Notes under the pieces: generated by a model
The model's database searches: none
Seen by the model: the letters and a program-made list of their open reading frames with translations, nothing else
What the model was told of the DNA's origin: nothing
In this document: positions 1-64,000 of the stretch, one piece after another
How the letters are laid out: each line of letters starts with the position of its first letter
Position numbering within the stretch: position 1 is the stretch's first letter
Origin: Haliangium sp.
Lineage (GTDB): Bacteria > Myxococcota_A > Polyangia > Haliangiales > Haliangiaceae
NCBI RefSeq assembly: GCF_050303215.1
Contig: NZ_JBNLBH010000019.1
Span: 1 to 64,000, forward strand
DNA: 64,000 nt
Direction of reading: 5' to 3'
Program-made: the position numbers and the translations under genes

Positions 1-95
1 TGCACCGTTGCGATGTCATCACGTCCTGAAGGCGATCACCCTCGTTGATGGACATCGCTGAGCTGCTCGCCCGCGTGCAATCGTCGCGATGTCCA

Positions 96-1502
96 TCAGC
101 TACCCTGCTCGCCCTCGCATCGAATAGCCTGCTTCGTAACAATCTCATACGGGAACATCAGCCGTGAGACGTAGCGGGTATCCTTCAGCGCATTAATAAT
201 CTTGCTCTCACCATAAGCGTGAATAGGCCAGCTCTTGCCGTTACGTTCACAGATGTAGATAGACTCGTCCGGCTTTTCCTCCTCTCGCCAGTCATACAGC
301 TTGTAGCTGGTTCGCTCGGCCTCATCTACGGCGACGTAGAAGTCAACCAATGTGGCATCAACATGGGCGATGCGCTTACAGGTGAGATCACGAGCTTTGG
401 CTATCAGCTCTAATGACTGCTTGGGCTTAGCCGGTAACTGTATTGTCTTTGGTAGACGGCGCTCGTAGAGTCGCCGAGAAAGATCTGAAAGGATCGGGTC
501 CGGGTGCCCTCTCCATTCGTCAACGAGGACCCAGACGTGGAATTCGCCCAAGTGGGAATATGTCTCAAGGTCGCACTGTCCACCTGTGTCGAAAAATCGC
601 TTCAATGGATGACGTCGGTCTCGCGTTGAGAATACATCTTTGTCTCCATTGCTTGCCAGCATGACGGCACGACGAAGGACGGAGGTCAGAAGCACGCTCG
701 CAGCCCGCACGGTGTGATGGAAGTAGATGGCTCGATACATTTGATCCAAAGCGACCAAATATCCCTCGACGGTTTCCAACCCCTTGCGATCCACACCGAC
801 CAATTGTCCATCCACATGCCGCAGCATATCCAAAAGACGAGCTAAATCGTAAGTATGGCCGCGAAGTCCGCATGCCGCTGCATCGCGCAGCAGATAATCG
901 AGCCGATCTGCATCGAGCTGACTCGACACTAATTTGTGACTCCAATGTGGTTTCTTTACCTTCTTACTAATATACTCGGCGACGCGTTCGGGAAAGGTCT
1001 GATCGACATGGCCCAGAGTCTCGGCGACAACCGACTCTCTGATGATACGCAAGGTCATCGCTTCGTGAGCGAACTCGATCCCTAGAACATCGAGAGCCTC
1101 CTCGAGAGTATGCGAGAAGGGACCGTGTCCGATGTCGTGCAGCAGTCCTGCCGCACATGTCGCCAGCCGGGTCTCGTCATCGGGCTCTTCACCCATGTTG
1201 CGGCAGATGCGATCGTACATCTCGCCGGCCAGATAGGCCACACCCATCGAGTGACTGAAACGTGAGTGCTCGGCGCCATGGAACACTAAATTGGTCAACC
1301 CGTTCTGACGGATGTGCCGTAGCCTCTGGAAGACTGGGGTGTCGATAAGCCGCTGCATCACCCAGCCGAAGCGCTTGTCACCGAATGCTGGTGAAGGGAT
1401 GTGCCGTTCGTCTTCGACCCGCTCGTAGCGAAGCTGCAAGTGTACTGGGTCGCGGAATAGACGAGGTGCTTTCTCGAATGCCATCCCGGTTGCATCATAC
1501 AC
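96..1502 (-). CDS. HD-domain phosphohydrolase, dGTP triphosphohydrolase (Dgt)-like
   Basis: 468-aa ORF with HD motifs H..HSRFSHSMGV, LLHDIGHGPFSH and DADRLDYLLRD, typical of the dGTPase family. Local GC is about 50-55% against about 70% for the rest of the window. Start could be M at 1502 or 1484. Confidence 0.8.
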   Translation of the reverse strand: MYDATGMAFEKAPRLFRDPVHLQLRYERVEDERHIPSPAFGDKRFGWVMQRLIDTPVFQRLRHIRQNGLTNLVFHGAEHSRFSHSMGVAYLAGEMYDRICRNMGEEPDDETRLATCAAGLLHDIGHGPFSHTLEEALDVLGIEFAHEAMTLRIIRESVVAETLGHVDQTFPERVAEYISKKVKKPHWSHKLVSSQLDADRLDYLLRDAAACGLRGHTYDLARLLDMLRHVDGQLVGVDRKGLETVEGYLVALDQMYRAIYFHHTVRAASVLLTSVLRRAVMLASNGDKDVFSTRDRRHPLKRFFDTGGQCDLETYSHLGEFHVWVLVDEWRGHPDPILSDLSRRLYERRLPKTIQLPAKPKQSLELIAKARDLTCKRIAHVDATLVDFYVAVDEAERTSYKLYDWREEEKPDESIYICERNGKSWPIHAYGESKIINALKDTRYVSRLMFPYEIVTKQAIRCEGEQGS

Positions 1503-1822
1503 ACCGCCTCCGACAATCTCGCTAGCGGAACTACCTGCGGCGGTCGTTCCACTGCTGACTGAATCGCTCTCACCCCCGTCAGATAGGCACCTGAGATACT
1601 CTGGAAGAGCGGCCGCTCCTTTTGTTGCAGTTGGGGGTTACATCGCTCAAGCGCCTGTGTCCAAGCTGACACACGTGTCGAAACCTTCGTGACGCAGCGC
1701 GGCATCCAGCCACAACTCAACGCGAGCTCCGAGGGTGTGAGTGCTTTCACTGGCCCGAAGTTGCCGCACGCCGTCGCCGCGTCGGCCGCGCGCTCCAGCC
1801 CCGGGACGACCAGGCGGCTGCG

Positions 1823-2050
1823 CCGACTCACCCTGGTCCGACGACGGCACCAGGCCAAGGATGCCTTGGATGTCGGCCGCCGGGCCGGACTTGGGTCCAA
1901 GGGGGAGGCGTTCCAGCAAGCGTGCGGCCACCTCGGCCACGCTCTCGCCGCCGAGGATGGCCAGTGGCGACAGATCCTTGGACAAGGCGCCGGCACGCTG
2001 CTGCCCGGCCAAGCCCTTGCGGGGCGCGATGAGCTCGTGCTGCAGAGCCC
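1823..2050 (-). pseudogene. Decayed duplicate of the 3' end of the MVP-like gene (about 75 codons); stop codon mutated TAG to CAG
   Basis: 228 bp align colinearly with 2549..2775 at roughly 89% identity. The fragment encodes ...[55 protein letters not shown], matching the MVP-like C-terminus. Nothing protein-like continues upstream in the same frame. Confidence 0.75.
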
Positions 2051-2543
2051 ACCGAGCGAAGAGCCTATCTGGGCAGAGGCGAGGACGGCACAGGCCCGGG
2101 CGAGCCCACGGCCCGAAGGCGGCGTCGTTGTCTGCTCCGACCAACCCAGATCGGACGGAGGGCCGAGACGATGCCGCGATGGGCAGGAGTACAGAGACGA
2201 GTCGGATGCCAGGACAAGGTCGAGACGAGGTGAACGCCGGCAGCCATGGGGGAGAGAGCCGTTGACCGGAGGGAGAGATAGGCGTTCGTGCGAGTCGTCC
2301 GCCGGTAGGGCCGTGGGCTCGTCTGGGCCGGTCCAGCCCAGCAAGCATCGAACCGGCGACGATCGAATCCCGTACACGCGTGTGCCAGCCCGAATTTGCC
2401 CCCGCTGCCATGCCGACTCGTGCGCACAGCAACCGGAACTCGGGCGTCGCACGGTCCATGGTCGACCACGAATAGACGAGAGCCCACCCTGGACCAGAGG
2501 GCTACCCGCCCACGCGCGCGCCAGCCCCGGGCCGAGCAGGCGT

Positions 2544-4577
2544 CTACGCCGACTCGCCCTGGTCCGGCGACGGCACCAGGCCAAGGATGCCTTGGATGTC
2601 GGCCGCCGGGCCCGACTTGGAGCCCAGGGGCAGACGGTCGAGCAAGCGCGCGGCCACCTCGGCCACGCTCTCGCCGCCGAGGATGGCCAGCGGCGACAGG
2701 TTCTTGGACAAAGCGCCGGCGAGCTGCTGCCCAGCCAGGCCCTTGAGGGTCGCGATGAGCTCGGGCTGCAGCGCCTCCATCTGCTCGCGAAAGGCCGCCG
2801 AGCGCGCGGCCAGGGCCTCCCGCGCCAACCCGGCCTCGCGGTCGGCGATCTCGAGCCGAGCCCGGCTGCGGATCGCGTCGGCCTCAGCCTCGTGCTCGGC
2901 CCGGCCGATCTTGTCCAGGCGGTCGCGCTCGATGATGGTCCCGATCCGCGCCAGCTCCACGGTGCGGCTCACGGCCTCGTGCTCGGCCGCCTTGGCCAGG
3001 GTCTCCATCTGGGCGCCGTAGATCTCTCGGTTGACCGACTCCTTGAGGTTCTCGTCGCCCAGTCGCAGCTCCTCCTGCCTGCGCGTGATCGCCGAGACGA
3101 TCGCCATGCGCTGGGCCTCCTGCAGCATGCGCTCGACGTCCTGGTCCAGGATGCGCACGTCGAGCACCTCGACGTCGTAGACCCACATCCCGTTCTCCTT
3201 GAAGTGCCGCCCCTCGCGCTCGCCGTCGTCGCCGCGCGCGCCCAGGATGGCGGTGCGCAAGATGTCAGTGCTGGTGCCGTGGAAGGTCTCGATCGAACTC
3301 GTCCGCGCGGCCGCGCGGATGATCGAACCGAGGTGGTCGCATAGCAGGCCGACATAGTCCTTGACGTTGAACCAGCGCTCGGAGTCGCCCACGAACGACA
3401 CTCGATACGACAGCAGGATCTCGAGCCCGACGTGGTCGGAGGTCTTGACCCGGACCAGGTCCGACACCTTGTTGCCCTGTACCTGCAAGAAGCAGGTGGG
3501 CAAGAGCTCCTCGTCGCTCTTCGGTCGCCCGGTCGATAAGGTCAGAACCTCGAGCTCCTCGTCGTAGTGCAGGATGCGGGTCTGGGGCCCGCTCACCACC
3601 TCGCGCTTGTTCTTGGCCGTGATCATCACCGCTGTGCTCGGGGGCACGTAGATCGACCACGCCCGGTTGGGGTCGCGGCTGTCGGTGTCGAGCCGGAACA
3701 GCACCGCCCGGCGCTCGTCGAGCCGACGCGTGACCAGTTCCTCGCGGGTGGGATCGACCAGGTAGTTCACCGGACCCTCGACGGTGGTGAGCTTGCCCGT
3801 GCCCAACTCGCGCGCGTAGATGGCCTCGTTTTCGGCCAGCGGGATCGGAGCCACCTCGCCCACGACGTCCAGGTTGTCGGAGGGGAAAAACATGCCCTCG
3901 CGGTCGCGCAGGAAGATGTCCTGCCCGGCCAGGTATCGGCCCTCGGGCACCTGCGCGGCGGGGCCGACCTCGAAGGGCGCGCGCACGCGCAGGTGCAGGC
4001 CCTTGTTGCGCTCCATACGCCAGGCCCGGCGCACGTAGCTGCCGTTGCGGTTGGGCACCACCTCCAGGCCGCTGGGCGGGATGTAGAAGCTCACGTCAGT
4101 GCCGCAGATGATGTGCTCGGTGCCGATCGGCTCGCCGTCGCCCATATCGTCGTACACACGGACGACGAGGTACTGGTCCAGGCGCAGCTCGTGGCCGTCG
4201 ATGACCTGGGCCCGCTGCCCGGGCCAGAGCGGGAACTCGGCCGGGCCGGGCACGACGACCTTGCGCCCGAAGCGGAGCGGGATGGCCGAGTTTGCGCCCT
4301 TGACCGGCTTGTCGTCGGGGTCCTGGGGCGGGTTCTCGAGGATGATGTACTGCGATGATGAGGCCGCGACGAACTTGTGTACCCCCAGCCCGGCCTCGTC
4401 GCCGCGCACGGGCACGAAGCGGCCGTCGCGCAGGATGATCATGCGCTCGGTGTTGGACAGGCTGATCTTGGTGGGGCCGACGTAGAGGACGATGTCTCCC
4501 TTGGTGAGGTCCTGCACGTAGGCGTACTCGTTGGGGGCAACCAGGATGTCGCGTTCGCGAATGTCTCGTTCTGCCAT
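2544..4577 (-). CDS. Major vault protein (MVP) homologue: vault repeats, shoulder domain and coiled-coil cap helix
   Basis: Matches human MVP from my recall of its sequence: [29 protein letters not shown] vs [39 protein letters not shown] vs [27 protein letters not shown] vs [55 protein letters not shown] vs [40 protein letters not shown]. N-terminal repeats have the Y.V.D...G..V.VGP pattern and the C-terminus is a long Ala/Glu/Arg coiled coil. Start taken at [12 protein letters not shown] (4577), inside the longer ORF 2544..4649. Confidence 0.85.
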   Translation of the reverse strand: [677 protein letters not shown]

Positions 4578-4722
4578 GGGCCTTGCTCTCCTTGTGGACT
4601 TGCTGCTCACCGGTCTCCAGGCCAAGAGCAAGCACCGTGCCGGCGGCAAGTGCCGGATTTGCCACGGCTACCAGCCCATGCGCGGCGCCGGACGTGTGTC
4701 TTGTTGGTGCACTTGCTCCGAA

Positions 4723-5922
4723 ATGAACCAGCCCCTGCCCAGCGATCCCTCGATCCCCTTGCCGGCCGTCAGCGCCAATGGCATCGTGCGGACGATGGCA
4801 AGCGGACCCACGACCTATTGGGACTACATCAAGGTGGAAGAGCTCCTGGCTCTGCAGACTGGGCTGGAGGACGACGAGGCGGCGCTGTCGAACGATGAGA
4901 TCATGTTCATCGTCGTGCACCAGATCGACGAGCTTTGGTTCAAGCTGGCCATTCGCGAGCTGGTGTCGGTGCGCGATCTGTTCGCCCAGGAGCACGTCCG
5001 CGAGCAGTCACTGGCCACGGCCGTGCGCGGCATCCGACGGGCCGCGCTGCTGTTCCAGCAGGCCGCCGGGCACTTCGCGCTGATGGAGACCTTGACCACC
5101 CGTGACTACCTGGCGTTCCGCGACAAGCTCAGCCCGGCCAGTGGGTTCCAGTCGGCCCAGATGCGCGAGATCGAGATCATCATGGGCCTGGGCGAGGCCG
5201 AGCGCCTGCCCTTGGGGCACGAGACCTATCAGCAGGCGCTGCGCTACCCGGATGGCTCCGGCTCGCCGGCGTCGCGCCGGGTCGAGCGCCGACTCCACGA
5301 TCGCCCGAGCCTGCGCGAGGCCATCGAGGCCTGGCTGCATCGAACCCCCATCGACGGCTCGGTGCCGGACGGCCCAGATGACGCCGCGCGCGTCACCGCC
5401 TTCATCGACGCGTTCTTGGCCGCCCAGCGGGACGAGATCAACGAGATCAAGACCCGCGCCATGGACAACGCGCTCACTGAGCAAGACCGGGAGCGGCTCG
5501 ACAAGCGCTATCAGGGCGAGCTCGCGGCGGCGCGGTCGTGGCTCGAAGCCCGCGATGTGGAGGTCGGCGACGATGAGTCCCGGCGTGCCTATCGCTCGCG
5601 CGTGCGCGCGGCCTTGGTCTTCATCGAGAGTTACCGCGAGCTGCCGCTGCTGGCCTGGCCGCGCGAGGTCATCGACGCCATCGTGGCCCTGGAGCAGGCG
5701 TTTACGATCTTCCGCCAGCGTCACGCTCGTATGGTCGAGCGCGTCATCGGCCGCCGCACCGGCACCGGAGGCTCGGCCGGGGTCGCCTACCTGGATCAGA
5801 CCGCGCTCGCCTACCGGGTGTTCAGCGACGTCTGGGCCACTCGCACCGTGCTGCTCCGCCGCGCAGTGCTGCCCCCGCTGCGACACCCGGAGCGCTACGG
5901 CTTCGCCGACGCGGACGAGTGA
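4723..5922 (+). CDS. kynA: Tryptophan 2,3-dioxygenase (eukaryote-like long form)
   Basis: TYWDYIKVEELLALQ and DEIMFIVVHQIDELWFKLAIREL match the TDO N-terminal helices. C-terminal RHARMVERVIGRRTGTGGSAGVAYL matches the TDO GTGGSSG motif. The first 64 codons of the ORF (4531..) are Arg/Ser-rich junk, so start moved to MNQPL. Confidence 0.88.
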   Translation: MNQPLPSDPSIPLPAVSANGIVRTMASGPTTYWDYIKVEELLALQTGLEDDEAALSNDEIMFIVVHQIDELWFKLAIRELVSVRDLFAQEHVREQSLATAVRGIRRAALLFQQAAGHFALMETLTTRDYLAFRDKLSPASGFQSAQMREIEIIMGLGEAERLPLGHETYQQALRYPDGSGSPASRRVERRLHDRPSLREAIEAWLHRTPIDGSVPDGPDDAARVTAFIDAFLAAQRDEINEIKTRAMDNALTEQDRERLDKRYQGELAAARSWLEARDVEVGDDESRRAYRSRVRAALVFIESYRELPLLAWPREVIDAIVALEQAFTIFRQRHARMVERVIGRRTGTGGSAGVAYLDQTALAYRVFSDVWATRTVLLRRAVLPPLRHPERYGFADADE

Positions 5923-6014
5923 TCACCGCGGGTCATCGCGACCCGGCGTCGCCGCGGCAGCCGATCATGGCCGGGTCCGGCCGGGCGACCGAGGTCTGGG
6001 CGCCGGCGGTGGGC

Positions 6015-9000
6015 TCAGCGGCACTGTGTCAGCACGGCGTCGAGTTGGGCGGCGAGACGACTCTGGGGCCGACTCTCGATGTCGGCCTCGAGTAGCTCAG
6101 CGCGCGCGCGCGTCGCCAGCTTGCGGGCCTCGCTCAGGTCTGACTCGGACAGCCGGGCCGCACACAGCGCGCGGGCCAGGGCGAGGCGGGTGCGGGCCAG
6201 CGCCAGGGCCGGACCGGGCCGGGCCTCGCGGATCGTCATCGCCCGTCGCAGCGACACAGCGGCGACCTCGGGGTCGCCGAGCGCAAGGTGGACCCGCCCC
6301 AATGCGGTGAGGGTCGCCGCCAGGTCGGGGTGGTCCGCGCCGAGCACGCGCTCCTTCAGCGCAAGCGCGCGCGAGAGTTGGTCGAGCGCCGACGCGTGCT
6401 CGCCCTGGGCGGCCCACATCGCGCCTAGATCGGCGAGCACAGCCGCCGCACGCGCGCCTTCGCCTTCCTCGCGGCGCTCGTAGATCGACAACGCCCGCTG
6501 CAGCGCGGCCTCGGCCTGATCATAAGCGCCAGTGGCCACGAGCGTGCGACCCAGCCCGTGCAGGGCCTCGGCCACCGCGGGGTGATCGGGCGCGAGCAAC
6601 GCCTCGCGGACGGCGAGCGCCTCGCGGAACCGCTCCTCGGCGAGGTCGAGAGCGCCCCGGGCCAGGGCCACGGCCCCAAGGTGCCACACGGCCTCGGCGT
6701 GGCGCTCGTGGCGGCGCCCGAAGGTGGCCTCGCAGATCACCCGGGCGCGCTCCAACTCGTTCTCGGCGACGCCGAGCTGACCACGGGCCATGTGCAGCCG
6801 CCCCCGGCCCAATAGCACCTCGGCCAGGCGGGGATGATCCGCCGGGTAGGCGCGATCGGCGATCTGCCAGGCTTGGTCCAGGGCCTTCTCGGCGGCGTCG
6901 TGATCGCCAAGCATGAGCTGGGCCAGGCCGATGTCCAGCAGGTGCCGAGCCATGCCGGGGGCGTCGTCGCCGAGGTTGGCGCGCTCGATGGCGGCGGCCT
7001 GCTGGAAGCGGCCCAGGGCCTCCTGGAAGCGACTCTGCTCGGTGTGGATGCGGCCGATGCTGATCAGGGGCTCGACCAAGAACAGGTGCTCGGCGCCGCA
7101 CACGTCTTGGGTGGTCTCGATCAAGCGCTCTTGGGACTCCAAGGCCATGTCGTAGTCCGCCTGGGCGAAGTACAGCTCGCCCAGAAAGCTCATGTACTTG
7201 GACACCTGGGGGTGGTCGGCGCCGAGGGTCGCCGTGCCCAGGTCGACCGCCCGGCGCAGCATCGACTCGGCCTCGGCGTTCTCGCCCAGCCGCGCCAAGA
7301 GCATGCCGGCGTGGGCGAGCAAGTCGGCCTCCAAGGCGCCGTCGCCCCCCGCCCGCGAGATCGACGCCGCCGCCATGGGACGCATGCGCAGCGCCTCTTG
7401 ATAACGTCCCTGACCCGCGCCCACCAGCCACATGAGCTTGGTCCACAGCGCCGCCAGCAGGCGATCGTCACGGGCCTCGGCCGCCATGCCGACCGCCTCG
7501 TGGAACCTGATCTCGGCGCTGCTCAGGTTGCCCAGGGCGTGCTGTGTCTGGCCCGACAGATAGCGTGTGCGCGCCTGCAAAGGCGGGAAGTCGAGCTCAT
7601 CGGCGCGCTGTACCAGCCTCGCCAGCGACTCCGACACCGCCCGATACTGACCGATCTGGATCCGGGCCTCGACGTCGTCGACGTCCTCAGTGAGGGTCGC
7701 GATGGCCTGGCGCAGCTCGGGATCGCCCGGCATCGGGTAGGTGTCGCGCAGCGCCAGCTCATCGGTGCAGCCGCGCAGCCCCGGCAACTGTCGGACCGCG
7801 CCCAGGGCACGATCGACCACGGCGCCGTCGAGGCCGCCGTCGTCGCCGATCTCGCGCACGAACACGCCGGTGAGGGCGCGCAGGGTGCCCAAGCGGCGAT
7901 CGAGGCAGCTCATGCTCAGGTCGAGCATGGCCTCCGAGCGCTCGCCGCGGATGTGAGTGGCTTCGCAGGTGTCGACGCGGATGGCGACCCAATCGCGGCC
8001 GTAGGTCTCGATCTCACGCGCCACCTGCTCGAAGGCCTCGCTGGCGTGTGGGCGCCCGCTGGCCGCGAAGCCCGCAGCCACGGTGGCGGCCAGGTCGTCG
8101 TTCCAGACCGTGGCCAGGCGCTCCTCGCTGCCTTGGCACAAGGCCGCGCTGCGGGCACGCTCACCCGTAACCAGAAAGGCCGCGCCCACGACCACCATCA
8201 TCACGAGGGCGGCGATGCCGATGGCCGTGCCCATGCGCACCAGCCGCGCGCCCCGCTGCATGCCGTGCTCGAGGTCGGCCAGGAGGTGATTCATCGAGGG
8301 GTAGCGCTGCTCGGGTTCAGCCGACAGGCCACGGATCATCATGGTCACCAGCCAGGCCGGGGTCCGCGCCTGCGGCGGTGGTGGCTCGATCTGGCCCGAC
8401 GCCATCTGATAAGCAACCTCTTCGGGACGGGTGCCCGAAAATGGCCTATGCCCACACACGGCCTCGTACAAGGCCACGCAGAACGAGAACTGATCGGTGC
8501 GTGCGTCCGTGCTCCCGCCGCCGTACTGCTCCGGAGCCATGTACCCGGGGGTCCCCACCAGCGCGCCGTGAGCGGTCAAGGGGTTGTGGAGGACGCGCCG
8601 AGACGCGAGGTTCGACACCCCGGCTCGGGTGAGGGTGCCGGGCCTCTCCACGGCCGCCGGGTTGAACTGCGCCAACGGCGCGTGCGGATCCTCTCCGTGC
8701 GCGTCGTCGTCGACGGTGGTGTCGACACCGACCTCGGCGGCCGGCTCGGGCGCGGTCTCTACGCCGGCGCCCGCGACCTCCGCGTCCGGTGGCGAGTCCG
8801 AGCCGGGCAGCGACGAGTCGGCGGCTTGCTGCGCCGCTCGGGCCAGACCGAAATCGAGCACGCGCACACGCCCGTCAGCGCCCATCATGACGTTCTCGGG
8901 CTTGAAGTCGCGGTGGACCAGGCCGGCCGCGTGAGCAGCCGCCAGGCCCTGCCCCGCGGCCCAGAACGCGGCCAGGATGTCGCTCAGCGCCGGGGTCTCC

Positions 9001-10061
9001 TCGTCGAGCCAACGACGCAGAGTGACGCCCTCGACTAACTCCATAGCCACGAACACCTGCTCGCCCAAGCGCCCAGCGTCGTATACCGCGATGACGTTGG
9101 GGTGGGCCAACCGGGCCAAAGCCTGGGCCTCACGCAGGAGCCGGGCGCAGGCCTTGTCGACCGATCGTCCGGGGTTCACCCGCATCAGCTTGAGGGCCAC
9201 CTTGCGGTCCAACTCGGGGTCGTAGGCAGTGTAGACCACGCCCATGCCGCCGACGGCTAGGGCGCCCAGCACCACGTACCGCCCTACGCTCGTCCCCACC
9301 GGCAGATATTCGCCGTGACGCCCGGCCACGGCGGTCACCGTGGGGATTTCACCGGTCGCCTGGACCAGACTGAGCTCCGAACCGAGCCGATCCTCGACGT
9401 CGGGCAGCGACTCGACCGAGATCGACAGAGTCGAAGGTTCGGCCACCGCCGTCGCGCGGGTGCCGGGCTCCGCCGGCGACTCGAACGAGGTCACCACGTC
9501 GGCCAGGGACGGCAACGCCGCCGGCGGTGGCTGCCCGGGCCGCCCGCCTTCGAGCTCTTTGTCGTCCGATCGTACGACTCGATACGGACGCGGGCGCGCG
9601 AGCACCCCGGTGGGCGCGTCGATGTCGACGTCGTAGGTTTCGCTGGCGAGGCGATCGCGGGCGCGGAGGTTCCTCGCCCGTGGCTCTCCGTAGCGCCGGG
9701 TGGGCTCCTCGTGAGGAGAGACCGGGTTCCGGCGCACGGTCTCGTCTTCCTGGGTGACGTCCTCGTGGGTCGGGTCTTTTTGGGTGGCGGCTTCCCGCCG
9801 GAGCGCGTCCTCCCGGCGCGCGGCACGCGCGCGCGCACCGCTGGCGAGCTTGGCGTGCAGCGCGGCCCACGTCCGCTCGTCCGGCGCTGGTTGGTCCTCG
9901 ACTACCGTGTCGTCATCGAGGTCGGCGGCCGTAGAGGTGGCCCGTCTCGGCAACGAACGTTCGTCACCCTGGTCGGTCATGGCAAATACGGAGTCGTTTG
10001 AGCTTGGCAGCGACGCGAAGTGCGCGTCTCCCATTGTCTCACTCGGGAGATGAACTTGCAA
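6015..10061 (-). CDS. Ser/Thr protein kinase with long disordered N-terminus, one TM helix and a large C-terminal TPR region
   Basis: Kinase motifs GALAVGGMGVVYTAY, VALKLM, HRDFKPENVMM, DFGLARA, GTPGYMAPE. TM helix IGIAALVMMVVVGAAFLV followed by about 700 aa of TPR-like repeats. Start uncertain (M at 10061, 10034 or further in); it overlaps or abuts the stop of the upstream MscS gene. Confidence 0.8.
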   Translation of the reverse strand: MQVHLPSETMGDAHFASLPSSNDSVFAMTDQGDERSLPRRATSTAADLDDDTVVEDQPAPDERTWAALHAKLASGARARAARREDALRREAATQKDPTHEDVTQEDETVRRNPVSPHEEPTRRYGEPRARNLRARDRLASETYDVDIDAPTGVLARPRPYRVVRSDDKELEGGRPGQPPPAALPSLADVVTSFESPAEPGTRATAVAEPSTLSISVESLPDVEDRLGSELSLVQATGEIPTVTAVAGRHGEYLPVGTSVGRYVVLGALAVGGMGVVYTAYDPELDRKVALKLMRVNPGRSVDKACARLLREAQALARLAHPNVIAVYDAGRLGEQVFVAMELVEGVTLRRWLDEETPALSDILAAFWAAGQGLAAAHAAGLVHRDFKPENVMMGADGRVRVLDFGLARAAQQAADSSLPGSDSPPDAEVAGAGVETAPEPAAEVGVDTTVDDDAHGEDPHAPLAQFNPAAVERPGTLTRAGVSNLASRRVLHNPLTAHGALVGTPGYMAPEQYGGGSTDARTDQFSFCVALYEAVCGHRPFSGTRPEEVAYQMASGQIEPPPPQARTPAWLVTMMIRGLSAEPEQRYPSMNHLLADLEHGMQRGARLVRMGTAIGIAALVMMVVVGAAFLVTGERARSAALCQGSEERLATVWNDDLAATVAAGFAASGRPHASEAFEQVAREIETYGRDWVAIRVDTCEATHIRGERSEAMLDLSMSCLDRRLGTLRALTGVFVREIGDDGGLDGAVVDRALGAVRQLPGLRGCTDELALRDTYPMPGDPELRQAIATLTEDVDDVEARIQIGQYRAVSESLARLVQRADELDFPPLQARTRYLSGQTQHALGNLSSAEIRFHEAVGMAAEARDDRLLAALWTKLMWLVGAGQGRYQEALRMRPMAAASISRAGGDGALEADLLAHAGMLLARLGENAEAESMLRRAVDLGTATLGADHPQVSKYMSFLGELYFAQADYDMALESQERLIETTQDVCGAEHLFLVEPLISIGRIHTEQSRFQEALGRFQQAAAIERANLGDDAPGMARHLLDIGLAQLMLGDHDAAEKALDQAWQIADRAYPADHPRLAEVLLGRGRLHMARGQLGVAENELERARVICEATFGRRHERHAEAVWHLGAVALARGALDLAEERFREALAVREALLAPDHPAVAEALHGLGRTLVATGAYDQAEAALQRALSIYERREEGEGARAAAVLADLGAMWAAQGEHASALDQLSRALALKERVLGADHPDLAATLTALGRVHLALGDPEVAAVSLRRAMTIREARPGPALALARTRLALARALCAARLSESDLSEARKLATRARAELLEADIESRPQSRLAAQLDAVLTQCR

Positions 10062-11034
10062 CCGGCGCGGGCGGGTGCGCAGGTGCCTGGCGGCTGGCGT
10101 CGGTGCCGCGGTGAAGCACCGAGGGAGGGCGAATCCCCTGGTCGAGGTACGCCATTTTGACCCGCTCGGTTACATCCGACGCGAACAGCTTCTCATAGCG
10201 CACGTCGAGCACGTAAGCCTTCGCACGCAGCCGTGTCGCGAAGTAGGACGACTCGATGATATCGGTCACCAGCACTACGACTGGCTTTTCCAGGTAGACG
10301 AAGCGGCTGGTCCGAACCGCCTCGTATACGATGCGCTTGGCGGTGCGCAGGTCGCTGTCGATGGCGACGTAGAAGTCCATGACGATCTGCATGTCGAGCG
10401 CGCCGGCGTTGCCCGACACCACCGCTTCGGTGAGAAAACGATTGTTCGGGATGGTCACCAGCGAGTCGTCGAGGGTGACCAGACGCACGGAGCGCAGCCC
10501 GATGGCGAGGATCTCGCCGTAGTGGCCGGCGACGGTGACACGGTCACCGACTTGAAAGGGCCGATCGAAGAGGATGATGATGCCGGCCAGCACCGACGAC
10601 GCCAGGTCCTTGAGCGCGAAGCCGATGGCCACCGCCAGCGCGACCAGGACCTGGCCCTCGAGTCGAATCGACGCGCTCACCACCAGGATGCTGGTGAGCA
10701 CGTAGATGATGAACCGAAGCACGGTGCTGATCTGCTGCAGCATCAGGCGCCGGTCCGAGAACCGCTTGCTCAGGGAGTCGGTCAGACCAGTGATGAAGCG
10801 GAGTACCAGCAGCGCGATGGCGATGACGATCAGCGACACCACCAGCCCGGCCGGGCTGACCTGCTCGATGAGCCGGGCCAGGTCGATGCCGGCCAACTCC
10901 TGGGCCCGGGCCGGGGCCGGCCAGGCCCATGCGAAGATCCCGACGAGGACCCCCACGAGGGAGATTGCGAGCGAGCCGCCGGCGCGGCGTCGGCGGCCGG
11001 CGAACACGAGGAGACGCGGTTGGGGCTGGGTCAT
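10039..11034 (-). CDS. Small-conductance mechanosensitive channel, MscS family
   Basis: Three N-terminal TM helices, then the MscS beta-domain signature (LFDRPFQVGDRVTVAGHYGEILAIGLRSVRLVTLDDSLVTIPN) and a C-terminal domain. Its ATG overlaps the stop of the upstream gene as ATGA at 11031..11034. Confidence 0.88.
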   Translation of the reverse strand: MTQPQPRLLVFAGRRRRAGGSLAISLVGVLVGIFAWAWPAPARAQELAGIDLARLIEQVSPAGLVVSLIVIAIALLVLRFITGLTDSLSKRFSDRRLMLQQISTVLRFIIYVLTSILVVSASIRLEGQVLVALAVAIGFALKDLASSVLAGIIILFDRPFQVGDRVTVAGHYGEILAIGLRSVRLVTLDDSLVTIPNNRFLTEAVVSGNAGALDMQIVMDFYVAIDSDLRTAKRIVYEAVRTSRFVYLEKPVVVLVTDIIESSYFATRLRAKAYVLDVRYEKLFASDVTERVKMAYLDQGIRPPSVLHRGTDASRQAPAHPPAPVASSSPE

Positions 11035-14000
11035 GAGTACAAGAAGTGCCGGCGCTTGAGGTAGCGGATGATGGGCTGCTGCCAGTGGGTGGCGAGCCGG
11101 AAGCGGCCGCTGCCGCCGCCCTCACGCAGGTAGCCGTGCTCGCAGCAGTAATCGAGCGCGAACCGGCAGAAGTCGGCGGGCAGGTTGGACACGGCGGTCA
11201 GCTCGTCGGCGTCGAGGTTCTCGTGCTCGACCACGGCGGTGAGCACGAAGGCCATGTCGTCCGAGAGTTCTTCCAGCTCCTCGATGCGAGGAGCCGCGAA
11301 CAGGTGCACCCGCACCCGCGGCTTGTCGGGGTCGGGCACCAATGAGCGCAGCCAGTAGTGAGTGGCCACCCGGGGGTTGCCGTCGGTGAAGTCCCACAAC
11401 AACCGAAAGTAGCCCTGGGACGTGCGGATGACCTGGGCTCGGGTCTCGACTCCTTCGATGCGGGTGACCAGGAGGTCAGTGAAGTTGGGCCGGTAGCCGG
11501 CCCGGCGCATGCGGGTGAGCAGCAGGCGCCGGAGCTGCTCGTCGCTCCAGCGCCCGATCTCGACCACCCGACGGAAGTAGGCCACCCCGCCGGCGATGTT
11601 ACGCAGGTAGTCCCAGGCGGCGTCGTTGAAGGTGAGGACCCAGAAGACCTGCTCGCAACTCTGGTTGACGATGCGGGTGAAGGCCTCCCAGGCGGCGAAG
11701 CCTCCCACCTGGCGCAAGAAGAAGTTGTGGCACCCGTCGAGGGCGATGATCGTCGGGGGCTGGGCGCAGATGGCCTCGATCAGCTCGTCTTCGTCGGTGA
11801 ATACGCGCGGGCCGGCCACCTCGTCGCCGGCGAGCGCCGGGGACAGCCCCAACAGCCCGCCCAAGGCCGCCACCAGCGCGCGCGGCTGGGTGTACTTGGT
11901 GGTGATCTCGGCGCTCAGCACCGGCGCCTCCAGCTCGCCCTCCAGCATGGCCAGGAGCGTGCTCTTGCCCATGCCGGTGGCGCCGACCACGACCACCGAG
12001 CCCTGCACCCGATCCTTCTGCCAGGCCTTGTAGGAGGCTTTGATCTCGGACAGGGTCTCGAGCTTGACCGGGCGGTCGGCCTGGCCGATGGCATTGGTGG
12101 GGAACTGGGCCACCAGGGCCTCGGGCAGGGGCAGGGGCTGTTCGAGCACACGACCCCGCTCGGCCGCCTGCTTCTCGACCCGGCGCCGAAACAGAAACGC
12201 CAGCAGCCGCTTGGTGGCGTCCAGGCCGGCGACCTCGTCGCGCACGAACAGGCCCAGGCGGTGCGCCAGCACCACGACCAGGGCCAGCGCGCTCACCACG
12301 GCCCCATACAGGCGCCGGCCGTGGCGCGCGGTGAGTCGGGCCAGCGCACCTTCCCGCGCCAGCCGGCCGGCGACCACGTCGGCGATGGCGGCGCGCCACA
12401 CATGCAGGCAGATCGCCAGGAGCAAGACCCCGCCCCACCAGGCGTAGCGGGTGGCCAGGGTCCATAGCACGCCGCGGTCGAGGCCGTACTCGACGAGCGA
12501 AAGCAAGATGAAGACTACCGCTAGGTAGCCGGAGAGGATCCGCCAGGCCCGGGCCAGGAGCGGCCACGGGACCTGGACCGGGGCCGACTCGGGAGCCGGC
12601 GGGGGCTGGTCGGACGCCTCCCCAGGGTGCTCCTCGGCGAAGGCGCTGTCCTGCGCCTGCAGCTCGGCGTACTCGCGCGCGCGCTCATGGGCGCGTTGCT
12701 CGAAGTACCGGGACAGGCGGTCGATGAAGTGCATGAGGGCCCGGAACAGGGCCACCCAGAACACCAGTCGATAGCCGACCTCAGCCTCGGGCGGGGCCTG
12801 GATGCCGGCGTCGCCGTGGTCCTGTCCAAGCTGCCAGTACACGACTCGGGCCGCGCCGAGCCACAGCAGCGGGGGGCCGAAGGCGCGGGCGAAGTCGCAC
12901 AGCCGGGCCAGCGTGAGGGTCCACGGCCCCACTGGGAGCGTGGTCCCGATGAACTCGACAAGGCGCTGCATCCAGCCGTCCCAGCCGCGCAGGCAGAAGC
13001 GCAAGAGCAAGACGATCACGACGATGTCGAACAGCCACCACAGCAGCTCGCCGATGACGCTCAGGTCGCGCAGCAGACCGAGCCCGGCGCGGGCGGCGTC
13101 GAGCCTGCGGCTGGCCCAGTAGCCGAGCGCGATCACGACCTGGGCCAGCTCGCCGCGCAGCTCGTCGATGGTCGCGGACGCCGACAGCGGGGCCCGTACC
13201 GCCGCGTGCTCGGGCGCGAGCTGGGCCCGGGTGTCGATGCGCAGCGCGTACAGCTTGCCCAGGTGGAGGTAGCGCAGCGCCGCCCAGGCTCGCCACAGCT
13301 CCCGCACCTCCTCGCGCTTGCGCGCGGCCTCCCGCTCCAGGCGGTCGCGCAGGTGCTCGAGTTCGGTCACGGCGGCCTGGTACTCGCCGGGCAGCTCGCG
13401 CACCTCCTCGCTCAGCACCGGCGGGGGCGCCGGCACCGGCGGCGCCGGGCGAGGCCAGCGGGCGGCGGCGAGTAGGTCCAACAAGCGCGCTGGGACGAGG
13501 GCGAAGCGGGCCTCGAGCAGGGCCTGTTGGACGTCTTGGTAGCGCGTGGCGGCGGGCTCGATCTTGGCCAACTCGGCCTCCTGCGCGGACAGACGGTCAT
13601 GCTCGCGCCCGATCTCACGCTCGCGGGCGAGCACGACGACTCGTTCGAAGCGGGCGAGCTGCTCGGCGACCTCGTGCATCGCGGCCTCCTCCTTGCGCAG
13701 CGAGGCCTCGGCCAGCGACGCCGCCCGCTCCTGCTCTTCGAGGGCGCTCTGGCGGGCCGCGGCGGCCTCGCGCCGGGCTCGCTCGGCCTGCTGATCGCGC
13801 TCGGCGATCGCGCGTTCGGCGCTGTCCTGGGCCTCCGCCTCGCGACGCGCGGGCTGGCTCGCGACCAAGTAGACCCGAATGGCGTCGAGCAAGATCACGC
13901 GGGCCTCGGCCAACTCGCGCTCGCGCCGAACCCGTTCGAGCTGGGCATCGACCGGCGGCGGCGGTACCGGGTCGGCGTCGATGCTCGCCACGCCGGCGTC

Positions 14001-14582
14001 CGGGGTCGCTCCGGGGCGCCGGCGCCGGCGCCCGAGGTCCGGTGCTGGGCCCGCGTCCACAGGCGCTGGTACAGACCACTGGACCACCACCGCCGCCTCC
14101 ACCGCACGTGCGTCTGCGGCCGCGACCGCGAGCCCCTGACGGCCCCGATCGAGCACCGGCAGGAAGCTGTCGACCGCGTCGGCGCTGCCGAGATCGAGCG
14201 GGGGCGGCTCGTCACCGAGCCCGACCGCGAGCAGATCGGCCACCACCTGCTCGAGCCCAAGGCCACCCGGCAGCAGCGCCGGCACCGCCGGGAGAGTTGG
14301 GTCCAGGCCCTGCACGGCCTCGAGCTGGCGCTTGACGACCGCGAGCTTGCCGTCGAGCAGCGCGACCTGATGACGCCGGAAGGCCTCCAGATCGTCACCG
14401 CTGGGGTCGAGGCCTGGCTCGGGCTCGGCCTCACCGGCCGCGGTCCCGGTCTCGCCGGCCGTGGTCACTTCATCGGGGCCGGCGTCGGCGGGCGCTGACG
14501 CCGGCGCGGCCCCAACCGGGGCGACCGGCACGAGCACCAGCACGAGGACGAGAACCAGGACCGCAGGCACGGACGCGAGCAT
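11031..14582 (-). CDS. Large envelope protein: signal peptide, Ala/Glu/Arg coiled-coil region (about 500 aa), multi-TM block, C-terminal P-loop NTPase domain
   Basis: N-terminal signal peptide LVLVLVLVLVPVAPVGA. Long coiled coil between about aa 200 and 480. At least 5 hydrophobic helices between about aa 540 and 800. Walker A VVVVGATGMGKSTLLAML and Walker B-like PTIIALDGCHNFF near the C-terminus. First gene of an overlapping three-gene unit. Confidence 0.7.
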   Translation of the reverse strand: MLASVPAVLVLVLVLVLVPVAPVGAAPASAPADAGPDEVTTAGETGTAAGEAEPEPGLDPSGDDLEAFRRHQVALLDGKLAVVKRQLEAVQGLDPTLPAVPALLPGGLGLEQVVADLLAVGLGDEPPPLDLGSADAVDSFLPVLDRGRQGLAVAAADARAVEAAVVVQWSVPAPVDAGPAPDLGRRRRRPGATPDAGVASIDADPVPPPPVDAQLERVRRERELAEARVILLDAIRVYLVASQPARREAEAQDSAERAIAERDQQAERARREAAAARQSALEEQERAASLAEASLRKEEAAMHEVAEQLARFERVVVLAREREIGREHDRLSAQEAELAKIEPAATRYQDVQQALLEARFALVPARLLDLLAAARWPRPAPPVPAPPPVLSEEVRELPGEYQAAVTELEHLRDRLEREAARKREEVRELWRAWAALRYLHLGKLYALRIDTRAQLAPEHAAVRAPLSASATIDELRGELAQVVIALGYWASRRLDAARAGLGLLRDLSVIGELLWWLFDIVVIVLLLRFCLRGWDGWMQRLVEFIGTTLPVGPWTLTLARLCDFARAFGPPLLWLGAARVVYWQLGQDHGDAGIQAPPEAEVGYRLVFWVALFRALMHFIDRLSRYFEQRAHERAREYAELQAQDSAFAEEHPGEASDQPPPAPESAPVQVPWPLLARAWRILSGYLAVVFILLSLVEYGLDRGVLWTLATRYAWWGGVLLLAICLHVWRAAIADVVAGRLAREGALARLTARHGRRLYGAVVSALALVVVLAHRLGLFVRDEVAGLDATKRLLAFLFRRRVEKQAAERGRVLEQPLPLPEALVAQFPTNAIGQADRPVKLETLSEIKASYKAWQKDRVQGSVVVVGATGMGKSTLLAMLEGELEAPVLSAEITTKYTQPRALVAALGGLLGLSPALAGDEVAGPRVFTDEDELIEAICAQPPTIIALDGCHNFFLRQVGGFAAWEAFTRIVNQSCEQVFWVLTFNDAAWDYLRNIAGGVAYFRRVVEIGRWSDEQLRRLLLTRMRRAGYRPNFTDLLVTRIEGVETRAQVIRTSQGYFRLLWDFTDGNPRVATHYWLRSLVPDPDKPRVRVHLFAAPRIEELEELSDDMAFVLTAVVEHENLDADELTAVSNLPADFCRFALDYCCEHGYLREGGGSGRFRLATHWQQPIIRYLKRRHFLYS

Positions 14583-14660
14583 AACGCGGCCGCCAGGCTT
14601 CCGGGCAACACCGCGACCTGCGAGACCAATCGGGACAGCCGCGCGCCGGGCGCGCAGCCG

Positions 14661-15809
14661 TCATTGAAAGGGCAGCACGCGCTCCATTGGGACGTAAAAG
14701 CGGGCCTCCCACGAGGCCTCGTTGTGGGCCCCGCTGGGCTCGAACCAGTGGAAAAGGTCAGCGCCGTGCACGTAGCCCTTGCTCTCGAGGGTGTCGCGCA
14801 TGTCGGCGGTGTTGGTGGCGCCGTCGTTCTGGCCGCCGGCGTCGATGTACAGCACCACCGGCACCTTGGCGCCGGTGTGGCCGGCCACCGTGTCGATGAG
14901 GAAGCGGTCGTTCCACCAGAAACTGCTCGACATGCACACCGCGGTGCCGAACACCTGCGGGCGCGTCCACGCGGCCCAGAAGCTGATCAGGCCGCCCAGC
15001 GACGAGCCGCCGATGAGGGTGTTCGCGGGCCCGGTGAGGACTCGGTAGTTGGCCTCGATGAAGGGCTTGAGCTCGAACTGCAAGAAGTCGAGATAGCTCT
15101 CGCCATTGCCGCCGCCGTAGTCGGGATCGGGCACGGGGGTGTACTCGGAGATGCGGTCGGCGTCGTTGTCCACCGCGACCACGATGACCTCGCGCATGCG
15201 ACCCTGGGCGATCAGGCTGTCGATGGTGTCGTCGACCTCCCAGGCCACGCCGCCGAAGGCCTCGCTGTCGTGGAACAGGTTCTGGCCGTCGTGCATGTAC
15301 AGCACCGGGTACTGTTTGGCCGCGTTCTCGGTGTAGCTCGGCGGCAGGTAGATGGTGATGTCACGGCTGTCCTGCATGTTCTGGGAAAAAAAGCCCGAGA
15401 TGGTGTGCAGGCTGCCCTGGGCAGGCCCAAAGAAGGGATACACGTGGACCACGCTGTCGCCGCTCGGGACCACGTAGTTGGCGCCCACGGACCACTGGCT
15501 GTCGTTGAACAGGGGCTTGAACTCGAACCCGCCGGACGAGGCCGGGGTGGTCAGCACCCAGTCGTTGCCCGCGGTCCAGGTGGCGCCGCTGCCCTGGCTC
15601 CAGCTCAGCCCGGCGCCGCTGCCGCGCACACTGATGAAGTTGCCAAAGCCGGTGTCGTAGTGGACATGGATCTCGGCCGCCTGGGCGGTGCCGGCGGCCG
15701 AGCACAGCAGCGCGGCCCACAGGGCGACCGCGGCGGCGGGGACGGAGACGATCGGGCGGCGGCCCGGCGCGGGCCGCGACGAAGACGAGGCGAGGGGTCG
15801 ATAGTGCAT
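14661..15809 (-). CDS. Secreted esterase (putative esterase / esterase D family) with N-terminal carbohydrate-binding-like beta-sandwich domain
   Basis: Signal peptide after MHYRPLASSS. An E[FY]K-type CBM-like N-domain (GATWTAGNDWVLTT...GGFEFKPLFNDSQWS). Esterase core with PVLYMHDGQN, GGSSLGG (nucleophile Ser) and a C-terminal His. ORF start trimmed from 16097 to the M at 15809. Confidence 0.8.
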   Translation of the reverse strand: MHYRPLASSSSRPAPGRRPIVSVPAAAVALWAALLCSAAGTAQAAEIHVHYDTGFGNFISVRGSGAGLSWSQGSGATWTAGNDWVLTTPASSGGFEFKPLFNDSQWSVGANYVVPSGDSVVHVYPFFGPAQGSLHTISGFFSQNMQDSRDITIYLPPSYTENAAKQYPVLYMHDGQNLFHDSEAFGGVAWEVDDTIDSLIAQGRMREVIVVAVDNDADRISEYTPVPDPDYGGGNGESYLDFLQFELKPFIEANYRVLTGPANTLIGGSSLGGLISFWAAWTRPQVFGTAVCMSSSFWWNDRFLIDTVAGHTGAKVPVVLYIDAGGQNDGATNTADMRDTLESKGYVHGADLFHWFEPSGAHNEASWEARFYVPMERVLPFQ

Positions 15810-15903
15810 TGGGTTCCTCTGACGTGACGGTGACGAAGATGGAGCGCGCCCGGCCCGTGGCCGAGCTGGGACACCTGAGCGGATCCCGCGATGGGCGCGG
15901 CGC

Positions 15904-17886
<1,983 letters not shown>

Positions 17887-18169
17887 GAGCCACGTTTAGC
17901 ACGAGCGCCCAAGGGCGCGGAAGGGGCGCATCGGCGGCGCCGCCGGGGCAACCAGCGCTGGCGGCGGCAGGCGCTCGCGGGGCGACGCAGTGGTGGCGCC
18001 GACTCCGGCACGAGCGAGCGGGCCGTCCATCGATCCCGGCTACCGGCGCCGACCGTGTCGCGGCGGGCCGTCCCCTGTCGGCGCGGCAATAGGAGAAAGA
18101 TCGTCACTTCTGGTCGTATTTCCGGATTGGGCTCTTGGAACCCGCCCCATGCATCAGGATAATGGCGCG

Positions 18170-21826
<3,657 letters not shown>

Positions 21827-22046
21827 GCGCCGCGGCGATCGCGCGATCTCGACGCCGAGGGCTCGACCGTCGACCGCATCGCGTGGTGCAGGCGAGACAT
21901 CCACGTCACAGGCTGAGGTACATCGGCCACAGCCGACCCCCGTGCAGACATGGAAGTATGCGCGCTCTGGGCCCGGCAGAGGCGGCACGGGGTTTGCTGA
22001 ATACCGGGAGCAGATGACGCCGCCATTGTTCCCGAAAGGATCGCAT

Positions 22047-23141
22047 ATGAAGTCCTCCCCTCGGCTGGCCGCGATGGCCCTCCTGCTCACTCCTGCCCTG
22101 GGCTGCATGGCCACCCCTGACGACCCCGGCGGCGACCCGCCCGACCCGCCATCAGGCCCAGACGCCGGCCCGCCGCCGTCGCCCCCGGACGCGCAGGTGC
22201 CGCCGACGGTCGGGTTCCGCACCTGCATGGACGGCGTGATGCCTGCCGATCTGCCCCAGGTGGACTGGTCGAACCCACTGAACGACGTCATCACCCTCGC
22301 CGACCCGTGGCACAGCGCCCAGGACGTGATCGCCGCGACCGGACACGACACCAACCTGGCGGGCAAGTTCTCGTACGGGGACATCAGCAAGGATCTGGAG
22401 GGCGAGCGGATCGAGGTCTGGATCGATGACTGCGCCGGGGGTTATCGCAAGCTGGGCGAGCAGGTCAGCAACTCCGACGGCCGCATCGGCCTGCCCCTGA
22501 GCAGCGCCGAGGTGCCCGCGGCGGGCGTCTACGGGCTGGTGTTCCGAGTCATGGGCGATGACAGCACGGCCGCCTCGGTGCTGCGCGTGTACCCGCCCGG
22601 GACCCACTTCGTGGTGTTCGACATCGACGCCACCCTCACCACCAGCGATAGCGAACTGGTGGGGCAAATCGTGGCCGAGATCCTGACCGGGATCGTCGCC
22701 CCGCCCGACGCCCGCGCCGGCGCGCACGACATCGCCGCGCTACGACACCAGCAGGGCTACGAGCTCATCTACCTCACCGGACGGCCCTATCTGCTCGACG
22801 CCCTCACCCGCGGCTGGCTCGACGACCTGAGCTTCCCCGGCGGCACCGTGCACCTCACCGACGAGGTCGCCGACTCGTGGCCGTCGGAGAGCGCGGTGGG
22901 CGACTACAAGGCCGATTTTCTGCAGTCCGTGCTCGACCTCGGCTTCACCATCGACCTGGCCTACGGCAACGCCAGCAGCGACATCTACGCCTACGAGCAG
23001 GTCGGCGTCGCCAAGGAGCGGACCTATATCCTCGGTGAGAACGGCGGCATGGCGGGCACCGTGGCCCTGGGCGACACCTACCTCGCGCACCTCGACGACG
23101 CCGCCGCAGAGGCGGCTCCCGAACAGCCGTTCGAGCGTTAG
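22047..23141 (+). CDS. Lipoprotein with lipin/LNS2-like HAD phosphatase domain
   Basis: Signal peptide plus lipobox LLTPALGC. HAD motif I FVVFDIDATLTTSD. C-terminal LAYGNASSDIYAYEQVGVAKERTYILGENG parallels the lipin LNS2 segment [30 protein letters not shown]. RBS aaagga upstream. Confidence 0.75.
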   Translation: MKSSPRLAAMALLLTPALGCMATPDDPGGDPPDPPSGPDAGPPPSPPDAQVPPTVGFRTCMDGVMPADLPQVDWSNPLNDVITLADPWHSAQDVIAATGHDTNLAGKFSYGDISKDLEGERIEVWIDDCAGGYRKLGEQVSNSDGRIGLPLSSAEVPAAGVYGLVFRVMGDDSTAASVLRVYPPGTHFVVFDIDATLTTSDSELVGQIVAEILTGIVAPPDARAGAHDIAALRHQQGYELIYLTGRPYLLDALTRGWLDDLSFPGGTVHLTDEVADSWPSESAVGDYKADFLQSVLDLGFTIDLAYGNASSDIYAYEQVGVAKERTYILGENGGMAGTVALGDTYLAHLDDAAAEAAPEQPFER

Positions 23142-23270
23142 CGGCTTCCATCCAGAAGCGCGAGGCGCGACCTCCGGCGGCCAGCGCGCCGCGTTCGCGC
23201 CCGGCTGCACGCACTTTCGCGTCCTACGGCGCGTGCTATAACCTCTCCGGCTCGCCGAGAGAAGACGCCC

Positions 23271-23837
23271 ATGCAGCTCCGTACCATTGCGCTCAGTGTC
23301 GCGACGGCCGCCGTATTGGGGGCCCTGGTGATCTTGTTCGTACAGGTTCGAGCGACGCCGGACATCGACGTACCGCCGGACGAGCTCGAGCAAGCCCGCG
23401 CGCGCTACCAGCGAACCCAGGCCGCGCGGGCGCCGCGCCCCCGTGCAAGCCGCCCGATCACGACCACCCGCCGGGCCGCGACCCGCTCCACCGAGGCAGC
23501 GTCGCCGACGAGCGCCGAGCGCGAGGACGAGCGCGAGGACGACGGCGACAGCGAGCGTCGGCGGCCGGCGATCAATTCTCCCGACCAGCCGCTGCGCAAG
23601 GCGTCGCAAGACACGCTGCGGGCCGCCTATGACCGCGGGGACTTCGAGGGCGCGCTCGACAACGCCACCCAGCACCTGCGCGAGTACCCCAACGACCGCT
23701 ACGCTCAGCGTGTGATCGTAGTCGCCGCTTGCGCACTCGGCGAAGCCGAGGTCGCCCGGCGCTACTACGAGGCCGCGATCCCGCAAGATCAGCGCATCAT
23801 GGAGATCCGCTGCGGCCGCTACAACTTCGACCTATGA
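23271..23837 (+). CDS. Hypothetical membrane-anchored protein with charged linker and TPR-like C-terminal helices
   Basis: N-terminal TM helix IALSVATAAVLGALVILFV, an acidic/basic low-complexity linker, and C-terminal helical repeats. Codon usage and GC3 fit this strand better than the antisense ORF 22740..23786. Confidence 0.55.
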   Translation: MQLRTIALSVATAAVLGALVILFVQVRATPDIDVPPDELEQARARYQRTQAARAPRPRASRPITTTRRAATRSTEAASPTSAEREDEREDDGDSERRRPAINSPDQPLRKASQDTLRAAYDRGDFEGALDNATQHLREYPNDRYAQRVIVVAACALGEAEVARRYYEAAIPQDQRIMEIRCGRYNFDL

Positions 23838-23925
23838 GCCTGCGGGCGCATTTCCGCGGTCGCCCACGTAGACTCGCTGCGGCGGTTGCCCTGCGGCGCG
23901 TTCGAGCCCATGCCCGCGGTCGACG

Positions 23926-25968
<2,043 letters not shown>

Positions 25969-26038
25969 GACCGCCCGCAGCGTATCACAGCCGCGCACGA
26001 CTGTTGGAACCCAGGCCAGAGAGAGTTAGGTTCACGCC

Positions 26039-27163
26039 GTGTTATATCGGATCCTACGTCAAGGTGTTCGTCGCTCCGCCACCGACCAGGCCGGCGTCAC
26101 CCCGGGCGGCGTGCTGGTATACGGCGACGAGGGCGAAGACGTCGCCACCATCCCCTTTGGCCGCTCCCATTTCGGGCCCGAGGAGGACGTATTCGACGTC
26201 ACCGCCGATACCGTCTACGACCTGGCGTCGCTGACCAAGCCCATCGCCACCGCCGCCGTGCTCATGAAGCTCGACCTGGATCTCGACGCACCGGTCCGGC
26301 CTCATGTGCCCGAGCTCGGCAAAGCCGGGGCCCACATCACCTTCGCCCACCTGCTCGGCCACGCCAGCGGCCTGCCCGCCCACCGCTGCTTCTACGAGCG
26401 TCTGCGTGGGGCCCGCTCCGGGGCCCGCTCGCGCCGCACCACTCTGCTCAAGATGGCCGCCGGCGCCAAGCTCGAGGCCGCGCCCGGCACCCGTAGCGTG
26501 TACAGCGACCTCGGCTACATCGTGCTCGGCTTCGCCATCGAGCGCATCACCGGCCAGCGCCTCGACGAGGTCGTACGCGCCCTGGTGACCGAGCCGCTGG
26601 AGATGAACTCGACCTTCTTCGTGGATCTGGGACGTCCGGCCCAGGCCAAGCGTGTACGCGCCGATCGACGCATCGCGCCCACCGAGCAGTGCCCCTACCG
26701 CGGCCTGGTGGTGGGCGAGGTCCACGACGACAACGCCCACGCCGGCGGGGGCATTTTTGGACACGCGGGCCTGTTCGCCCCAGCCGGCGACGTGGCCCGC
26801 TTCGCCCGCGCCCTCACCCTCACCGCCGCCGGCGACGCCATCGGCGGCTTCCAGCCCGAGGTCGTGCGGCGCTTCTTCTCCACCGCGAGCGCGCCCGACA
26901 CCACCTGGCGGCTGGGCTGGGACACTCCATCGCCCGTGCCCGGGGTCTCTCACGCCGGCGTCGCCTGGCCCCGAGACGGTGTCGGCCACCTCGGCTTCAC
27001 CGGCACCTCGATGTGGCTCGACCCCAGCCGTGGGCGCTACGTCGTGCTGCTCACCAACCGCGTCCACCCCAGCCGCGAGCAGACCGGGATCAGGGAGCTC
27101 CGCTGCGCCATCATGGACGCGGTCGTGCACCAGCTCGAGCGCCGGCGCGCCTCGACGCAGTGA
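26039..27163 (+). CDS. Serine hydrolase, beta-lactamase/transpeptidase-like family
   Basis: SxxK motif (DLASLTKPIATAAVL), a YSDLGY motif and a HAGG/GHAGLF-type box. Confidence 0.8.
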   Translation: MLYRILRQGVRRSATDQAGVTPGGVLVYGDEGEDVATIPFGRSHFGPEEDVFDVTADTVYDLASLTKPIATAAVLMKLDLDLDAPVRPHVPELGKAGAHITFAHLLGHASGLPAHRCFYERLRGARSGARSRRTTLLKMAAGAKLEAAPGTRSVYSDLGYIVLGFAIERITGQRLDEVVRALVTEPLEMNSTFFVDLGRPAQAKRVRADRRIAPTEQCPYRGLVVGEVHDDNAHAGGGIFGHAGLFAPAGDVARFARALTLTAAGDAIGGFQPEVVRRFFSTASAPDTTWRLGWDTPSPVPGVSHAGVAWPRDGVGHLGFTGTSMWLDPSRGRYVVLLTNRVHPSREQTGIRELRCAIMDAVVHQLERRRASTQ

Positions 27164-27263
27164 CCCCGGCGGAGCCCATGGGGCCTCGACGATGTCGAGC
27201 CGGCCGAGGTGAGCTGCACCCCGGCACTCGCTGTCGTATGGTCGCGCCATCGAGACTACCGCC

Positions 27264-28637
<1,374 letters not shown>

Positions 28638-28672
28638 GCGCGCCGGGTCAGCGCGCGCCACCGCCGTTCGCC

Positions 28673-29785
28673 GTGGACGACTCCATCTTGCACCTGGGCC
28701 GGGGTCAGCCCTCCCCCTCACTGCTCGCCGCCGACGCCATCCGCGCCGCCGTGGCCGCGCTGTCCGAAGACCGGATGAGCGCGGCCCTGGCCTACGGCGC
28801 GAACGGCGGCCCCATGGATCTGCGCCAAGCCCTGGCCGAGTTCCTGAGCGAGCGCTACCGCACCCCCGTCGCCGCCCGGGAATTGGCCCTGGGCGGCAGC
28901 ATCTCGCTCGCCCTCGCGCTCGTCTGCCAGCTCTTCACCCGCACCGGCGATGTGGTGGTCTGCGAAGACCCCACCTACTTCCACGCCCACAGCATCTTCG
29001 CCACCGCCGGGGTCGAGCTGCGCGGGATACCGATCGACGCGGACGGCCTGCGGGTGGACCTGCTCGAGCGAGCCCTGGCCGAGGATGAGCTGCGGCCGGC
29101 GCTGGTGTACTGCATCCCCTCGTTCCACAACCCCACCGCCGTCACCCTCGCCCCCGCGCGCGCCCGCCGCCTGGTCGAGTTGGCTGACGTCTACGACTTT
29201 CTGATCGTCGCCGACGAGCCCTACCCGCTGCTCCACTTCGACCCTGCGCCGCCGCCATGCATGATGTCCTACGACCGCGGCCGGGCCCGCGTGCTCGCCC
29301 TCGGCTCGCTGTCCAAGCTCCTGGCCCCGGGCCTGCGCACCGGCTGGGTGCACGCGCACCCCAGCTTGATCGAGCGCTTCGTCGGCCACGGCAGCATCGT
29401 CAGCGGCGGCGGGCTCAACCCGTTCACGGGCGCGATCCTGCACCGACTCCTGGACCGCGGCGCCCTTGGCGACCACGTCGACCACCTGCGCGCAGTCTAC
29501 TCCCGCCGGGCCCAGGCCCTGGGCGAGGCAGTGCGGGGCGCGCTGCCCGAGTGCCACTTTCGCTCCCCCCGCGGCGGTTATTTCTTGTGGCTCGCGCTCG
29601 CACCCGGGAGTGACAGCACGGCCCTGTTCGAGCGTGCCCGCGCCCATGGCGTGCTGTTCACGCCCGGCCCGCGCTGCGCGGTGTCGCGCGACCTGCGCGG
29701 CTTCGTGCGGCTGTCGTTTGCATACTACGACGAGGGCGACCTGGGCCGCGGGGTCGAGCGCCTGGCCCAGCTCCTGCGCCCGTAA
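28673..29785 (+). CDS. PLP-dependent aminotransferase (class I/II fold), GTG start
   Basis: [16 protein letters not shown] carries the PLP lysine. Overall aminotransferase pattern ([16 protein letters not shown]). The listed 858-aa ORF from 27209 is a read-through frame overlapping the amidohydrolase; the real start is assigned to the in-frame GTG at 28673. Confidence 0.72.
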
Positions 29786-29935
29786 CGGGCCGTCCCGGCG
29801 TGGCGGCGATGGACCCTGGTCAGGCCCGGGGCACCTCGGCAAGATAGCGTCGCTCCGGCGGCCGCCGGCGATGACGCGGCGCCTGGATCCGGAGCATCGC
29901 CCGATCCGCCCGACCCGCTATCGAAAGGAAGCTCC

Positions 29936-31430
29936 GATGCAACTCCTCCCTGCGCGCGTGCGCGCGCCTCGCCCGACCGCGCCGGCCCTGGTCGCCGCCG
30001 TCTCCTTCACGGCCATGCTCGCGGCCACCGGCGTGGCCTCCGCGGACACCCTCACGCCCCCCTACCGGGCCGCGACCGCCGACGTCTTCACCCACCACTT
30101 CGACGAGGTCTACTACGTCCAGCCGCACAACACCTACGACCACGGCACCTCCTTGCGGGCCTGGCTCGACGCCGGCTACCGCTCGGTCGAGCTCGACGTC
30201 ATCGACCGCGGCGACTGGGAGCTGCAGCGCCTCGGCCCCTACGTCTCCCACGACTCCTCGCCCGGGCAGAAGAACTGCAGCTCGGGCAGCGCCGACGATC
30301 GGCTCGGCCACTGCCTCGACGACATCCGCGGCTTCCTGGCCGACAACCCCGACAGCCCGCCCATCTTGGTGCTGGTCGACATGAAGGCGAGCTGGGATCC
30401 GCTCAACGCCTGGAAGGGCGACGAGGTGGCCATGCTCGACGAGTGGATCGTCGACCACCTCGGTGACGACATGTACCGCTACGATCAGCTCCTCGGCTAC
30501 ATCGCGGTCCGCTCGGACACCCCCCGCGCGCTCCTGGCCGAGCGCGGCTGGCCCCGCCTCGACAGCCTGCGCGGCAAGATGATCGTCGCGCTCACCGGCG
30601 GCCGGGTCGGCTCGGTCAACCAGCACATGGAAGACGCCCTGGTCGACCTCTACTTCGGCTATGGCCGCTACCCCGCCACCTTCATGTGCCCGGACGTCGA
30701 GTCCGATCCCGACGAGGTCGCCGTCGGCGGCACCGTCGACGGCATCGGCACCAACAACTCACAGTTCTTCCTGTGCTCCAACCTCAAGTCGCGCGACCAC
30801 TACCAGGTGACCGCCAACCGCGCCGCCCAAAACAAGCAGATCATCCACCTCTGGGGCGACCACGTGTACGGAAACACCAGCTTCACCTACAACTACATCG
30901 CCGTGGCCCACGGAATCCAGGCCATTGGCCAGGATCTGGCCAATCCCAGCGCGGGCACCACGTTTGGCGGGAGCATCCCCCTGGTCGGCGTACGCCGCTC
31001 GCTGCCGGGGTATTTTCGCCTAAAACCCTCGCACGCGCCGTCGCTGTGCATGGACGTCGAGGGCTCCTACGGCAACGGCGCCGACATCCAGCAGGCCACC
31101 TGCGACGGCAGCTACGACAAGCAGTTCGTGTACACCGCCGAGGGCCAGCTCCGGCCCCGCGGCAACAACCGCTACTGCGTCGACATCGACGGCGGCGACG
31201 CCGGCCAGGGGGAGAAGATGCACCTGTGGGACTGCGACGGCGGCAACAGCGAGAAGTGGATCATCACCAACAGCGGCCGCTTCCGCAGCTACGACAACAG
31301 CGCCTACTGCATGGACGCCACTGCCTCCACCGCCTCGGGCCAGGACTGGGAGACCTACGGCTGCGGCAGCTACGACGAACAGCGCTTCTGGCTCGAGGCG
31401 GTCGCCGACTGGCCGCAGAGCACCTTCTGA
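29936..31430 (+). CDS. Secreted PLC-like phosphodiesterase (PI-PLC X-box-like) with C-terminal ricin-B (QxW) lectin domain
   Basis: Signal peptide. YYVQPHNTYDHG...YRSVELDV is the PI-PLC X-box catalytic motif. C-terminal repeats carry QxW/Cys (DKQFVYTAEGQLRP, EKWIITNSG, QRFWLEA). RBS aaggaag. Confidence 0.7.
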
Positions 31431-31495
31431 GCCCAACCCCCGCGACCAACACCGGACCCCAGCGGCTCTGACGCCGAGGTCTGGGTCCCCGTCGC

Positions 31496-34400
31496 TCAGT
31501 CGTCCCCGGCCGCGACCCGCCGGCGCAGCCGAGCTTCGATCACGTGTCCGGCGGCCAGGCTGCGCGCGTGCGCCTGCCGCCACATCTGCCGGGCCGCGTT
31601 GGCCTCGCCGCGCCGGTGCAGCGTCCACGCCATCATGTCCATGACGTCGATGGAATCGACCTCGCCCAGCGCAGCCTCGGCGCGGACCAGGACCGCGTGC
31701 CAGGCCGCTTCCCCGGCGCCCTCGACGGCCAGCTCGACCGCCTGGACGATGACCTCTTCGGCCTCGCCGAGCTGACCGCTGTGATTGTGCTCGGCGCGAG
31801 CCCGGGCCTCGGCCGCGCGCACCCGCGCCAGGCCCTCGCGGGCCCGCTCCGGGTCTCCCGCGAACACCCCCAGCCGGGCGCTCAACAGCGGCATCATCGG
31901 TTTGTCGCCGGTGATGGGCTCGAGCTCGCCGGCGCGGCCCAGAGGGGCCTCGACCGCGACCAGATCGCCGGTGTAGTAGTACAGCTCGGCCAGGTTGCGC
32001 GCGGTGACGTACTCGACGCTGAGCTGGCCGATCTCACGCCCGATGGACTCCGCCCGGCGCATATCACGGGCCGAGCGCTCGGGCTGATTCTGCCAGTTCC
32101 ACAGCTCGCACCGGTTGCTGAGCGCCGCGGCCAGGTGCAGCCTGTCACCGTGCTCCTCGCACAGCGCGATGCAGGTCTCGAACACCGCTTGCGCACGCTC
32201 GATCTCGTGCAGCGAGGGATAGATGTAGCCCAGCAGCAGCAGCGCGATCACGCGCGGCTCGTAGCCCAGCTCGCCGAGCGCGCCCCCGCGCCGGGCCGCC
32301 TCTTCCAGATGGACGACCGCGGTGGCGTCGTCCTCGGCGCGATGGTGCGCGCGTCCCAGCGCCAGCGCCAGCCGCGCCTCCAGCAGCGAATCGCCGGCGG
32401 GGGCGATGGCCCGGGCCTCGTCCACGCACGCGCGCGAGGCGGCGAAGTCGCGACGCCAATCGAGCGCGGTGGCCTGATCGAGCAGAATCGCGGCCCGAAC
32501 GTGGACCACACCCAAGGACTCGGCCAGCTCGGCGGCGGCGCACAGATCCGCGACCGCGTCGTCGAAGCGGCTCTGACGGTAGTGCATGAGCCCACGACCG
32601 CGCAGAGCGCGCAGACACGGCTGCGCCACGGCGGCCGGGATCCCAGCGGCCCGTGGCCGCACCGGGTCGACTCCGGACGCCGCGATTAGCTCCAGAGCGC
32701 GGCTGTAGAGCTCGGCCGCCTCGACGTAGTCGTGGTGATCCCGCATGGTATCAGCGAGCTCGACGTAGAGGCCGATGGCGCGTTCTCGCAGCCCCGCCTG
32801 CGCGGCGTGATAGGCCAGCAACGGCCGCCGGCGGGCCTCGCCCAGACCAGACGCGTGCTCGTAATACCGCCCCGCCGCGGCGTGGATGCTCAACGTCAAC
32901 GGCGCCGGTATCAGGCGGACGATCTGCTCTCGGAACAGGGCGTGACGAAACCAGAACGCCCGCTGACCACGGTCTACCAGCAGGCCCTGCTCGCGCAGCA
33001 AGCCGCAGCCCACCTCGGCGTCGAGCGGAAACTCATCGCCGAGCCCATCGCGCTCCAGCTCGTGCAGCACCCCCTCGACCTCAGCCAGGGTGAAGCTCGC
33101 GCCGAGCAGGGACAGCAGTCGGGCGTGGGCCGCCAGCGCCGGTGACAGCGCGCCCAGCTCGCGCTCGACCAGCCACGCAATCCCGGGCAGGTCGAGCAGT
33201 TCGCCCAGCTCGTCGGCGGCCAGGAACCAAGCCTTGCCGCGGTCGTGGCGGCGGATCAACCCCTGGCGCTGGATCCCACGCGCCAGCTCGGTCAAAAGCA
33301 GCGGGTTGCCCTGGGTCTGGGCCACCAAGCGGGCCACTACCTGAGTCGGCACGTCGCGGGCCGGGTGCAGGAGCCGCCGGCACAGCGCGGCCGCGTCCTC
33401 GTCGGCGAGCGCCCCCAGGGTGACCTCGCGTCGGCTCGCGGCCCGTCGGCCCCAGTGCTGGCGGGTCTGGGTGAGCTTGGGCTGGGCGAACACGGCCACC
33501 CACAGCGGCGCCGCCACCTCGGCTCGGGTGGCGTACTCCAGGGCGTCCAGGGTGATGCCGTCGGACATGTGTCCGTCATCGAGCACCAAGCACACCGGGG
33601 CCCGCGCGGCGAGGCGGCAGAGCAGCTCACCGGCGGCCTGGGCCGCGGTCCTGCGCAGCACCGAGGGCGCGGCCCGCAGCTTGGCCAGCGCCGGCTCGTC
33701 CGCGCTCAGCCAGCCGCAGACCAAGGCCAAGGCCGGCCACGAGGTCGCTCCGAGCACGCGTTCGAGACGCGCGAGCAGGACCTCTACCCCGGGCGTGACC
33801 TGCTCCGACGCCTCGCGCAGGATCGAGGCCACCAAGGTGCCCAAGATACGCGCCCCCTGATCGCCGACCCGGGGCCGGGCGTGGAGCGTGAGCACACACA
33901 GCTTCGGATCGCGCTCGCTCAACGTGCGGCTCAGCGTGGCCGCCAGGTGAGACTTGCCGAGGCCGGTCTCGGCCAAGATCGTACACAGTCCCGGACGCCG
34001 CTCCCGGGCACACTCGGTGGCGCTGTCCACGAGCTCGGCCAGGACCTGGTCGCGACCCAACAGCGGCCCGTCGGCCCCGAGCCCGACCATCGACACCACC
34101 TCGCCCGAGCCGGCGCGAACGCGAACCAGGTCGTCGCGCCCGGGGAGCGCCACGACCGCGGCCGGCGCCACGGCCTCGGCTGCTTGTCGCGACAGCAGCA
34201 CCGCCGCCGGCAGCGTTCCCCGCAGCAGCACCGCGGCCTTGCCGGTGTTGACCCCGACGACTCGCTCGACCCCGCGCCGGCTGCGCATCGAACGGACCTG
34301 GTCGCGGTCCACGATCACGCGAACGGCCACGCCGCGTTCGATCAAGGCCTGGGCCGCGGCCGACGCGGCCGCCACCGGCGGCTGAGCCTCGGTGCCATAG

Positions 34401-35644
34401 AACACGGCCGCACAGAAGCGCGCGCTGGTCGCGGCCAGGAGCCCACCCAGCTCGCCGATTTCGCGCCCCACCAAGCCGAGATCGACCTCGGGTTCGAACA
34501 GTACCACTCCGGCCCACCGACGCTGATTCGACGACGATATCGGCGCCGGGTCTTCGGTGCGGGCCCGGCGCGAAGCCCCCGGGCTCGAGTTGGGACGCTC
34601 GGACCATGCTGTCGCCGCGGCCTCCGCGGTCGAGGCCGCGGCGGCGCTCGCCCGCGTCGAGCGGGAGGCTGCGTCCAGGGCCGGGAGCAGCGCCGCACGC
34701 AGCTCGGCGACCGAGCCGAAGCGGCGATCGGGACGCTTGGCCAGGCACCGCTGCAGCACGTCGAGCACAGCCTCAGATCGCACCAGACCGCCGTGCAACG
34801 AGGGCGGACGGCGGTACATGTGGGCCATGCGCACGCTCGACGCGTCCCCCACGAACGGCGGCTCGCCCGCGATCATCTCGTAGCCCATGATCCCCAGCGA
34901 ATAGATGTCGGCGCGGGAGTCCACCCGTCCCAGCCCTTCACACTGCTCGGGGGACATGTACGCCGGGGTCCCCAGGATCATGCCCGGCACGGTCTGCACC
35001 GGCGTCCCCGGCGCCACGACCAACGACTTGGCCAGGCCGAAATCGATGAGCTTGGCCACCGCCGGCGTCTCCACCGGCTCGGGGCCGGGCGCCGCCAACC
35101 CGCGGCTCACGAAGATGTTCTGCGGCGACAGATCGCGGTGGGCGAAGCCGCACCCATGAGCGGCCTCGACGGCGTCGAGGATCGGACCCAGCAACGCCGC
35201 CATGGTCGCCGCGGCCAACGGCGCACCCAGAACCCGATCCAGCGTCGGCATCGTCAGCCGCTCGATCACCAAGTACGGGCGTCCATCGTCGAGTACGCCC
35301 CGGCCGTACAGAGCAGGCACGTAGGGTGGTCCGATGGCGCTCAAGGCCTGGGCCTCGGTCTCCAGGCGCACACGCGCCGTAGGGTCCTCGCGGTGCACCA
35401 CCTTGATGGCCACGGGCAGCCCATCGGCCTCGCGTGTGGCCGCGAGCACGGTCGCGAAACCTCCCTGTCCAAGGCGACCATCGATCCGATACCCAGCGAC
35501 CGATAGGGTCACAGCGACGTCGACGTGATTGGCTTCACCCTGCATGTCTACCCGACTAGGTCTACCCAACTGGCCGAACGCGCTCCCGAAACCAGACACG
35601 TGGCCAGCGCCGCCATTATCTCTACGATTCCCGTTTTGGGTCAA
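31496..35644 (-). CDS. Ser/Thr kinase - AAA/NACHT-like ATPase - TPR multidomain regulator
   Basis: Kinase motifs LGQGGFATV, VAIKVV, HRDLSPQNIFV, DFGLAK. Walker A GLGKSHLAATLS. A long TPR/SLR-like C-terminal region. Confidence 0.85.
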   Translation of the reverse strand: MTQNGNRRDNGGAGHVSGFGSAFGQLGRPSRVDMQGEANHVDVAVTLSVAGYRIDGRLGQGGFATVLAATREADGLPVAIKVVHREDPTARVRLETEAQALSAIGPPYVPALYGRGVLDDGRPYLVIERLTMPTLDRVLGAPLAAATMAALLGPILDAVEAAHGCGFAHRDLSPQNIFVSRGLAAPGPEPVETPAVAKLIDFGLAKSLVVAPGTPVQTVPGMILGTPAYMSPEQCEGLGRVDSRADIYSLGIMGYEMIAGEPPFVGDASSVRMAHMYRRPPSLHGGLVRSEAVLDVLQRCLAKRPDRRFGSVAELRAALLPALDAASRSTRASAAAASTAEAAATAWSERPNSSPGASRRARTEDPAPISSSNQRRWAGVVLFEPEVDLGLVGREIGELGGLLAATSARFCAAVFYGTEAQPPVAAASAAAQALIERGVAVRVIVDRDQVRSMRSRRGVERVVGVNTGKAAVLLRGTLPAAVLLSRQAAEAVAPAAVVALPGRDDLVRVRAGSGEVVSMVGLGADGPLLGRDQVLAELVDSATECARERRPGLCTILAETGLGKSHLAATLSRTLSERDPKLCVLTLHARPRVGDQGARILGTLVASILREASEQVTPGVEVLLARLERVLGATSWPALALVCGWLSADEPALAKLRAAPSVLRRTAAQAAGELLCRLAARAPVCLVLDDGHMSDGITLDALEYATRAEVAAPLWVAVFAQPKLTQTRQHWGRRAASRREVTLGALADEDAAALCRRLLHPARDVPTQVVARLVAQTQGNPLLLTELARGIQRQGLIRRHDRGKAWFLAADELGELLDLPGIAWLVERELGALSPALAAHARLLSLLGASFTLAEVEGVLHELERDGLGDEFPLDAEVGCGLLREQGLLVDRGQRAFWFRHALFREQIVRLIPAPLTLSIHAAAGRYYEHASGLGEARRRPLLAYHAAQAGLRERAIGLYVELADTMRDHHDYVEAAELYSRALELIAASGVDPVRPRAAGIPAAVAQPCLRALRGRGLMHYRQSRFDDAVADLCAAAELAESLGVVHVRAAILLDQATALDWRRDFAASRACVDEARAIAPAGDSLLEARLALALGRAHHRAEDDATAVVHLEEAARRGGALGELGYEPRVIALLLLGYIYPSLHEIERAQAVFETCIALCEEHGDRLHLAAALSNRCELWNWQNQPERSARDMRRAESIGREIGQLSVEYVTARNLAELYYYTGDLVAVEAPLGRAGELEPITGDKPMMPLLSARLGVFAGDPERAREGLARVRAAEARARAEHNHSGQLGEAEEVIVQAVELAVEGAGEAAWHAVLVRAEAALGEVDSIDVMDMMAWTLHRRGEANAARQMWRQAHARSLAAGHVIEARLRRRVAAGDD

Positions 35645-35938
35645 CGGGGTATCAACGCGTCATCCACATGTGATGCCCAATCCAATCAAACTTGGCCATC
35701 TAGACCTGGATCAGAAAAACCCTGACGGATCCAGGCCACGCCCCCCGTATCTCGGTCGCAAAAAGCAAAGAACATGTTATGGTACATGTCAAACACTTCG
35801 TTGAATACTGTTGAATACTGTCGATAGACGCTCGAGCACGGGGGATCGCTCAGCGAGCCCGATCTACCAACGGTGGCCCGGGATGGGACGGTTGCGACCG
35901 CCGTGCACCGTATGACAAGTCTTATATGGAGCCAATGA
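35645..35938. promoter_or_regulatory. AT-rich divergent intergenic region between the STPK-AAA-TPR gene and the RCC1 lipoprotein gene, holding candidate operator repeats
   Basis: GC drops sharply. Tandem ttgaatactg x2 at 35801..35820. Palindrome aacatgtt at 35771..35778 with a second acatgt 6 bp later. Confidence 0.5.
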
Positions 35939-38848
35939 ATGCGACCACATCGACCTTTGGCGGGGCCTATGAAACCCGACTGCCAGGCTCGAATCGAGCC
36001 GCGGCGGCGCAGGCACGACGGGAGATACGCCGGCGCAGCCCTGCTGGCGTGGGTCGCGCTGGTCGCGTGCCGGCCGGCAGAGAACCCGCCCGCGTCCGCA
36101 TTCGCGGGCGAGGTCGAGCACAACCGCGCCGCGCTCGCTCAGCTCTCCAACGGCCTGAGCCAGAACAACCTCGGCCCCAACGGGATCGCGTTCAACCACG
36201 TCAACCCCAGCGGCCTCGCCTTCAACGGCGTGCAGCTCAACCTCGCCTCCCTCAACCTCGCCTCCCTCAACCTCGCCTCGCTCAACCTCGCCTCCCTCAA
36301 CCTCGCCTCCCTCAACGGCGCCGTCTATGAGGACATCTGGCTGAACACGCTCTCCTTCGACGCCGAGGCCATGAGCAACGCGTCTCTCAACGCGGCCTCC
36401 CTCTCCGACGCCACGTTGAGCACGATGAAGATCGACGGGCAGCCCATCAGCGCGCTCGAGGCCGACGACGTCGAGAACATCATCAAGTACCTGGCCGAGT
36501 GCGCCCTCGTCGTGGGGCAGTGCGTCACCGTCACCCGGCTCGACGGCACCACCCAGGACTATTGTGGCTTGGAAGGACACGATCCCACCTGGAACGTGAA
36601 CGTGCCCGATTTGACCAAGTCCGCCGACATGGGCGAGTGCTTCGTCCGTCGCGCCGGCGCAGACGGTCACACAGCCACCCACGAGCCGTGGAACATCGAG
36701 GCCACCAAGATTCTGCTCCAGTACATGGTCGAGTGCGCCCTTTCTCCCGGCCAAAGCGCTACCATCTACGACATCGACGGTGTCACCCCCATGGTGTTCG
36801 AGGGCTCGCTCGGGCTGGCCCCGAGCTGGCGTGACGGCGCGCCCACCTCCGTGGAGCAGCGCAAGGTGTCGGCGTGTCTGGCGGCGCGCTCCAACGCCAA
36901 GGGCAAGAAGGTGCGGATCTCGCTGCGGGGCTCGGGCATCACCACGTCCGCGGTCGAGCGCGCCCACTTCGATACCCACGAGGGCGCGTTCTGGGGCGAC
37001 GTGTTCGGCCCCACCCCCGAAATCCACACTTGCATGGTCACCGGCGGCGGGCTGTCGGGGCGCACCTGCACCGAGGGCGACTGCGGCTTCCGCTCGTTGG
37101 GCGACTGCGCCGACGTGTGCAGCCAGCGCGACCCGGTCGATCTCGCCTACGGTGACTGCGACGGCGAGTCGGCCGTGATCAACACCTTCCTCGATCTGGG
37201 CCAGGAGCTGGCCTTCGGCGACGAGCACAACTGCTTCATTCGCAACGACGGCACGCTGTGGTGCTGGGGCAAGAACAACCTCGGTCAGCTCGGCCTGGGC
37301 TTCGTGTCCGACTTCGAACCCTACCCGCTCCAGGTCATGACCCTGAGCGGCGCCGTGGCCGAGGTCTCGGGCGGCTGGCGCCACACCTGCGCCCGCACCA
37401 CCAGTGGCGATGGGTACTGCTGGGGCCTGAACAGCAAGGGGCAGCTCGGTGACGGCACCATCGTCGACCGCTCCAAGCCGACCTACGTCTCCGCCCTGAG
37501 CAGCGACGTCGCCGCGATCTCGGCCAACGACCGCCATAGCTGCGCCCGCCGCACCGACGGCACCCTACACTGCTGGGGCAACAACGACTTCGGTCAGGTC
37601 GGCGACGGCAGCGGCGTCGACCAGCCCCTGCCGGTGCCGGTGAGCGCGCTCGGCAACCAGGTCTCGGAGCGCTCGCTGGGCTCGCGCTCGCGCTCGAGCT
37701 GCGCCATCACCATCAGCGGCGATCTGTACTGCTGGGGCCGAAACGACTACGGTCAGGTCGGCGACGGTAGCCTCGTCGATCGCCTCGTCCCGGTGGTCGT
37801 GGACCAGGACGCCGGCGGCGGTGCCTTCGGCGCCGTGACCGACGTCTGCGGCGGCGAGGCCCACACCTGCGCGCGCCGCAGCGACGGCACGGTGTGGTGC
37901 TGGGGTCAGGATTCCCAGTACCAGATCGGCGCCGGCGCCCCGACCCTGAGCCCCCGCCCCCGACCGGTCCAGACCGCGTTCCCGGGCTTCGCCGCGCCCG
38001 GCGGCCTGTCCTGCGGACGCGACCACACCTGCGCCATCCGCGACGACGGGGCCTTGTTCTGCTGGGGCGCAAACGATTTCGGCGAGGTCGGCGACGGCAC
38101 CTCCAGCCCGGCCGAGATCCCGACCCAGGTCACCGCCCTCGGCACCGACGTCGAGCTGGTGACCTGCCAGGGCGAGACGAGCTGCGCGGTGAGCTTTGAC
38201 GGCACCCTGTCGTGCTGGGGCCGAGATACGCACGCGCTGCTGTTCCCGGGTTGGTCCTCGTCGGTGCCGGTCGTCGTCGACCTGGCCTGCAACCACAACG
38301 CGGTGTGCGAGCCCGAGCACGCGGAGTCCTGTGACACCTGCGCCGCCGACTGCGGCGTGTGCGACACCGCTCGGGTGTCGCTGGCCCCGAGTGACGACAC
38401 CGAGGCCCGGGCCAAGAAGCCCGACACCAGCTACGGCGGGCAAGACCCGATCACGAGCGTGGCCTCGGCCCTCGCCGAGGAGCGCTTGCTGCTGCGCTTC
38501 GACCTCTCCGCCGCCCCCGGCTCCAGCGTGAGCCAAGCCATCCTGCGCCTGTACTCCAACGACCCCAGCGGGGTGTGCGACTTGGTGCGGATCGACGACG
38601 ACGGCTGGAGCGAAGACACCCTCACCTGGAACGACATGCCGGCGCCCGGGGTCAGCCTCGGGGCGGTGAGCGGCGTGGCCGGCGGCTGGGTGTACGTAGA
38701 CGTCACCGACTACGTCAGCGACGAGTACGCCGGCGACGGCGTGGTCAGCTTCGCCTGCGTGGCCCAGTCCGGCACCTTCTCCATCGCCTCCAAGGAAGAC
38801 GCTGCGCCCGCGGTTCATCCGGTCCTCGATGTGGACGTCACGCCATAG
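35939..38848 (+). CDS. Secreted lipoprotein: pentapeptide-like repeats, 7-bladed RCC1 propeller, C-terminal DNRLRE domain
   Basis: Lipobox LVAC. Pentapeptide-like 5-residue periodicity GIAFN/GLAFN/GVQLN/(LASLN)x5. Six RCC1 signatures such as WCWGKNNLGQLGLG, YCWGLNSKGQLGDG and HCWGNNDFGQVGDG. C-terminal LRLYSNDPSGVCDLVRIDDDGWSEDTLTWNDMP matches the DNRLRE domain. Confidence 0.85.
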   Translation: MRPHRPLAGPMKPDCQARIEPRRRRHDGRYAGAALLAWVALVACRPAENPPASAFAGEVEHNRAALAQLSNGLSQNNLGPNGIAFNHVNPSGLAFNGVQLNLASLNLASLNLASLNLASLNLASLNGAVYEDIWLNTLSFDAEAMSNASLNAASLSDATLSTMKIDGQPISALEADDVENIIKYLAECALVVGQCVTVTRLDGTTQDYCGLEGHDPTWNVNVPDLTKSADMGECFVRRAGADGHTATHEPWNIEATKILLQYMVECALSPGQSATIYDIDGVTPMVFEGSLGLAPSWRDGAPTSVEQRKVSACLAARSNAKGKKVRISLRGSGITTSAVERAHFDTHEGAFWGDVFGPTPEIHTCMVTGGGLSGRTCTEGDCGFRSLGDCADVCSQRDPVDLAYGDCDGESAVINTFLDLGQELAFGDEHNCFIRNDGTLWCWGKNNLGQLGLGFVSDFEPYPLQVMTLSGAVAEVSGGWRHTCARTTSGDGYCWGLNSKGQLGDGTIVDRSKPTYVSALSSDVAAISANDRHSCARRTDGTLHCWGNNDFGQVGDGSGVDQPLPVPVSALGNQVSERSLGSRSRSSCAITISGDLYCWGRNDYGQVGDGSLVDRLVPVVVDQDAGGGAFGAVTDVCGGEAHTCARRSDGTVWCWGQDSQYQIGAGAPTLSPRPRPVQTAFPGFAAPGGLSCGRDHTCAIRDDGALFCWGANDFGEVGDGTSSPAEIPTQVTALGTDVELVTCQGETSCAVSFDGTLSCWGRDTHALLFPGWSSSVPVVVDLACNHNAVCEPEHAESCDTCAADCGVCDTARVSLAPSDDTEARAKKPDTSYGGQDPITSVASALAEERLLLRFDLSAAPGSSVSQAILRLYSNDPSGVCDLVRIDDDGWSEDTLTWNDMPAPGVSLGAVSGVAGGWVYVDVTDYVSDEYAGDGVVSFACVAQSGTFSIASKEDAAPAVHPVLDVDVTP
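36236..36310 (+). repeat. Perfect in-frame 15-bp x5 tandem repeat (ctcaacctcgcctcc; one C/G variant) encoding (LASLN)x5
   Basis: Read directly from the sequence; lies inside the RCC1 lipoprotein gene. Confidence 0.9.
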
Positions 38849-38856
38849 GTGGTGCC

Positions 38857-40461
38857 ATGAGCGATCGCAACCACAACCCTCCACAGCATGACCATCGCCC
38901 ACCCGGGGCCGACCTCGCCCCCGGCGACAGCGGCGCCCCCAGCAAACGCGCGTCCGAGCTGGTGGCCGCGCCCGGCCAGACAGACGAGACCGACTCACAA
39001 ATGATCGTGGTCACCCAGTCGATGCGCTTCATCAAGGGCGACGAGGAGTTCGACTACGGAGCGCAGCTCGCTGCGGGCACCATGATCGGAGGCTGTCGCA
39101 TCGTGGACACGCTCGGCCGCGGTGGGTGCGGGACCGTGTACGAAGCCGTGCGCGAAGACAGCGGCCGGCGGGTGGCGGTGAAGGTCCTCCACTCCTATCT
39201 CGCCGCGTCGCCGCAGCACGTGCAGCGCTTCCTGCGCGAGAGCGAGGCCATGCAGCGCATCCGTCACCGCGGCGTGGTCGAGATTCTGGGCACCGGTGCC
39301 CTCGACGATGGGCGCCCGTACATGATCATGGAGCTGGTCATCGGGATCAGCCTGAGCGAGTGGATCGACCGCCGCGGGCGGCTGTCCCCGACCGAAGCGC
39401 TGGAGCTCATGGAGCTCATCTGCGATCCCCTCACCTGCGCCCATGAGGCCGGCATCGTCCACCGCGACATCAAGAGCAGCAACGTCATGCTGCGCGATCC
39501 CCCCGGCGCCCCCGACGCCTCCGGGGCAGGGCCGACGGTGAAGCTGCTCGACTTCGGGCTGGCCAAGCTGATCGACCCCGACGGCCCCAGCGGCATCAAC
39601 ACCAGCGTGGGGCTGCTGCTCGGCTCGCCCCACACCATGGCGCCCGAGCAAGTATTGGGACAACCGGTCGACGTGCGCACCGACGTCTACGCCCTGGGCG
39701 TGCTGTTGTTCCGCATGCTCACTGGCCGGTTCCCGTTCATGAACAAAAACTCGATCCTGCTCGCTCAGATGCAGGTCCACGCCGCCCCGCCCCCGCCCAG
39801 CAAGCTGGCCCCGGTCGGCCCCGGCCTCGACGCCGTGGTCGCGCGGGCCATGGCCAAGGCGCCGGCGGAGCGCTACGACAGCGTCGCCGACTTCCTCGCC
39901 GGGCTGCGGCGCGCGGTCCACCCCAACCCAGCCGACGCCACCAAGGACACCACCGGCTCGGCCTTCGCGCTGTACGTGGACGCCCGCGTGGCCGAAGACG
40001 AAGCCCTCGACGACGACCTGTTCATGGAGCTCATGGCCGTGCTCGACACCACCGAGGCCATCTTCGACGGCGCGGGCGTGCAAACCGCGCTGCAGACCGG
40101 CCAGACCCTGGTCGGGGTCGTGCCCATCACTGACACCGCGGTGGTGCACCGCTCCGCCCTGATCGCGCTCGCGCGCGAGCTGGAGCTCCAGCTCGCCTCC
40201 TGCCTGGACCCGCACAGCCGCCTGCACGTCAACATCTGCCTGCACCGGGCCGAGGCCACCCTGCGCACGGTCGACGGCGCCAGACAAGTGATCGGCGGGC
40301 CGGTGCTCGAACTCGGCGACTGGGCCCCGCTGGAGCCGTATAGCGGCATCATGGCCACGCCGGCGGCGATGTCCACGTCCCCTGCGCTCGAGACCATCGG
40401 CGCCGAGCACGAACTCGACCCGCTGGACGAAAGCCCGCGCTACCTGCGCATCGACAGCTAG
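38857..40461 (+). CDS. Ser/Thr protein kinase with uncharacterised C-terminal domain
   Basis: Kinase motifs [35 protein letters not shown]. Start 8 bp after the RCC1-gene stop with RBS aggtgg, so likely co-transcribed. Confidence 0.82.
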
Positions 40462-40475
40462 CGCGCCCGCCGGCA

Positions 40476-41272
<797 letters not shown>

Positions 41273-41276
<4 letters not shown>

Positions 41277-42373
41277 GGCGCTCCCAGCCGGGCCAGGGTG
41301 TCGTCGATCTCGTCGTGGAAGGGACGCCCGGCGCGGCGCGCGCGCAGGGCCTGGAGGGGCGCGATGGCCCAGGGGCCGCCGACCCGGGCCAGGAGCTCGA
41401 TGGTGAGGCCGCGGCGCTCGCGCTTGCGGGCCCGCAGGCCGGCCAGCAGCGCGGCCCGAGCCGGCTCGGCGGCGGGGTTGTCGGGATCCAAGGCGAGCAC
41501 GGCGGCGGCGGCGCGCAGCTTGATCATGGCGGCCACGCCCCGCTTGCTGAGCAGGGGCGCGATATACACGGCCGCGCCGGCGCGCAGCTCGGCCGGGCTC
41601 GGGACATCGTCCGCGTGGTCGGGGCTGGCCGAGCGCGCAGGCTCGGTCTTACCTGGGACACGGCCGTCGGCGCCGGCGCCGGGCAGGGTGCCGGCCAGGC
41701 GCTCGAGGGCCTCGATGGCGTCCCAGGCCAAGCCGTCGTCGTCGAGGAAGGTCGCGAGCACGTCGAGGGCGCGGGCGTCGCCGAGGTCGGCCAGGGCGTA
41801 GGCGAGGTCGAAGCGGGTACGGGGCCGGGACCAGGTGTCGAGCAGCTCGGCCAGGCGCTCACGGGCGCGGGTCTCGCCCACGGCGCCCAGGGCCAGGGCC
41901 GCGGCCGCCACCACCTCACCGTCGTCGTCGTCCAGGGCGTCGAGCAAAACCGAGCCGGCGCGCTCGGGGTCGATCTCGGCCAGCGAGGTCGCGGCCTGGA
42001 AACGCAGATCAGGTGGCCCCTCGCGCAGGGCCCGGGCCACCGATTCGAACGCGGCCGGGAGGGCCAGGCGTCCGAGCGCGATGGCAGCGGCCTGACGGAC
42101 CACCGGCACGGGATCGTCGAAGCAGGCCACGAGCGGGTCCACGGCGTCGGCGCTGTCGAGCTCGCCCAGCGCGAGCGCGGCCTCGCTGCGGATCTCGGGC
42201 CGACGGTCGGCCAGGGTCTGGATCAGGGCCGGCACGGCCTGGGCTCGCTGCTCGGGGGTGTGCACGTCGCCGAGGGCGTTGGCGGCCTGGGCGCGCACGC
42301 GGTCGCTCTTGCTGCCGAGGTCGCGCAGCGCGGCTTCGAAGGTGATGGTGCTCGATCGCAGCTCGTAGGTCAC
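41273..42373 (-). CDS. HEAT-repeat (PBS-lyase type) protein
   Basis: Repeated AAxALG...D..AV.xL motifs. 4-bp overlap with tatD. Confidence 0.7.
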
Positions 42374-42412
42374 GGCGGCTCCGGGCGGACGGGTCCTCGT
42401 CCGCGTCGCGGG

Positions 42413-42967
42413 CTACTTAGCAGATTGGGCCGGATCTGTCTCGACCCGCTCACCGTCGGGCGCGGCCCCGGACCGGCGCTCGCCGAGCGAGGCCTCGAGC
42501 AGCTCGACCCGCTCGATTCGCTCGGGCGCGACCCGGGCCAGGATGATCTCGCACAGGACGGCCTTGTCCTCGATGTCATAGGGCGCGCTGGCGCCGACGC
42601 CGGGCACCAACAGGCTGCAGGCTGGGTCGCCGCCGTCCACGAAGCAGGTGGCGGTGTCGGGCGAGGCCACGACGCGCACGATCGAGGTCCAGGCCAGCTT
42701 CAGCCGCGGGCGGCCCCGGCGCTCGACCACCAGCCCGTCCTCGTCGGCGGTCACGGTGAGGCGCCACGCGGGCGAGATCAAGTACAGGGCCCCCAGGGCC
42801 AGCCCGAGAGCGCCGCCGAGCACGGCGTAGAGCGCCTGCGGGCCGCCGAGCACGGCGCCGTAGACGATCAGGGCCGCGCCGAGCGCGCTCGCGCCGGTGG
42901 CGAGGGCGCGGAAGCGGGGGCGAAAGCGAAAACTACGAGGCAGCGGCGACGTATTTGTGGATGGCAA
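42413..42967 (-). CDS. Membrane protein with two N-terminal TM helices and a bacterial PH-like domain
   Basis: Two TM helices, then WRLTVTADEDGLVVERR...KLAWTSIVRVV topology. Confidence 0.55.
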   Translation of the reverse strand: MPSTNTSPLPRSFRFRPRFRALATGASALGAALIVYGAVLGGPQALYAVLGGALGLALGALYLISPAWRLTVTADEDGLVVERRGRPRLKLAWTSIVRVVASPDTATCFVDGGDPACSLLVPGVGASAPYDIEDKAVLCEIILARVAPERIERVELLEASLGERRSGAAPDGERVETDPAQSAK

Positions 42968-43421
42968 TGCGGGCGTCCAGAGGGATGGCTTCGAACAGGA
43001 CGCCGAAGCCCATGGGCAGGATCAGGATGGTGTCATTGGGGCCGGGGACCTCGCAGTCCTCCTCGCGCCGCCACAGGCTCCAGCCCAGGGCGTCGACCTG
43101 GCCGTAGCCCTTGAGCTGGAACGAGAACGCGACCCGGGTCAGCAGGGGCAGGGCCTCGCCGACGATGAAGGCGCCGTTGATGGAGATGTCGCGGACCACG
43201 GCCGGGAATTTTTGGCCGATGGCGCGCTCGTTGGGCATGACGCGCTCGTAGACCCGCTCCAGGTTGGGGTGCATGCTGACGTCAGCCGGCGCGAGCGGCT
43301 GAACGACGGTGGGAACGTTGAGCAAAACACGGCGAGCCCGCCGCTTTTCGTGAGACACGGTTTCTCCCCTCGCTTCGACAGGGGCATCGTACCCGCTTGG
43401 CGCGCCCGCACAAGAGTGCAT
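42933..43421 (-). CDS. PilZ-domain protein (c-di-GMP receptor-like)
   Basis: RRARRV...VRDISINGAFIVGE match the PilZ RxxxR and D(I/L)SxxG motifs. Start uncertain; GC3 suggests it may lie at an internal GTG/ATG. Confidence 0.6.
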   Translation of the reverse strand: MHSCAGAPSGYDAPVEARGETVSHEKRRARRVLLNVPTVVQPLAPADVSMHPNLERVYERVMPNERAIGQKFPAVVRDISINGAFIVGEALPLLTRVAFSFQLKGYGQVDALGWSLWRREEDCEVPGPNDTILILPMGFGVLFEAIPLDARIAIHKYVAAAS

Positions 43422-43518
43422 CTGGCCCTCCCGCTGGTCTTGCCGCGGAGTTGGCCGGTCGCAACTCATAGAGGACATGGTCGGACCAGCAATGGCGGGC
43501 AACGACGACACCGGCAGA

Positions 43519-46500
43519 TCACGCCGGCTGCATGGGCAGGTCGAGGGTGAAGGTGGCGCCGGTGCCGGGCCCGTCGCTGCTACATCGGAGCGCGCCGCCC
43601 ATCTCGTTGGCGGCCAGAACGCTGGAGTGCAGGCCAAAGCCGTGGCCGTCCGCCTTGGTGGTGAAGCCGTACTGGAAGACCCTGACCAGGTTTTCCCGAG
43701 CGATGCCGCGCCCGTTGTCCGCGACGTCGACGTGGGCGATCGGCGGCGAGGAATCGCCGTCGTGAGCGCGAACACGCACACTGAGGCGGCGCTCGCCCGC
43801 AGGGACCTCGACCATGGCATCGATCGCGTTGGAGATCAGGTTGATCAGGATCTGGACCAGCTTGTGGCGCTCCAGCGCGAAGGAGGGGAGCTCGGCGAGC
43901 TCGCGCACCACCGTGACCTGGTGACGGGCGAGGCGCTCGGCCTGGAGCTCGAGCGCCTCCTCGACCAGCGCCGTCAAGGCGCACTCCTCCTTGACGCTGG
44001 CGCGCGTGGCGTAGACCTGCTGGGCCTGCACGACCTTCTTGATGTGCCCGATGAGCTCCTGGATGCGCTGCATCTCGACCAAGACCTGGTCACGCTCATC
44101 GATGAGGCGCTCGCCGAGGCGCTGGAGCAGCTCGGGGAAGCGCTGGCCGCGCCGGTCGTGCACGAAGAAGGCGACCAAGTCGCCTTGGTGCTGGTCGAGC
44201 AGGGCGCTGGAGCGGGACACGGAGTCGATGCTCGACGCCTGCAGCCGCTCGATGGCGACGAAGGTGGAGGTTTGGAGACTGTTGAGCAAGTTGCCGACGT
44301 TGTGCAGCACCCCGGTGGCGATCTCGGCCATGCCGGCCTCGCGCGACATCCGGATCAGGCGCTGCTGGGCCTCGTGGAGCTGCCGCAGGCTGTCTTGCAG
44401 CTTGACGTTGGAGTCGGCCAACTCGGCAGTGCGCTCGACCACGCGCTGCTCGAGGCTGCGGCTCAGCTCCTGAACCTCGGCGAAGCCGGCCGCGTTCTCC
44501 AAGGCCGCGCCGGCGAGGGTGGCGATGTACTCGCCCAGCCGGGCCTCCTCGTCGCCGTACAGCCCGGCCACGCCGTGATGCTCCACCAGCAACACGGCCG
44601 CGCATCGGCCGCGCTCCTTGATGGGCACCCCCAGGGCCGAGCGGATCCCGACCTCGTCGACGCCGCTGAGCTCTTCGTCGTCCGCCGCGATCAGCGGCTG
44701 CCCCGACTCGGCCGCGCGCCGGAGCAGCTCGGGCTCGATGTCCGTGCGTCCGACATCGCCCGCAACGGGTCGCCAGGGGGCGTCGGGCGCGTCGCTCGCG
44801 CGCATCAGGACCACGGCCACGTCGCCCCGGAGCAGGGTCTTGCCGGCCTCGTGGGTGGCGTCGAAGACCGCGTCGCGGGACAGCGCGGCGGCGATGCGGC
44901 GGCCCTGTTCCTGGATGGTGGTGAAGCGGTCGGCGAGCGAGAGTGAGAACCCTTCGGCGCCGCCGCTGATGCCCTCATCGCCCTCCGCGGCCAAGATGAA
45001 GCCGGCACCCAGCTCGCGCAGGGTGGTGCGGCCCTTGGCCAGGTCCACGTCGGCGTCCTCCCAGCCCAAGGACAGCCCGACCCGGCCCCGCATCCACAGC
45101 GTGTAGGCCTCCTCGATGCGGGCCTGCTGGCGGCGGGCCTCGGCCAGGCTCTGGTCGAGGAGGCGACGGGCCTCGCCGGGCTCGTCGTCGTAGGCGGCCA
45201 ACAAGCCCAGCTCGCGCAGCGCGTGGGGGTGCCCGGCGGGCAGGCGACCGGCCGTCTTCAGCCCCTGGCGCGCGGCCCGGCGGGCCCGGCGCAGAAAGCC
45301 ACGGCGCTCGGCGGGGGCATGGGGCGGGGTCTCCAGGGCGGCGCGCCGCAGGACCGTGGCGTACCACGGCAGCACCGTCATCGATGTCGCCACCGACGCG
45401 GTGAAGCGGTCGTGCGCATTGCTCGCCTGCTCGAGCAGTTCGACCGCGGCCCGGCTGTCGCCGCGGTAGTAGCAGCAGACGCCCCTGGCCAGGTACAGGC
45501 ACTGCCGGCGGACGAGGTCATCCTCGACCCCGGGCATATCGGTCTCGAACGCCTGCTCCGGAACCTGGCCGCCGCTGGCGAAGGCCCATATCGCCAGTCC
45601 GGTGGCAAAGCCTTGCGGGAGCTGGCGCGCCACCCCGTCATCGTAGAGCCGGCGGGCGTAGGCGAGGCCGGCGCGCAGATCGCCGAGGCGAAAGGCCGCC
45701 ATGCTGGCCACGTACAGCGCGGAGCCGCCTTCGAAGGCCTCGCCGGCGCGCTCGAACATGCGCACCGCGATCTCGGCGTGGTGAAGGCTCTCGTCCCAAC
45801 GGGCCATCCAGAACATGGCGCTGCCCACGCGGGCGTGCGACAGCCCCTCCTGGAACAGGTTGCCAAAGCGGCGCGAGTAGTCCAGCGCGCCCTCGCCGTA
45901 GTAGGCGACCGCATCGTAGCCGAGCCCCATCGAGCCCGCGAAGGTGATGAACCCATAGGCCTCGCCCAGGGTAGCGCCGGGAAGGTAGCGCTCGGCCTGG
46001 TTGACGGCGCGCAGCACCGCCCACAGGCTGGCCTTGGGGTTGCCCAAGAACAACCACGTGTAGCTCAGGCGGACCAGGTCGAGCGCGACGCCCAGGTCGT
46101 GCTCGGCCCGGTCGAGCGGACCACGGGCCCGGAGCCAGCGCGGGAAGACGCGGTGCAGGACCTGCACCCCCACCTCCTTCAGCAAACGCAGCGCGACCCA
46201 GGTCGGGCGCCGGGGCAGCGACACCCCGCGCATGACCAAGCTCCGCTCGAGGTGCTCGACCGCCTTGGGGAAGTTGCAGCGCTGGTGGAAGTGCTTGCCG
46301 AACTGGCTCTCGACCTCTACTCGCTGCTCGTGGCTCTCGGCGAGCTGGCGCCCGGCCTCCAGGTGCCCTTCGGCCTCGTCGAAGCGGCCCTGGAGGAGCA
46401 GGATGTCGGCGAGCCCGAGCTGGATCCGCCGCGCCATGGCCTGGTCGGCGGCCTCCTCGCCGCGCAAGGCGACCCGATACAGAGACTCGGCCACGGACAG

Positions 46501-48660
46501 CGCGTGCCTGCGGCGGGCGTCCTCCGCGGCCTCGATGGCAAACGGCAATGCCCGCACCGGCTCCCCGCCGGCGTCGTAGTGGTAGGCGACCTCGCTGGCC
46601 GAGGCCGGCACCTGGGTCTCCAACTCGGCGGCGGCGGCCACATGGAGGGCGCGCTGCTGGTCCGGGGACAGCCGGTCGAGTACCGCCTCGCGCAGCTTGT
46701 CGTGCACGAAGGTGTAGGTGGTGAGGTCGGCGTTGGCCCACAGGAGCTGCTGCCGGCACGCCTCGGCCAGGGTCTGGTTGACCAGGCGGCGCTCACGTCG
46801 GCTGAGCTCGGCCACGATGTGGGCGGCGAAGTGCCTGCCCAGCACGGCCCCGATCTCGAGCACCGCGAGGGTCTCCTCGGCCAGGTGGGTGAGCCGACGC
46901 TGCAACATCACCGCGCCGTCGGCCGAGGAGCGCATGTCGTCCAGCGCCGACGACTCGACCACCCACGTAGCGCCCTGGTGCTGCAGAGCCCCGACCTCGA
47001 CCAGCCCGCGCAGCAGTGAGGCGGCCAAGAACGGGCTGCCGTCGGCCAAGCGGATCACCGTGGTCGCGATATCGTCGGGCAACGCGCCGGCCATGGACTC
47101 GAGCAACGCGCGCACCTCGGGCTGTCGCAGGGGCGGCAGGACCAGGTGGGTGTCGGTCTCGAGCGCGCGCACGGCGTCGCCCTCGTCGGACCGGAAGGCC
47201 AAGAGCACCAGGGTGTGGCTCGACGCACCGGACCCGCGCGCGACCCGGGTCCGCCACGAGGCCACGGTCTCGAGGGTGCTGGTGTCGGCCCACTGTGCGT
47301 CGTCGATCACGACCACGGCCGGCCGCTCGGCCGTGCCCAGCGCACAGACGTACTCGGTGAGCGCGCGTTGGGTGCGCTCCTGGGCACCGACGGCGACGCC
47401 GAAGTCGCGCTCGGGGACCTCGCCCAAGAGCGAGCGCAGGCCGGGGAACACCTCGTAGCTGGCCTGGAGGTGCTCTTCGAGGGCCTCGCGCAGGCGCGCG
47501 GCCAGCGTCGGCTCGTCTTGGCCCGCGCGCACCACCTCACGCGTCAACCCCTCCAAGGCCTCGTAGGGCAGACCGCCTTCGGCCACCCCTTGGCCACGCA
47601 GCAACCACAGCCCCCGTTGGGTGGCGCGCAGCATGACCTCTTCGAGCAAGCGTGACTTGCCTCCTCCGGAGGGGGCTTCGATGAGCACGAGATCCCCCTT
47701 GCCGGCCCGCGCCGCCTCGAACTGGGTCTCGATGCAGGCGAGCTCCTTGGCCCGGCCGATGAAGCTGGGCTGGGTGAGCGCCAGCCGGCGGTCGGCCAGG
47801 CCCAGGGTCAACTCGGGCTCCGCTTCGCCGCGGGCGAGCCGACGCCCGATCTCCTCGAGATCGACGAGCAACGCCTGCGCAGACTGATATCGCTGCTCGG
47901 GGTCCTTGTGCAACAGCCGCTGGACCAGCTCGTCGAGCACCCGCGGGACCTCGCCGCGGCGCTCGCGTAAAGGCGCCGGGGTTGCGGTCAGGTGATTGCG
48001 CAGCAGCTCGCCCACGTTGTCGCCCAAGAACGGCACCTCCCCGCTCACGCACTGGTAGACGGTGACACCGAGCGAGTACAGGTCGGCCCGGCCGTCGACG
48101 CTGGCGTGGACCATCCCGGCCTCCTCGGGCGAGGCGTAGCGGGCCCGCTGTACCAACATGGCGCGGTCATCGGTCTCGAGGTCGGGCGCCCGGACGCAGC
48201 CGAAGCCGAGCGGATAGAGCCGGTCGTCAGAGGCGATGTGCAGATCGAAGGGCGTGATGCTGCGGTGGACGAGGCCGTTGCGATGGGCGAGGTCGAGCGC
48301 GGCGGTGGCCCGCGTGGCCAACGCCACCGTGTCCGCGACCGACAGCGGCTGGGCGTCGATGCGCGCGCTGAGCAGGTCGCCGTCGAGCCTCGGGGTTACT
48401 TGATAGAGCACATCTCCGTGCAGCCCCGACCCGAGCACGGGGAGGAAGGCGCCATCGGCGACCTCCGAGACGATGACGGCCTCGTCCGCGACCCGGAGCC
48501 TGGTGGCGTGGGGGACGCGCTCGGCCGAGACCGCCTGGAGGATGACCGGGGCGCCCTGACCCATGTCCTCGGCCAAGAACCGCTCGATGCCCGACCAGGC
48601 CGTGGAGAGCCGGCGGGTCAGCCGATAGCGATCAGCGCAGACATCCCCGATATCCAACAT
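43519..48660 (-). CDS. Giant hybrid sensor: degenerate kinase-like (pseudokinase) domain - AAA ATPase - TPR - GAF - histidine kinase (HisKA + HATPase_c)
   Basis: N-terminal kinase-like fold lacks the Gly-loop and VAIK Lys, with HRS replacing HRD and GFG replacing DFG. Walker A IEAPSGGGKSRLLEEV. Long TPR region. GAF-like segment. H-box AEIATGVLHNVGNLLNS. HATPase_c N-box LINLISNAIDAM and G-boxes DNGRGI, GFGLHSS. Start at ATG MLDIGD preceded by RBS gagggaga; the ORF's upstream GTG was rejected. Confidence 0.82.
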   Translation of the reverse strand: MLDIGDVCADRYRLTRRLSTAWSGIERFLAEDMGQGAPVILQAVSAERVPHATRLRVADEAVIVSEVADGAFLPVLGSGLHGDVLYQVTPRLDGDLLSARIDAQPLSVADTVALATRATAALDLAHRNGLVHRSITPFDLHIASDDRLYPLGFGCVRAPDLETDDRAMLVQRARYASPEEAGMVHASVDGRADLYSLGVTVYQCVSGEVPFLGDNVGELLRNHLTATPAPLRERRGEVPRVLDELVQRLLHKDPEQRYQSAQALLVDLEEIGRRLARGEAEPELTLGLADRRLALTQPSFIGRAKELACIETQFEAARAGKGDLVLIEAPSGGGKSRLLEEVMLRATQRGLWLLRGQGVAEGGLPYEALEGLTREVVRAGQDEPTLAARLREALEEHLQASYEVFPGLRSLLGEVPERDFGVAVGAQERTQRALTEYVCALGTAERPAVVVIDDAQWADTSTLETVASWRTRVARGSGASSHTLVLLAFRSDEGDAVRALETDTHLVLPPLRQPEVRALLESMAGALPDDIATTVIRLADGSPFLAASLLRGLVEVGALQHQGATWVVESSALDDMRSSADGAVMLQRRLTHLAEETLAVLEIGAVLGRHFAAHIVAELSRRERRLVNQTLAEACRQQLLWANADLTTYTFVHDKLREAVLDRLSPDQQRALHVAAAAELETQVPASASEVAYHYDAGGEPVRALPFAIEAAEDARRRHALSVAESLYRVALRGEEAADQAMARRIQLGLADILLLQGRFDEAEGHLEAGRQLAESHEQRVEVESQFGKHFHQRCNFPKAVEHLERSLVMRGVSLPRRPTWVALRLLKEVGVQVLHRVFPRWLRARGPLDRAEHDLGVALDLVRLSYTWLFLGNPKASLWAVLRAVNQAERYLPGATLGEAYGFITFAGSMGLGYDAVAYYGEGALDYSRRFGNLFQEGLSHARVGSAMFWMARWDESLHHAEIAVRMFERAGEAFEGGSALYVASMAAFRLGDLRAGLAYARRLYDDGVARQLPQGFATGLAIWAFASGGQVPEQAFETDMPGVEDDLVRRQCLYLARGVCCYYRGDSRAAVELLEQASNAHDRFTASVATSMTVLPWYATVLRRAALETPPHAPAERRGFLRRARRAARQGLKTAGRLPAGHPHALRELGLLAAYDDEPGEARRLLDQSLAEARRQQARIEEAYTLWMRGRVGLSLGWEDADVDLAKGRTTLRELGAGFILAAEGDEGISGGAEGFSLSLADRFTTIQEQGRRIAAALSRDAVFDATHEAGKTLLRGDVAVVLMRASDAPDAPWRPVAGDVGRTDIEPELLRRAAESGQPLIAADDEELSGVDEVGIRSALGVPIKERGRCAAVLLVEHHGVAGLYGDEEARLGEYIATLAGAALENAAGFAEVQELSRSLEQRVVERTAELADSNVKLQDSLRQLHEAQQRLIRMSREAGMAEIATGVLHNVGNLLNSLQTSTFVAIERLQASSIDSVSRSSALLDQHQGDLVAFFVHDRRGQRFPELLQRLGERLIDERDQVLVEMQRIQELIGHIKKVVQAQQVYATRASVKEECALTALVEEALELQAERLARHQVTVVRELAELPSFALERHKLVQILINLISNAIDAMVEVPAGERRLSVRVRAHDGDSSPPIAHVDVADNGRGIARENLVRVFQYGFTTKADGHGFGLHSSVLAANEMGGALRCSSDGPGTGATFTLDLPMQPA

Positions 48661-49114
48661 ATGAGTGTGTTCTCCCTCTGAGTGGACCCATTTCGCTGCG
48701 TCCGCGAGCGACCGTATTCGCGCCGACGACCTCGTCCCCACGCCGAACGAGCGCGATGGCCGCGCCCGCCAGTGAAGACTCGTACGCTCGCCTCATGGCA
48801 GGACAGACGGTCCGCCGAGACGAGCCGAGTGACCAGCGAGGCACGTCAATCACTGCGAGGTGGTACGGATCGCGGTCGCGCGCCGCCAAGGAATCTGGAC
48901 GCGATGAAACCATTCTCGACCGTCCGTGCAAAAACGACAACCGAAATCGGTACCGCGCGCGCCACCCGTGCTCGCGCGCAGTTCCCACCCGCGCTCGCGC
49001 GCAGTTCGATGTCCACACGAGGAAGTCGTGCGCCCGCAGTGCGCGCCGACCCACCGAGGCCAGATCAGGTCAGACCAGGACAGACCCGACCAGCTCAGGC
49101 CAAACCAATTCGGG

Positions 49115-49147
49115 CCCGCTCAAGGCCCGCTCAAGGCCCGCTCAAGG
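49115..49147. repeat. 11-bp x3 tandem repeat cccgctcaagg overlapping the DsbA-like stop codon
   Basis: Read directly. An additional imperfect 22-23-bp x2 tandem repeat (ccacccgYgctcgcgcgcagtt) lies at 48962..49006 in the same intergenic region. Confidence 0.85.
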
Positions 49148-50728
49148 AAGATCCACCCCAAACGGCCTGCACTGCACCCGCACTCCTGGCGGCGCCGGCG
49201 TGCCCATCTGGCGATACAGCCGCTGCGCGCGGGCGTCGTCCCGGGCTCGACAGGCCTGCAGCAGGGCCGCACGACCCGTGCCCGGATCCCCCGCGGCGGC
49301 CCCGACCGCGGCCCCGACCACGGGCCGCTCCCGCCCCGCGACGTCGTCGCCGCCCACCTGTTCGAGCAGCGCGCGATACACCGCCGCCGGCGCCACCCCG
49401 GCCGCGATCAAAGCCTCGGCCTCGGCCATCTTGGGCCGGAACACGTGCCGATCGAGCACATCGAAGGGTGCCGCGCCCGGGATCGGAGTGCCGTTGACGA
49501 ACATCGTCGGCGTCCCCCGCACCCCCAGCGCCTTGCCCGCGGCCGCGTCGGCCGCCACCTGCTCGAAGTAGCGCCGGTCGTCGAGCGCGGCCCGGAACCG
49601 GTCCATGTCCAGGCCCGCGGCGCGGGCGTGGCGCTCCAGGTCGGCCCGCGACAGCGCCTCCGGCTCGGCGAACACGCGGTCGTAAAACGCCCATAGTCGC
49701 CCCTGGGCCGCCGCCGCCACCGCCGCCTCGGCCGCGAGCTGGGCCCGGGGGTGGAACGACAGCGGCAGGTGCCGCAGCACGACCCGCACCCGGTCCCCAT
49801 AGACCGCGCGCAGCTCCTGCAAGGTCGGGTGGAGCCGAGCGCAGTACGGACACTCGAAGTCCGAAAACACCACCACCGTGAGCGGCGCGTCCGCCGGCCC
49901 CAGGGCGTGCCCGGGCAAGCCGTCACCGACTTCGTACAACGAGGCGGAATCGAGCGCGGTCGGGCGGTAGCGAGGGTCGAACTCGTCCGGCGCGTCCTCG
50001 GGCCGAGCCCCCTGCGCCAGCCCACCCGCGGTCACGGCGTCATAGACCTCGGCCGCGGCCACGCCCTGGGCCACCAAGGCCCGCGCCCGCGCCAGCTCCT
50101 CCTCGACGATGCGCGCGAACACCTCCAGCGGCATCGCCCCGACCACGGGCCGACCGTTGATGAAGAAGCTGGGCGTGCTGTACACGCCCAGGTGCTCGGC
50201 CGACGCCGCGTCGGCCTCGATCGCCGGGCGGTGTCGGTGCTGGTCCAGGTCGCGCCGAAACCGACCCACATCCAGCCCCAGCGCGGCCGCAAAGTCCTCG
50301 ACCTGGGCTCGCCCGGGGTGGCCGCCGGCCGCGAAGATCAGCTCGTGCATGGGCCAGAACGCGCCCTGCGCCCCCGCCGCCATGGACGCCTCCGCGGCCA
50401 GACCGGCGTCGTCGAGGTCGAGCGGGTTGTGGCGATACACTCGCCGGATCTGGCCCGGAAACAGCCGCTCGAGGTCGGCCAGGGTCTCTTGCACCCGCCC
50501 GCAGTACGGACAGATGAAGTCCGAAAACTCGACGATCGTGACCAGGGCGTCGTCCGGCCCCCGTCGGGGACCGTCTCCGAGCGGGACGAGATACGTCTGG
50601 GCCGGGTCGAACACGCGCGGCTCCCGCGCCTGGGCCGGCGCCGGCGTCCACGCCCACGCGATCGCACACGCGCTCAAGGCCACCAGGCCCAGGCCCAGGC
50701 GGCGGCGCCCGCGCATCCGAACAGACAT
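49142..50728 (-). CDS. Secreted protein with two tandem DsbA-like thioredoxin domains
   Basis: Signal peptide. Two CPYC active-site motifs (FICPYCGR, FECPYCAR), each in a DsbA-like context. Confidence 0.82.
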   Translation of the reverse strand: MSVRMRGRRRLGLGLVALSACAIAWAWTPAPAQAREPRVFDPAQTYLVPLGDGPRRGPDDALVTIVEFSDFICPYCGRVQETLADLERLFPGQIRRVYRHNPLDLDDAGLAAEASMAAGAQGAFWPMHELIFAAGGHPGRAQVEDFAAALGLDVGRFRRDLDQHRHRPAIEADAASAEHLGVYSTPSFFINGRPVVGAMPLEVFARIVEEELARARALVAQGVAAAEVYDAVTAGGLAQGARPEDAPDEFDPRYRPTALDSASLYEVGDGLPGHALGPADAPLTVVVFSDFECPYCARLHPTLQELRAVYGDRVRVVLRHLPLSFHPRAQLAAEAAVAAAAQGRLWAFYDRVFAEPEALSRADLERHARAAGLDMDRFRAALDDRRYFEQVAADAAAGKALGVRGTPTMFVNGTPIPGAAPFDVLDRHVFRPKMAEAEALIAAGVAPAAVYRALLEQVGGDDVAGRERPVVGAAVGAAAGDPGTGRAALLQACRARDDARAQRLYRQMGTPAPPGVRVQCRPFGVDLP

Positions 50729-50829
50729 CGACGTCAGCGTTGATTCCACAGCCATTGCGGGAGGCTAGCGAATCCCGCCGCGATGGGCCACAGCCTTCGC
50801 GGGTTTTGATCTCGTAACCACGGTACCTC

Positions 50830-52296
50830 GTGTTACGCTATCGTCACCGGGCCATGACACCATCAGCGAGCCAAGCACGACAGCGCCCAGCCGTCGGCGC
50901 GAGCGAGCCGGCGGCTTTCGGTCTCGGCAGCCTGGGCTTGCTGATGCAGCTCGGCGGCGGAACCGGGATCGTCGTGGCGCTGCTGGCAGCGGTGCCGGCC
51001 GCGGCCCAGGGCGGCCACGGCAGCCAAGTGGTGTTCTTCTTCGCCCTGCTGTACGGGGTCCGGGCGGCCTTCCAGCGCGCCGCCGGCAACGTCGTGCTGT
51101 ACGCGACCGACACCAGCCCCAGACGCGCCATCGCCACCTATGTATGGGTGGCAGCGTGTCACAGCGCGGTCATGGTGCTGCTGCTGCGCGAGCACCTCGA
51201 CGCCACCACCCTGGCCCGGGTGGCGATGCTGCTCATGGCCTGGCCCGCGGTCTTGCTGGTGTATGTGTCGCTCCCGCGCGTGCGCGCGCAGCAACCCGCG
51301 CGCGCGCTCATGCCGAGCCGCCCGGTGAGCGCGGACCGAGACTTGGCCGGCGCGGCCGTGCTCATGGCCGTGCTCGGCGGCGTCGGCGCGGCCGGGGCGG
51401 CCGTGTTCATGGCGGTGTTGACCCTCGGTGACGGCACCCGGGACGTGGCCGCGCCCCAGGGCATGGCAATGCTGCACGGCCTGACCTGCACAGGGCCGCT
51501 CGGCCCCGGGGCCTGGTCGCTCGACAGCGTCGCCCTGGCCCGTTGGGCCGGCATCGCCGCGGCCGCCCTGCTCCTGGCCCGGTCGGTGATCCACATCCGG
51601 GCCGGGCTCGGCGCCCTCCGCGGCCACGACGCCGACACCCGAATGGCCCCTGGCGTGCGCTACTGCGCGGTGGCGCGGGCGAGCGCGCGCGCGGCCGCCG
51701 TAATCCTCGGGATCGCGGTTCTGGCCGCCACCGGCGACATCGCCGCGGCCGCCCTGACCACGGCCGGGGCCGGCATGGCCCTGCGCTCGTGGCCGACCAT
51801 CCTGCTGCGACTGTACAGCGAGCGCCGCTTCGAGGCCTACCTCGCCGAGGAGAGCGGCGGCGCCGGCGGCTGTGGACCCGACAGCGGCCTGCAGGCCCTG
51901 GGCTGGGTGCTGCTCGGTTTGGGCGCGATCGCGCTCGGGCAGTGGCTGGCCGGGCTGCCGGCGGCGGCCGCCCATGGCCCGCTGGAGCCGTGGGCAGCGA
52001 TGGACGCCGTGCCCTGGCGCGTGGCCGCGCTCGCCGGGCTCGCGCTGTGGGCCGGGGCCGCGCTGGTGGGTGCCCGACCACGGGGACCGCGGTGGGCGAG
52101 TTGGTGCGCGCTCATGGGGCTCGCCGACGCCGCAGCGTGGGCCGTGGACGCGCTCGGCGGGCACCTTCCCAGCATGGCCGGCGGGCTGCTGTGGGCCCTG
52201 GAGCTCGCGGTCGCGCTGGTCACCTTGATGCTGGTGGCGCGCACCCGCTCGCGTCTGCCGGTGGCGCGTGTGGGCCCGGGCCGGCGCCCGGCCTGA
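50830..52296 (+). CDS. Hypothetical polytopic membrane protein
   Basis: At least 10 hydrophobic helices and high GC3 on this strand. The antisense ORF 50863..52164 is Arg/Gly/Pro junk. Confidence 0.5.
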   Translation: MLRYRHRAMTPSASQARQRPAVGASEPAAFGLGSLGLLMQLGGGTGIVVALLAAVPAAAQGGHGSQVVFFFALLYGVRAAFQRAAGNVVLYATDTSPRRAIATYVWVAACHSAVMVLLLREHLDATTLARVAMLLMAWPAVLLVYVSLPRVRAQQPARALMPSRPVSADRDLAGAAVLMAVLGGVGAAGAAVFMAVLTLGDGTRDVAAPQGMAMLHGLTCTGPLGPGAWSLDSVALARWAGIAAAALLLARSVIHIRAGLGALRGHDADTRMAPGVRYCAVARASARAAAVILGIAVLAATGDIAAAALTTAGAGMALRSWPTILLRLYSERRFEAYLAEESGGAGGCGPDSGLQALGWVLLGLGAIALGQWLAGLPAAAAHGPLEPWAAMDAVPWRVAALAGLALWAGAALVGARPRGPRWASWCALMGLADAAAWAVDALGGHLPSMAGGLLWALELAVALVTLMLVARTRSRLPVARVGPGRRPA

Positions 52297-52311
52297 ACCA
52301 GCGCGCTCGGG

Positions 52312-53586
52312 TCAGGCGTCGGCCAACCACCCACCGAGCCGCTCGGCGGCCTCGCACACCCGGTTGCAGTGGGCCCGCAGGAAGGCCTCATCGGGACTCG
52401 TGTCCGGCGTCAGCGCGGCCAGCGCGGCCTCGCCGTCGAAGTCGACGTAGGCCAGGCGGAAGCTCAGTTCTGCGGCCGGTCGTCCGAACTCCTGGCCGGC
52501 GAGCACGGCCACCCCGGTGTCCTCGAGCAGGCGCCGGCACAGCTCCTGGCTGCCGTGGATCCCGCGCGCGGCCAGGCGCTCGCGCTGGGGCTCGAAGTCC
52601 GGGAACAGATAAAACCCACCCTCGGGCGCCGCGCAGCCCGCCCCGGCGGCGCCCAAGCACGCGGCCACCCACTGCCCCAGCGCGCCCAACAGCCGGCGCG
52701 AGGCGTCGAGGTATCCGTCCAGCTCGGCCCCGCCCGCGAAGGCCCGCACCGCGGCGTACTGAATCGGCGCGCTGGCGGTGGTGAAGGTCTCGCTGGCCGC
52801 GAACGACATGGCGTCGACCAGCCGGTCCAGCCCGGGCGGGAACAAGAAGGTGCCCAGACGCCAGCCCCCGGCCCCGCACCACTTGCTCAGCCCCGACGAC
52901 ACGATCGTCCCCTCGGGGTAGAAGCGGGCCATGGACACATGCTCACCCCGGTGGTGCAGCTCGCCGTAGATCTCGTCCGAGAGCACCAACAGGCGGTAGC
53001 GGCGCGCCACCTCGGCCAGGGCTGCCAACTCGTCGGCGTCGAGGGTGGTACCGACCGGGTTGGACGGGTAGTTCAGGATCAAGAGCCGGGGCCGGTCGGG
53101 GTCGGCGCGGCAGGCGGCGTCGAGGGCCTCGGGGCGCAGCCGCCAGCCGTCCTCGGGGTGGGTGTCGACCATGTCGACCGCGCGGCCGAGGATACGCGCC
53201 TGAGGCGCGTACGACACCCACGCCGGCGAGGGCAACAGCAGGTCGCCGTAGCACACGAGCTGGAGCAGGAACATCAGCTCCTTGGAGCCGGGCCCGATGA
53301 GCACCTGCGCGGCCGAGCGCCCGAGCCCGTCGCGGCGGTCGTGAAACTCGGCCACGGCCGCGCGCAGCTCGGCCAACCCGCGCACGGGCAGGTAGTCCTT
53401 GCGGTGGGCGTTGTCGCGCAGCGCCTGCACCACCGGCTCCGGCACCGGGAAGGGCGACTGCCCAAACCCGAGCTTGAACACCTGCCGGCCCTGCCGAGAC
53501 AGCTCGTGGCTGCGCTCGTTGATCGCGACGGTGGCCGAGTCCGACCCGCCGCGCACACGTAAATCGAGGTGGACGCGCGCAGACAT
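52312..53586 (-). CDS. PLP-dependent aminotransferase class I/II (aspartate/aromatic aminotransferase-like)
   Basis: [20 protein letters not shown] and [15 protein letters not shown] (PLP Lys). ORF trimmed to M at 53586. Confidence 0.8.
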
Positions 53587-53704
53587 GGCCCGAGCGTAGG
53601 CCCTCGGTCGGGGCCTCGTCCACGACCGCGGCCGTCTGCTTCCCCGAAATGCAAAAGAGCCCGGCGAGGGCCGGGCTCTGTCCGCGGTTGGGGACGACCG
53701 GCGG

Positions 53705-55018
<1,314 letters not shown>

Positions 55019-55039
55019 GATGATAAGCCTCCTCAGGTC

Positions 55040-57970
<2,931 letters not shown>

Positions 57971-58180
57971 AGTTTTGCTACTCCCAGTTCGTCTGATGCA
58001 TTGGGGACTGCGACGCGATGCGGCCTACCCTATCCCAGATTTGGGCCACGTTGCCAAGTCCTTGCACCCAAGTGAATAGGTGACAGACCGCCGAAAATGC
58101 GGTGGATGGCGCTAGGATCGACCTAAATTCAGTAATTCGACTTACCAGCTAACGCGAAGCCGACACATGACGCAGCGCGC

Positions 58181-58287
58181 CCCGACACCTGCGGTTCGGT
58201 CAGGTCGAGCTGCTCACCAGACACTGCCCACAACGTTGGCAAGTACGGCACCCGACACCTGCGGTTCGGTCAGGTCGAGCTGCTCAC
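58181..58287. repeat. 37-bp perfect direct repeat x2 (cccgacacctgcggttcggtcaggtcgagctgctcac) separated by 33 bp
   Basis: Copies at 58181..58217 and 58251..58287. The second copy contains the tsaE stop codon. Each copy holds an acctg/caggt inverted repeat. Confidence 0.9.
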
Positions 58288-58761
58288 AGCATCCGCCCAG
58301 GCCGTGGCCAGCACACCTCCGCGCCGGCCGTGTCCGATCGCCGAGACCCGACGCGCGTGCGCACCCGCGATATCGAGCCGGATCTCGAGAAAGTCGCGGC
58401 CCAGCACCGGATAGCGATCGCACCACTCGACGCACACAACGCCGTCGGCGCGGCGGCAGATCTCGTCGAGGCCGAGCTCGTCGAGATCGCGCGCGCGATC
58501 GATGCGGTACAGGTCGACGTGATACAGCGACACGGCGCCGCCGTGGTACTCGTTGATCAGGGTGAAGGTCGGGCTCGTCACTCGAACCTCGGGCGGGATC
58601 CGCAGGCCGCGGGCCAGGGCCTGGACCAGCAGCGTCTTGCCCGCGCCCAGCTCGCCGATCAAGCCGATGAGGTCGCCGGGCTGCAGCAGCTCGGCCAAGC
58701 GCCCGGCGAGTTCCGCCGTGGCCTCCGGAGTCGAGCACAGGTGATCGCGCAGCTCGGCCAT
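58270..58761 (-). CDS. tsaE: tRNA threonylcarbamoyladenosine biosynthesis ATPase TsaE
   Basis: GELGAGKTLLVQALARGL P-loop, a TSPTFTLINEY motif and LYHVDLYRI, characteristic of TsaE/YjeE. Confidence 0.8.
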   Translation of the reverse strand: MAELRDHLCSTPEATAELAGRLAELLQPGDLIGLIGELGAGKTLLVQALARGLRIPPEVRVTSPTFTLINEYHGGAVSLYHVDLYRIDRARDLDELGLDEICRRADGVVCVEWCDRYPVLGRDFLEIRLDIAGAHARRVSAIGHGRRGGVLATAWADAVSSST

Positions 58762-58954
58762 CGAGGGCCACCAAGGTACGTCAAAGTCGGCACTTGCGCA
58801 CTCTTTGTTGCGATCTCTTTGCGCGGAGCAGACCCGAGCAGCTTTGGTTCCAATATCGCACGCTCCGGATTGGACAGCGGACGCCGAAGTCGGTCGTACC
58901 GGGGCCCATTTCGCGTGATCGTGGCCAATTTCGGCTTGAATCCGATCCGATCGA

Positions 58955-60037
<1,083 letters not shown>

Positions 60038-60157
60038 GCCGTCACCGCGGTCGCCCGACCGCCGCGGTCGCCCGACCGGCACGGTCGGCACGGTCGCCCG
60101 AGCCGACGAGCAGCTTGTGAGGCGAGCCGACCCCGGGCTCGTGTACTATGCGCGCTC

Positions 60158-62164
60158 ATGCGCGTCTGCAGTTGGCTGCTCCCGTGCGTGCTCGCGAGCG
60201 CGTGCGGCTCGGCGCCGGAGCCCGAAACAACCCCGCTGCCGGCGCCCGACCTGCGCCCGCCGCTGCTGGACGGGGTGCCGCGCTCACCGCGCCTGGCCAA
60301 CTACCGCATCGACGCCCGCCTCGACGTCGACACCTGGCAGGTCGACGCCCGCCAGACGTTGACCTGGACCAACTCGTCTCAGCGCCCGGTCGAGCGCCTG
60401 CCCTTTCACCTGTACATGAACGCCTTCGAGAGCGAGGCCACGGTGTTCATGCGCGAGGCCCAGGGCCAACACCGCCGGGCCCGGGCCTCGGACACCGGCT
60501 GGGGCTGGATCGACGTGGACCGGGTGGCCGTGGCCGGCCGCGACCTGAGCGCCGCGCTGCGCACGCCCGGCCCCGACCGCACCGTGGTCGAGCTGGTGCT
60601 GCCCGAGCCGGTGGCCCCGGGCGCCCAGATCGAGGTCGAGATGGACTTTCGGGTCCAGTTCCCGGAGGTGTTCGCGCGCACGGGGCACAAGGGCTGGTTC
60701 CTGATGGCCGGGCAGTGGTTCCCCAAGATCGGCGTGCTCACGGGCCCGCCCGGGACCGAGCGCTGGCGCTGCGAGCCGTTCCACCTGATGAGCGAGTTCT
60801 TCGCCGATTTCGGCACCTACGACGTCGCCCTCACCGTGCCCGACACGCTCGTGGTCGCGGCCACCGGGGTGCTGCAGGCGGCCGAGGACCACGGCGATGG
60901 CACCCGCACCCTGCGCTACCGGGCCGAAGACGTGCACGACTTCGCCTGGATGGCCGACCCGTTCATGCAGGTCGTGCGCGGCCAGGCCGAGACCGAGCTG
61001 GGCCAGGTCGAGGTCCGGGTCTATCACCGGCCCGGCCAGGAGGCCTTCGCGCGCCGCCACCTGCAGGCCGGGATCGGCACCATCGAGGTGCTCAGCCGCT
61101 GGCTCGTGCCCTACCCGTGGCCGATCATGAGCATCATCGACCCGCCCCCGGACGCGACCGCGGGCGCCGGTGGCATGGAGTACCCGACCCTGGTGACCAC
61201 GGCCGGGGACATGCCGCTGATGCGCCCGGGCGTTCGCCTGCCCGAGTTCATCACCGTGCACGAGGTGGGGCACAACTGGTTCCAGGGGATCCTGGCCTCG
61301 AACGAGGTCGAAGAGGCCTGGCTCGACGAGGGCGTCAACGACTACGCCGACGCGGTGGTCATGGACGAGCTTTTCGGCGAGCGCACCAGCGGCATCGACT
61401 GGAACGGGCTGCACGCGCGCTGGGCCGAGCTGTCCAGCGCCGGGGCGGGTGGCTTTGCACACCTGCCGGTGCCGATCGCGACCCGCTCGTACGAATTCCC
61501 CGATTTCGGCGCCTACGGGGCCGCGACCTACCGCAAGACCGCGGCCGCGCTGGCCACGCTCGAACGGACCGTGGGGCGTGAGCCGTTCCGGGCCGCCATG
61601 CGCGCCTACGCTCAGCGCTACGGGTTCCGACACCCCACCGGCGAGGAGTTCTTTGCCGCGCTGGAACAGGCGCTGGGGCAAGAGCTCGACTGGTTCCTGG
61701 ACCCGGCCTTCCGCCAGGTCGGGGACGCGGCGTTCGCGGTCCGTGAGGTCAACTGCCGCGCCGGGCACGAGCTGCGCGGGGCGTTCCCGCGTGACGACGG
61801 GGACGGTGAGCGCCGGGTGGTGTCGCGGGAGCAGGCCCCGGACCGGGACGACTGGGTGTGCGAGGTGCTGGTGGTGAATACCGGCGCGGTGTCGGTGCCG
61901 GTGGAGGTCGAGATCGAGTTCGATGACGGCGCGCGCCTGCGCGAGCGCTGGGACACGGCCGGGCACCAGCGCTGGCAGCGGTGGCGGATCGCGCACAGCG
62001 CCCGGGTCGCGCAGGTGGTCGTGGACCCGGACCGGCAGGTGTTGCTGTACGATGGGTCGCGGCGCGGTACCTGGCGTCGGGTCGGCGACGGCAGCGCGTC
62101 TTGGCGGGTGGGGGCACGGCTGGGGTACTGGGCGCAAACGCTGATGCAGGTGCTGGGACCATGA
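60158..62164 (+). CDS. M1-family (gluzincin) metallopeptidase lipoprotein
   Basis: Lipobox LASACGS. GGMEYP exopeptidase motif, HEVGHNWFQG zinc-binding HExxH, and downstream WLDEGVNDY providing the third zinc ligand Glu. Confidence 0.82.
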   Translation: MRVCSWLLPCVLASACGSAPEPETTPLPAPDLRPPLLDGVPRSPRLANYRIDARLDVDTWQVDARQTLTWTNSSQRPVERLPFHLYMNAFESEATVFMREAQGQHRRARASDTGWGWIDVDRVAVAGRDLSAALRTPGPDRTVVELVLPEPVAPGAQIEVEMDFRVQFPEVFARTGHKGWFLMAGQWFPKIGVLTGPPGTERWRCEPFHLMSEFFADFGTYDVALTVPDTLVVAATGVLQAAEDHGDGTRTLRYRAEDVHDFAWMADPFMQVVRGQAETELGQVEVRVYHRPGQEAFARRHLQAGIGTIEVLSRWLVPYPWPIMSIIDPPPDATAGAGGMEYPTLVTTAGDMPLMRPGVRLPEFITVHEVGHNWFQGILASNEVEEAWLDEGVNDYADAVVMDELFGERTSGIDWNGLHARWAELSSAGAGGFAHLPVPIATRSYEFPDFGAYGAATYRKTAAALATLERTVGREPFRAAMRAYAQRYGFRHPTGEEFFAALEQALGQELDWFLDPAFRQVGDAAFAVREVNCRAGHELRGAFPRDDGDGERRVVSREQAPDRDDWVCEVLVVNTGAVSVPVEVEIEFDDGARLRERWDTAGHQRWQRWRIAHSARVAQVVVDPDRQVLLYDGSRRGTWRRVGDGSASWRVGARLGYWAQTLMQVLGP

Positions 62165-63213
62165 CCGCCGGACGCGCCACGCTGGGGGGCATGATCGGGG
62201 CCGGATGGGCCGCGGCCCGGCGCCGCTGGGGGCTGGTGCTGGGGTTGGGCGCGGTGCAGGTGGTGTGGGGCGCGGGCGCGGCGCTGATGATGAGCTGGAT
62301 CGTGGCCGCAGGGTGGGCGCGAAGCCCTTTGCTCGACCGGGCGGTGGCCGGCGACGTGGTGAGTCTGGTCCAGGTCGTGGCCGAGACCCCAGAGCTGTTC
62401 GCGGCGGCGCTGGGGGTCGGGGTCGGGGCGGTCGCGGTGTACGCGGTGTGGTCGTGGTTCTTGCTCGGGGGGCTGAACGCGGTGCTGCTGGGGGATGTTC
62501 TTGGGCGTCGGGTGGGTGACCGGGTGTCCGGGTCGGGCGACCGAGATGTCGACCGAGCGTCCGGGCCGGGTCGGGAGTCGGTGGCCGAGCGTCGGCTGCG
62601 CCAGCGCGCGCTGGCTCGGGAGTTCGGCGCGGGCGGGGCGGTGTCCTTCACTGCCTATCTGCGCTTGGCGCTGTGGTCGTTGATCCCGCTGGGGCTGGCG
62701 GGGGTGGTCGCCGGGGTCGGGCTGTACGCGATCCGTGATCGGGCGGAGCTCGCGGTCGAGATGGTCGCGCTGGTGGGCTGGGGCGGCGCCGGGCTGGTCC
62801 CGGCGCTGGCGCTGGTGGCGGTGACCTGGGCCGCGGTGGATTACGCCCGGGTGGAGCTGACGGCGCGCGCGCTGGCCGAGCCGGGGGCACGGCTGGCGGC
62901 GCGGCGGGCGCTGCTGCGTGGCTACGGGGCGGTGACGCGGGACTGGCGGCCGCTGGTGCACCTGTCTGGGTTTGGGCTTGGGTTCTTGGTGGTCACGGCG
63001 CTGGCAGGGCTGGTGGGCGCGGGGCTGAGCGCGGTGGTGGCGCTGTGGATGGTTCGGCAGGTGGCGGTGGTGATGCGTACGGGTCTGCGGGTGATGCTGG
63101 CCGGGGGGCAGGTCTGGTACGCAAACGAGGTCCGGCTGATCTCGCCGGTGGTCGCGGGGTCAGGCTCGCCCGATGAGGGGCGGGGTGCGATTTCGGGAGC
63201 AGATGAGACATGA
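62161..63213 (+). CDS. Hypothetical integral membrane protein (6-8 TM)
   Basis: ATG overlaps the peptidase stop (ATGA at 62161). Hydrophobic helices throughout. Confidence 0.6.
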   Translation: MTAGRATLGGMIGAGWAAARRRWGLVLGLGAVQVVWGAGAALMMSWIVAAGWARSPLLDRAVAGDVVSLVQVVAETPELFAAALGVGVGAVAVYAVWSWFLLGGLNAVLLGDVLGRRVGDRVSGSGDRDVDRASGPGRESVAERRLRQRALAREFGAGGAVSFTAYLRLALWSLIPLGLAGVVAGVGLYAIRDRAELAVEMVALVGWGGAGLVPALALVAVTWAAVDYARVELTARALAEPGARLAARRALLRGYGAVTRDWRPLVHLSGFGLGFLVVTALAGLVGAGLSAVVALWMVRQVAVVMRTGLRVMLAGGQVWYANEVRLISPVVAGSGSPDEGRGAISGADET

Positions 63214-64000
63214 CGGATATGAGTGGACCGCGGGTGGGCGTGATCGGCACCAACTGGGGCCGGATGCACATCGGGGGGTTCCGCGCGGCGGGGGCCCTGG
63301 TCGCGGGGATCTGTGGGCGCGATCGGGACAAGACCGCCGGGATCGCGCGCGACGAGGACATCGCGCTGGCGACGACGCGGGTGGAGGAGCTGTGCGCGGC
63401 GGTGGATATCGCGGTGGTGTCAGGGCCGGATGGGCTGCACCGGGAGCACATCGAGGCCGCGCTGACGGCGGGGTGTCACGTGCTGAGCGAGAAGCCAATC
63501 ACACGCACGGCCGACGACGCGCGCGCGCTGGCGGCGCTGGCGCAGGGGTTCGAGGCCCGGGGGCGGGTGTGCGCGGTGAGCTTTCCCTATCGGATGAGCC
63601 CGCCGGTGGTCGCGCTGGATGAATGGCTGGGGGCGCCCGGGCGGGGCCCGGGAGAGTGGCTGACGGTGACGCTGCGGTCGAGCTTCGCGGCCGCCGAGGG
63701 GCGGGCGCAGGAGGGGCCGCTGATGGGGGTTTCGGGGGATTTCGGCGGGGCGTCCCACGTGCTGGACGCGGCGTTCTGGCTGATGCGAGGACGGCCGGCC
63801 TGGGTCGAGGCCGTAATGATGGGGCGGCCGGCGCACTCGCTGTGTCTTCATATCGGGCTCGACACGGGCGCGATGGTGTCGGTCAATCACTTGGCGTCGC
63901 ATGACCCGGGGATCGTGGGAGAGTGGCACTTGATCGGGGCGGGCTGGGAGGCTCGGTTCACGGGGGAGTATCGGCCCTGGGCGCATGGATGGCGGATCGG
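63210..64000 (+). CDS. Gfo/Idh/MocA-family NAD(P)-dependent oxidoreductase (3' partial; runs off the window)
   Basis: Own translation gives MTDMSGPRVGVIGTNWGRMHIGGFRAAGA (Rossmann GxGxxG) and HVLSEKPITRT (EKP motif). ATGA overlap with the upstream stop. Absent from the ORF track because there is no in-window stop. Confidence 0.75.
   Translation, partial: MTDMSGPRVGVIGTNWGRMHIGGFRAAGALVAGICGRDRDKTAGIARDEDIALATTRVEELCAAVDIAVVSGPDGLHREHIEAALTAGCHVLSEKPITRTADDARALAALAQGFEARGRVCAVSFPYRMSPPVVALDEWLGAPGRGPGEWLTVTLRSSFAAAEGRAQEGPLMGVSGDFGGASHVLDAAFWLMRGRPAWVEAVMMGRPAHSLCLHIGLDTGAMVSVNHLASHDPGIVGEWHLIGAGWEARFTGEYRPWAHGWRI

Follow-up and report, generated by a model that had tools for sequence, protein, structure and literature searches.

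An intact HD-domain gene of the SAMHD1/EF1143 (YwfO) type was identified in low-GC DNA of foreign composition, at one end of a 64,000-nucleotide stretch of Haliangium sp. DNA (GCF_050303215.1, NZ_JBNLBH010000019.1:1-64000; hereafter the window). The reading that we favour, at a probability of roughly 55%, is that this gene was recently transferred, that it belongs to a mobile clade associated with defence islands, and that its product, a predicted dNTP triphosphohydrolase (dNTPase), would hydrolyse dNTPs conditionally against phage.

The HD gene and its base composition

The open reading frame (ORF) was intact and uninterrupted, and encoded 468 amino acids when counted from its GTG (Table 1). 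The first residue to align with 37 homologues was the seventh of the 468-aa ORF, and the RefSeq protein WP_428261842.1 (Haliangium sp.) is a 462-aa version of the same protein; the true start is therefore probably the ATG at 1484 (462 aa) rather than the GTG. Residue numbers below follow the 468-aa numbering.

GC content of the coding sequence was 54.5% (0.63, 0.40 and 0.61 at codon positions 1, 2 and 3) in a window of 70.3% GC. Bases 1–1650 stood at 55.2%, and outside this low-GC tract every 1-kb bin of the window was at least 62% GC. The GC3 value of 0.61 compared with 0.902 ± 0.025 in the 18 other window genes (z = −11.8), and the codon adaptation index, calculated with the window's own codon usage as reference, was 0.34 against 0.62–0.79 in the other genes. 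The dip in GC was thus real, lay well beyond the scatter between genes and affected all three codon positions. The first-pass annotation had described a real HD-domain gene of the dNTPase superfamily, of low GC in a background of roughly 70%; both points were borne out, and the sliding-window and codon-adaptation figures refute a composition like that of the neighbouring genes.

Table 1. Features at the left end of the window, with positions counted from its first base.
Feature	Position	Strand	Basis or remark
HD-domain gene of the SAMHD1/EF1143 (YwfO) type, predicted dNTP triphosphohydrolase	96..1502	−	ORF, Pfam, structure, residues
Low-GC (55%) segment of foreign composition	1..1650		GC profile, codon usage; left end lies beyond the window
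First 18 codons (MSINEGDRLQDVMTSQRC) of a same-strand downstream ORF, cut by the window edge	2..55	−	ORF scan
RNA hairpin, 13-bp stem	46..98	−	Inverted repeat; MFE −29.8 kcal/mol
Upstream intergenic/junction region of intermediate GC (0.62)	1503..1786		Flanked by the HD gene and the 1787 repeat copy
Displaced copy of the final 232 nt of the MVP-like coding sequence plus the next 31 nt	1787..2049	−	GC 0.73, host-like
Functional 3′ end of the MVP-like gene (2544..4649), other repeat copy	2513..2775	−	Repeat, ORF, Pfam

The encoded protein and the SAMHD1/EF1143 branch

Pfam HD (PF01966; E 2.3e-10, 41.2 bits against a cut-off of 22) and HD_assoc_2 (PF19276; 33.6 bits against 23.1) were both detected in the window protein. 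Among solved structures the best relative by sequence was EF1143 of E. faecalis (2o6i; E 2.5e-55, residues 48–422), followed by two uncharacterised bacterial HD proteins of unassigned activity (2q14 and 2hek). Fungal, nematode and human SAMHD1 matched at E values of about 1e-21 to 1e-24 (human about 1e-21). The Thermus dNTPase and the defensive Shewanella dGTPase (Sp-dGTPase, 9p8w) gave marginal matches of 18–19 bits, that of 9p8w being 18.2 bits over about 100 residues with no significant stretch. The AlphaFold model (pLDDT 86.9) was superposed over its full length on EF1143 (3irh; TM 0.80–0.85, about 460 columns, 33% identity); the structural matches after EF1143 were BT4208 and SAMHD1 at TM of about 0.66, and Dgt was missing from the top 50.

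The protein had been labelled as dGTPase/Dgt-like in the first-pass annotation, and this label does not hold, the Dgt and anti-phage cut-offs being missed by an order of magnitude. It scored 38.8 bits with the Dgt model TIGR01353 (cut-off 152.35), 15–30 bits with all PRK Dgt equivalogs (cut-offs 385–511), and 30.1 and 23.1 bits with the anti-phage dGTPase models NF041026 and NF003701 (cut-offs 400 and 383). The Dgt and anti-phage NCBIfam models covered merely residues 50–156 or thereabouts, and the match to the PADLOC dGTPase model (43.5 bits) was likewise restricted to residues 49–156. Anti-phage dGTPases were defined by Tal et al. (2022) by an identity to Sp-dGTPase of 25% or more across 90% or more of the length, and the window protein falls outside that definition.

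In the sequence alignment the metal ligands H84, H122, D123 and D199 corresponded to H66, H110, D111 and D183 of EF1143, and the catalytic dyad E134/H146 to E122/H129. All six residues were without variation in an alignment of 38 sequences. The roles of the EF1143 metal ligands and of the proposed acid–base dyad E122/H129 have been described (PMC3190883). Direct alignment to full-length human SAMHD1 placed D54, Q59 and R62 at D137, Q142 and R145, which form the guanine pocket of allosteric site A1 and are kept in SAMHD1-like, but not in Dgt-like, prokaryotic dNTPases (PMC7854603). From the matched structures, the conserved residues and the missed Dgt cut-offs, the window protein is assigned to the SAMHD1/EF1143 (YwfO) branch (COG1078) and not to Dgt, as an intact HD dNTPase whose enzymatic activity is predicted from these similarities.

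An HD hydrolase acting on another substrate, either other nucleotides or nucleic acid, would fit the presence of 2q14 and 2hek, with no assigned activity, among the closest solved relatives, and also the weak nuclease activity and DNA-binding-like C-terminal ‘handle’ noted for EF1143 (PMC3190883). Such a substrate is very improbable, given that the metal, dyad and guanine-site residues of characterised dNTPases are all kept and that the full-length fold is that of dNTP-bound EF1143.

Horizontal transfer

A search of 5.8 billion proteins returned the protein itself and then a best homologue of 59% identity; the matches ranking after the protein itself came from a Kofleriaceae MAG, Sorangium, Microvirga, Planctomycetota and metagenomes. 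Thirteen non-redundant loci of the close clade were compared, and besides the HD gene, its usual downstream partner (see below) and antisense shadow ORFs they had no flanking family in common. No homologue of the MVP or tryptophan-dioxygenase genes was found in 92 related loci (713 kb). A Band_7 gene near two of the homologues was considered as an MVP-like counterpart, which would have meant conserved synteny, and was rejected when BLASTP showed no relationship. The Sorangium homologue had a GC3 of 0.88, the same as its host, so that low GC is not intrinsic to the HD gene.

Further searches were performed against other collections. Among the matches listed in a scan of genome contigs, relatives were at most 40% identical, and tblastn against phage and plasmid records gave distant relatives only (at most 45% identity). 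These tblastn matches were mainly Firmicute EF1143-like genes in unannotated records labelled as phage; others lay in chromosome-sized records filed as plasmids and in alphaproteobacterial plasmids. No close relative of the HD protein was present in 2.9 million viral contigs (IMG/VR), which speaks against the favoured reading.

Taken together, the codon and GC data, the distance to the nearest homologue, the absence of synteny and the GC3 of the Sorangium homologue make recent transfer of the HD gene into the Haliangium chromosome well supported, and the horizontal acquisition first suggested on grounds of composition stands.

Flanking DNA and the edge of the window

The right flank, upstream of the HD gene, carried MVP-like, tryptophan 2,3-dioxygenase, Ser/Thr kinase-TPR, MscS, aconitase and UvrD-like helicase genes, and as far as it is visible is ordinary myxobacterial chromosome. 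No defence gene or integrase was found on this flank within the window, and no tRNA anywhere in the window. Neither a sigma-70-type promoter, including in the intergenic region upstream of the gene, nor an intrinsic terminator was detected in positions 1–2800. The rearranged locus that had been reported to adjoin the gene was confirmed as a 263-nt direct repeat with 89% identity between the copies, one of which is a duplicate of the 3′ end of the MVP-like gene. The repeat was considered as an attachment site carried in by an island. This was rejected, since both copies have a host-like GC of 0.73 and the low-GC DNA is thus not their source.

It is very improbable that the low-GC end is an assembly artefact, with DNA of another organism joined to the Haliangium contig during metagenome assembly or binning. 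The foreign tract does run off the window edge and only one junction is visible, but the same protein occurs in two assemblies (contigs of 149,091 bp and 149,096 bp), the GC shift is graded across the intergenic region (0.58, 0.62, 0.73) with no N-run or repeat at the junction, and the nearest homologues are also from Myxococcota (Kofleriaceae and Sorangium).

To the left of the HD gene the window keeps 95 bases only. The downstream ORF begins 40 nt past the HD stop codon, and the profile of the YwgA-like partner (see below) gave no match in its 18 visible codons. The DNA left of position 1 was sought by an exact 30-mer scan of metagenome contigs, with a padded 18-residue query and by exact-protein look-ups, of the window protein among others, all without a match. 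The predicted hairpin at this junction holds the HD stop codon (98–96) in its 5′ arm and the AUG of the downstream ORF (55–53) in its 3′ arm, with a folding z of −2.0 (6 of 200 shuffles equally stable). This modest evidence hints that the stem may couple translation of the two genes, which may hence form an operon.

A two-gene cassette in relatives

Directly downstream of the HD homologue, on the same strand and a few bases away, seven of eight close loci carried a gene for a protein of about 170 aa, named YwgA in JGI annotation; at least one close homologue (L089) had no such partner. When metagenomes were searched with the partner alone, 49 loci had the 1.4 kb or more of upstream sequence needed for a test, and in 47 of these an HD homologue immediately preceded the partner on the same strand. 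At least 28 of the more distantly related loci in genome contigs carried the pair as well, nearly all of them Firmicute. HD and YwgA-like genes therefore form a near-obligatory two-gene cassette in relatives, with the HD gene first, and the description of the window gene as a ‘stand-alone’ dGTPase is probably wrong for its clade. Neither YwgA nor an HD–YwgA system is described in the searchable literature, and PADLOC 2.0 does not list the pair as a system.

The partner matched the PADLOC model of DarG at positions 168–305 of 329 (E 1.3e-11) and the NCBIfam DarG model NF048014 at positions 188–315 of 338 (E 2.8e-9). The matches were confined to the C-terminal domain (about 168–315), and no macrodomain was found in the relatives' partners. 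Searching PDB sequences with the profile of the partner returned designed-repeat noise only. The AlphaFold model of the partner (pLDDT 96.2) had as its sole significant PDB matches the DarG chains of the M. tuberculosis DarT–DarG structure 7YK3 (probability 1.00, TM 0.59–0.66), with PadR-type winged-helix proteins far behind. Identification of the partner as a Clover-like nucleotidyltransferase or as a member of Pfam DUF4065 was considered and rejected, as there were no such matches and only weak PadR/Replic_Relax winged-helix hits.

The C-terminal domain of DarG binds and inhibits the DarT toxin. A selfish toxin–antitoxin or addiction cassette, in which the HD protein acts as a toxin that arrests growth, the downstream protein neutralises it, and the pair persists through its stabilising effect on mobile DNA and not by protecting the host, would accord with this fold and with the gene order of toxin then antitoxin. 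One copy also lies on an integrative element, and a computational survey of toxin–antitoxin systems placed an ‘HD domain’ group in 99.7% of S. aureus genomes. We regard this account as improbable: addiction modules are seldom stable core loci, as the pair is in Firmicutes, and the 18 visible downstream codons of the window are not detectably YwgA. Toxin–antitoxin and defence roles of the pair can coexist and are not mutually exclusive.

Defence loci and ordinary loci around the homologues

Genomic context was counted in those 14 loci of the close clade whose flanks were usable (individual annotation did not extend to L106 and L131). Known defence systems lay in or beside six to seven of them, or about half. 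One locus (L001) carried an Hma system (HmaC, 1440 bits; DUF1156 methylase) together with an SMC-like ATPase and a type II methyltransferase, and in Sorangium (L086) the gene lay between PglX and the BrxC/BrxB/BrxE genes of a BREX locus. In three loci (L083, L084 and L093) the gene was immediately preceded by a type IIG/DrmMI-like methyltransferase and followed by SNF2 or HKD–SNF2 helicases, with DruA also present in L084. A PLD–ResIII–DUF3427 protein was encoded in L095 and an SNF2 protein in L094. The L091 copy lay on a mobile element with Prim-Pol/AAA_25, ParA, DUF5131 and HTH_17 genes, and the contexts of L087, L088, L089 and L118 were ordinary; unremarkable contexts thus number four of the 14, or up to six with L106 and L131. 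Tal et al. (2022) reported co-location with defence systems at 53% for their own dGTPase family, which was taken as evidence of defence, against 10% for distant homologues.

The Firmicute pair was in conserved synteny over 20 genera, with three flanking families common to 17 of 20 loci, and resembles a core housekeeping locus. EF1143 itself is a dGTP-activated dNTPase, regarded as a regulator of the dNTP pool (PMC3190883). The main rival to the favoured reading builds on these two points: the window gene would be a housekeeping dNTP-pool regulator or sanitiser, like EF1143/YwfO in Firmicutes, merely transferred and with no immune role. The non-defence flank in the window and the several close-clade loci in ordinary contexts agree with it. 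We nevertheless consider it unlikely, because the composition of the window gene is extremely unameliorated, the close clade has no synteny at all, its rate of defence association is near the 53% of Tal et al. rather than the 10% of distant homologues, and one of its loci is on a mobile element.

Since the right flank is ordinary and the window edge truncates the downstream gene beyond its first 18 codons, the defence role of the window gene is inferred by analogy with the genomic context of its relatives, and is plausible on that footing. Of the original proposal of an acquired defence gene, the acquisition is thus upheld, and the defence part is plausible but indirect. Experimental anti-phage defence by a member of the SAMHD1/EF1143 branch was not found in the searchable literature.

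Relation to known systems

With EF1143 and B. subtilis YwfO the window protein shares full-length homology, the H..HD..D metal site and the E/H dyad, and in many members the downstream YwgA-like gene. It differs in falling into a separate clade, with 45–59% identity inside the clade against 32–40% to the Firmicute proteins; members of that clade show no conserved synteny and are often found in defence islands, and the window copy is foreign in composition. Human SAMHD1 can be aligned with it, has the same guanine-site triad and a similar fold (TM about 0.66), and shares the expected chemistry and antiviral logic, whereas the window protein has neither a SAM domain nor the eukaryotic C-terminal regulatory tail, and regulation in its relatives appears to use a separate small protein.

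Sp-dGTPase (Tal et al. 2022) and E. coli Dgt belong to the same HD dNTPase superfamily, with a proposed mechanism of nucleotide depletion in common and a rate of defence co-location similar to that of the close clade, but they represent another branch, and Dgt-like enzymes have no guanine A1 triad. Clover (CloA and CloB) resembles the relatives' cassette in having two genes, with a dNTPase effector that in Clover is restrained by a dedicated partner. CloA has about 33% overall amino-acid homology to SpdGTPase and the overall HD fold in common with it, whereas the window effector is only marginal to SpdGTPase (9p8w). CloB is a Pol-beta nucleotidyltransferase making p3diT, whereas the relatives' partner is a winged-helix/helical protein like the C-terminal domain of DarG, with no nucleotidyltransferase motif. 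No nucleotidyltransferase gene was found beside the HD gene in the window or in relatives, which places the locus outside Clover.

To DarTG/Panacea (DUF4065) the relatives' cassette is related through the DarG C-terminal sequence and fold of its partner and through the order of effector first and binder second. It differs in having no macrodomain, no DarT ADP-ribosyltransferase and no Pfam DUF4065 match; with an HD hydrolase as effector and partners that have no macrodomain, it is not a DarTG system.

Discussion

If the favoured reading is correct, the HD gene would have been transferred into the Haliangium chromosome, where it now lies just downstream of the MVP-like gene, from a mobile clade whose members elsewhere form a cassette with a YwgA-like protein, often within BREX, Hma or type IIG/SNF2 loci or on mobile elements. 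The enzyme would conditionally hydrolyse dNTPs to deoxynucleosides and triphosphate, and the loss of dNTPs would starve replicating phage DNA. Guanine nucleotides would control this activity allosterically, and in genomes that have the partner, that protein would bind as an inhibitor or regulator and provide further control. The inhibitory role of the partner is putative, and the Haliangium genome may carry a partner gene. A further step, that HD and YwgA-like proteins form an uncatalogued toxin–antitoxin-style immune module acting by nucleotide depletion, in which the partner would keep a SAMHD1-type dNTPase off until infection and of which the window copy would be a freshly transferred example, is put forward tentatively and is possible rather than probable.

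The gene itself is a further member of a known enzyme family, and taken alone it exemplifies, with textbook clarity, how a high-GC myxobacterial chromosome recently gained a gene by horizontal transfer. The cassette may constitute a novel variant of defence by nucleotide depletion. The wider pattern is the more useful one: a dNTPase that is SAMHD1-like and not Dgt-like is nearly always encoded beside a protein resembling the C-terminal domain of DarG, and one clade of this pair sits within BREX, Hma and type IIG/SNF2 loci. The defensive dGTPases of Tal et al. were too distant from SAMHD1 to settle its descent from a bacterial dNTPase. The branch to which the window protein is assigned aligns directly with SAMHD1, and this makes the question testable. 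If the reading as an immune module is true, that direct alignment and the kept guanine-site triad would place this prokaryotic branch nearer in relationship to the human restriction factor than are the dGTPases for which bacterial defence has so far been demonstrated.

Features next to the HD gene

The gene upstream of the HD gene (the low-GC SAMHD1/EF1143 (YwfO)-type HD dNTPase gene) encodes a bacterial protein in which a major-vault-protein shoulder domain is recognised (E 8e-29) alongside vault repeat domains; the gene is adjoined by a tryptophan 2,3-dioxygenase gene (4531-5922). The final 232 nt of this MVP-like coding sequence, together with 31 nt 3' of it, are present twice as a direct repeat, the two copies being separated by a spacer of 463 nt. 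Both copies have a host-like GC content of 0.73, so the repeat was not brought in by the low-GC DNA; the tract of foreign composition begins no more than ~290 nt from the left edge of the displaced copy (1787-2049).

At the other end of the HD gene, its stop codon and the start codon (AUG) of the following ORF (same strand, cut by the window edge after 18 codons) are base-paired in an RNA stem, with an MFE of -29.8 kcal/mol and z = -2.0 for the folding. This stem may serve translational coupling of the two genes.

Features at the HD and MVP-like genes
Feature	Position	Strand	Details
MVP-like gene	2544-4649	-	701 aa
RNA stem	46-98	-	13 bp; arms UGAUGGACAUCGC / GCGAUGUCCAUCA
Direct repeat	1787-2049 and 2513-2775		263 nt; copies 89% identical

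Composition elsewhere in the window

Milder GC dips against the 70% background were observed at 35001-36000 (0.63) and 54001-59000 (0.65-0.68), and might represent other acquired or atypical genes. Positions 62001-64000 showed strong strand asymmetry (GC skew +0.28 to +0.29, AT skew as low as -0.40) and contained only two tandem repeats, both short.

Pairing of HD and YwgA-like genes

Among the matches listed (loci L012-L076), the pair formed by the HD gene and a downstream YwgA-like gene, here of the Bacillus subtilis ywfO-ywgA type, was in conserved synteny in 20 Firmicutes genera; the pairing as such appears to go undiscussed in the literature open to searching. Only 2 of 49 testable metagenome loci (L098 and L127) had a YwgA-like gene without an upstream HD gene, and these may be partner swaps. 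In L100, L102, L104 and L126 the YwgA-like part lies within a stop-to-stop ORF extending far back into the HD gene, which points to HD and YwgA being fused or to frameshifts in the assemblies.

The pair also recurs in defence-type loci. In Sorangium (L086) it is placed between PglX and BrxC in a BREX locus. In L083, L084 and L093, and also in L094, a type IIG/DrmMI-like methyltransferase is followed by the HD-YwgA pair, a few small ORFs and a SNF2 or HKD-SNF2 helicase; in this recurrent layout the pair seems to lie within a DISARM-like locus.

What the first reader, a model, noticed from the sequence alone, without database searches (positions are those of the whole stretch)
1823..2775. Decayed 228-bp duplicate of the MVP gene 3' end, 500 bp downstream of the intact gene
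1823..2050 matches 2549..2775 at about 89% identity and encodes the last about 75 codons of MVP, with the stop TAG mutated to CAG. Nothing else in the 1503..2543 gap is coding. This could be a remnant of a 3'-end-targeted integration or excision event (att-like duplication) or of a tandem paralogue lost when the low-GC HD gene arrived.
Basis: seen in the sequence. Interest (0 to 1): 0.5.

Follow-up and report, generated by a model that had tools for sequence, protein, structure and literature searches.

The report
Orphan copy of vault gene's end
A 263-base second copy of the tail end of a bacterial vault-protein (MVP-like) gene lies just downstream of the real gene, at the edge of foreign-looking DNA. 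It is real, but is most likely a functionless scar of a past DNA insertion, which is an ordinary kind of genome fossil.

Summary
The repeat is real. Window 1787-2049 matches 2513-2775 (263 nt, no gaps, 89.4% identical, blastn E about 1e-96). It is the only high-identity repeat in the 64 kb. It covers the last 77 codons of a Haliangium MVP-like gene, the stop codon (TAG, CAG in the copy) and 31 nt beyond.

None of 66 related MVP loci has a second 3' end, so it is private to this genome and not a conserved element. The 463-nt spacer and the 284 nt to the left match nothing and show no coding or RNA signal.

The copy does not look like a fragment that was dead from the start:
- pN/pS between the copies is 0.21.
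- 10 of 16 changes on the copy's own branch are synonymous.
- There are no indels.
- Two perfectly identical tracts (45 and 41 nt) interrupt stretches that are 15-23% diverged.

It abuts a low-GC segment (GC3 0.61 against 0.93) carrying a defence-type HD phosphohydrolase gene.

Best reading (about 0.45): an att-like relic of foreign DNA that integrated at the MVP 3' end, comparable to icd/icdC at prophage e14. No integrase or element is visible. The contig beyond the window's left edge could not be retrieved. Interest is low.

The parts
2544..4577 (-). Intact MVP-like (major vault protein homologue) gene, 677 aa
   Evidence: Pfam MVP_shoulder 8e-29 and Vault_3. Matches PDB major vault proteins at E = 4e-27 over residues 150-604. 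100% identical to P0001 = WP_428261843.1, Haliangium sp.. GC3 0.93.
2513..2775 (-). Resident repeat copy B: last 77 codons, stop TAG (2546-2544) and 31 nt of 3' flank
   Evidence: Outgroups agree with B at 16 of the 19 differences that could be polarised.
2050..2512 (.). 463-nt spacer between the repeats; non-coding, origin unknown
   Evidence: GC 0.676 with flat codon-phase GC. No Pfam match. No similarity to relatives' loci, to the rest of the window or to plasmids. No Rfam match and fold z-scores of -0.6 and -0.3.
1787..2049 (-). Orphan repeat copy A: MVP 3' end without the rest of the gene
   Evidence: 89.4% identical to B, with 28 substitutions and no indels. 16 derived changes, including four radical replacements at invariant residues. 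GC3 0.86 against 0.94 in B. pN/pS 0.21.
1818..1820 (-). Former stop codon, now CAG
1842..1886 (-). 45-nt tract identical in both copies (B: 2568-2612), in a part of the gene that varies among orthologues. Candidate crossover core or gene-conversion tract.
   Evidence: A-B 100% here against B-orthologue 60-76%. The second-longest identical run has P = 0.006 under random placement of the differences.
1924..1964 (-). 41-nt tract identical in both copies (B: 2650-2690). It encodes the family-wide motif [16 protein letters not shown].
1647..1985 (-). ORF annotated in RefSeq as a 112-aa hypothetical protein (TTG start inside copy A, read-through of the lost stop); probably not a real gene
   Evidence: P0244. 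The read-through tail has GC3 0.63 and there is no Shine-Dalgarno sequence.
1503..1786 (.). Junction region. GC falls from 0.67 (1701-1786) to 0.59 (1503-1700). It lies upstream of the HD gene.
   Evidence: no similarity to anything
96..1502 (-). Low-GC HD-domain phosphohydrolase gene (dGTPase/SAMHD1-like), the edge of an accessory segment that runs off the window
   Evidence: Pfam HD + HD_assoc_2. Weak PADLOC dGTPase and NCBIfam dGTPase matches, below their cut-offs. GC 0.545, GC3 0.61. The nearest homologue (59%) lies among DUF1156/DUF499/SMC_N/methylase genes.
4531..5922 (+). Tryptophan 2,3-dioxygenase gene, divergent from MVP. It is the synteny anchor shared with the nearest relatives.
   Evidence: Pfam. 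The TDO-MVP pair is conserved in L005 and L062, and synteny ends at the MVP stop.

Best explanation
**What it is.** Copy A (1787-2049) is an orphaned, now non-functional alternative 3' end of the MVP-like gene. It was left by a recombination event in which foreign DNA integrated at the 3' end of MVP.

**How it arose (inferred).**
1. The incoming DNA carried its own version of the last 77 codons plus stop plus 31 nt. Alternatively, it displaced the host's version.
2. After a Campbell-type or att-type crossover, the gene stayed intact (copy B) and a second copy was stranded downstream as a direct repeat.
3. This is what prophage e14 does at icd in E. coli, leaving the icdC fragment.
4. The DNA between the repeats has since shrunk to 463 non-coding bases.
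5. The low-GC HD-gene segment that starts about 90 nt beyond copy A is either a second element accreted at the same site or the neighbouring accessory DNA.
6. Since being stranded, copy A has lost its stop, picked up four radical replacements and begun to lose GC3.

**Shown here.**
- The repeat and its exact extent.
- Its absence from relatives.
- The non-coding spacer.
- The selected-type substitution pattern.
- The identical tracts.
- The compositional break.

**Inferred, not shown.**
- That an integrating element caused it.
- Which copy came from where.
- Where the crossover was.

**Probable present role.** None, except as a substrate for a 726-bp deletion by recombination with copy B.
For: 1. 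The duplicated block is exactly 'gene end + stop + short tail', in direct orientation with sharp ends. This is the anatomy of gene-end att duplications such as icd/icdC (PMC13626634).
2. The divergence is not that of a fragment dead on arrival.
   - pN/pS = 0.21 (Sd 15, Nd 8; Fisher p = 1.2e-4).
   - On copy A's own branch 10 of 16 changes are synonymous, against 4.6-5.6 expected under neutral mutation (P = 0.004-0.017).
   - No indels among 28 differences.
   - So copy A was a translated MVP end during most of its separate history, meaning the two copies come from two lineages.
3. Identity is patchy. Tracts of 45 and 41 identical nt sit between blocks that are 15-23% diverged. The 45-nt tract lies where orthologues are only 60-76% identical. 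Second-longest run P = 0.006. This fits a crossover core or later conversion.
4. Copy A lies within about 90 nt of the drop to low-GC DNA carrying an HD gene (GC3 0.61 against 0.93). The nearest homologue of that gene sits in a defence-island-like neighbourhood.
5. Synteny with the nearest relatives (TDO-MVP pair) ends at the MVP stop. The downstream neighbour differs between clades: Lactamase_B, a 442-aa protein, or a convergent FG-GAP gene. None of these is in the window.
6. The duplicate is absent from all 66 related loci.
Against: - Only 463 non-coding bases lie between the repeats. No integrase, transposase or other element gene is visible anywhere in 1-2543. The model therefore needs a later internal deletion that spared both repeats.
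- No related genome shows anything integrated at the MVP 3' end, or low-GC DNA directly after the MVP stop. No viral contig carries an MVP end.
- Branch lengths are very unequal (16 changes on A, 3 on B; binomial p = 0.004). Eight of the 10 third-position changes on A's branch go from G/C to A/T. That also fits decay in place.
- All the statistics rest on 23-28 substitutions.
- Splitting copy A into a 'relaxed' 5' part and a 'selected' 3' part is post hoc. By my count from the table it is not significant (7:5 against 8:3 synonymous:non-synonymous).
- The far side of the low-GC segment lies outside the window, and the contig could not be fetched.
Confidence: 0.45

Rival explanations
1. In-place illegitimate duplication. 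During a break-repair or template-switch event, possibly the one that joined the low-GC HD segment to this locus, 263 nt of the nearby MVP 3' end were copied 463 nt downstream as filler. The copy was never functional. Later gene conversion from copy B made the two identical tracts.
For: - Copy A sits at the host/low-GC junction.
- Nothing element-like lies between the repeats.
- A's branch is long and B's is short (16 against 3). A's third positions drift to A/T, and four radical replacements hit invariant residues.
- The stop is lost.
- The event is unique to this genome.
Against: - A dead-on-arrival copy should show pN/pS near 1. Observed is 0.21, and 10 of 16 A-branch changes are synonymous (P = 0.004-0.017 in simulations with G/C sites weighted 1 to 10 times).
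- No indels in 28 differences.
- It needs two separate conversion tracts.
- Templated insertions of 263 nt are unusual in bacteria (my own knowledge, not tested).
Confidence: 0.2
2. One-sided homologous recombination (homology-facilitated illegitimate recombination). A linear fragment from a close relative carried MVP plus 463 nt of its own downstream flank. It recombined by homology upstream and joined illegitimately inside the recipient's MVP at 2049|2050. Copy B and the spacer are then the donor's, and copy A is the recipient's original gene end, still attached to its native HD-gene neighbour.
For: - It needs a single event.
- It explains the selected-type divergence as allelic divergence.
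- It explains the sharp 5' end of copy A, and the end of homology 31 nt after the stop as the point where two different downstream flanks begin.
- It explains why copy A is contiguous with the HD region.
Against: - Two functional alleles should have similar branch lengths. Observed is 16 against 3.
- There is no obvious microhomology at the junction (sequence).
- The 45-nt identical tract in a variable region needs an extra conversion event.
- No donor-like genome is known; the nearest relatives are 80% identical.
Confidence: 0.13
3. Remnant of a tandem MVP paralogue. A second complete MVP gene once lay downstream. It evolved under selection and exchanged conversion tracts with the first, then lost its first 1.8 kb by deletion.
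For: Selected-type substitutions and patchy identity typical of tandem paralogues.
Against: - In a tandem duplication, the DNA just after copy B's tail should be homologous to the start of the duplicated unit (MVP upstream region or gene). The spacer matches nothing in the MVP gene or in the 59 kb upstream.
- None of the 66 related loci has two MVP genes.
Confidence: 0.07
4. Copy A is a live small gene (RefSeq's 112-aa hypothetical protein, 1647-1985 minus). It would make a free MVP C-terminal module that could join or cap the MVP assembly.
For: - The frame is open.
- The family-wide motif [20 protein letters not shown] is intact.
- Downstream of the annotated TTG start, by my count from the table, A-branch changes are 7 synonymous to 2 conservative replacements, while all four radical changes lie upstream of it.
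- NCBI's pipeline called it.
Against: - Half of the ORF is read-through of a lost stop, with GC3 0.63 against 0.87-0.93 for real genes here.
- There is no Shine-Dalgarno sequence and the start is TTG.
- No promoter-like site was found.
- No Pfam match.
- No stand-alone homologue elsewhere. The short hit that could be read (L073) is a frameshifted or partial MVP gene; the P0246 contig looks like a truncated MVP fragment, but no DNA was available.
Confidence: 0.06
5. Assembly artefact of a metagenome-derived or draft genome.
For: The source is a draft contig. A sibling assembly differs by 5 bp in contig length and has a different HD C-terminus.
Against: - Assemblers create exact repeats or collapse them. 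They do not create an 89%-identical copy with a codon-structured substitution pattern.
- The sibling assembly carries the same copy-A ORF.
Confidence: 0.02

Closest known systems
icd / icdC at cryptic prophage e14 (and phage 21) in Escherichia coli K-12
   Same: An integrating element targets the 3' end of a protein-coding gene and supplies a slightly different replacement end. The gene stays intact and an orphan C-terminal fragment pseudogene remains as a direct repeat. The two copies differ mostly by synonymous or conservative changes and can recombine (PMC13626634, read).
   Different: In E. coli the repeats flank a 15-kb element with its integrase. Here they flank only 463 non-coding bases, and no recombinase is visible. 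Here the orphan has also lost its stop and carries radical replacements.
Tandem accretion of integrative elements at one att site (ICE plus CIME arrays in Streptococcus thermophilus; my own knowledge, not checked in a paper here)
   Same: The expected order is gene end, decayed element remnant, internal att copy, second element. That matches copy B, spacer, copy A, low-GC HD segment.
   Different: The third att copy and the integrase that this model requires would lie beyond the window's left edge and could not be examined.
Homology-facilitated illegitimate recombination in naturally transformable bacteria (my own knowledge)
   Same: One homologous anchor and one illegitimate joint can insert foreign DNA and leave a partial duplicate of the anchor's neighbourhood.
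   Different: It is described experimentally in Acinetobacter and Streptococcus. Nothing is known for Haliangium, and no microhomology is evident at 2049|2050.
Orphan C-terminal cassettes downstream of polymorphic toxin genes (rhs, cdiA; my own knowledge)
   Same: A promoterless 3' fragment, with a stretch of homology to the main gene, lies just downstream of it.
   Different: Those cassettes encode divergent toxin tips with cognate immunity genes and usually occur in arrays. Here the fragment is 89% identical to the resident end, single, has no partner gene and has lost its stop.

Membership tests
Gene-3'-end att duplication left by an integrative element (e14/icd-icdC type) | Direct repeat made of the target gene's 3' end including the stop codon; the proximal copy completes an intact gene and the distal copy is a fragment | tested here: met
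   intact 677-aa MVP identical to the RefSeq protein
Gene-3'-end att duplication left by an integrative element (e14/icd-icdC type) | An element with a site-specific recombinase gene lies between the two repeats | tested here: not met
   Only 463 nt lie between them, with no ORF with coding composition, no Pfam match and no similarity to anything
Gene-3'-end att duplication left by an integrative element (e14/icd-icdC type) | The repeats share an identical core flanked by diverged arms that come from two lineages | tested here: inconclusive
   Identical tracts of 45 and 41 nt (second-longest run P = 0.006) and pN/pS 0.21 fit this, but gene conversion gives the same picture
Gene-3'-end att duplication left by an integrative element (e14/icd-icdC type) | Related genomes show the empty site, or other elements at the same site | tested here: inconclusive
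   All 66 related loci have a single MVP end and nothing low-GC directly after the stop. The closest are only 78-80% identical in MVP, so they are not true empty sites.
Tandem accretion array (remnant element + internal att + second element) | A third att copy and a recombinase at the far end of the second element | not testable with these tools
   The low-GC segment runs off the window at position 1. The contig is not retrievable and the genome is not in genome contigs.
Neutrally decaying pseudogene fragment from an in-place duplication | Substitutions on the fragment's branch are spread evenly over codon positions (pN/pS about 1), with indels | tested here: not met
   A-branch codon positions 3:3:10. 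10 of 16 synonymous against about 5 expected (P = 0.004-0.017). No indels.
Simple tandem duplication / tandem paralogue remnant | The sequence after the first copy repeats after the second copy, or matches the upstream part of the duplicated unit | tested here: not met
   Spacer 2050-2512 matches neither 1324-1786 nor anything else in the window. No tandem MVP genes in 66 loci.
Conserved cis-regulatory or RNA element downstream of MVP | Present in relatives; structured or matching a known RNA family | tested here: not met
   Absent from relatives. No Rfam match at E up to 1. Fold z-scores -0.6 and -0.3. No terminator or promoter consensus.
Major vault protein family (the intact gene whose end is duplicated) | MVP shoulder domain and vault repeats above Pfam thresholds; homology to solved MVP structures | tested here: met
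   MVP_shoulder 100.5 bits (cut-off 25) and Vault_3 29.6 bits (cut-off 28.8). PDB MVP chains at E = 4e-27. Whether it forms a vault-like shell was not tested.
Anti-phage dGTPase (the neighbouring HD gene) | Score above the NCBIfam or PADLOC family thresholds over the full length | tested here: not met
   Only the HD core matches: 30-43 bits against cut-offs of 152-400. It is an HD + HD_assoc_2 protein of unassigned subfamily.

The most novel reading that the evidence does not exclude
The 3' end of the MVP-like gene would be a dedicated attachment site for low-GC defence islands in this Haliangium lineage. Copy A would be the island-borne replacement gene end, kept under protein-level selection while evolving at the island's lower GC. 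That would explain the excess of synonymous, A/T-directed changes. The B / spacer / A / HD-segment order would be a tandem accretion array that can still recombine. A weaker variant is that the orphan is expressed as a free MVP C-terminal module.
Probability: 0.12. Interest if true: 0.4.

Novelty: new member of a known kind. Interest (0 to 1): 0.2.

Why it matters
The finding matters little beyond this locus.
- It marks the MVP 3' flank as a recombination breakpoint in one Haliangium genome.
- It gives a dated footprint of how a low-GC, defence-type HD gene came to lie beside a conserved TDO-MVP block.
- It flags a probable RefSeq over-annotation (the 112-aa protein).
- It warns that the two repeats could produce a 726-bp deletion and a read-through MVP.
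- If the full contig shows a recombinase and a third repeat, it would be the first described island attachment site inside a bacterial vault-protein gene. That would be a modest addition to a well-known class of events.

Tried and rejected
- **Fetching the source contig** to see beyond the window's left edge. Exact-protein look-ups for MVP (two forms) and the HD protein (two forms) found nothing on record. The genome is not among the species representatives.
- **Remnants of the relatives' downstream genes** in 1503-2543 (Lactamase_B, the 442-aa and 282-aa proteins). Nothing better than E = 0.37.
- **Function for the spacer.** No Rfam family, tRNA, terminator or promoter consensus, tandem repeat, Pfam domain in any frame or plasmid similarity. 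Fold energies are ordinary. The 32-nt imperfect inverted repeat 2083-2114 / 2308-2339 is no better than many others in this GC-rich region.
- **Extending the repeat** beyond 263 nt with gapped alignment. The extension is GC-rich noise.
- **Metagenome scan** with the conserved 3' motif. Six contigs, each with one match and no duplicates.
- **Viral contigs** for MVP, for its 3' motif and for the HD protein. Nothing.
- **Stand-alone C-terminal peptides.** One 70-aa hit (L073) is a frameshifted partial MVP at a contig start. The other looks like a truncated MVP fragment, but no DNA was available.
- **Donor lineage** whose MVP end is closer to copy A than copy B is. None found. Copy A is 67-76% identical to orthologues against 85% to B in the block where A and B differ most.
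- **Polarising the differences 3' of the 45-nt tract.** The C-terminal tails of orthologues do not align.
Full report
**1. The observation**

The window carries one direct repeat, 1787-2049 against 2513-2775. It is 263 nt long, ungapped, 89.4% identical, with a spacing of 726.
- A local alignment with standard penalties stops at exactly these ends. Softer penalties only add GC-rich noise.
- blastn gives E = 4.5e-98 against the window.
- A self-comparison of the whole window shows it is the only repeat above 70% identity longer than 40 nt.

The right-hand copy (B) is the end of a minus-strand gene, 2544-4577.
- The product is 677 aa and matches Pfam MVP_shoulder (100.5 bits) and Vault_3.
- It also matches solved major vault proteins at E = 4e-27.
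- It is 100% identical to a RefSeq 'hypothetical protein' of Haliangium sp., WP_428261843.1.
- Bacterial MVP homologues in Myxococcales have been noted before (bioRxiv 10.1101/872010).

The block comprises the last 77 sense codons, the stop and 31 nt of 3' flank. In the left-hand copy (A) the stop TAG is CAG.

**2. The surroundings**

- *Spacer.* Between the copies lie 463 nt (2050-2512) with GC 0.676 and flat GC over the three codon phases. Real genes here have GC3 of 0.87-0.93.
  - No frame has a Pfam match at E up to 1.
  - There is no Rfam family, tRNA, terminator or promoter consensus, or tandem repeat.
  - Folding energies equal those of shuffles.
  - The spacer resembles nothing in the other 63 kb of the window, in 70 fetched loci or in PLSDB plasmids.
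- *Left of copy A.* GC falls from 0.67 (1701-1786) to 0.59 (1503-1700).
- *HD gene.* A minus-strand HD + HD_assoc_2 gene follows at 96-1502.
  - Its GC is 0.545 and its GC3 is 0.61. Its 2-kb bin is the only one in the window below 0.65.
  - It matches dGTPase models only weakly, below their cut-offs.
  - Its nearest homologue (59%, Kofleriaceae) lies among DUF1156, DUF499, SMC_N and methylase genes, which is a defence-island-like setting.
- *RefSeq ORF.* RefSeq annotates a 112-aa ORF (1647-1985) that starts at a TTG inside copy A and reads through the lost stop. Its read-through half has GC3 0.63 and no Shine-Dalgarno sequence. I take it to be an over-call.

**3. Relatives**

The MVP family is large in Myxococcota, but nothing lies between 80% and 100% identity to this protein.
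- I examined 66 loci with an MVP gene, from GTDB representatives, metagenomes and exact-protein look-ups. Each has a single MVP gene and a single 3' end within 10 kb either side. The duplicate is therefore neither a conserved element nor a recurrent feature.
- The nearest syntenic relatives (L005 and L062, Haliangium/Haliangiales) share the divergent TDO-MVP pair and the genes beyond it. Synteny stops at the MVP stop.
- Downstream neighbours vary: a 442-aa protein in that clade, Lactamase_B in another, and a convergent FG-GAP gene in a third.
- None of these neighbours, nor any remnant of them, is in the window.
- No relative has low-GC DNA directly after the MVP stop.

**4. What the substitutions say**

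All 28 differences are substitutions. Twenty-four fall in the coding part, at codon positions 6:3:15.

*Polarity.* I polarised the differences with six outgroups.
- 16 changes fall on copy A's branch, 3 on copy B's and 4 are unresolved (binomial p = 0.004).
- Copy A carries P->H, T->P and two L->R replacements at residues invariant in all orthologues.
- Its GC3 is down to 0.86 from 0.94.
- Copy A is therefore the non-functional copy.

*Pattern.* The pattern is not that of a fragment that was dead from the start.
- pN/pS between the copies is 0.21 (Fisher p = 1.2e-4).
- 10 of the 16 A-branch changes are synonymous, where neutral mutation gives 4.6-5.6. That holds even if G/C sites mutate ten times faster (P = 0.004-0.017).
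- There are no indels.

*Patchiness.* Blocks of 85% and 77% identity alternate with tracts of 41 and 45 identical nt.
- The 41-nt tract encodes the family-wide motif [16 protein letters not shown]. It is conserved at the DNA level in orthologues too.
- The 45-nt tract lies where orthologues are only 60-76% identical.
- Two such runs are unlikely under random placement of the differences (P = 0.006).
- In the most diverged block, A is as far from B (85%) as B is from an orthologue whose whole protein is 80% identical.

*Inference.* Copy A spent most of its separate history as the translated end of an MVP gene, in another lineage, on an element or as a paralogue. It was stranded only later. The identical tracts are either a crossover core or later conversion. 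These statistics rest on about two dozen sites.

**5. Mechanism**

*Models that fail.* A simple tandem duplication and a tandem-paralogue remnant both predict that the DNA after copy B's tail is repeated after copy A, or is homologous to the start of the duplicated unit. The spacer matches nothing. No relative has tandem MVP genes.

*Models that remain.* In these, foreign DNA was inserted between two versions of the gene end.
- I favour an att-type or Campbell-type integration at the MVP 3' end, with a replacement end supplied by the incoming DNA, as e14 does at icd leaving icdC (PMC13626634). It explains the exact content of the repeat, the two-lineage substitution pattern, the identical core and the position at the edge of accessory DNA.
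- Its weakness is that no element or recombinase lies between the repeats. A later internal deletion is needed. The HD segment must then be a second, accreted element or an unrelated neighbour.
- A one-sided homologous recombination event and an in-place templated duplication with later conversion remain open.
- My probabilities:

| Reading | Probability |
|---|---|
| att-type relic | 0.45 |
| in-place duplication | 0.20 |
| one-sided recombination | 0.13 |
| paralogue remnant | 0.07 |
| live small gene | 0.06 |
| assembly artefact | 0.02 |

**6. Comparison with what is known, and verdict**

- The feature works like the icd/icdC pair. It fails one defining test for membership, because there is no element between the repeats. 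Two further tests are inconclusive.
- It is not a conserved regulatory element, not an RNA, and very probably not a gene.
- It is a new instance of a known kind of genomic scar.
- The decisive evidence lies just outside the window: the far end of the low-GC segment, a recombinase and a third repeat.
- Interest is low (0.2).

Noticed in passing
window 6015-10061 (minus): A 1348-aa Ser/Thr kinase-TPR gene sits between the TDO gene and the mechanosensitive-channel gene. In the syntenic relatives L005 and L062 those two genes are adjacent. This looks like a second lineage-specific insertion close to the MVP locus.
   Followed up: partly
window 1-160: A sibling assembly (contig 149,091 bp against 149,096 bp) encodes the same HD protein with a different C-terminus (...PYEIRDDMQAGALR instead of ...PYEIVTKQAIRCEGEQGS). 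That ending is not encoded anywhere in the window. A 31-nt imperfect inverted repeat (28-58 / 86-116) overlaps the HD stop. There may be structural variation at the HD gene's 3' end.
   Followed up: partly
L071 1-12768 (Kofleriaceae, GCA_035715365.1): The closest homologue of the HD protein (59%) lies directly after DUF1156, DUF499, SMC_N/AAA_23 and N6_N4_Mtase genes. This is a restriction-modification or defence-island-like cluster.
   Followed up: no
L001 15000-18253: In an 80%-identical relative, a low-GC stretch (0.48-0.57 against 0.67) begins 3 kb downstream of MVP, after the Lactamase_B and HTH genes. It includes an EMARD_N-domain gene. Accessory DNA lies near the MVP locus in another lineage, but not at the gene's end.
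   Followed up: no
window 58181-58217 and 58251-58287: A perfect 37-nt direct repeat (CCCGACACCTGCGGTTCGGTCAGGTCGAGCTGCTCAC), two copies 33 nt apart, lies in the lower-GC part of the window (54-60 kb, GC 0.66-0.68).
   Followed up: no
window 2650-2690 and orthologues: The stretch encoding [16 protein letters not shown] near the MVP C-terminus is 94% identical at the DNA level to an orthologue (L001) whose whole protein is only about 80% identical. It is the most conserved part of the C-terminal region, and it lies beyond the part that aligns to solved eukaryotic MVP structures.
   Followed up: no
window 37241-37795: An internal repeat of about 150-nt period at 66-67% identity, presumably a repeated protein module.
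   Followed up: no

Follow-up and report, generated by a model that had tools for sequence, protein, structure and literature searches.

The window analysed here, a stretch of 64,000 nucleotides from Haliangium sp., contains a gene that is a genuine prokaryotic member of the MVP (major vault protein) family, in a short form, and this assignment is fully supported. The earlier note had proposed MVP homology from the sequence, and profile and structure searches have now confirmed it. The Pfam MVP_shoulder model (PF11978) matches residues 369-478 over model positions 3-118 of 118, with an E value of 7.7e-29 and 100.6 bits (cutoff 25). Vault_3 matches residues 320-358 with 29.7 bits in the whole protein (cutoff 28.8) and 33 bits on the isolated repeat, and Vault_4 reaches a sub-threshold 19.7-20.8 bits (cutoff 22.9) at residues 245-281. 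Both vault repeat and shoulder models are therefore matched, rather than an SPFH family only; the generic Vault repeat models found nothing in the first four repeats, and Band_7 (PF01145) gave no match at E<=0.01. A single-sequence phmmer search against the MVP chains in the PDB gave an E value of 4e-27, and a family profile aligned with the solved human and rat MVP at 7e-55, colinearly, with query residues 149-606 on rat MVP 293-772. By BLASTP, residues 11-199 align with human MVP 8-179 (R1-R3; E 1e-3) and the rest of the protein aligns with R6 through the cap (E 2e-30), at about 26% identity to human MVP. The AF2 model has a mean pLDDT of 70, and its listed Foldseek matches begin with full-length MVP at ranks 1-12 (E 1e-31 to 7e-26). 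Crystal structures of murine MVP R1-R7 take ranks 13-16 (E 1e-12), and canonical SPFH cages come after them at only about 1e-6.

The coding sequence is complete and lies on the minus strand at 2544..4577, the position given earlier, with an ATG at 4577, a stop codon at 2544-2546 and a Shine-Dalgarno-like AAGGAG at 4588..4593 (minus strand), which was read off the sequence 10 nt 5' of the ATG. The product is 677 aa long, one residue shorter than the 678 aa previously claimed. Homologues begin at equivalent MAERD or MADRD residues, matching this start, and one database protein (P0001, titled 'hypothetical protein [Haliangium sp.]') is 100% identical to the product. The third-position GC of the gene (0.93) resembles that of adjacent host genes. 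Because the protein has no hydrophobic segment (the maximum 19-residue Kyte-Doolittle mean is 1.08) and carries a net charge of -21, it appears to be soluble and cytoplasmic. A sigma-70 promoter scan over 1400-4900 returned zero matches, and no terminator-like site was found 3' of the gene; three terminator-like matches, at 4633-4700, all lie 5' of the ATG.

The domain order is that of eukaryotic MVP (human and rat; PDB 4V60, 9BW5), with beta repeats at the N-terminus, then a shoulder of the SPFH type, a long cap helix and a final segment at the C-terminus, and the two are colinear over their whole length. About six vault-type beta repeats occupy residues 10-365 (3483..4550, minus strand), with approximate bounds at residues 10-62, 63-119, 120-178, 179-233, 234-304 and 305-365, as judged from the AF2 strand pattern, the Foldseek alignment to murine R1-R7, Vault_3 and the sub-threshold Vault_4. 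Thus, the fold and one Pfam repeat model bear out the MVP-type N-terminal repeats described in the earlier note, although these number about six and not nine. The core of R1 (residues 7-45; 4443..4559, minus strand) aligns with human MVP residues 8-44, in the repeat that forms the waist of the eukaryotic particle. The shoulder, at residues 369-478 (3144..3473, minus strand), is an alpha/beta fold predicted at a pLDDT of 80-89. The equivalent of the cap helix, at residues 479-614 (2736..3143, minus strand), is modelled as one continuous helix of 136 residues and aligns with rat MVP from 647 to about 772. A conserved helical segment at residues 615-650 (2628..2735, minus strand), with short AF2 helices at 618-634 and 638-648, holds the position of the cap ring, and a variable and probably disordered tail (residues 651-677; 2547..2627, minus strand; pLDDT <50) has a mean identity of 0.20 and 0 invariant columns.

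Conservation across this architecture is uneven. In an alignment of 30 homologues whose overall identity is only 58-79%, the R1 core is the best-conserved stretch of the protein, with 97.5% mean identity and 33 of its 39 columns invariant, although R1 is predicted at a pLDDT below 50. The C-terminal segment (residues 615-650) has 12 of 36 columns invariant and carries a conserved 12-residue motif that is also found in long prokaryotic forms; mean identity is 72% over residues 596-650 versus 43% for the mid-helix region. The repeats and the shoulder are conserved, and the cap helix is the least conserved of the ordered regions, its column profile giving no clear signal of a heptad-like hydrophobic period. 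The bacterial family has invariant motifs of its own, including a charged N-terminal motif (R7-E8-R9-D10), and in the GRPK shoulder loop (G350-R351-P352-K353) the G, P and K are invariant.

This loop and the R1 VGP motif are common to the window protein and eukaryotic MVP, but there are several differences. Eukaryotic MVP has nine repeats, and the alignment with the human protein shows three repeat-sized gaps in the window protein, which also lacks one repeat relative to the nearest 50%-identity representative (P0121, 716 aa). The stretch missing in the human alignment includes the R3-R5 surface on which the MINT domain of human PARP4 docks (PMC12280208). The human waist residues (F6, I7, I36, R9, D39, N22 and N40; PMC12280208) are not kept in the bacterial family. 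In humans, an NAD+/ADP-ribose pocket lies between adjacent shoulders (R504, K506, R507, H509, R511, D521, W545 and K573; PMC12280208); in a pairwise alignment, S, E, L, V and D stand in place of R507, H509, R511, W545 and K573, and most pocket residues thus differ, a comparison to be read in light of the variable conservation of this pocket even within animals (PMC12280208). The eukaryotic vault is a closed 78-mer particle made of 39-fold half shells, whereas the window protein is described here from its sequence and predicted fold.

The MVP family is much larger and taxonomically broader than the commonly cited 'few Bacteria'. It comprises 1,592 clusters at 50% identity, from Myxococcota, Planctomycetota, Acidobacteriota, CPR bacteria, archaea (Nanoarchaeota included) and huge phages (LR756500, LR756501 and LR756503), and JGI names several close relatives 'major vault protein'. 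Close homologues are numerous, with hundreds of bacterial proteins at 60-80% identity to the window protein. That 708 of the clusters score at E<=1e-30 indicates a function that is maintained and under selection. Bacterial MVP homologues, among them myxobacterial ones, have been catalogued in silico by Daly et al. 2013 (PMC3762200) and Sokolskyi 2019 (bioRxiv 10.1101/872010), phage homologues were reported from gut phages in 2023 (bioRxiv 10.1101/2023.11.10.566534) and five-repeat Asgard homologues in 2026 (Nat Microbiol; PMC12962969). We found no experimental work on prokaryotic MVP homologues in the literature. The earlier remark that bacterial MVPs are 'essentially unstudied' therefore stands as far as experiment is concerned, but it overestimated the novelty, in silico catalogues having existed since 2013.

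The window protein is a new example and not a new kind, prokaryotic MVP relatives having been reported since that year. It most likely belongs with the bacterial MVPs described by Daly et al. and Sokolskyi (Corallococcus coralloides H8MNI3, Plesiocystis pacifica A6FXM1/A6FXE2, Saprospira grandis and Microscilla marina), which it resembles, by description, in the Myxococcota phylum and niche, in about 25% identity to eukaryotic MVP and in a predicted MVP fold. At 677 aa, it is shorter than the bacterial average of 822 aa (bioRxiv 10.1101/2023.11.10.566534). The Asgard homologues, again by description, are likewise shortened, with five repeats, a shoulder and a cap helix; they come from another domain of life, and some are nearer to eukaryotic MVP in the authors' tree (PMC12962969). 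A repeat number below nine is thus compatible with membership of the MVP family.

Unlike the eukaryotic vault ribonucleoprotein, the window protein has no accessory components detected nearby. TEP1-, PARP4- or vRNA-like partners, which had been thought worth seeking beside the gene, were not found by the scans of the window, and no partner gene is conserved at 80 related loci. Across the 64 kb there was no Rfam family (vault and Y RNA included) and no tRNA, and the 10-15 window ORFs scanned against Pfam contained no TEP1- or PARP-like domains (TROVE/vWA/NACHT, or PARP with MINT) and no tol-pal neighbours. All-against-all clustering of ORFs within +/-10 kb at the 80 loci revealed no conserved partner or cargo gene; the recurrent ORFs were the MVP gene itself, its shadow ORFs and, at distances that varied, Ser/Thr kinases and sensor kinases of generic myxobacterial types. 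In the window, the gene is flanked by typical myxobacterial genes. The adjoining HD gene is compositionally foreign, as had been noted (GC 53-58% versus about 70%), and the divergent gene is indeed a eukaryote-like TDO, its best matches being long eukaryote-type TDOs. Among the 80 loci, TDO and two further upstream genes are common only to the closest Haliangium MAG (L002). The idea that TDO and MVP are linked through NAD, synthesis by the one and binding by the other, was considered and set aside, having no syntenic support.

On balance, and by analogy with eukaryotic MVP, the product of the gene, a short MVP-family member, probably forms a self-assembling, partner-free 'mini-vault' cage, and it can reasonably be regarded, as in the earlier note, as a strong candidate for a vault-like shell protein. 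Many copies would line up laterally, in contact through the shoulder and the cap helix, to give a cup-shaped, thin-walled cage in the cytoplasm; two such cups would join through the highly conserved R1 into a closed particle with a shorter barrel, which would operate without TEP1, PARP4 or vault RNA, whatever cargo or physiological role it may have. Conservation is highest at both ends of the protein, in R1 and the C-terminal stretch, which are the cage contacts in eukaryotes, and we count this in favour of assembly. Furthermore, nascent eukaryotic MVP chains dimerise first via their N-termini (PMC13100048), lateral docking has been predicted for related bacterial homologues by Daly et al. (PMC3762200), and modelling an Asgard homologue with five repeats as a multimer gave a closed cup (PMC12962969). 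Several observations were counted on the other side: the altered waist residues, the low pLDDT of R1, the lack of a heptad period in the cap helix, the lack of a Vault-repeat match in the first four repeats, the only partly kept NAD+/ADP-ribose pocket and the lack of a linked cargo or partner gene.

The cage could also be left open. The shoulder has the SPFH fold, canonical SPFH/band-7 proteins (HflK/C, QmcA, stomatin, flotillin, prohibitin and erlin) combine this fold with a long helix that packs laterally into domes, SPFH cages are the next-best structural matches after MVP, and all other SPFH families form half cages (PMC12624060, PMC13100048). In addition, some Dictyostelium vaults bind membranes (PMC13100048), and the residues of the human waist contact are not conserved. 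On these grounds, the protein might build a single dome, like those of HflK/C, QmcA or flotillin, against the cytoplasmic membrane from inside or on some other surface, where it would organise or sequester something. We consider this unlikely. The protein has no transmembrane or amphipathic N-terminal anchor, the hydropathy maximum being 1.08, and it has about 365 residues of MVP-specific sequence, in six repeats, before the SPFH domain, where SPFH proteins have their membrane anchor; a Band_7 match is lacking while MVP_shoulder scores strongly, and conservation is highest in R1, the repeat through which vaults dimerise. Less probable again is a role in infection or immunity, as a phage- or defence-linked shell or scaffold that is mobile and spread horizontally and might for instance sequester nucleotides or NAD-derived molecules, with the dGTPase-like HD gene in the same island. 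The patchy occurrence of the family across very distant phyla, CPR bacteria and Nanoarchaeota among them, and its presence in the three huge phages and in gut phages (bioRxiv 10.1101/2023.11.10.566534) fit such a history, as do the match of the low-GC HD gene to the PADLOC dGTPase (6e-12), the truncated copy of the 3' end, which suggests past rearrangement or integration at the site, and the human vault itself, with its binding of NAD+/ADP-ribose and the TIR-like NADase inside it (PMC12280208; bioRxiv 10.64898/2026.05.01.722283). However, the MVP homologue has no PADLOC or PHROG match, an IMG/VR exact-pattern scan found no relative, the gene is host-like in composition, the human nucleotide-pocket residues are mostly not kept, and the HD gene is present at 0 of the 80 related loci, where no defence-type neighbour is conserved.

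Two further explanations carry far less weight. Bacterial homologues described before carried TolA or colicin-uptake annotations, and TolA turns up in BLAST through the helical region (PMC3762200; bioRxiv 10.1101/872010); together with the length of the helix, this could point to an elongated coiled-coil scaffold of the TolA/colicin-uptake type that forms no cage and in which the MVP-like domains are mere spacers. It is a very improbable reading, as TolA Pfam models match neither the whole protein (E<=0.01) nor the C-terminal 198 aa (even at E<=10), conservation is lowest in the helix, in contrast to the conserved repeats and shoulder, a membrane anchor is missing, and the similarity to MVP extends over the whole length, beyond the helix. 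The adjacent eukaryote-type TDO, and the preference of Daly et al. for eukaryote-to-bacterium transfer of the cyanobacterial copies (PMC3762200), might raise the suspicion that the gene is a eukaryotic contaminant in the metagenome bin or was passed on very recently by a eukaryote. This is effectively refuted by the contrast between 26% identity to human MVP and 60-80% to hundreds of bacterial proteins, by the host-like third-position GC and the Shine-Dalgarno site, by the myxobacterial genes on both sides, and by the bacterial family's own invariant motifs.

The function of vaults has been an unsolved question for about forty years, and prokaryotic MVP relatives offer a simpler system that lacks TEP1, PARP4 and vault RNA. 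The window gene alone leaves existing knowledge unchanged, because homologues from myxobacteria that can be cultured were already documented in 2013. Within the family, repeat number, and hence the expected height of the barrel, differs among close relatives, and the strong constraint on R1 and the C-terminal segment leads to testable predictions about assembly. Extending the closed mini-vault reading, it is possible, though we hold it only tentatively, that a six-repeat closed nanocompartment in free-living bacteria is the ancestral, minimal form of the eukaryotic vault, with a waist contact of another, self-complementary kind through R7-E8-R9-D10. If so, work on it in a culturable myxobacterium would expose the primordial function of vaults.

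Finally, the gene has left a trace of a second copy in the window. A truncated copy of the last 77 MVP codons and 31 nt downstream lies at 1787..2049 (minus strand), as one arm of a direct repeat of 263 nt with 89% identity to 2513-2775 at a spacing of 726; in tblastn, residues 602-677 align with it at 89%. The spacer between the two copies (2050-2512) has no further copy in the window or the related loci. The 'decayed duplicate' of the earlier note is a real fragment that has lost its stop codon (TAG to CAG), but the description is only partly right, for its differences from the MVP gene are mostly synonymous (15 synonymous, 8 non-synonymous; dN/dS 0.18). Because this divergence took place under purifying selection, the duplicate is a relic of a second MVP gene copy.

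The gene at 2544-4577 on the minus strand runs from a conserved ATG at 4577, with AAGGAG located 10 nucleotides upstream, to its end at 2544, and encodes 677 aa with a third-position GC of 0.93, similar to that of the surrounding genes. A database protein identical to it (100%) is named 'hypothetical protein [Haliangium sp.]'. The earlier note had proposed that this product is a bacterial homologue of the eukaryotic major vault protein (MVP), and this is supported by Pfam, by matches to PDB chains and by Foldseek. In Pfam, the full MVP_shoulder model is covered at aa 369-478 (E 7.7e-29), Vault_3 lies barely above its gathering score (29.7 bits vs 28.8), Vault_4 is sub-threshold, and neither Band_7 nor TolA matches the protein. 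Thus, the matches are to vault and shoulder profiles rather than to SPFH models only, and the homology is favoured by the very comparison on which the note had proposed to reject it.

Comparison with solved vaults agrees with this assignment. A single-sequence phmmer search of the PDB returned MVP chains only (E 4e-27), and a profile of 30 homologues reached E 7e-55, with residues 149-606 colinear with rat MVP 293-772. BLASTP against human MVP, in which the human 295-766 stretch matches the PDB alignment, added a further colinear segment (query 11-199, human 8-179, E 1e-3). In a six-sequence alignment, the Haliangium protein has three gaps of repeat size against human MVP and one against its nearest prokaryotic 50%-identity representative, P0121 (716 aa). 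In the AlphaFold2 model (mean pLDDT 70, rising to 80-90 across the last repeats, shoulder and helix), about six small beta repeats (aa 10-365) lead into an alpha/beta shoulder (369-476), which is followed by a single continuous helix (479-614), short helices (618-648) and a disordered tail. Among the matches listed by Foldseek against the PDB, full-length MVP occupies ranks 1-12 (E 1e-31 to 7e-26), followed by murine R1-R7 crystals (1e-12), and erlin, flotillin, prohibitin, HflK/C, stomatin and QmcA rank below MVP at about 1e-6. As MVP comes first and SPFH proteins reach only that level, we reject a generic SPFH identity; the protein is an MVP.

Conservation, taken as mean identity across 30 homologues (58-79% identical overall), is greatest at both ends that correspond to closure of the eukaryotic particle, the waist and the cap, because R1 (aa 7-45; window 4443-4559, minus strand) averages 97.5% and aa 596-650 72%, against 43% in the middle of the cap helix. 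R6 averages 74%, the shoulder 72% and the tail 20%. R1 is the most conserved part of the whole protein, with 33 of its 39 columns invariant. Despite this, its predicted pLDDT is below 50, and it may fold or order solely inside an assembled interface. Vault assembly begins by N-terminal dimerisation (PMC13100048), and the conservation pattern fits a cage that assembles from such dimerisation onward. Formation of a shell is plausible, though inferred. The sequence contains no hydrophobic segment and has a net charge of -21.

The functional residues of the human cage (PMC12280208) were mapped onto the protein through the phmmer PDB and BLASTP alignments. The human waist residues F6, I7, I36, R9, D39, N22 and N40 are not conserved; within the bacterial family, R7-E8-R9-D10 is invariant and the R1 core nearly so. 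The G-R-P-K of the human NAD+/ADP-ribose 'keyhole loop' is retained, and G350, P352 and K353 are invariant in the family. However, R507, H509, R511, W545 and K573 are replaced by S, E, L, V and D, and therefore these residues give no basis for inferring nucleotide binding. In human MVP, PARP4-MINT docks on R3-R5 (PMC12280208), which falls within the stretch that is missing here.

Daly et al. catalogued ten bacterial homologues, including those of Corallococcus and Plesiocystis, which share about 25% of residues with eukaryotic MVP and for which lateral docking was predicted (PMC3762200), and more were analysed by Sokolskyi (bioRxiv 10.1101/872010). Phage MVPs have been on record since 2023 (bioRxiv 10.1101/2023.11.10.566534), and Asgard MVPs with five repeats, one of them modelled as a closed cup, since 2026 (PMC12962969). 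Literature searches turned up no experiments with a prokaryotic MVP; the Haliangium protein is a new, shortened member of an already known, experimentally untouched kind. At least 658 homologues came from a word-indexed search; the best 120 range from 645 to 765 aa in length, with identities of 53-80%. An exhaustive profile search gave 1,592 clusters at 50% identity (708 with E<=1e-30), mostly of 800-930 aa, and the short form occupies one or two of them. Two peptide patterns alone located relatives in 159 stretches of GTDB species-representative genomes, from Myxococcota (Haliangiales, Polyangiales, Myxococcaceae, Labilithrix), Planctomycetota, Acidobacteriota, Vulcanimicrobiota, Wallbacteria, CPR lineages, Methanosarcinales and Nanoarchaeota. 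Huge-phage genomes (462-735 kb) also encode relatives at 28-35% identity and about 75% query coverage (LR756500.1, 21402-23363; LR756501.1; LR756503.1, 17320-18918). Archaeal and CPR MAGs carry relatives at 31-41% identity, at Methanosarcinales loci L055-L057 and L074, Nanoarchaeota locus L056, and L075, L076 and L080 of the small-genome CPR bacteria; these may be host genes, viral genes or binning errors.

The MVP gene appears to stand alone, without linked partner genes. The earlier note had raised the question of partners encoded nearby, and ORF clustering across 80 related loci found no conserved neighbour, nor was any Rfam RNA or tRNA found within the 64-kb window. Other window genes, so far as scanned with Pfam, are ordinary myxobacterial ones: a Ser/Thr kinase with TPR repeats, an MscS-like channel, aconitase, a UvrD-like helicase, a beta-lactamase-fold protein, an amidohydrolase and an RCC1-repeat protein. 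At loci L061, L062, L063 and L070, from a single divergent subgroup of Myxococcota/Pseudomonadota (37-38% identity), the MVP gene is immediately followed by a convergent gene of the Ser/Thr kinase family on the opposite strand, about 25-31 nt past the MVP stop. Elsewhere, kinases are frequent within 10 kb of the MVP gene (31 of the 80 loci), probably reflecting the myxobacterial background. The window also encodes further eukaryote-typical domain families, in a protein with lipin/PITM-type LNS2 domains (21588-23141, plus strand) and a 969-aa protein with RCC1 repeats and a CBM96 module (35939-38848, plus strand).

The divergently transcribed tryptophan 2,3-dioxygenase (TDO; 4723-5922, plus strand) belongs to the long type: in the PDB it matches long-chain entries of 355-403 residues best, over the full length (E 1e-42), whereas matches to short-chain entries (276-306 residues) reach 1e-28 and are split in two pieces. 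It scores under the NCBIfam bacterial TDO cutoff, and among related loci only the closest Haliangium MAG has the gene, with a partial match. The HD-domain gene with an HD_assoc_2 region (96-1502, minus strand) has a low GC of 53-58%. None of the 80 related loci has it, and it therefore looks like a recent foreign insertion. Its product looks like a dGTPase-type phosphohydrolase (PADLOC dGTPase, 6e-12; phrog_35128, 1e-24), although far under the NCBIfam dGTPase cutoffs, and is possibly linked to defence or phage.

Finally, 1787-2049 repeats 2513-2775, which comprises the last 77 codons of the MVP gene plus 31 nt, over 263 nt at 89% identity. The duplicate has lost its stop codon, now CAG, and sits in an ORF that fails the coding-composition filter. 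A second copy of the 3' end is present as first described, but not one that has freshly decayed: the 23 coding differences from the live copy are mostly synonymous (15, against eight non-synonymous; dN/dS 0.18), and therefore the duplicate diverged under selection, from a once-functional copy. It is what remains of a second and diverged MVP 3' end, whether from a paralogue that was truncated, from duplication at an integration site or from an assembly join. The spacer separating the two copies is 463 nt long and unique, and includes an inverted repeat of 32 nt (2083-2114, 2308-2339).

Follow-up and report, generated by a model that had tools for sequence, protein, structure and literature searches.

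A conserved, translationally coupled gene pair in myxobacteria encodes an AAA+ ATPase with periplasmic and membrane domains and an MscS-family channel subunit

MscS-type channels are the textbook case of direct gating by membrane lipids, which proceeds without helper proteins, and ordinary MscS proteins assemble unaided (PMC13591265). MscK (KefA) and MscM (YjeP) of E. coli (PDB 7UW5/7UX1, 11SO/11SQ) are large members of the family. MscK has a signal peptide and a periplasmic helical domain of ∼470 residues arranged in two bundles; in both MscK and MscM gating is controlled by the periplasmic ring and the extra transmembrane helices, and the cage of MscM is closed by a cytoplasmic extension of a transmembrane helix (PMC13591265). 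A separate obligatory partner subunit has not been described for any MscS-family channel in the literature searched. The bCNG channels show that nucleotide-type control of an MscS core is possible. In these and the canonical MscS relatives regulation is exerted in cis, within the same polypeptide, whereas the locus described here has a separate partner gene. No description of a two-gene ATPase–MscS arrangement was found in the literature searched, which agrees with the impression of novelty recorded in the first-pass annotation.

Two groups of ATPases are relevant to the partner. ExeA/GspA is an inner-membrane AAA_22 ATPase of type II secretion that is joined across the membrane to a periplasmic domain and has a dedicated partner encoded adjacently. 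The Orc1/Cdc6, SSO1545-type, TnsC/TniB and STAND NTPases consist of an AAA+ core, a lid and a winged helix; they are soluble proteins that work on DNA or in the signalling of cell death, and none of them is fused to periplasmic and multi-transmembrane parts or paired with an ion channel.

Three minus-strand genes, which the first-pass annotation had described as overlapping, were found in the 64-kb window (the whole stretch of Haliangium sp. DNA analysed), each as an open reading frame at the expected place. The genes and the parts of gene 1 are as follows.

11031–14582, minus strand: gene 1, 1183 aa, from its open reading frame and translation; NCBI name 'hypothetical protein [Haliangium sp.]'
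14514–14582, minus strand: signal-peptide-like N-terminus of gene 1, residues 1–23, from hydropathy
13074–14405, minus strand: periplasmic α-helical (coiled-coil/helical-bundle) domain, residues ∼60–503, from AF2 secondary structure
12225–13070, minus strand: membrane region, residues ∼505–786, from hydropathy and the K/R profile over 238 family members and from AF2 helices
12156–12221, minus strand: basic amphipathic juxtamembrane helix TKRLLAFLFRRRVEK, residues 788–809, from the translation; highly conserved
11343–12047, minus strand: AAA+ NTPase core and lid, residues ∼846–1080, from Pfam AAA_22/AAA_16, Foldseek and motifs
11961–11984, minus strand: Walker A, GATGMGKS, from the translation
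11733–11750, minus strand: Walker B, IIALDG, from the translation
11034–11342, minus strand: C-terminal winged-helix-like domain, residues ∼1081–1183, from the AF2 helix/strand pattern and Foldseek alignments
11031–11034, minus strand: 4-nt stop–start overlap of genes 1 and 2, ATGA, read directly from the sequence
10039–11034, minus strand: gene 2, 331 aa, MscS-family channel subunit
6015–10034, minus strand: gene 3, Ser/Thr kinase, with an open reading frame extending to TTG 10061

The gene 1 product is a 100% match to P0001. At the junction the forward strand reads ...TAC TCA TGA CCC..., so that the gene 2 ATG (11034–11032) lies over the gene 1 TGA (11033–11031) and the ATGA overlap noted in the first-pass annotation is seen directly in the letters. 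Gene 2 ends at the TGA of 10041–10039. For the kinase, whose start had been placed within or against the MscS stop, several starts are possible: TTG 10061, which gives a 23-nt overlap with gene 2, ATG 10034, which follows the MscS stop after a 4-nt spacer and is preceded by GAGTGAG, and ATG 9980. Gene 3 is a Hanks-type Ser/Thr kinase with TPR repeats (Pkinase 2.9e-35, TPR_12 2.9e-56, TPR_10 5e-37 in Pfam), and a single hydrophobic segment lies between its kinase and TPR parts, as expected of the membrane kinase with a large TPR domain that had been proposed. It is probably co-transcribed with the other two genes in this Haliangium genome.

Gene 1 is arranged as a signal peptide, periplasmic helical bundles of ∼450 residues, six hydrophobic helices, an AAA_22 domain and a winged helix (AF2 model, pLDDT 77.9). 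No segment of gene 1, or of the family average, is more strongly hydrophobic than residues 1–23, and the relatives of gene 1 begin with canonical Sec-type leaders; the gene 1 leader is predicted to be cleaved as a signal peptide. The AF2 model divides the periplasmic domain into two helical blocks, 62–169 and 211–503, parted by a disordered Arg/Pro-rich linker. The clade A and clade B versions of this domain are homologous from end to end (hhalign E = 6e-89), and the membrane region is likewise homologous across clades; both are therefore real functional domains. The membrane region contains six conserved hydrophobic helices (∼510–524, 570–584, 600–622, 684–697, 712–726 and 762–774). Five of them probably span the membrane and one does not, because six spanning helices would place the ATPase outside the cell. 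The juxtamembrane helix joins the membrane region to the ATPase; K791, R792, F798, R799, R800, V802 and E803 within it are invariant in clade B, and R792 and R800 are nearly invariant across the whole family.

Taken jointly, genes 1 and 2 share the layout of MscK and MscM: a signal peptide, a periplasmic domain of ∼450–470 residues in two helical blocks and additional transmembrane helices, followed by the three-transmembrane MscS core and a cytoplasmic cage. MscK and MscM are each one polypeptide, whereas here there are two and the core is encoded by the separate gene 2. MscK has eight extra transmembrane helices before the three-transmembrane core and gene 1 has 5–6 hydrophobic helices, and the ∼340-residue AAA+/winged-helix module of gene 1 is absent from MscK and MscM. 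The N-terminal half of gene 1 had been likened to that of MscK-type channels in the first-pass annotation. The likeness stands at the level of layout (signal peptide, periplasmic bundles of ∼450 residues, several transmembrane helices), and profile comparison is negative: hhalign of the N-terminal half gave a probability of 1%, and a 238-sequence profile against MscK plus MscM gave 2%. In a Foldseek search with this half, E. coli MscK chains ranked first and second of 350,542, with weak scores (E = 0.12–0.14, TM-score ∼0.1). No Pfam family covers the periplasmic domain, only P-loop families occur among the 25 most-matched of 56 Pfam families at E ≤ 10 on 19 members, and no NCBIfam family matches gene 1. 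Homology of gene 1 to MscK is thus unproven.

The C-terminus of gene 1 is an AAA+ domain of the ORC/Cdc6/AAA_22 class. Gene 1 does end in a cytoplasmic P-loop NTPase in place of a channel core, and gene 2 supplies the core, as had been read from the letters (AAA_22 and PF00924, respectively). Gene 1 itself matches AAA_22 with 27.3 bits (cut-off 27); of the 19 members, 18 match AAA_22, at best with 7e-14. The top Foldseek matches of the C-terminal part are Orc/Cdc6, SSO1545, RuvB and TnsC (E = 1e-6), and Apaf-1/NLR proteins are also matched; the alignments to Orc/Cdc6 proteins, which have a C-terminal winged helix, extend over 360–460 columns. The last 340 residues of gene 1 share the core, lid and winged helix of the Orc1/Cdc6, SSO1545-type, TnsC/TniB and STAND NTPases, and it also has a Walker A, a Walker B lacking the catalytic Glu and a GNPR sensor-2-like motif. 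R1024 and R1060 in the core are invariant, and the protein ends in a conserved RRH(F/L)L tail. Membership in the STAND NTPases proper was considered and rejected: all matches to STAND families on the 19 members were sub-threshold (nSTAND5, at best 7e-4 in 7 of 19; NACHT and NB-ARC, 0.03–0.08), and the protein ends after the winged helix with no C-terminal repeat domain. An ExeA/GspA-like identity was also rejected. Gene 1 resembles ExeA/GspA in its AAA_22 class, membrane tether, periplasmic domain and neighbouring partner gene. However, ExeA has an N-terminal ATPase and a single transmembrane helix, whereas gene 1 has the reverse order and a multi-helix membrane region; the partner is ExeB/secretin in one case and an MscS channel in the other, and no peptidoglycan-binding family matches gene 1.

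The nucleotide-binding motifs differ in their conservation. The Walker A lysine (K873) never varies among the sequences assigned to clades A, B and C; at this position the 31 unassigned sequences have K in 17 cases and otherwise R, A or V. The Walker B D949 is retained in clades A and B. It is followed by D, N or G, so that the catalytic Glu is lacking, as in the switch-type STAND and initiator NTPases, and this motif suggests that ATP hydrolysis by gene 1 would be slow or absent. Clade C often has other residues in place of the Walker A Ser/Thr and Walker B Asp and nevertheless retains the pairing with MscS; a structural or switch role therefore fits better than a motor role.

Gene 2 is a member of the MscS family. 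It has a signal-peptide-like leader, three transmembrane helices and the β and α-β cytoplasmic domains, and resembles canonical MscS (YggB) in its normal-looking architecture. It matches the MscS β-domain PF00924 at 1.3e-19 (cut-off 20.2 bits) and E. coli MscS with 25% identity over 253 aa (residues 63–304 to 30–269, BLASTP E = 5e-15). Thirty-nine MscS-family sequences of the PDB match at E ≤ 1e-3, the best being MscK (7uw5, 1.2e-18), and the best NCBIfam match is to MscK positions 827–1036. Among 54 partner MscS proteins, 42 lean slightly to MscK/MscM over MscS (mean bits 54.5/51.5/50.1). TM3 and the β domain are the most conserved parts of these 54 proteins and TM1/TM2 are less so, as in ordinary MscS, and their conservation profile has no obvious extra interface.

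Genes 1 and 2 form a conserved, translationally coupled two-gene module. In all 85 related loci that have enough downstream sequence to be informative, the gene 1 homologue is immediately followed, on its own strand, by an MscS homologue; the loci without MscS all end at a contig edge. The 85 comprise 79 of 79 from the first two scans, Pendulispora brunnea CP089982.1, the two closest relatives and three very distant members. Because it recurs in all of them, the adjacency is beyond chance. The first-pass annotation had named the joint lack of an MscK relation and of synteny as grounds for dropping its proposal; on those grounds it is not refuted, since genes 1 and 2 are overwhelmingly syntenic. 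In 75 of 80 measured junctions the distance between the gene 1 stop and the MscS start is at most 25 nt, and the two overlap in 45, by 4 nt in 33 and by 1 nt in 12. The downstream MscS homologues are 41–72% identical to gene 2. Pairwise identity among the gene 1 homologues tracks that among their MscS partners (r = 0.88, Mantel p = 0.001), the channel being better conserved than gene 1 (52% vs 34%). The gene 1 family has 1,432 representatives at E < 1e-30, one per 50%-identity cluster, all of which either lack a name or carry no annotation beyond 'AAA family ATPase'; those with a named organism all belong to Myxococcota. The flanks of the related loci share no further recurrent gene family. 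The proposed triad is thus reduced to its first two genes: a kinase is found beside the pair in none of the 85 loci, the closest relatives at 60–63% identity included.

These data suggest an undescribed two-subunit, nucleotide-regulated channel in myxobacteria. That genes 1 and 2 encode a heteromeric MscS-family channel with a nucleotide-switch sensor subunit is, in our judgement, evenly poised between right and wrong. We infer a complex of the two proteins in which the larger would control the gating of the smaller. Gene 2, with its three-transmembrane MscS core, would be the pore and presumably heptameric, and gene 1 would be a non-pore sensor or regulator that surrounds the pore or docks onto it. 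Gene 1 would supply in trans what MscK and MscM hold in cis, namely the periplasmic helical domain of ∼450 residues and the extra membrane helices, and would add a cytoplasmic ORC/Cdc6- or STAND-like AAA+ switch with a winged helix; we know of no described MscS relative with such a switch. Binding of nucleotide, perhaps with slow hydrolysis, would determine how the large subunit oligomerises or which conformation it adopts, and through this the threshold at which the channel gates, its open probability or its assembly; the condition of the envelope would be reported by the periplasmic domain. Several points run against a heteromer: the partner MscS proteins lean only slightly to MscK/MscM, their conservation profile looks ordinary, MscS-type channels gate without accessory proteins (PMC13591265), and the ATPase would be cytoplasmic only if one of the six hydrophobic helices of gene 1 does not span the membrane.

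It is very improbable that kinase, channel and ATPase form one system in which phosphorylation links mechanosensing to signalling. The three genes do lie on one strand, no more than 4 nt separate a plausible kinase start from the MscS stop, and the genes are not parted by any terminator-like site, but no kinase is found near the pair in any related locus, including those of relatives at 49–63% identity. Kinase genes are also dense in this genome: the window has at least five further Ser/Thr kinase genes besides gene 3, at least six in all, so that the adjacency of gene 3 is as the base rate predicts. Gene 3 is a lineage-specific downstream neighbour, a local accident outside the conserved module. 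There is little chance, too, that the pair acts in conflict or stress killing, in which a STAND-like NTPase would sense envelope damage or infection and, once oligomerised, open the MscS pore so that the membrane potential is lost, in the manner of abortive infection. An NTPase sensor with a membrane pore follows a common logic of defence, the weak nSTAND matches in Pfam (sub-threshold) and the Foldseek matches to Apaf-1/NLR resistosomes are in keeping with it, and the flanking genes differ between loci. However, no family of PADLOC-DB 2.0 matches gene 1 or gene 2, the kinase matching generic kinase models only; parallel co-inheritance of genes 1 and 2 extends across deep clades, with all named members in one phylum; and most genes that flank the annotated loci are ordinary chromosomal ones, mobile-element genes not being noted among them. 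Moreover, the sensor domain is periplasmic, and the effector would be a conserved, ordinary-looking MscS.

A role in assembly or quality control is unlikely: gene 1 would then be a membrane-anchored AAA+ ATPase that inserts, oligomerises or localises MscS, perhaps to a certain site in the envelope, and stays outside the working channel, comparable to ExeA/GspA for the secretin. AAA_22 is indeed the class of ExeA/GspA and of loader and initiator ATPases that assemble other complexes, and tight translational coupling fits stoichiometric co-production. Yet an ordinary MscS needs no help to assemble (PMC13591265), and the pairing kept in clade C despite degraded Walker A and B motifs is hard to square with assembly that requires energy; the conserved 450-residue periplasmic domain and multi-transmembrane region seem more than such a factor needs, and Pfam found no peptidoglycan-binding domain in gene 1. 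Signalling could also run in the reverse direction, with MscS sensing tension and the AAA+/winged-helix part of gene 1 serving as the output by changing state or by binding DNA or another target, which we regard as quite improbable. In its favour, conservation is high in the winged helix and in the basic RRH(F/L)L tail, Orc/Cdc6 winged helices bind DNA, and the channel is better conserved than its partner. Against this, the winged helix of STAND and AAA+ switches usually serves intramolecular regulation, and its large periplasmic domain makes the large subunit look like a sensor in its own right.

The two-subunit channel with gene 1 as its sensor is therefore preferred here. A further version of it, possible but rather doubtful, is that of a split MscK, whose periplasmic and membrane sensor half would now be a separate protein with an AAA+ switch; it would be the first channel of the MscS family to require an accessory subunit, and would be licensed by ATP. 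Its gating or threshold would come under joint control of membrane or envelope mechanics and the nucleotide state of the cell. The gene 1 family would be the first candidate for an accessory or regulatory subunit in the MscS superfamily, and the pair may offer a natural experiment on the periplasmic ring and extra transmembrane helices of MscK and MscM, which here may sit on a separate chain. The pairing also places more than 1,400 clusters named 'hypothetical protein' or 'AAA family ATPase' in a context linked to function. The pair is amenable to direct test: E. coli strains without mechanosensitive channels exist for electrophysiology, and cultured Pendulispora strains with complete genomes carry both genes.

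The three minus-strand ORFs reported by the first-pass annotation were found exactly where it had placed them:

6015-10061, minus strand: gene 3, a membrane Ser/Thr kinase with a large TPR domain (Pfam; ORF extent)
10039-11034, minus strand: gene 2, an MscS-family channel subunit of 331 aa (ORF call)
11031-14582, minus strand: gene 1, a large membrane ATPase protein of 1183 aa (ORF call)

The gene 1 product is 100% identical to an NCBI entry named 'hypothetical protein [Haliangium sp.]'. The ATGA at 11031-11034, also reported previously, was confirmed from the sequence as an overlap between the gene 1 stop and the gene 2 start. Gene 2 ends with TGA at 10041-10039. The claim that the kinase starts within or next to this MscS stop fits two of its candidate start codons, TTG 10061 and ATG 10034 (4 nt past the MscS stop); ATG 9980 is also possible. 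An esterase gene lies upstream of gene 1 across a 78-nt gap, and a convergent tryptophan 2,3-dioxygenase gene lies downstream of gene 3. Given these junction distances, the gaps and orientation of the flanks, and the failure of a promoter/terminator scan (itself uninformative) to find a terminator-like site between the genes, genes 1–3 form one apparent transcription unit in this Haliangium genome.

Across relatives, the conserved unit is the pair of ATPase and MscS genes and not the triad that includes the kinase. In each of the first three distant relatives, the start of the MscS gene coincides with the ATPase stop codon or falls inside it. Genome and metagenome scans with clade-specific alignments provided 82 related loci; a gene 2 homologue (41–72% identity) is located directly downstream on the same strand in all 79 that have at least ~480 bp of downstream sequence, and in the other three a contig edge ends the sequence, so that no MscS is visible. 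MscS is also directly downstream in P. brunnea, where the pair lies around 7.709–7.713 Mb of CP089982.1, in the two closest relatives (60–63% identity) and in three very distant members. The neighbourhood of genes 1 and 2 in the proposed module is therefore retained in every related locus collected that has enough sequence. The MscS start is within 25 nt of the ATPase stop in 75 of 80 junctions, 33 of which have a 4-nt and 12 a 1-nt overlap. The ATPase and MscS proteins diverge in parallel: their pairwise identities correlate with r = 0.88 (Mantel p = 0.001), the channel being better conserved than the ATPase. No third gene family recurring in the flanks of the related pairs was found.

A kinase is present beside the ATPase–MscS pair in none of the related loci examined. 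Besides gene 3, at least five further Ser/Thr kinase domains were identified by tblastn within the 64-kb window (~25162-25779, ~34709-34993, ~39265-39921, ~47830-48156 and ~59189-59794). This very high density sets the base rate for finding a kinase next to any gene in this genome, and the adjacency observed here is what that base rate predicts. A functional kinase link confined to this strain seems improbable; as a conserved module, the triad of the first-pass annotation does not stand.

A k-mer homologue search with full-length gene 1 found just 3 relatives, its candidate list having been filled up by Ala-rich low-complexity words, and was replaced by an exhaustive HMMER search with a profile of the TM and ATPase regions. 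With each 50%-identity cluster counted once, the ATPase family numbers 3,718 representatives at E<1e-3, of which 1,432 remain at E<1e-30. Among the 150 best, most are ~1,000–1,300 aa long with near-full profile coverage, and the shorter ones look like fragments. Named members are annotated only as 'hypothetical protein', 'AAA family ATPase' or 'ATP-binding protein', and all belong to Myxococcota (Haliangium, Haliangiales, Kofleriaceae, Polyangiaceae, Byssovorax, Polyangiales and the cultured Pendulispora brunnea and P. rubella).

The only Pfam match of gene 1 is AAA_22, which just reaches its threshold (27.3 bits; cut-off 27), and a PDB sequence search gave nothing significant. Its layout was derived from an AlphaFold2 model (pLDDT 77.9), hydropathy and motifs:

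residues 1-23: hydrophobic leader
residues 62-169 and 211-503: two long-helix blocks with a disordered Arg/Pro-rich linker between them
between residues 505 and 786: six conserved hydrophobic helices
TKRLLAFLFRRRVEK: strongly conserved basic amphipathic helix
AAA+ core with its Walker motifs (A, GATGMGKS; B, IIALDG), then a lid and a winged helix

Since an even number of spanning helices would place the ATPase outside the cell, five of the hydrophobic helices probably span the membrane, and one would be a non-spanning helix embedded in the membrane or in a partner. The last hydrophobic helix (762-774), flanked on both sides by Lys/Arg-rich segments, is the one predicted to be non-spanning. The C-terminal part matches Orc/Cdc6, the archaeal ATPase SSO1545, RuvB, TnsC and Apaf-1/NLR in Foldseek (E down to 1e-6), and its Walker B lacks the catalytic Glu. 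The ATPase belongs with the initiator/loader/STAND types, which serve as nucleotide-dependent switches and oligomerisation modules, not motors. KAP, one of the P-loop families previously suggested, was ruled out: the P-loop domain is not interrupted by the TM helices, and no KAP match appears among the Pfam families listed.

In clade C, a subgroup of the ATPase family (e.g. proteins P0003, P0004, P0025 and P0034; loci L002 and L004), Walker A reads GDRGDGK followed by R, G, S or D, not S/T, and E, R or Q often replaces the Walker B Asp. Clade C retains the gene pairing despite these altered motifs, which argues that the core role of the large subunit would be structural or regulatory.

Judged by its sequence, gene 2 encodes an unremarkable MscS-family subunit. 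It has a PF00924 match (Pfam, 1.3e-19), is 25% identical to E. coli MscS from TM1 through the C-terminal domain, and carries a signal-peptide-like leader; the partner MscS proteins of clade C, encoded next to the ATPase genes, have no such leader. The best curated match of gene 2 is the MscK channel core (NCBIfam PRK11281, positions 827-1036), and the best solved structure is MscK (PDB 7uw5, 1.2e-18, versus ~1e-13 for MscS). The nearest E. coli paralogue of 54 partner channels is MscK in 25, MscM in 17 and MscS in 12; across the partner channels, the preference for MscK is slight. In the TM1–TM2 loop, gene 2 residues 91-96 (window ~10747-10764) form an RFxxRR motif, with F92 and R96 present in >90% of the partner MscS alignment. 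Such conservation is unusual for an otherwise variable part of MscS proteins, and the loop could be where the large subunit makes contact. On the gene 1 side, helices 684-786 or the helix at 788-809 are candidates to touch this loop or the TM1–TM2 paddle of MscS.

The MscK polypeptide comprises a signal peptide, a ~470-aa periplasmic domain with two predicted helical bundles, and 11 TM helices, the last three of which form the MscS core (PMC13591265). The overall layout of gene 1 matches MscK well, except that its membrane helices fall short of the eight additional ones in MscK. The architectural parallel is real, and this part of the earlier claim of an MscK-type N-terminal half holds; the homology it implied found no significant support. 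Comparison of the ATPase family with MscK by hhalign gave a probability of 1%, and BLASTP was also not significant. A 238-sequence profile of the N-terminal half gave 2% (E = 0.02, not significant) against MscK plus MscM, where the MscK-side profile was shallow (plasmid-borne homologues only from E. coli, Klebsiella and one frameshifted Halomonas copy); the sole match is co-linear and covers the helix that directly precedes TM1 in each protein. NCBIfam has no MscK-type match for gene 1, and none is among the 25 most-matched of 56 Pfam families (E≤10, 19 family members). Foldseek found no significant match to the N-terminal half among 350,542 chains; its top two hits were both E. coli MscK structures (E = 0.12 and 0.14; 532–547 columns; TM-score ~0.1). 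There is a weak hint of common origin, and we lean slightly against true homology.

The unbroken adjacency of the pair, its constant gene order, the start/stop coupling and the parallel divergence of the two proteins are most economically read as a physical, stoichiometric partnership between the products of genes 1 and 2. In the heteromeric channel that we propose, the gene 2 subunit would form the pore, and the large subunit would supply additional membrane helices and a helical assembly in the periplasm, parts that MscK and MscM carry in cis. The cytoplasmic AAA+ switch of the large subunit would tune gating or assembly. That the two proteins form a complex, in what ratio, and which of them controls the other are all inferred. 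That the large protein is instead an assembly factor for the MscS channel seems unlikely. Still less probable is a conflict (defence) module, rated low because PADLOC gave no defence-system match for genes 1 and 2, and signalling in the reverse direction, through the winged helix of gene 1, is given equally little weight.

A heteromeric channel would add a partner to the MscS-type channels, which need no accessory proteins, as restated in a 2026 review (PMC13591265). The first-pass annotation had not recognised the arrangement as described, and full-text literature searches likewise turned up no report in which an AAA+ membrane protein partners an MscS channel. The components are of known kinds; the obligatory ATPase–MscS pairing appears new.

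Several features elsewhere in the window were also noted. The upstream esterase ORF (14661-16097, minus strand) matches PF00756 over residues 238-425; its true start is probably further downstream, as the ~237 N-terminal residues have no match and the ORF overlaps an aconitase-family ORF (15904-17886) by ~190 nt. A 1278-aa UvrD/REP-type helicase ORF (17990-21826, plus strand) has a ~560-aa N-terminal extension without a Pfam match. Positions 1-1000, overlapping an HD-domain protein gene (96-1502, minus strand), have a G+C content of only 53%, compared with ~70% for the window and elsewhere in it, and may be foreign or otherwise atypical DNA. A 701-aa ORF (2544-4649, minus strand) encodes a bacterial MVP-like protein, with matches to PF11978 (8e-29), the shoulder domain of the eukaryotic major vault protein, and to PF17795, a vault repeat.

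Follow-up and report, generated by a model that had tools for sequence, protein, structure and literature searches.

A giant predicted sensor histidine kinase with a degenerate Hanks-type kinase domain in Haliangium sp. and the PilZ gene that lies beside it

Within a 64-kb stretch of Haliangium sp. DNA (64,000 nucleotides; here called the window), we examined a giant gene whose product is best read as a sensor histidine kinase that is cytoplasmic, takes several inputs, and belongs with the proteins described as CP1, "dual," or "trifunctional" kinases. Under this reading, to which we assign a probability of roughly 70%, the Hanks-type kinase domain at the N terminus is dead and serves a regulatory or docking function, and the neighboring PilZ gene is independent, having come to lie next to the kinase gene through a lineage-specific rearrangement.

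The gene occupies a single long open reading frame on the minus strand (43519..48741), and its start is the ATG at 48660, which is preceded at a distance of 9 nt by the Shine-Dalgarno sequence GAGGGAGA. Translation from this ATG gives a protein identical to NCBI protein P0001, which carries the name [quoted passage not shown] and the giant reading frame proposed in an earlier note on this DNA is thus real (Table 1). From the N to the C terminus the protein comprises a degenerate Pkinase domain, an AAA_16/TPR ATPase, a GAF domain, a DHp-like helix, and HATPase_c. Pfam matches that exceeded their cutoffs were Pkinase (aa 56-264), AAA_16 (aa 300-468), TPR_12 (aa 745-808), GAF (aa 1262-1387), and HATPase_c (aa 1599-1711).

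Table 1. Features of the giant kinase gene, the PilZ gene, and their surroundings (window positions)
Feature	Position	Strand	Basis or remark
Pseudokinase-STAND ATPase-TPR-GAF-histidine kinase gene	43519..48660 (stop codon included)	minus	1713 aa; ORF and NCBI match
Hanks-type kinase fold, active site predicted dead (aa 9-271)	47848..48636	minus	PknB alignment and Pfam Pkinase
AAA_16 STAND NTPase core and start of helical/TPR arm (aa 300-808)	46237..47763	minus	Pfam AAA_16, TPR_12
GAF domain (aa 1262-1387)	44500..44877	minus	Pfam GAF 4.5e-08, GAF_2 5e-07, both over cutoffs
Coiled-coil signaling helix and divergent DHp (aa 1391-1550)	44011..44490	minus	Alignment, AF2 model
HATPase_c catalytic domain (aa 1599-1713)	43522..43866	minus	Pfam HATPase_c 6.4e-18
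Spacer, kinase stop to PilZ start, 160 nt	43359..43518	minus	Also synteny breakpoint relative to related genomes
Stand-alone PilZ-domain protein, 141 aa	42933..43358	minus	NCBI P0121; first gene of PilZ-membrane protein-HEAT-TatD block
PilZ-partner block (membrane protein, HEAT, TatD)	40476..42967	minus	Order conserved in relatives
Predicted membrane protein, 184 aa	42967-42413	minus	Conserved PilZ partner
HEAT-repeat protein	42373-41273	minus	Pfam HEAT_2; conserved PilZ partner
TatD hydrolase	41276-40476	minus	Pfam TatD_DNase; conserved PilZ partner

The N-terminal domain aligned with Mycobacterium tuberculosis PknB at an E value of 2.8e-25, scored 45.9 bits against Pfam Pkinase, and retains the alphaC Glu, the SPE motif, the subdomain IX Asp, and the subdomain XI Arg. 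Its catalytic signatures have gone. Relative to PknB, the G-loop is lost (GFGGMS to STASGI), the beta3 Lys is replaced by Q42 (VAVK to VILQ), the HRD Asp and the catalytic Asn are replaced by S134 and D139 (HRDVKPAN to HRSITPFD), and the DFG Asp is replaced by G152 (GFG). These losses were read from the PknB alignment together with a 120-sequence alignment; alignment with active kinases did not restore the canonical catalytic residues, and the domain stands as the true pseudokinase it had been taken for. The closest relatives of the giant protein, four Haliangium proteins (P0002-P0005) with 50-79% identity over the full length, show identical catalytic losses. From these alignments we conclude that the Hanks fold is conserved, with every residue for phosphotransfer and for canonical ATP/Mg binding lost.

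Across the five clade members, many positions within the kinase fold are invariant, and three arginines of the N-lobe (R11, R13, and R27) are invariant in 5/5. Such arginines could serve a domain that is atypical rather than dead and that binds nucleotide or another ligand noncanonically, in the manner of WNK, ULK4, or SelO-type proteins; modeling suggests arginine-based, metal-independent ATP binding in the related DLHK pseudokinase family (PMC12599244). Here, however, five catalytic or ATP/Mg-binding elements (G-loop, Lys, HRD Asp, Asn, and DFG Asp) are gone together, and we consider residual binding of this kind quite unlikely.

For the modules that follow, Pfam E values were 3.4e-20 for AAA_16 and 4e-10 for TPR_12, the Walker A (GGGKS, 332-336) and Walker B (VVVIDD, 449-454) residues are invariant in alignment A1, and the ATPase region resembles that of the TOMM kinase/cyclase model TIGR03903. 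This part of the protein is laid out like the MalT/AfsR/PknK-type STAND NTPases, with an AAA_16 P-loop in which both Walker motifs are intact and, after it, a long helical/TPR region, although the output is a histidine kinase here and a DNA-binding domain there. The STAND P-loop and the GAF domain are intact, and the proposed succession of P-loop ATPase, TPRs, GAF domain, and intact histidine-kinase CA domain was borne out by the Pfam matches.

At the histidine-kinase end, the CA domain has intact N, G1 (DNGRG), F, and G2 (GHGFG) boxes, which are invariant in alignments A1 and A3 and do not vary across 16 sequences with only 39-77% identity. An AF2 model of this end contains helices at 2-51, 55-84, 88-111, and 113-161 and shows a helical hairpin together with the CA domain; its best PDB matches by Foldseek were DHp-CA histidine kinases (E 2e-14). 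The candidate phospho-acceptor is His1453, within the H-box VLHNVGNLLNS; in alignment it falls on the phosphorylated His of ZraS and FixL, and it is invariant in A1 and A3. The earlier description of a complete HisKA/HATPase_c transmitter was right for HATPase_c and overstated for HisKA: the giant protein has no Pfam HisKA match even at an E value of ≤10, and its DHp hairpin is of a divergent HNVGN type that carries two short inserted helices. The residue at H+1 is Asn (HN, not HE or HD) throughout the variant DHp family, and in HisKA-type kinases an acidic residue after the H-box His is needed for autophosphorylation. Because its H-box lacks that acidic residue, the variant DHp is only putatively competent as a kinase.

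The invariant Asn and the missing HisKA match would also suit a protein whose histidine-kinase end is no kinase either, but mainly a phosphatase or a phosphotransfer-incompetent scaffold, in which case the STAND ATPase would be the sole enzyme in the protein. Willett and Kirby reportedly found in 2012, working on Myxococcus xanthus CrdS, that HisKA kinases use an acidic H+1 residue for autophosphorylation and an Asn or Thr at H+4 for phosphatase activity, and H+4 is Asn in the giant protein. Invariant N, G1, F, and G2 boxes in sequences this diverged would nevertheless be unexpected without ATP use, and the HisKA_2 and HWE families are active though they too lack an acidic H+1. Moreover, the same DHp-CA module occurs in many "trifunctional" proteins with intact Ser/Thr-kinase motifs. 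We regard loss of kinase activity at both ends as unlikely and retain the reading of a functional sensor kinase.

Close relatives of the giant kinase are few. When 1.84 billion representatives were searched exhaustively, none turned up beyond the four Haliangium proteins, with only two 50%-identity clusters close, and a metagenome scan found no close relative. In the wider family, 36 of the 117 scored members lacked at least one residue of the Lys/HRD-Asp/DFG-Asp triad; seven of the 117 lacked all of it, and five of those seven make up the Haliangium clade. The architecture, presented earlier as a hybrid, is not unusual: it fits an already described family, the CP1 bSTKs or "dual" or "trifunctional" kinases (PMC12599244; PMC2176072; NCBI name). 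Fusion to a COG3899 ATPase is universal among CP1 proteins, GAF or PAS domains are common in them, and approximately 40% are pseudokinases with at least one degraded catalytic motif (PMC12599244; bioRxiv 10.1101/2025.01.12.632604), with which our count of degraded members agrees. Similarly, a cytosolic N-terminal Hanks-type domain is joined here to a COG3899-type predicted ATPase (AAA_16 plus the helical/TPR arm), and a sensor domain comes next, as is frequent in CP1; membership was set by architecture and description. The Haliangium clade differs in having lost Lys, HRD Asp, Asn, and DFG Asp all together and in belonging to the Myxococcota, whereas descriptions of CP1 place it mainly in cyanobacteria and proteobacteria.

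The protein also fits the STK-GAF-HK layout of the cyanobacterial dual protein kinases (cbSTKIII: HstK/Alr2258, Pkn40, and Pkn41), as far as these are described in PMC2176072, citing Phalip et al. 2001. By that description, they were selected for complete STK catalytic domains; they also have a Pfam HisKA-type DHp, whereas the Haliangium domain is predicted to be dead and its variant HNVGN H-box is without a HisKA match. The NCBI "trifunctional" proteins (for example, P0093 from Archangium and P0099 from Comamonadaceae) have the same overall layout and share the variant DHp-CA module, with its MAE[IV]A..VLHNVGN H-box and its inserted helices, at 38-45% identity over ∼320 aa. Most of them, however, retain Lys, HxD, Asn, and DFG in their kinase domains, and over the N-terminal 1300 residues they are only distant relatives of the Haliangium protein, whose own N-terminal part is closer to the HisKA-bearing relatives P0006-P0092 (32-40% identity). 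This split affinity indicates module shuffling, as judged from sequence identity.

The PilZ gene starts with GTG, with GAGGGGAG 5 nt upstream. Because the score of its product against Pfam PilZ (18.7 bits) lies under the gathering cutoff of 22.5, the assignment needed a family scan and a fold search, and it survived both: 68 of the 71 PilZ-family members matched PF07238, and the best 26 PDB matches of the AF2 model (pLDDT 90.7) were all PilZ domains. The PilZ proteins of Pseudomonas and Xanthomonas are not known to carry the c-di-GMP-binding motifs, whereas the myxobacterial family keeps RxxxR (R6xxxR10) and DxSxxG (D57xS59xxG62) invariant, 47 residues apart. We read the protein as a candidate c-di-GMP receptor that is independent of the kinase.

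This gene had been placed upstream of the kinase as a source of second-messenger input. It is upstream in plus-strand coordinates only; it too is on the minus strand, and on the downstream (3') side 160 nt separate it from the kinase stop. Its family is far more widespread than the kinase clade and also better conserved, with >500 homologues at 55-75% identity against five proteins. The six contexts of PilZ relatives that we compared, a set that leaves out the contexts of the kinase orthologues P0002-P0005, have a holB-PSP1-(metG)-PilZ-small membrane protein-HEAT-TatD cluster, in which PSP1 or metG is upstream of PilZ with holB before, and never a giant kinase. Conversely, none of the 160 loci fetched via kinase homologues contains a PilZ gene of this type. 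Of this cluster, the PilZ-to-TatD half is present in the window at 60-75% identity to one relative locus (L081), with equal order after PilZ, and the order membrane protein-HEAT-TatD is also found after PilZ in L083 and L084. Given that both holB and PSP1 are absent from the 64-kb window and that the PilZ-to-TatD half is kept, synteny breaks exactly between kinase and PilZ, and the adjacency of the two genes probably reflects a local rearrangement. By gene context, then, we assign the PilZ gene to a housekeeping holB-PSP1-PilZ-HEAT-TatD cluster separate from the kinase system. In Pseudomonas, a small PilZ gene is reportedly likewise found near holB, in the order tmk-holB-pilZ. A small stand-alone PilZ gene also lies beside holB in a housekeeping cluster in Neisseria (pilT2-holB-pilZ-hp; PMC5449619). 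The likeness to both operons is one of gene context, and the holB side is missing in the window.

Since the two genes are co-oriented and 160 nt apart, and the spacer contains no predicted terminator, their co-transcription in Haliangium sp. is possible; no promoter-like site was found in the spacer either. Proximity, the invariant c-di-GMP motifs, and the confident PilZ fold could be taken to mean that kinase and PilZ form one signaling unit, in which a c-di-GMP-sensing PilZ protein docks on the scaffold, perhaps on the pseudokinase or TPRs, and c-di-GMP and Ser/Thr-kinase inputs feed a His-Asp phosphorelay. Some histidine kinases are regulated by c-di-GMP, and PDB entry 5idm (CckA in complex with c-di-GMP) was among the fold matches of the histidine-kinase model. 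Set against the downstream position of PilZ, its kinase-free contexts, its conserved partners on the other side, and a kinase gene sitting at a rearrangement breakpoint, we consider such a unit very improbable.

In the independent sensor kinase that we favor, the sole catalytic output would be autophosphorylation on His1453, from which the phosphoryl group would pass to an orphan response regulator whose gene lies elsewhere; no large open reading frame of the window contains a REC domain. The STAND module would act as a nucleotide-dependent oligomerization switch, by analogy with MalT-type STAND proteins, and the TPR arm and GAF domain would take in ligand or protein signals that pass to the DHp through a predicted coiled-coil helix (aa 1391-1441). 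For the dead kinase domain, we infer a role as a noncatalytic regulatory or docking surface that would be maintained by purifying selection and with which some of the organism's many active Hanks kinases may interact, as a target or as a partner.

The kinase region of this window, which is ~71% G+C overall, contains one very long open reading frame. Translated from its ATG at 48660, this gene encodes 1,713 amino acids identical to P0001, a Haliangium protein that NCBI names a trifunctional serine/threonine-protein kinase/ATP-binding protein/sensor histidine kinase. The earlier note had placed a P-loop ATPase, TPRs, and a GAF domain behind the kinase-like domain, and Pfam bore this out with AAA_16, TPR_12, and GAF matches above their cutoffs. 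An NCBIfam scan of the kinase and PilZ proteins gave partial matches only, all below cutoff. The protein carries recognizable STAND NTPase motifs, namely, a Walker A sequence, SGGGKS (aa 331 to 336), and a Walker B sequence, VVVIDD (aa 449 to 454). Residues G332 to S336 and D453 and D454 are unchanged throughout an alignment (A1) of the clade formed by P0001 and four relatives, P0002 to P0005; an oligomerization switch built on these motifs is putative.

Coordinates of the giant kinase, its domains, and the PilZ gene and cluster
Feature	Position	Strand	Details
Very long ORF	43519..48741	minus	contains the kinase gene
Kinase gene start	48660	minus	ATG; GAGGGAGA 9 nt before ATG
Pkinase	aa 56-264		Pfam PF00069, 45.9 bits vs cutoff 31.7
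AAA_16	aa 300-468		Pfam, above cutoff
TPR_12	aa 745-808		Pfam, above cutoff
GAF	aa 1262-1387		Pfam, above cutoff
HATPase_c	aa 1599-1711		Pfam, above cutoff, 6.4e-18
PilZ gene	43358..42933	minus	GTG start, GAGGGGAG 5 nt upstream; 141 aa, identical to NCBI hypothetical protein P0121
PilZ cluster	40476-43358	minus	relatives: L081 6023-12005; L083 2962-8876; L084 4776-10916; L165 6785-10856; L167/L168

The N-terminal domain (aa 9 to 271) aligns with Mycobacterium tuberculosis PknB at an E value of 2.8e-25. We examined its active site against PknB and a 120-sequence family alignment, and, as the earlier note had proposed from the absence of catalytic signatures, the comparison brought no canonical residues back. 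The glycine-rich GxGxxG loop is gone (STASGI, a segment also written STAWSGI, lies opposite GFGGMS of PknB), and the beta3 lysine is replaced by Q42, in VILQAV (VILQ versus VAVK of PknB, at the VAIK position). [quoted passage not shown] Retained are the alphaC Glu, the SPE motif, the subdomain IX Asp, and the subdomain XI Arg. The four relatives, all from Haliangium sp. and 79, 60, 52, and 50% identical to the giant protein over its full length, have a catalytic loop with HRS and with Asp or His in place of Asn. All five clade members have Gln or His for the beta3 Lys and GFG for DFG. Because these losses are shared while many positions of the kinase fold are invariant across A1, the fold seems to have been maintained with catalysis gone. 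As judged by alignment, then, the N-terminal domain is a Hanks fold with a predicted dead active site. An alternative is that it binds nucleotide in an atypical manner.

Members of this clade appear to be narrowly distributed. An exhaustive phmmer search with aa 1 to 290 against 1.84 billion representative sequences recovered the two cluster representatives of the clade, at 81% and 55% identity, and every other match was at or below 43%. No close relative of the kinase emerged from a metagenome scan, in which matched segments reached at most ~37% and the single full-length match was 32% identical. Among the matches listed in a contig scan with the generic patterns K[DA]PEQRYQ and [IL]DDAQW[ALV]D, all were distant relatives, the best being 32% identical over the full length. 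Outside the clade, the closest full-length relative comes from Kofleriaceae (locus L085); it is 32% identical, retains the Lys, an HGD, and the Asn, and has a standard H-box (HELNNPL).

Degraded catalytic motifs are common in the wider family. Of 117 scorable homologs, 36 lack at least one residue of the catalytic triad (Lys, HRD Asp, and DFG Asp) and 7 lack all three, as does the giant protein itself. The published CP1 bacterial Ser/Thr kinases are cytosolic, often carry GAF or PAS domains, and comprise ~40% pseudokinases; in every case the kinase domain is joined to a predicted ATPase of the COG3899 type (PMC12599244; bioRxiv 10.1101/2025.01.12.632604). The giant protein resembles them in joining its kinase domain to an AAA_16 and TPR arm (a COG3899-type ATPase), in its additional GAF sensor domain, and in the share of homologs with degraded motifs; judged by domain layout and motif loss, it matches the CP1 family. 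Like the cyanobacterial "dual protein kinases" HstK, Pkn40, and Pkn41, whose layout is STK-GAF-histidine kinase (PMC2176072), it combines in a single polypeptide an STK domain at the N terminus, one or more GAF domains, and a histidine kinase at the C terminus. Unlike these HstK-type (cbSTKIII) proteins, it lacks complete STK catalytic subdomains; proteins missing important catalytic domains were left out of the published set (PMC2176072). The giant protein is thus a narrowly distributed newcomer to a known family, with a design that has already been catalogued.

The "complete HisKA/HATPase_c" transmitter of the earlier note held up in part: the HATPase_c boxes, a conserved histidine, and a helical hairpin are present, but neither a HisKA match nor an acidic residue after the histidine was found. 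Pfam HisKA (PF00512) matched neither the whole protein at E values of ≤0.1 nor aa 1391 to 1599 alone at E values of ≤10, no Pfam model of any kind matched this DHp region, and PF00512 is absent from the precomputed Pfam domains of P0001 to P0005 and of P0093 to P0111, a set of other "trifunctional" proteins. His1453, within MAEIATGVLHNVGNLLNSL, lies opposite the histidine in the ZraS and FixL H-boxes, at the phospho-acceptor position in DHp helix 1, and is invariant in the clade, in the P0093 to P0111 group, and in an alignment (A3) of 16 DHp-CA sequences that are 39 to 77% identical. The H-box reads HNVGN, so that an equally invariant Asn, rather than Glu or Asp, directly follows the histidine. 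The N (NLISNA), G1 (DNGRG), F (F1662), and G2 (GHGFG) boxes of the CA domain are intact and conserved in both alignments.

An AlphaFold2 monomer model of aa 1391 to 1713 (mean pLDDT, 77; DHp helices, 54 to 84; CA, ~90) runs from a long coiled-coil helix through the His1453 helix, two short inserted helices, and a long return helix to the CA domain, and its top PDB matches in Foldseek were the DHp-CA kinases LvrB, ZraS, HK853, and CckA (E values of ~1e-14 to 2e-14). This DHp variant, whose H-box is MAE[IV]A..VLHNVGN.LNS and whose hairpin carries two inserted helices (window positions 43522 to 44490; the C-terminal ~320 aa of P0093 to P0111), recurs in "trifunctional" kinases of several phyla. 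The DHp-CA module is shared with P0093 to P0111 at 38 to 45% identity, whereas the N-terminal 1,300 residues are closest, at 32 to 40%, to the HisKA-bearing relatives P0006 to P0092, a discordance that indicates module shuffling. Given an aligned and invariant His1453, a widely shared module, and a DHp-CA fold in the model, the transmitter is plausibly functional as a noncanonical HisKA variant with H-N in place of H-E/D. The same H-N box underlies an alternative in which the transmitter is phosphatase-only or inert. Pfam scans of the window's 28 large ORFs gave no Response_reg (receiver-domain) hit, and we therefore regard the kinase as an orphan.

The earlier note had also reported a small PilZ-type gene, and this assignment survived a family profile scan and a fold search, although the protein's own score against PF07238 was 18.7 bits, below the gathering cutoff of 22.5. 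Within its family, 68 of 71 members matched PF07238 at E values of ≤0.01 (best, 6.1e-07), and the motifs R6xxxR10 and D57xS59xxG62 are invariant in all 71 sequences with an unusually long spacing of ~47 aa. A profile of the family found no significant match among PDB sequences. The AlphaFold2 model of P0121 was confident (pLDDT, 90.7), and Foldseek ranks 1 to 26 were all PilZ domains, including YcgR, PA0012, MotI, MrkH, Alg44, BcsA, and MapZ, mostly solved with c-di-GMP bound. Taken together, the family matches, invariant motifs, confident model, and fold matches settle the PilZ assignment. From its canonical motifs and predicted fold, the uncharacterized P0121 family looks like a candidate c-di-GMP receptor, and it has >500 homologs at 55 to 75% identity, compared to five members in the kinase clade. 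Identity with Myxococcus xanthus CdbS, whose bipartite motif lies within residues 7 to 41 of a PilZ domain spanning residues 7 to 82 (PMC10313047), was rejected on layout only, the two motifs here being 47 aa apart.

We then considered whether this protein could feed c-di-GMP signals into the kinase as part of a PilZ-coupled scaffold. The two genes lie on the same (minus) strand, but the gene order described earlier was reversed: PilZ is not immediately upstream of the kinase but 160 nt downstream of its stop codon. No terminator is predicted within the spacer, and a promoter and terminator scan of 42300 to 49300 found no sigma-70-like sites and terminator-like hairpins at chance level. In six PilZ contexts from relatives (L081, L083, L084, L165/L166, and L167 to L169), PilZ is preceded by holB and a PSP1-family gene, or by holB, PSP1, and metG, the PSP1 label being putative in L081 and L083, where the intervening protein has 651 to 663 aa and no recorded Pfam match. 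Downstream of PilZ, a gene for a small protein comes first, then those for a HEAT-repeat protein and TatD. The window holds the PilZ-membrane protein-HEAT-TatD half, 60 to 75% identical to L081, and no holB or PSP1-like gene was found in its 64 kb, which puts the synteny break precisely within the 160 nt that separate the kinase from PilZ. P0121-type PilZ genes were found in 0 of 160 loci collected via kinase homologs. The adjacency is therefore unconserved in the six PilZ contexts and 160 kinase loci, a sample outside which the P0002 to P0005 contexts lie, and within those limits PilZ is real but is no partner of the kinase, and the proposed second-messenger input fails. A giant gene in L083 (1,719 aa, 6.6 kb downstream of PilZ) was rejected as a conserved link, because it is only 28% identical, carries a HisKA domain, and lies on the opposite flank of PilZ.

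The cluster holB-PSP1 (RicT/YaaT-like)-[metG]-PilZ-small membrane protein-HEAT repeat-TatD, with housekeeping roles in replication and translation, is conserved in Myxococcota-like genomes, and the gene after PilZ often overlaps the PilZ stop codon. A holB-pilZ operon has been documented in Neisseria (PMC5449619). Relative to L081 and L083, the window carries an insertion of ~13 kb (27200 to 40460) between TatD and a beta-lactamase/690-aa kinase pair (23926 to 27163), encoding an amidohydrolase, a ricin-lectin/PI-PLC protein, a Pkinase-AAA_16-TPR protein, an RCC1-CBM96 protein, and a Hanks kinase. With this insertion, and with the holB-PSP1 side wholly missing, the region is heavily rearranged. 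The RCC1-CBM96 protein (35939 to 38848, plus strand; 969 aa) has six RCC1 repeats, which make up an RCC1-like beta-propeller, and ends in a CBM96 carbohydrate-binding module.

The window as a whole holds no fewer than five Hanks-type kinase genes besides the giant one (6015 to 10061, 23926 to 25998, and 31496 to 35644 on the minus strand; ~39100 to 40461 and 58955 to 60037 on the plus strand), among them a 1,382-aa Pkinase-AAA_16-TPR protein without a histidine-kinase end and a 1,348-aa Pkinase-TPR protein. A 701-aa protein (2544 to 4649, minus strand) resembles the major vault protein, with MVP_shoulder (8e-29) and Vault_3 matches. Straddling the 3' end of a double-DsbA/thioredoxin gene (49142 to 50755, minus strand), three tandem copies of the 11-mer CCTTGAGCGGG occupy 49111 to 49145 and overlap a terminator-like hairpin. 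At 53705 to 57970 (minus strand), where G+C is 0.66 to 0.68 compared to ~0.72 elsewhere, a SusD/RagB-like protein adjoins a TonB-dependent receptor with CarboxypepD_reg and Plug domains; the two form a nutrient-uptake pair of Bacteroidota style in a myxobacterium.

The earlier note was right in most of what it observed, gene order and the completeness of HisKA aside, and its interpretation is supported only in part. At the sequence level, the Hanks fold of the giant protein is dead, its STAND P-loop and CA domain are intact, and a GAF domain and a conserved DHp histidine are present. We propose that it would act as a cytoplasmic orphan sensor kinase in which the STAND/TPR and GAF modules work through the coiled-coil linker to set His1453 autophosphorylation, with the pseudokinase domain serving as a noncatalytic regulatory or docking surface. 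More speculatively, the dead domain could be a dedicated receiver for a large Hanks-kinase network in this Haliangium-restricted clade, with active kinases docking on or phosphorylating it and thereby gating STAND oligomerization and histidine-kinase output; a Ser or Thr is retained in the activation-loop segment DLE[TS] of the clade. We give this reading odds of only about one in eight. A weaker addition is that the rearrangement placing PilZ downstream would have made a new, cotranscribed c-di-GMP link.

If true, the receiver reading would describe a hard-wired bridge from Ser/Thr signaling to two-component signaling. To our knowledge, experimental work on bacterial pseudokinases is almost nil, and a protein that combines full catalytic loss with an intact ATPase, GAF domain, and histidine kinase could be well suited to a clean test of what such a dead domain contributes to a STAND-histidine-kinase sensor. 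With its design already catalogued and the c-di-GMP link failing, the finding adds one small Haliangium clade and no new signaling principle. A more useful lead may be the by-product: a very widely conserved PilZ protein encoded among the holB-PSP1-metG-TatD housekeeping genes of Myxococcota.
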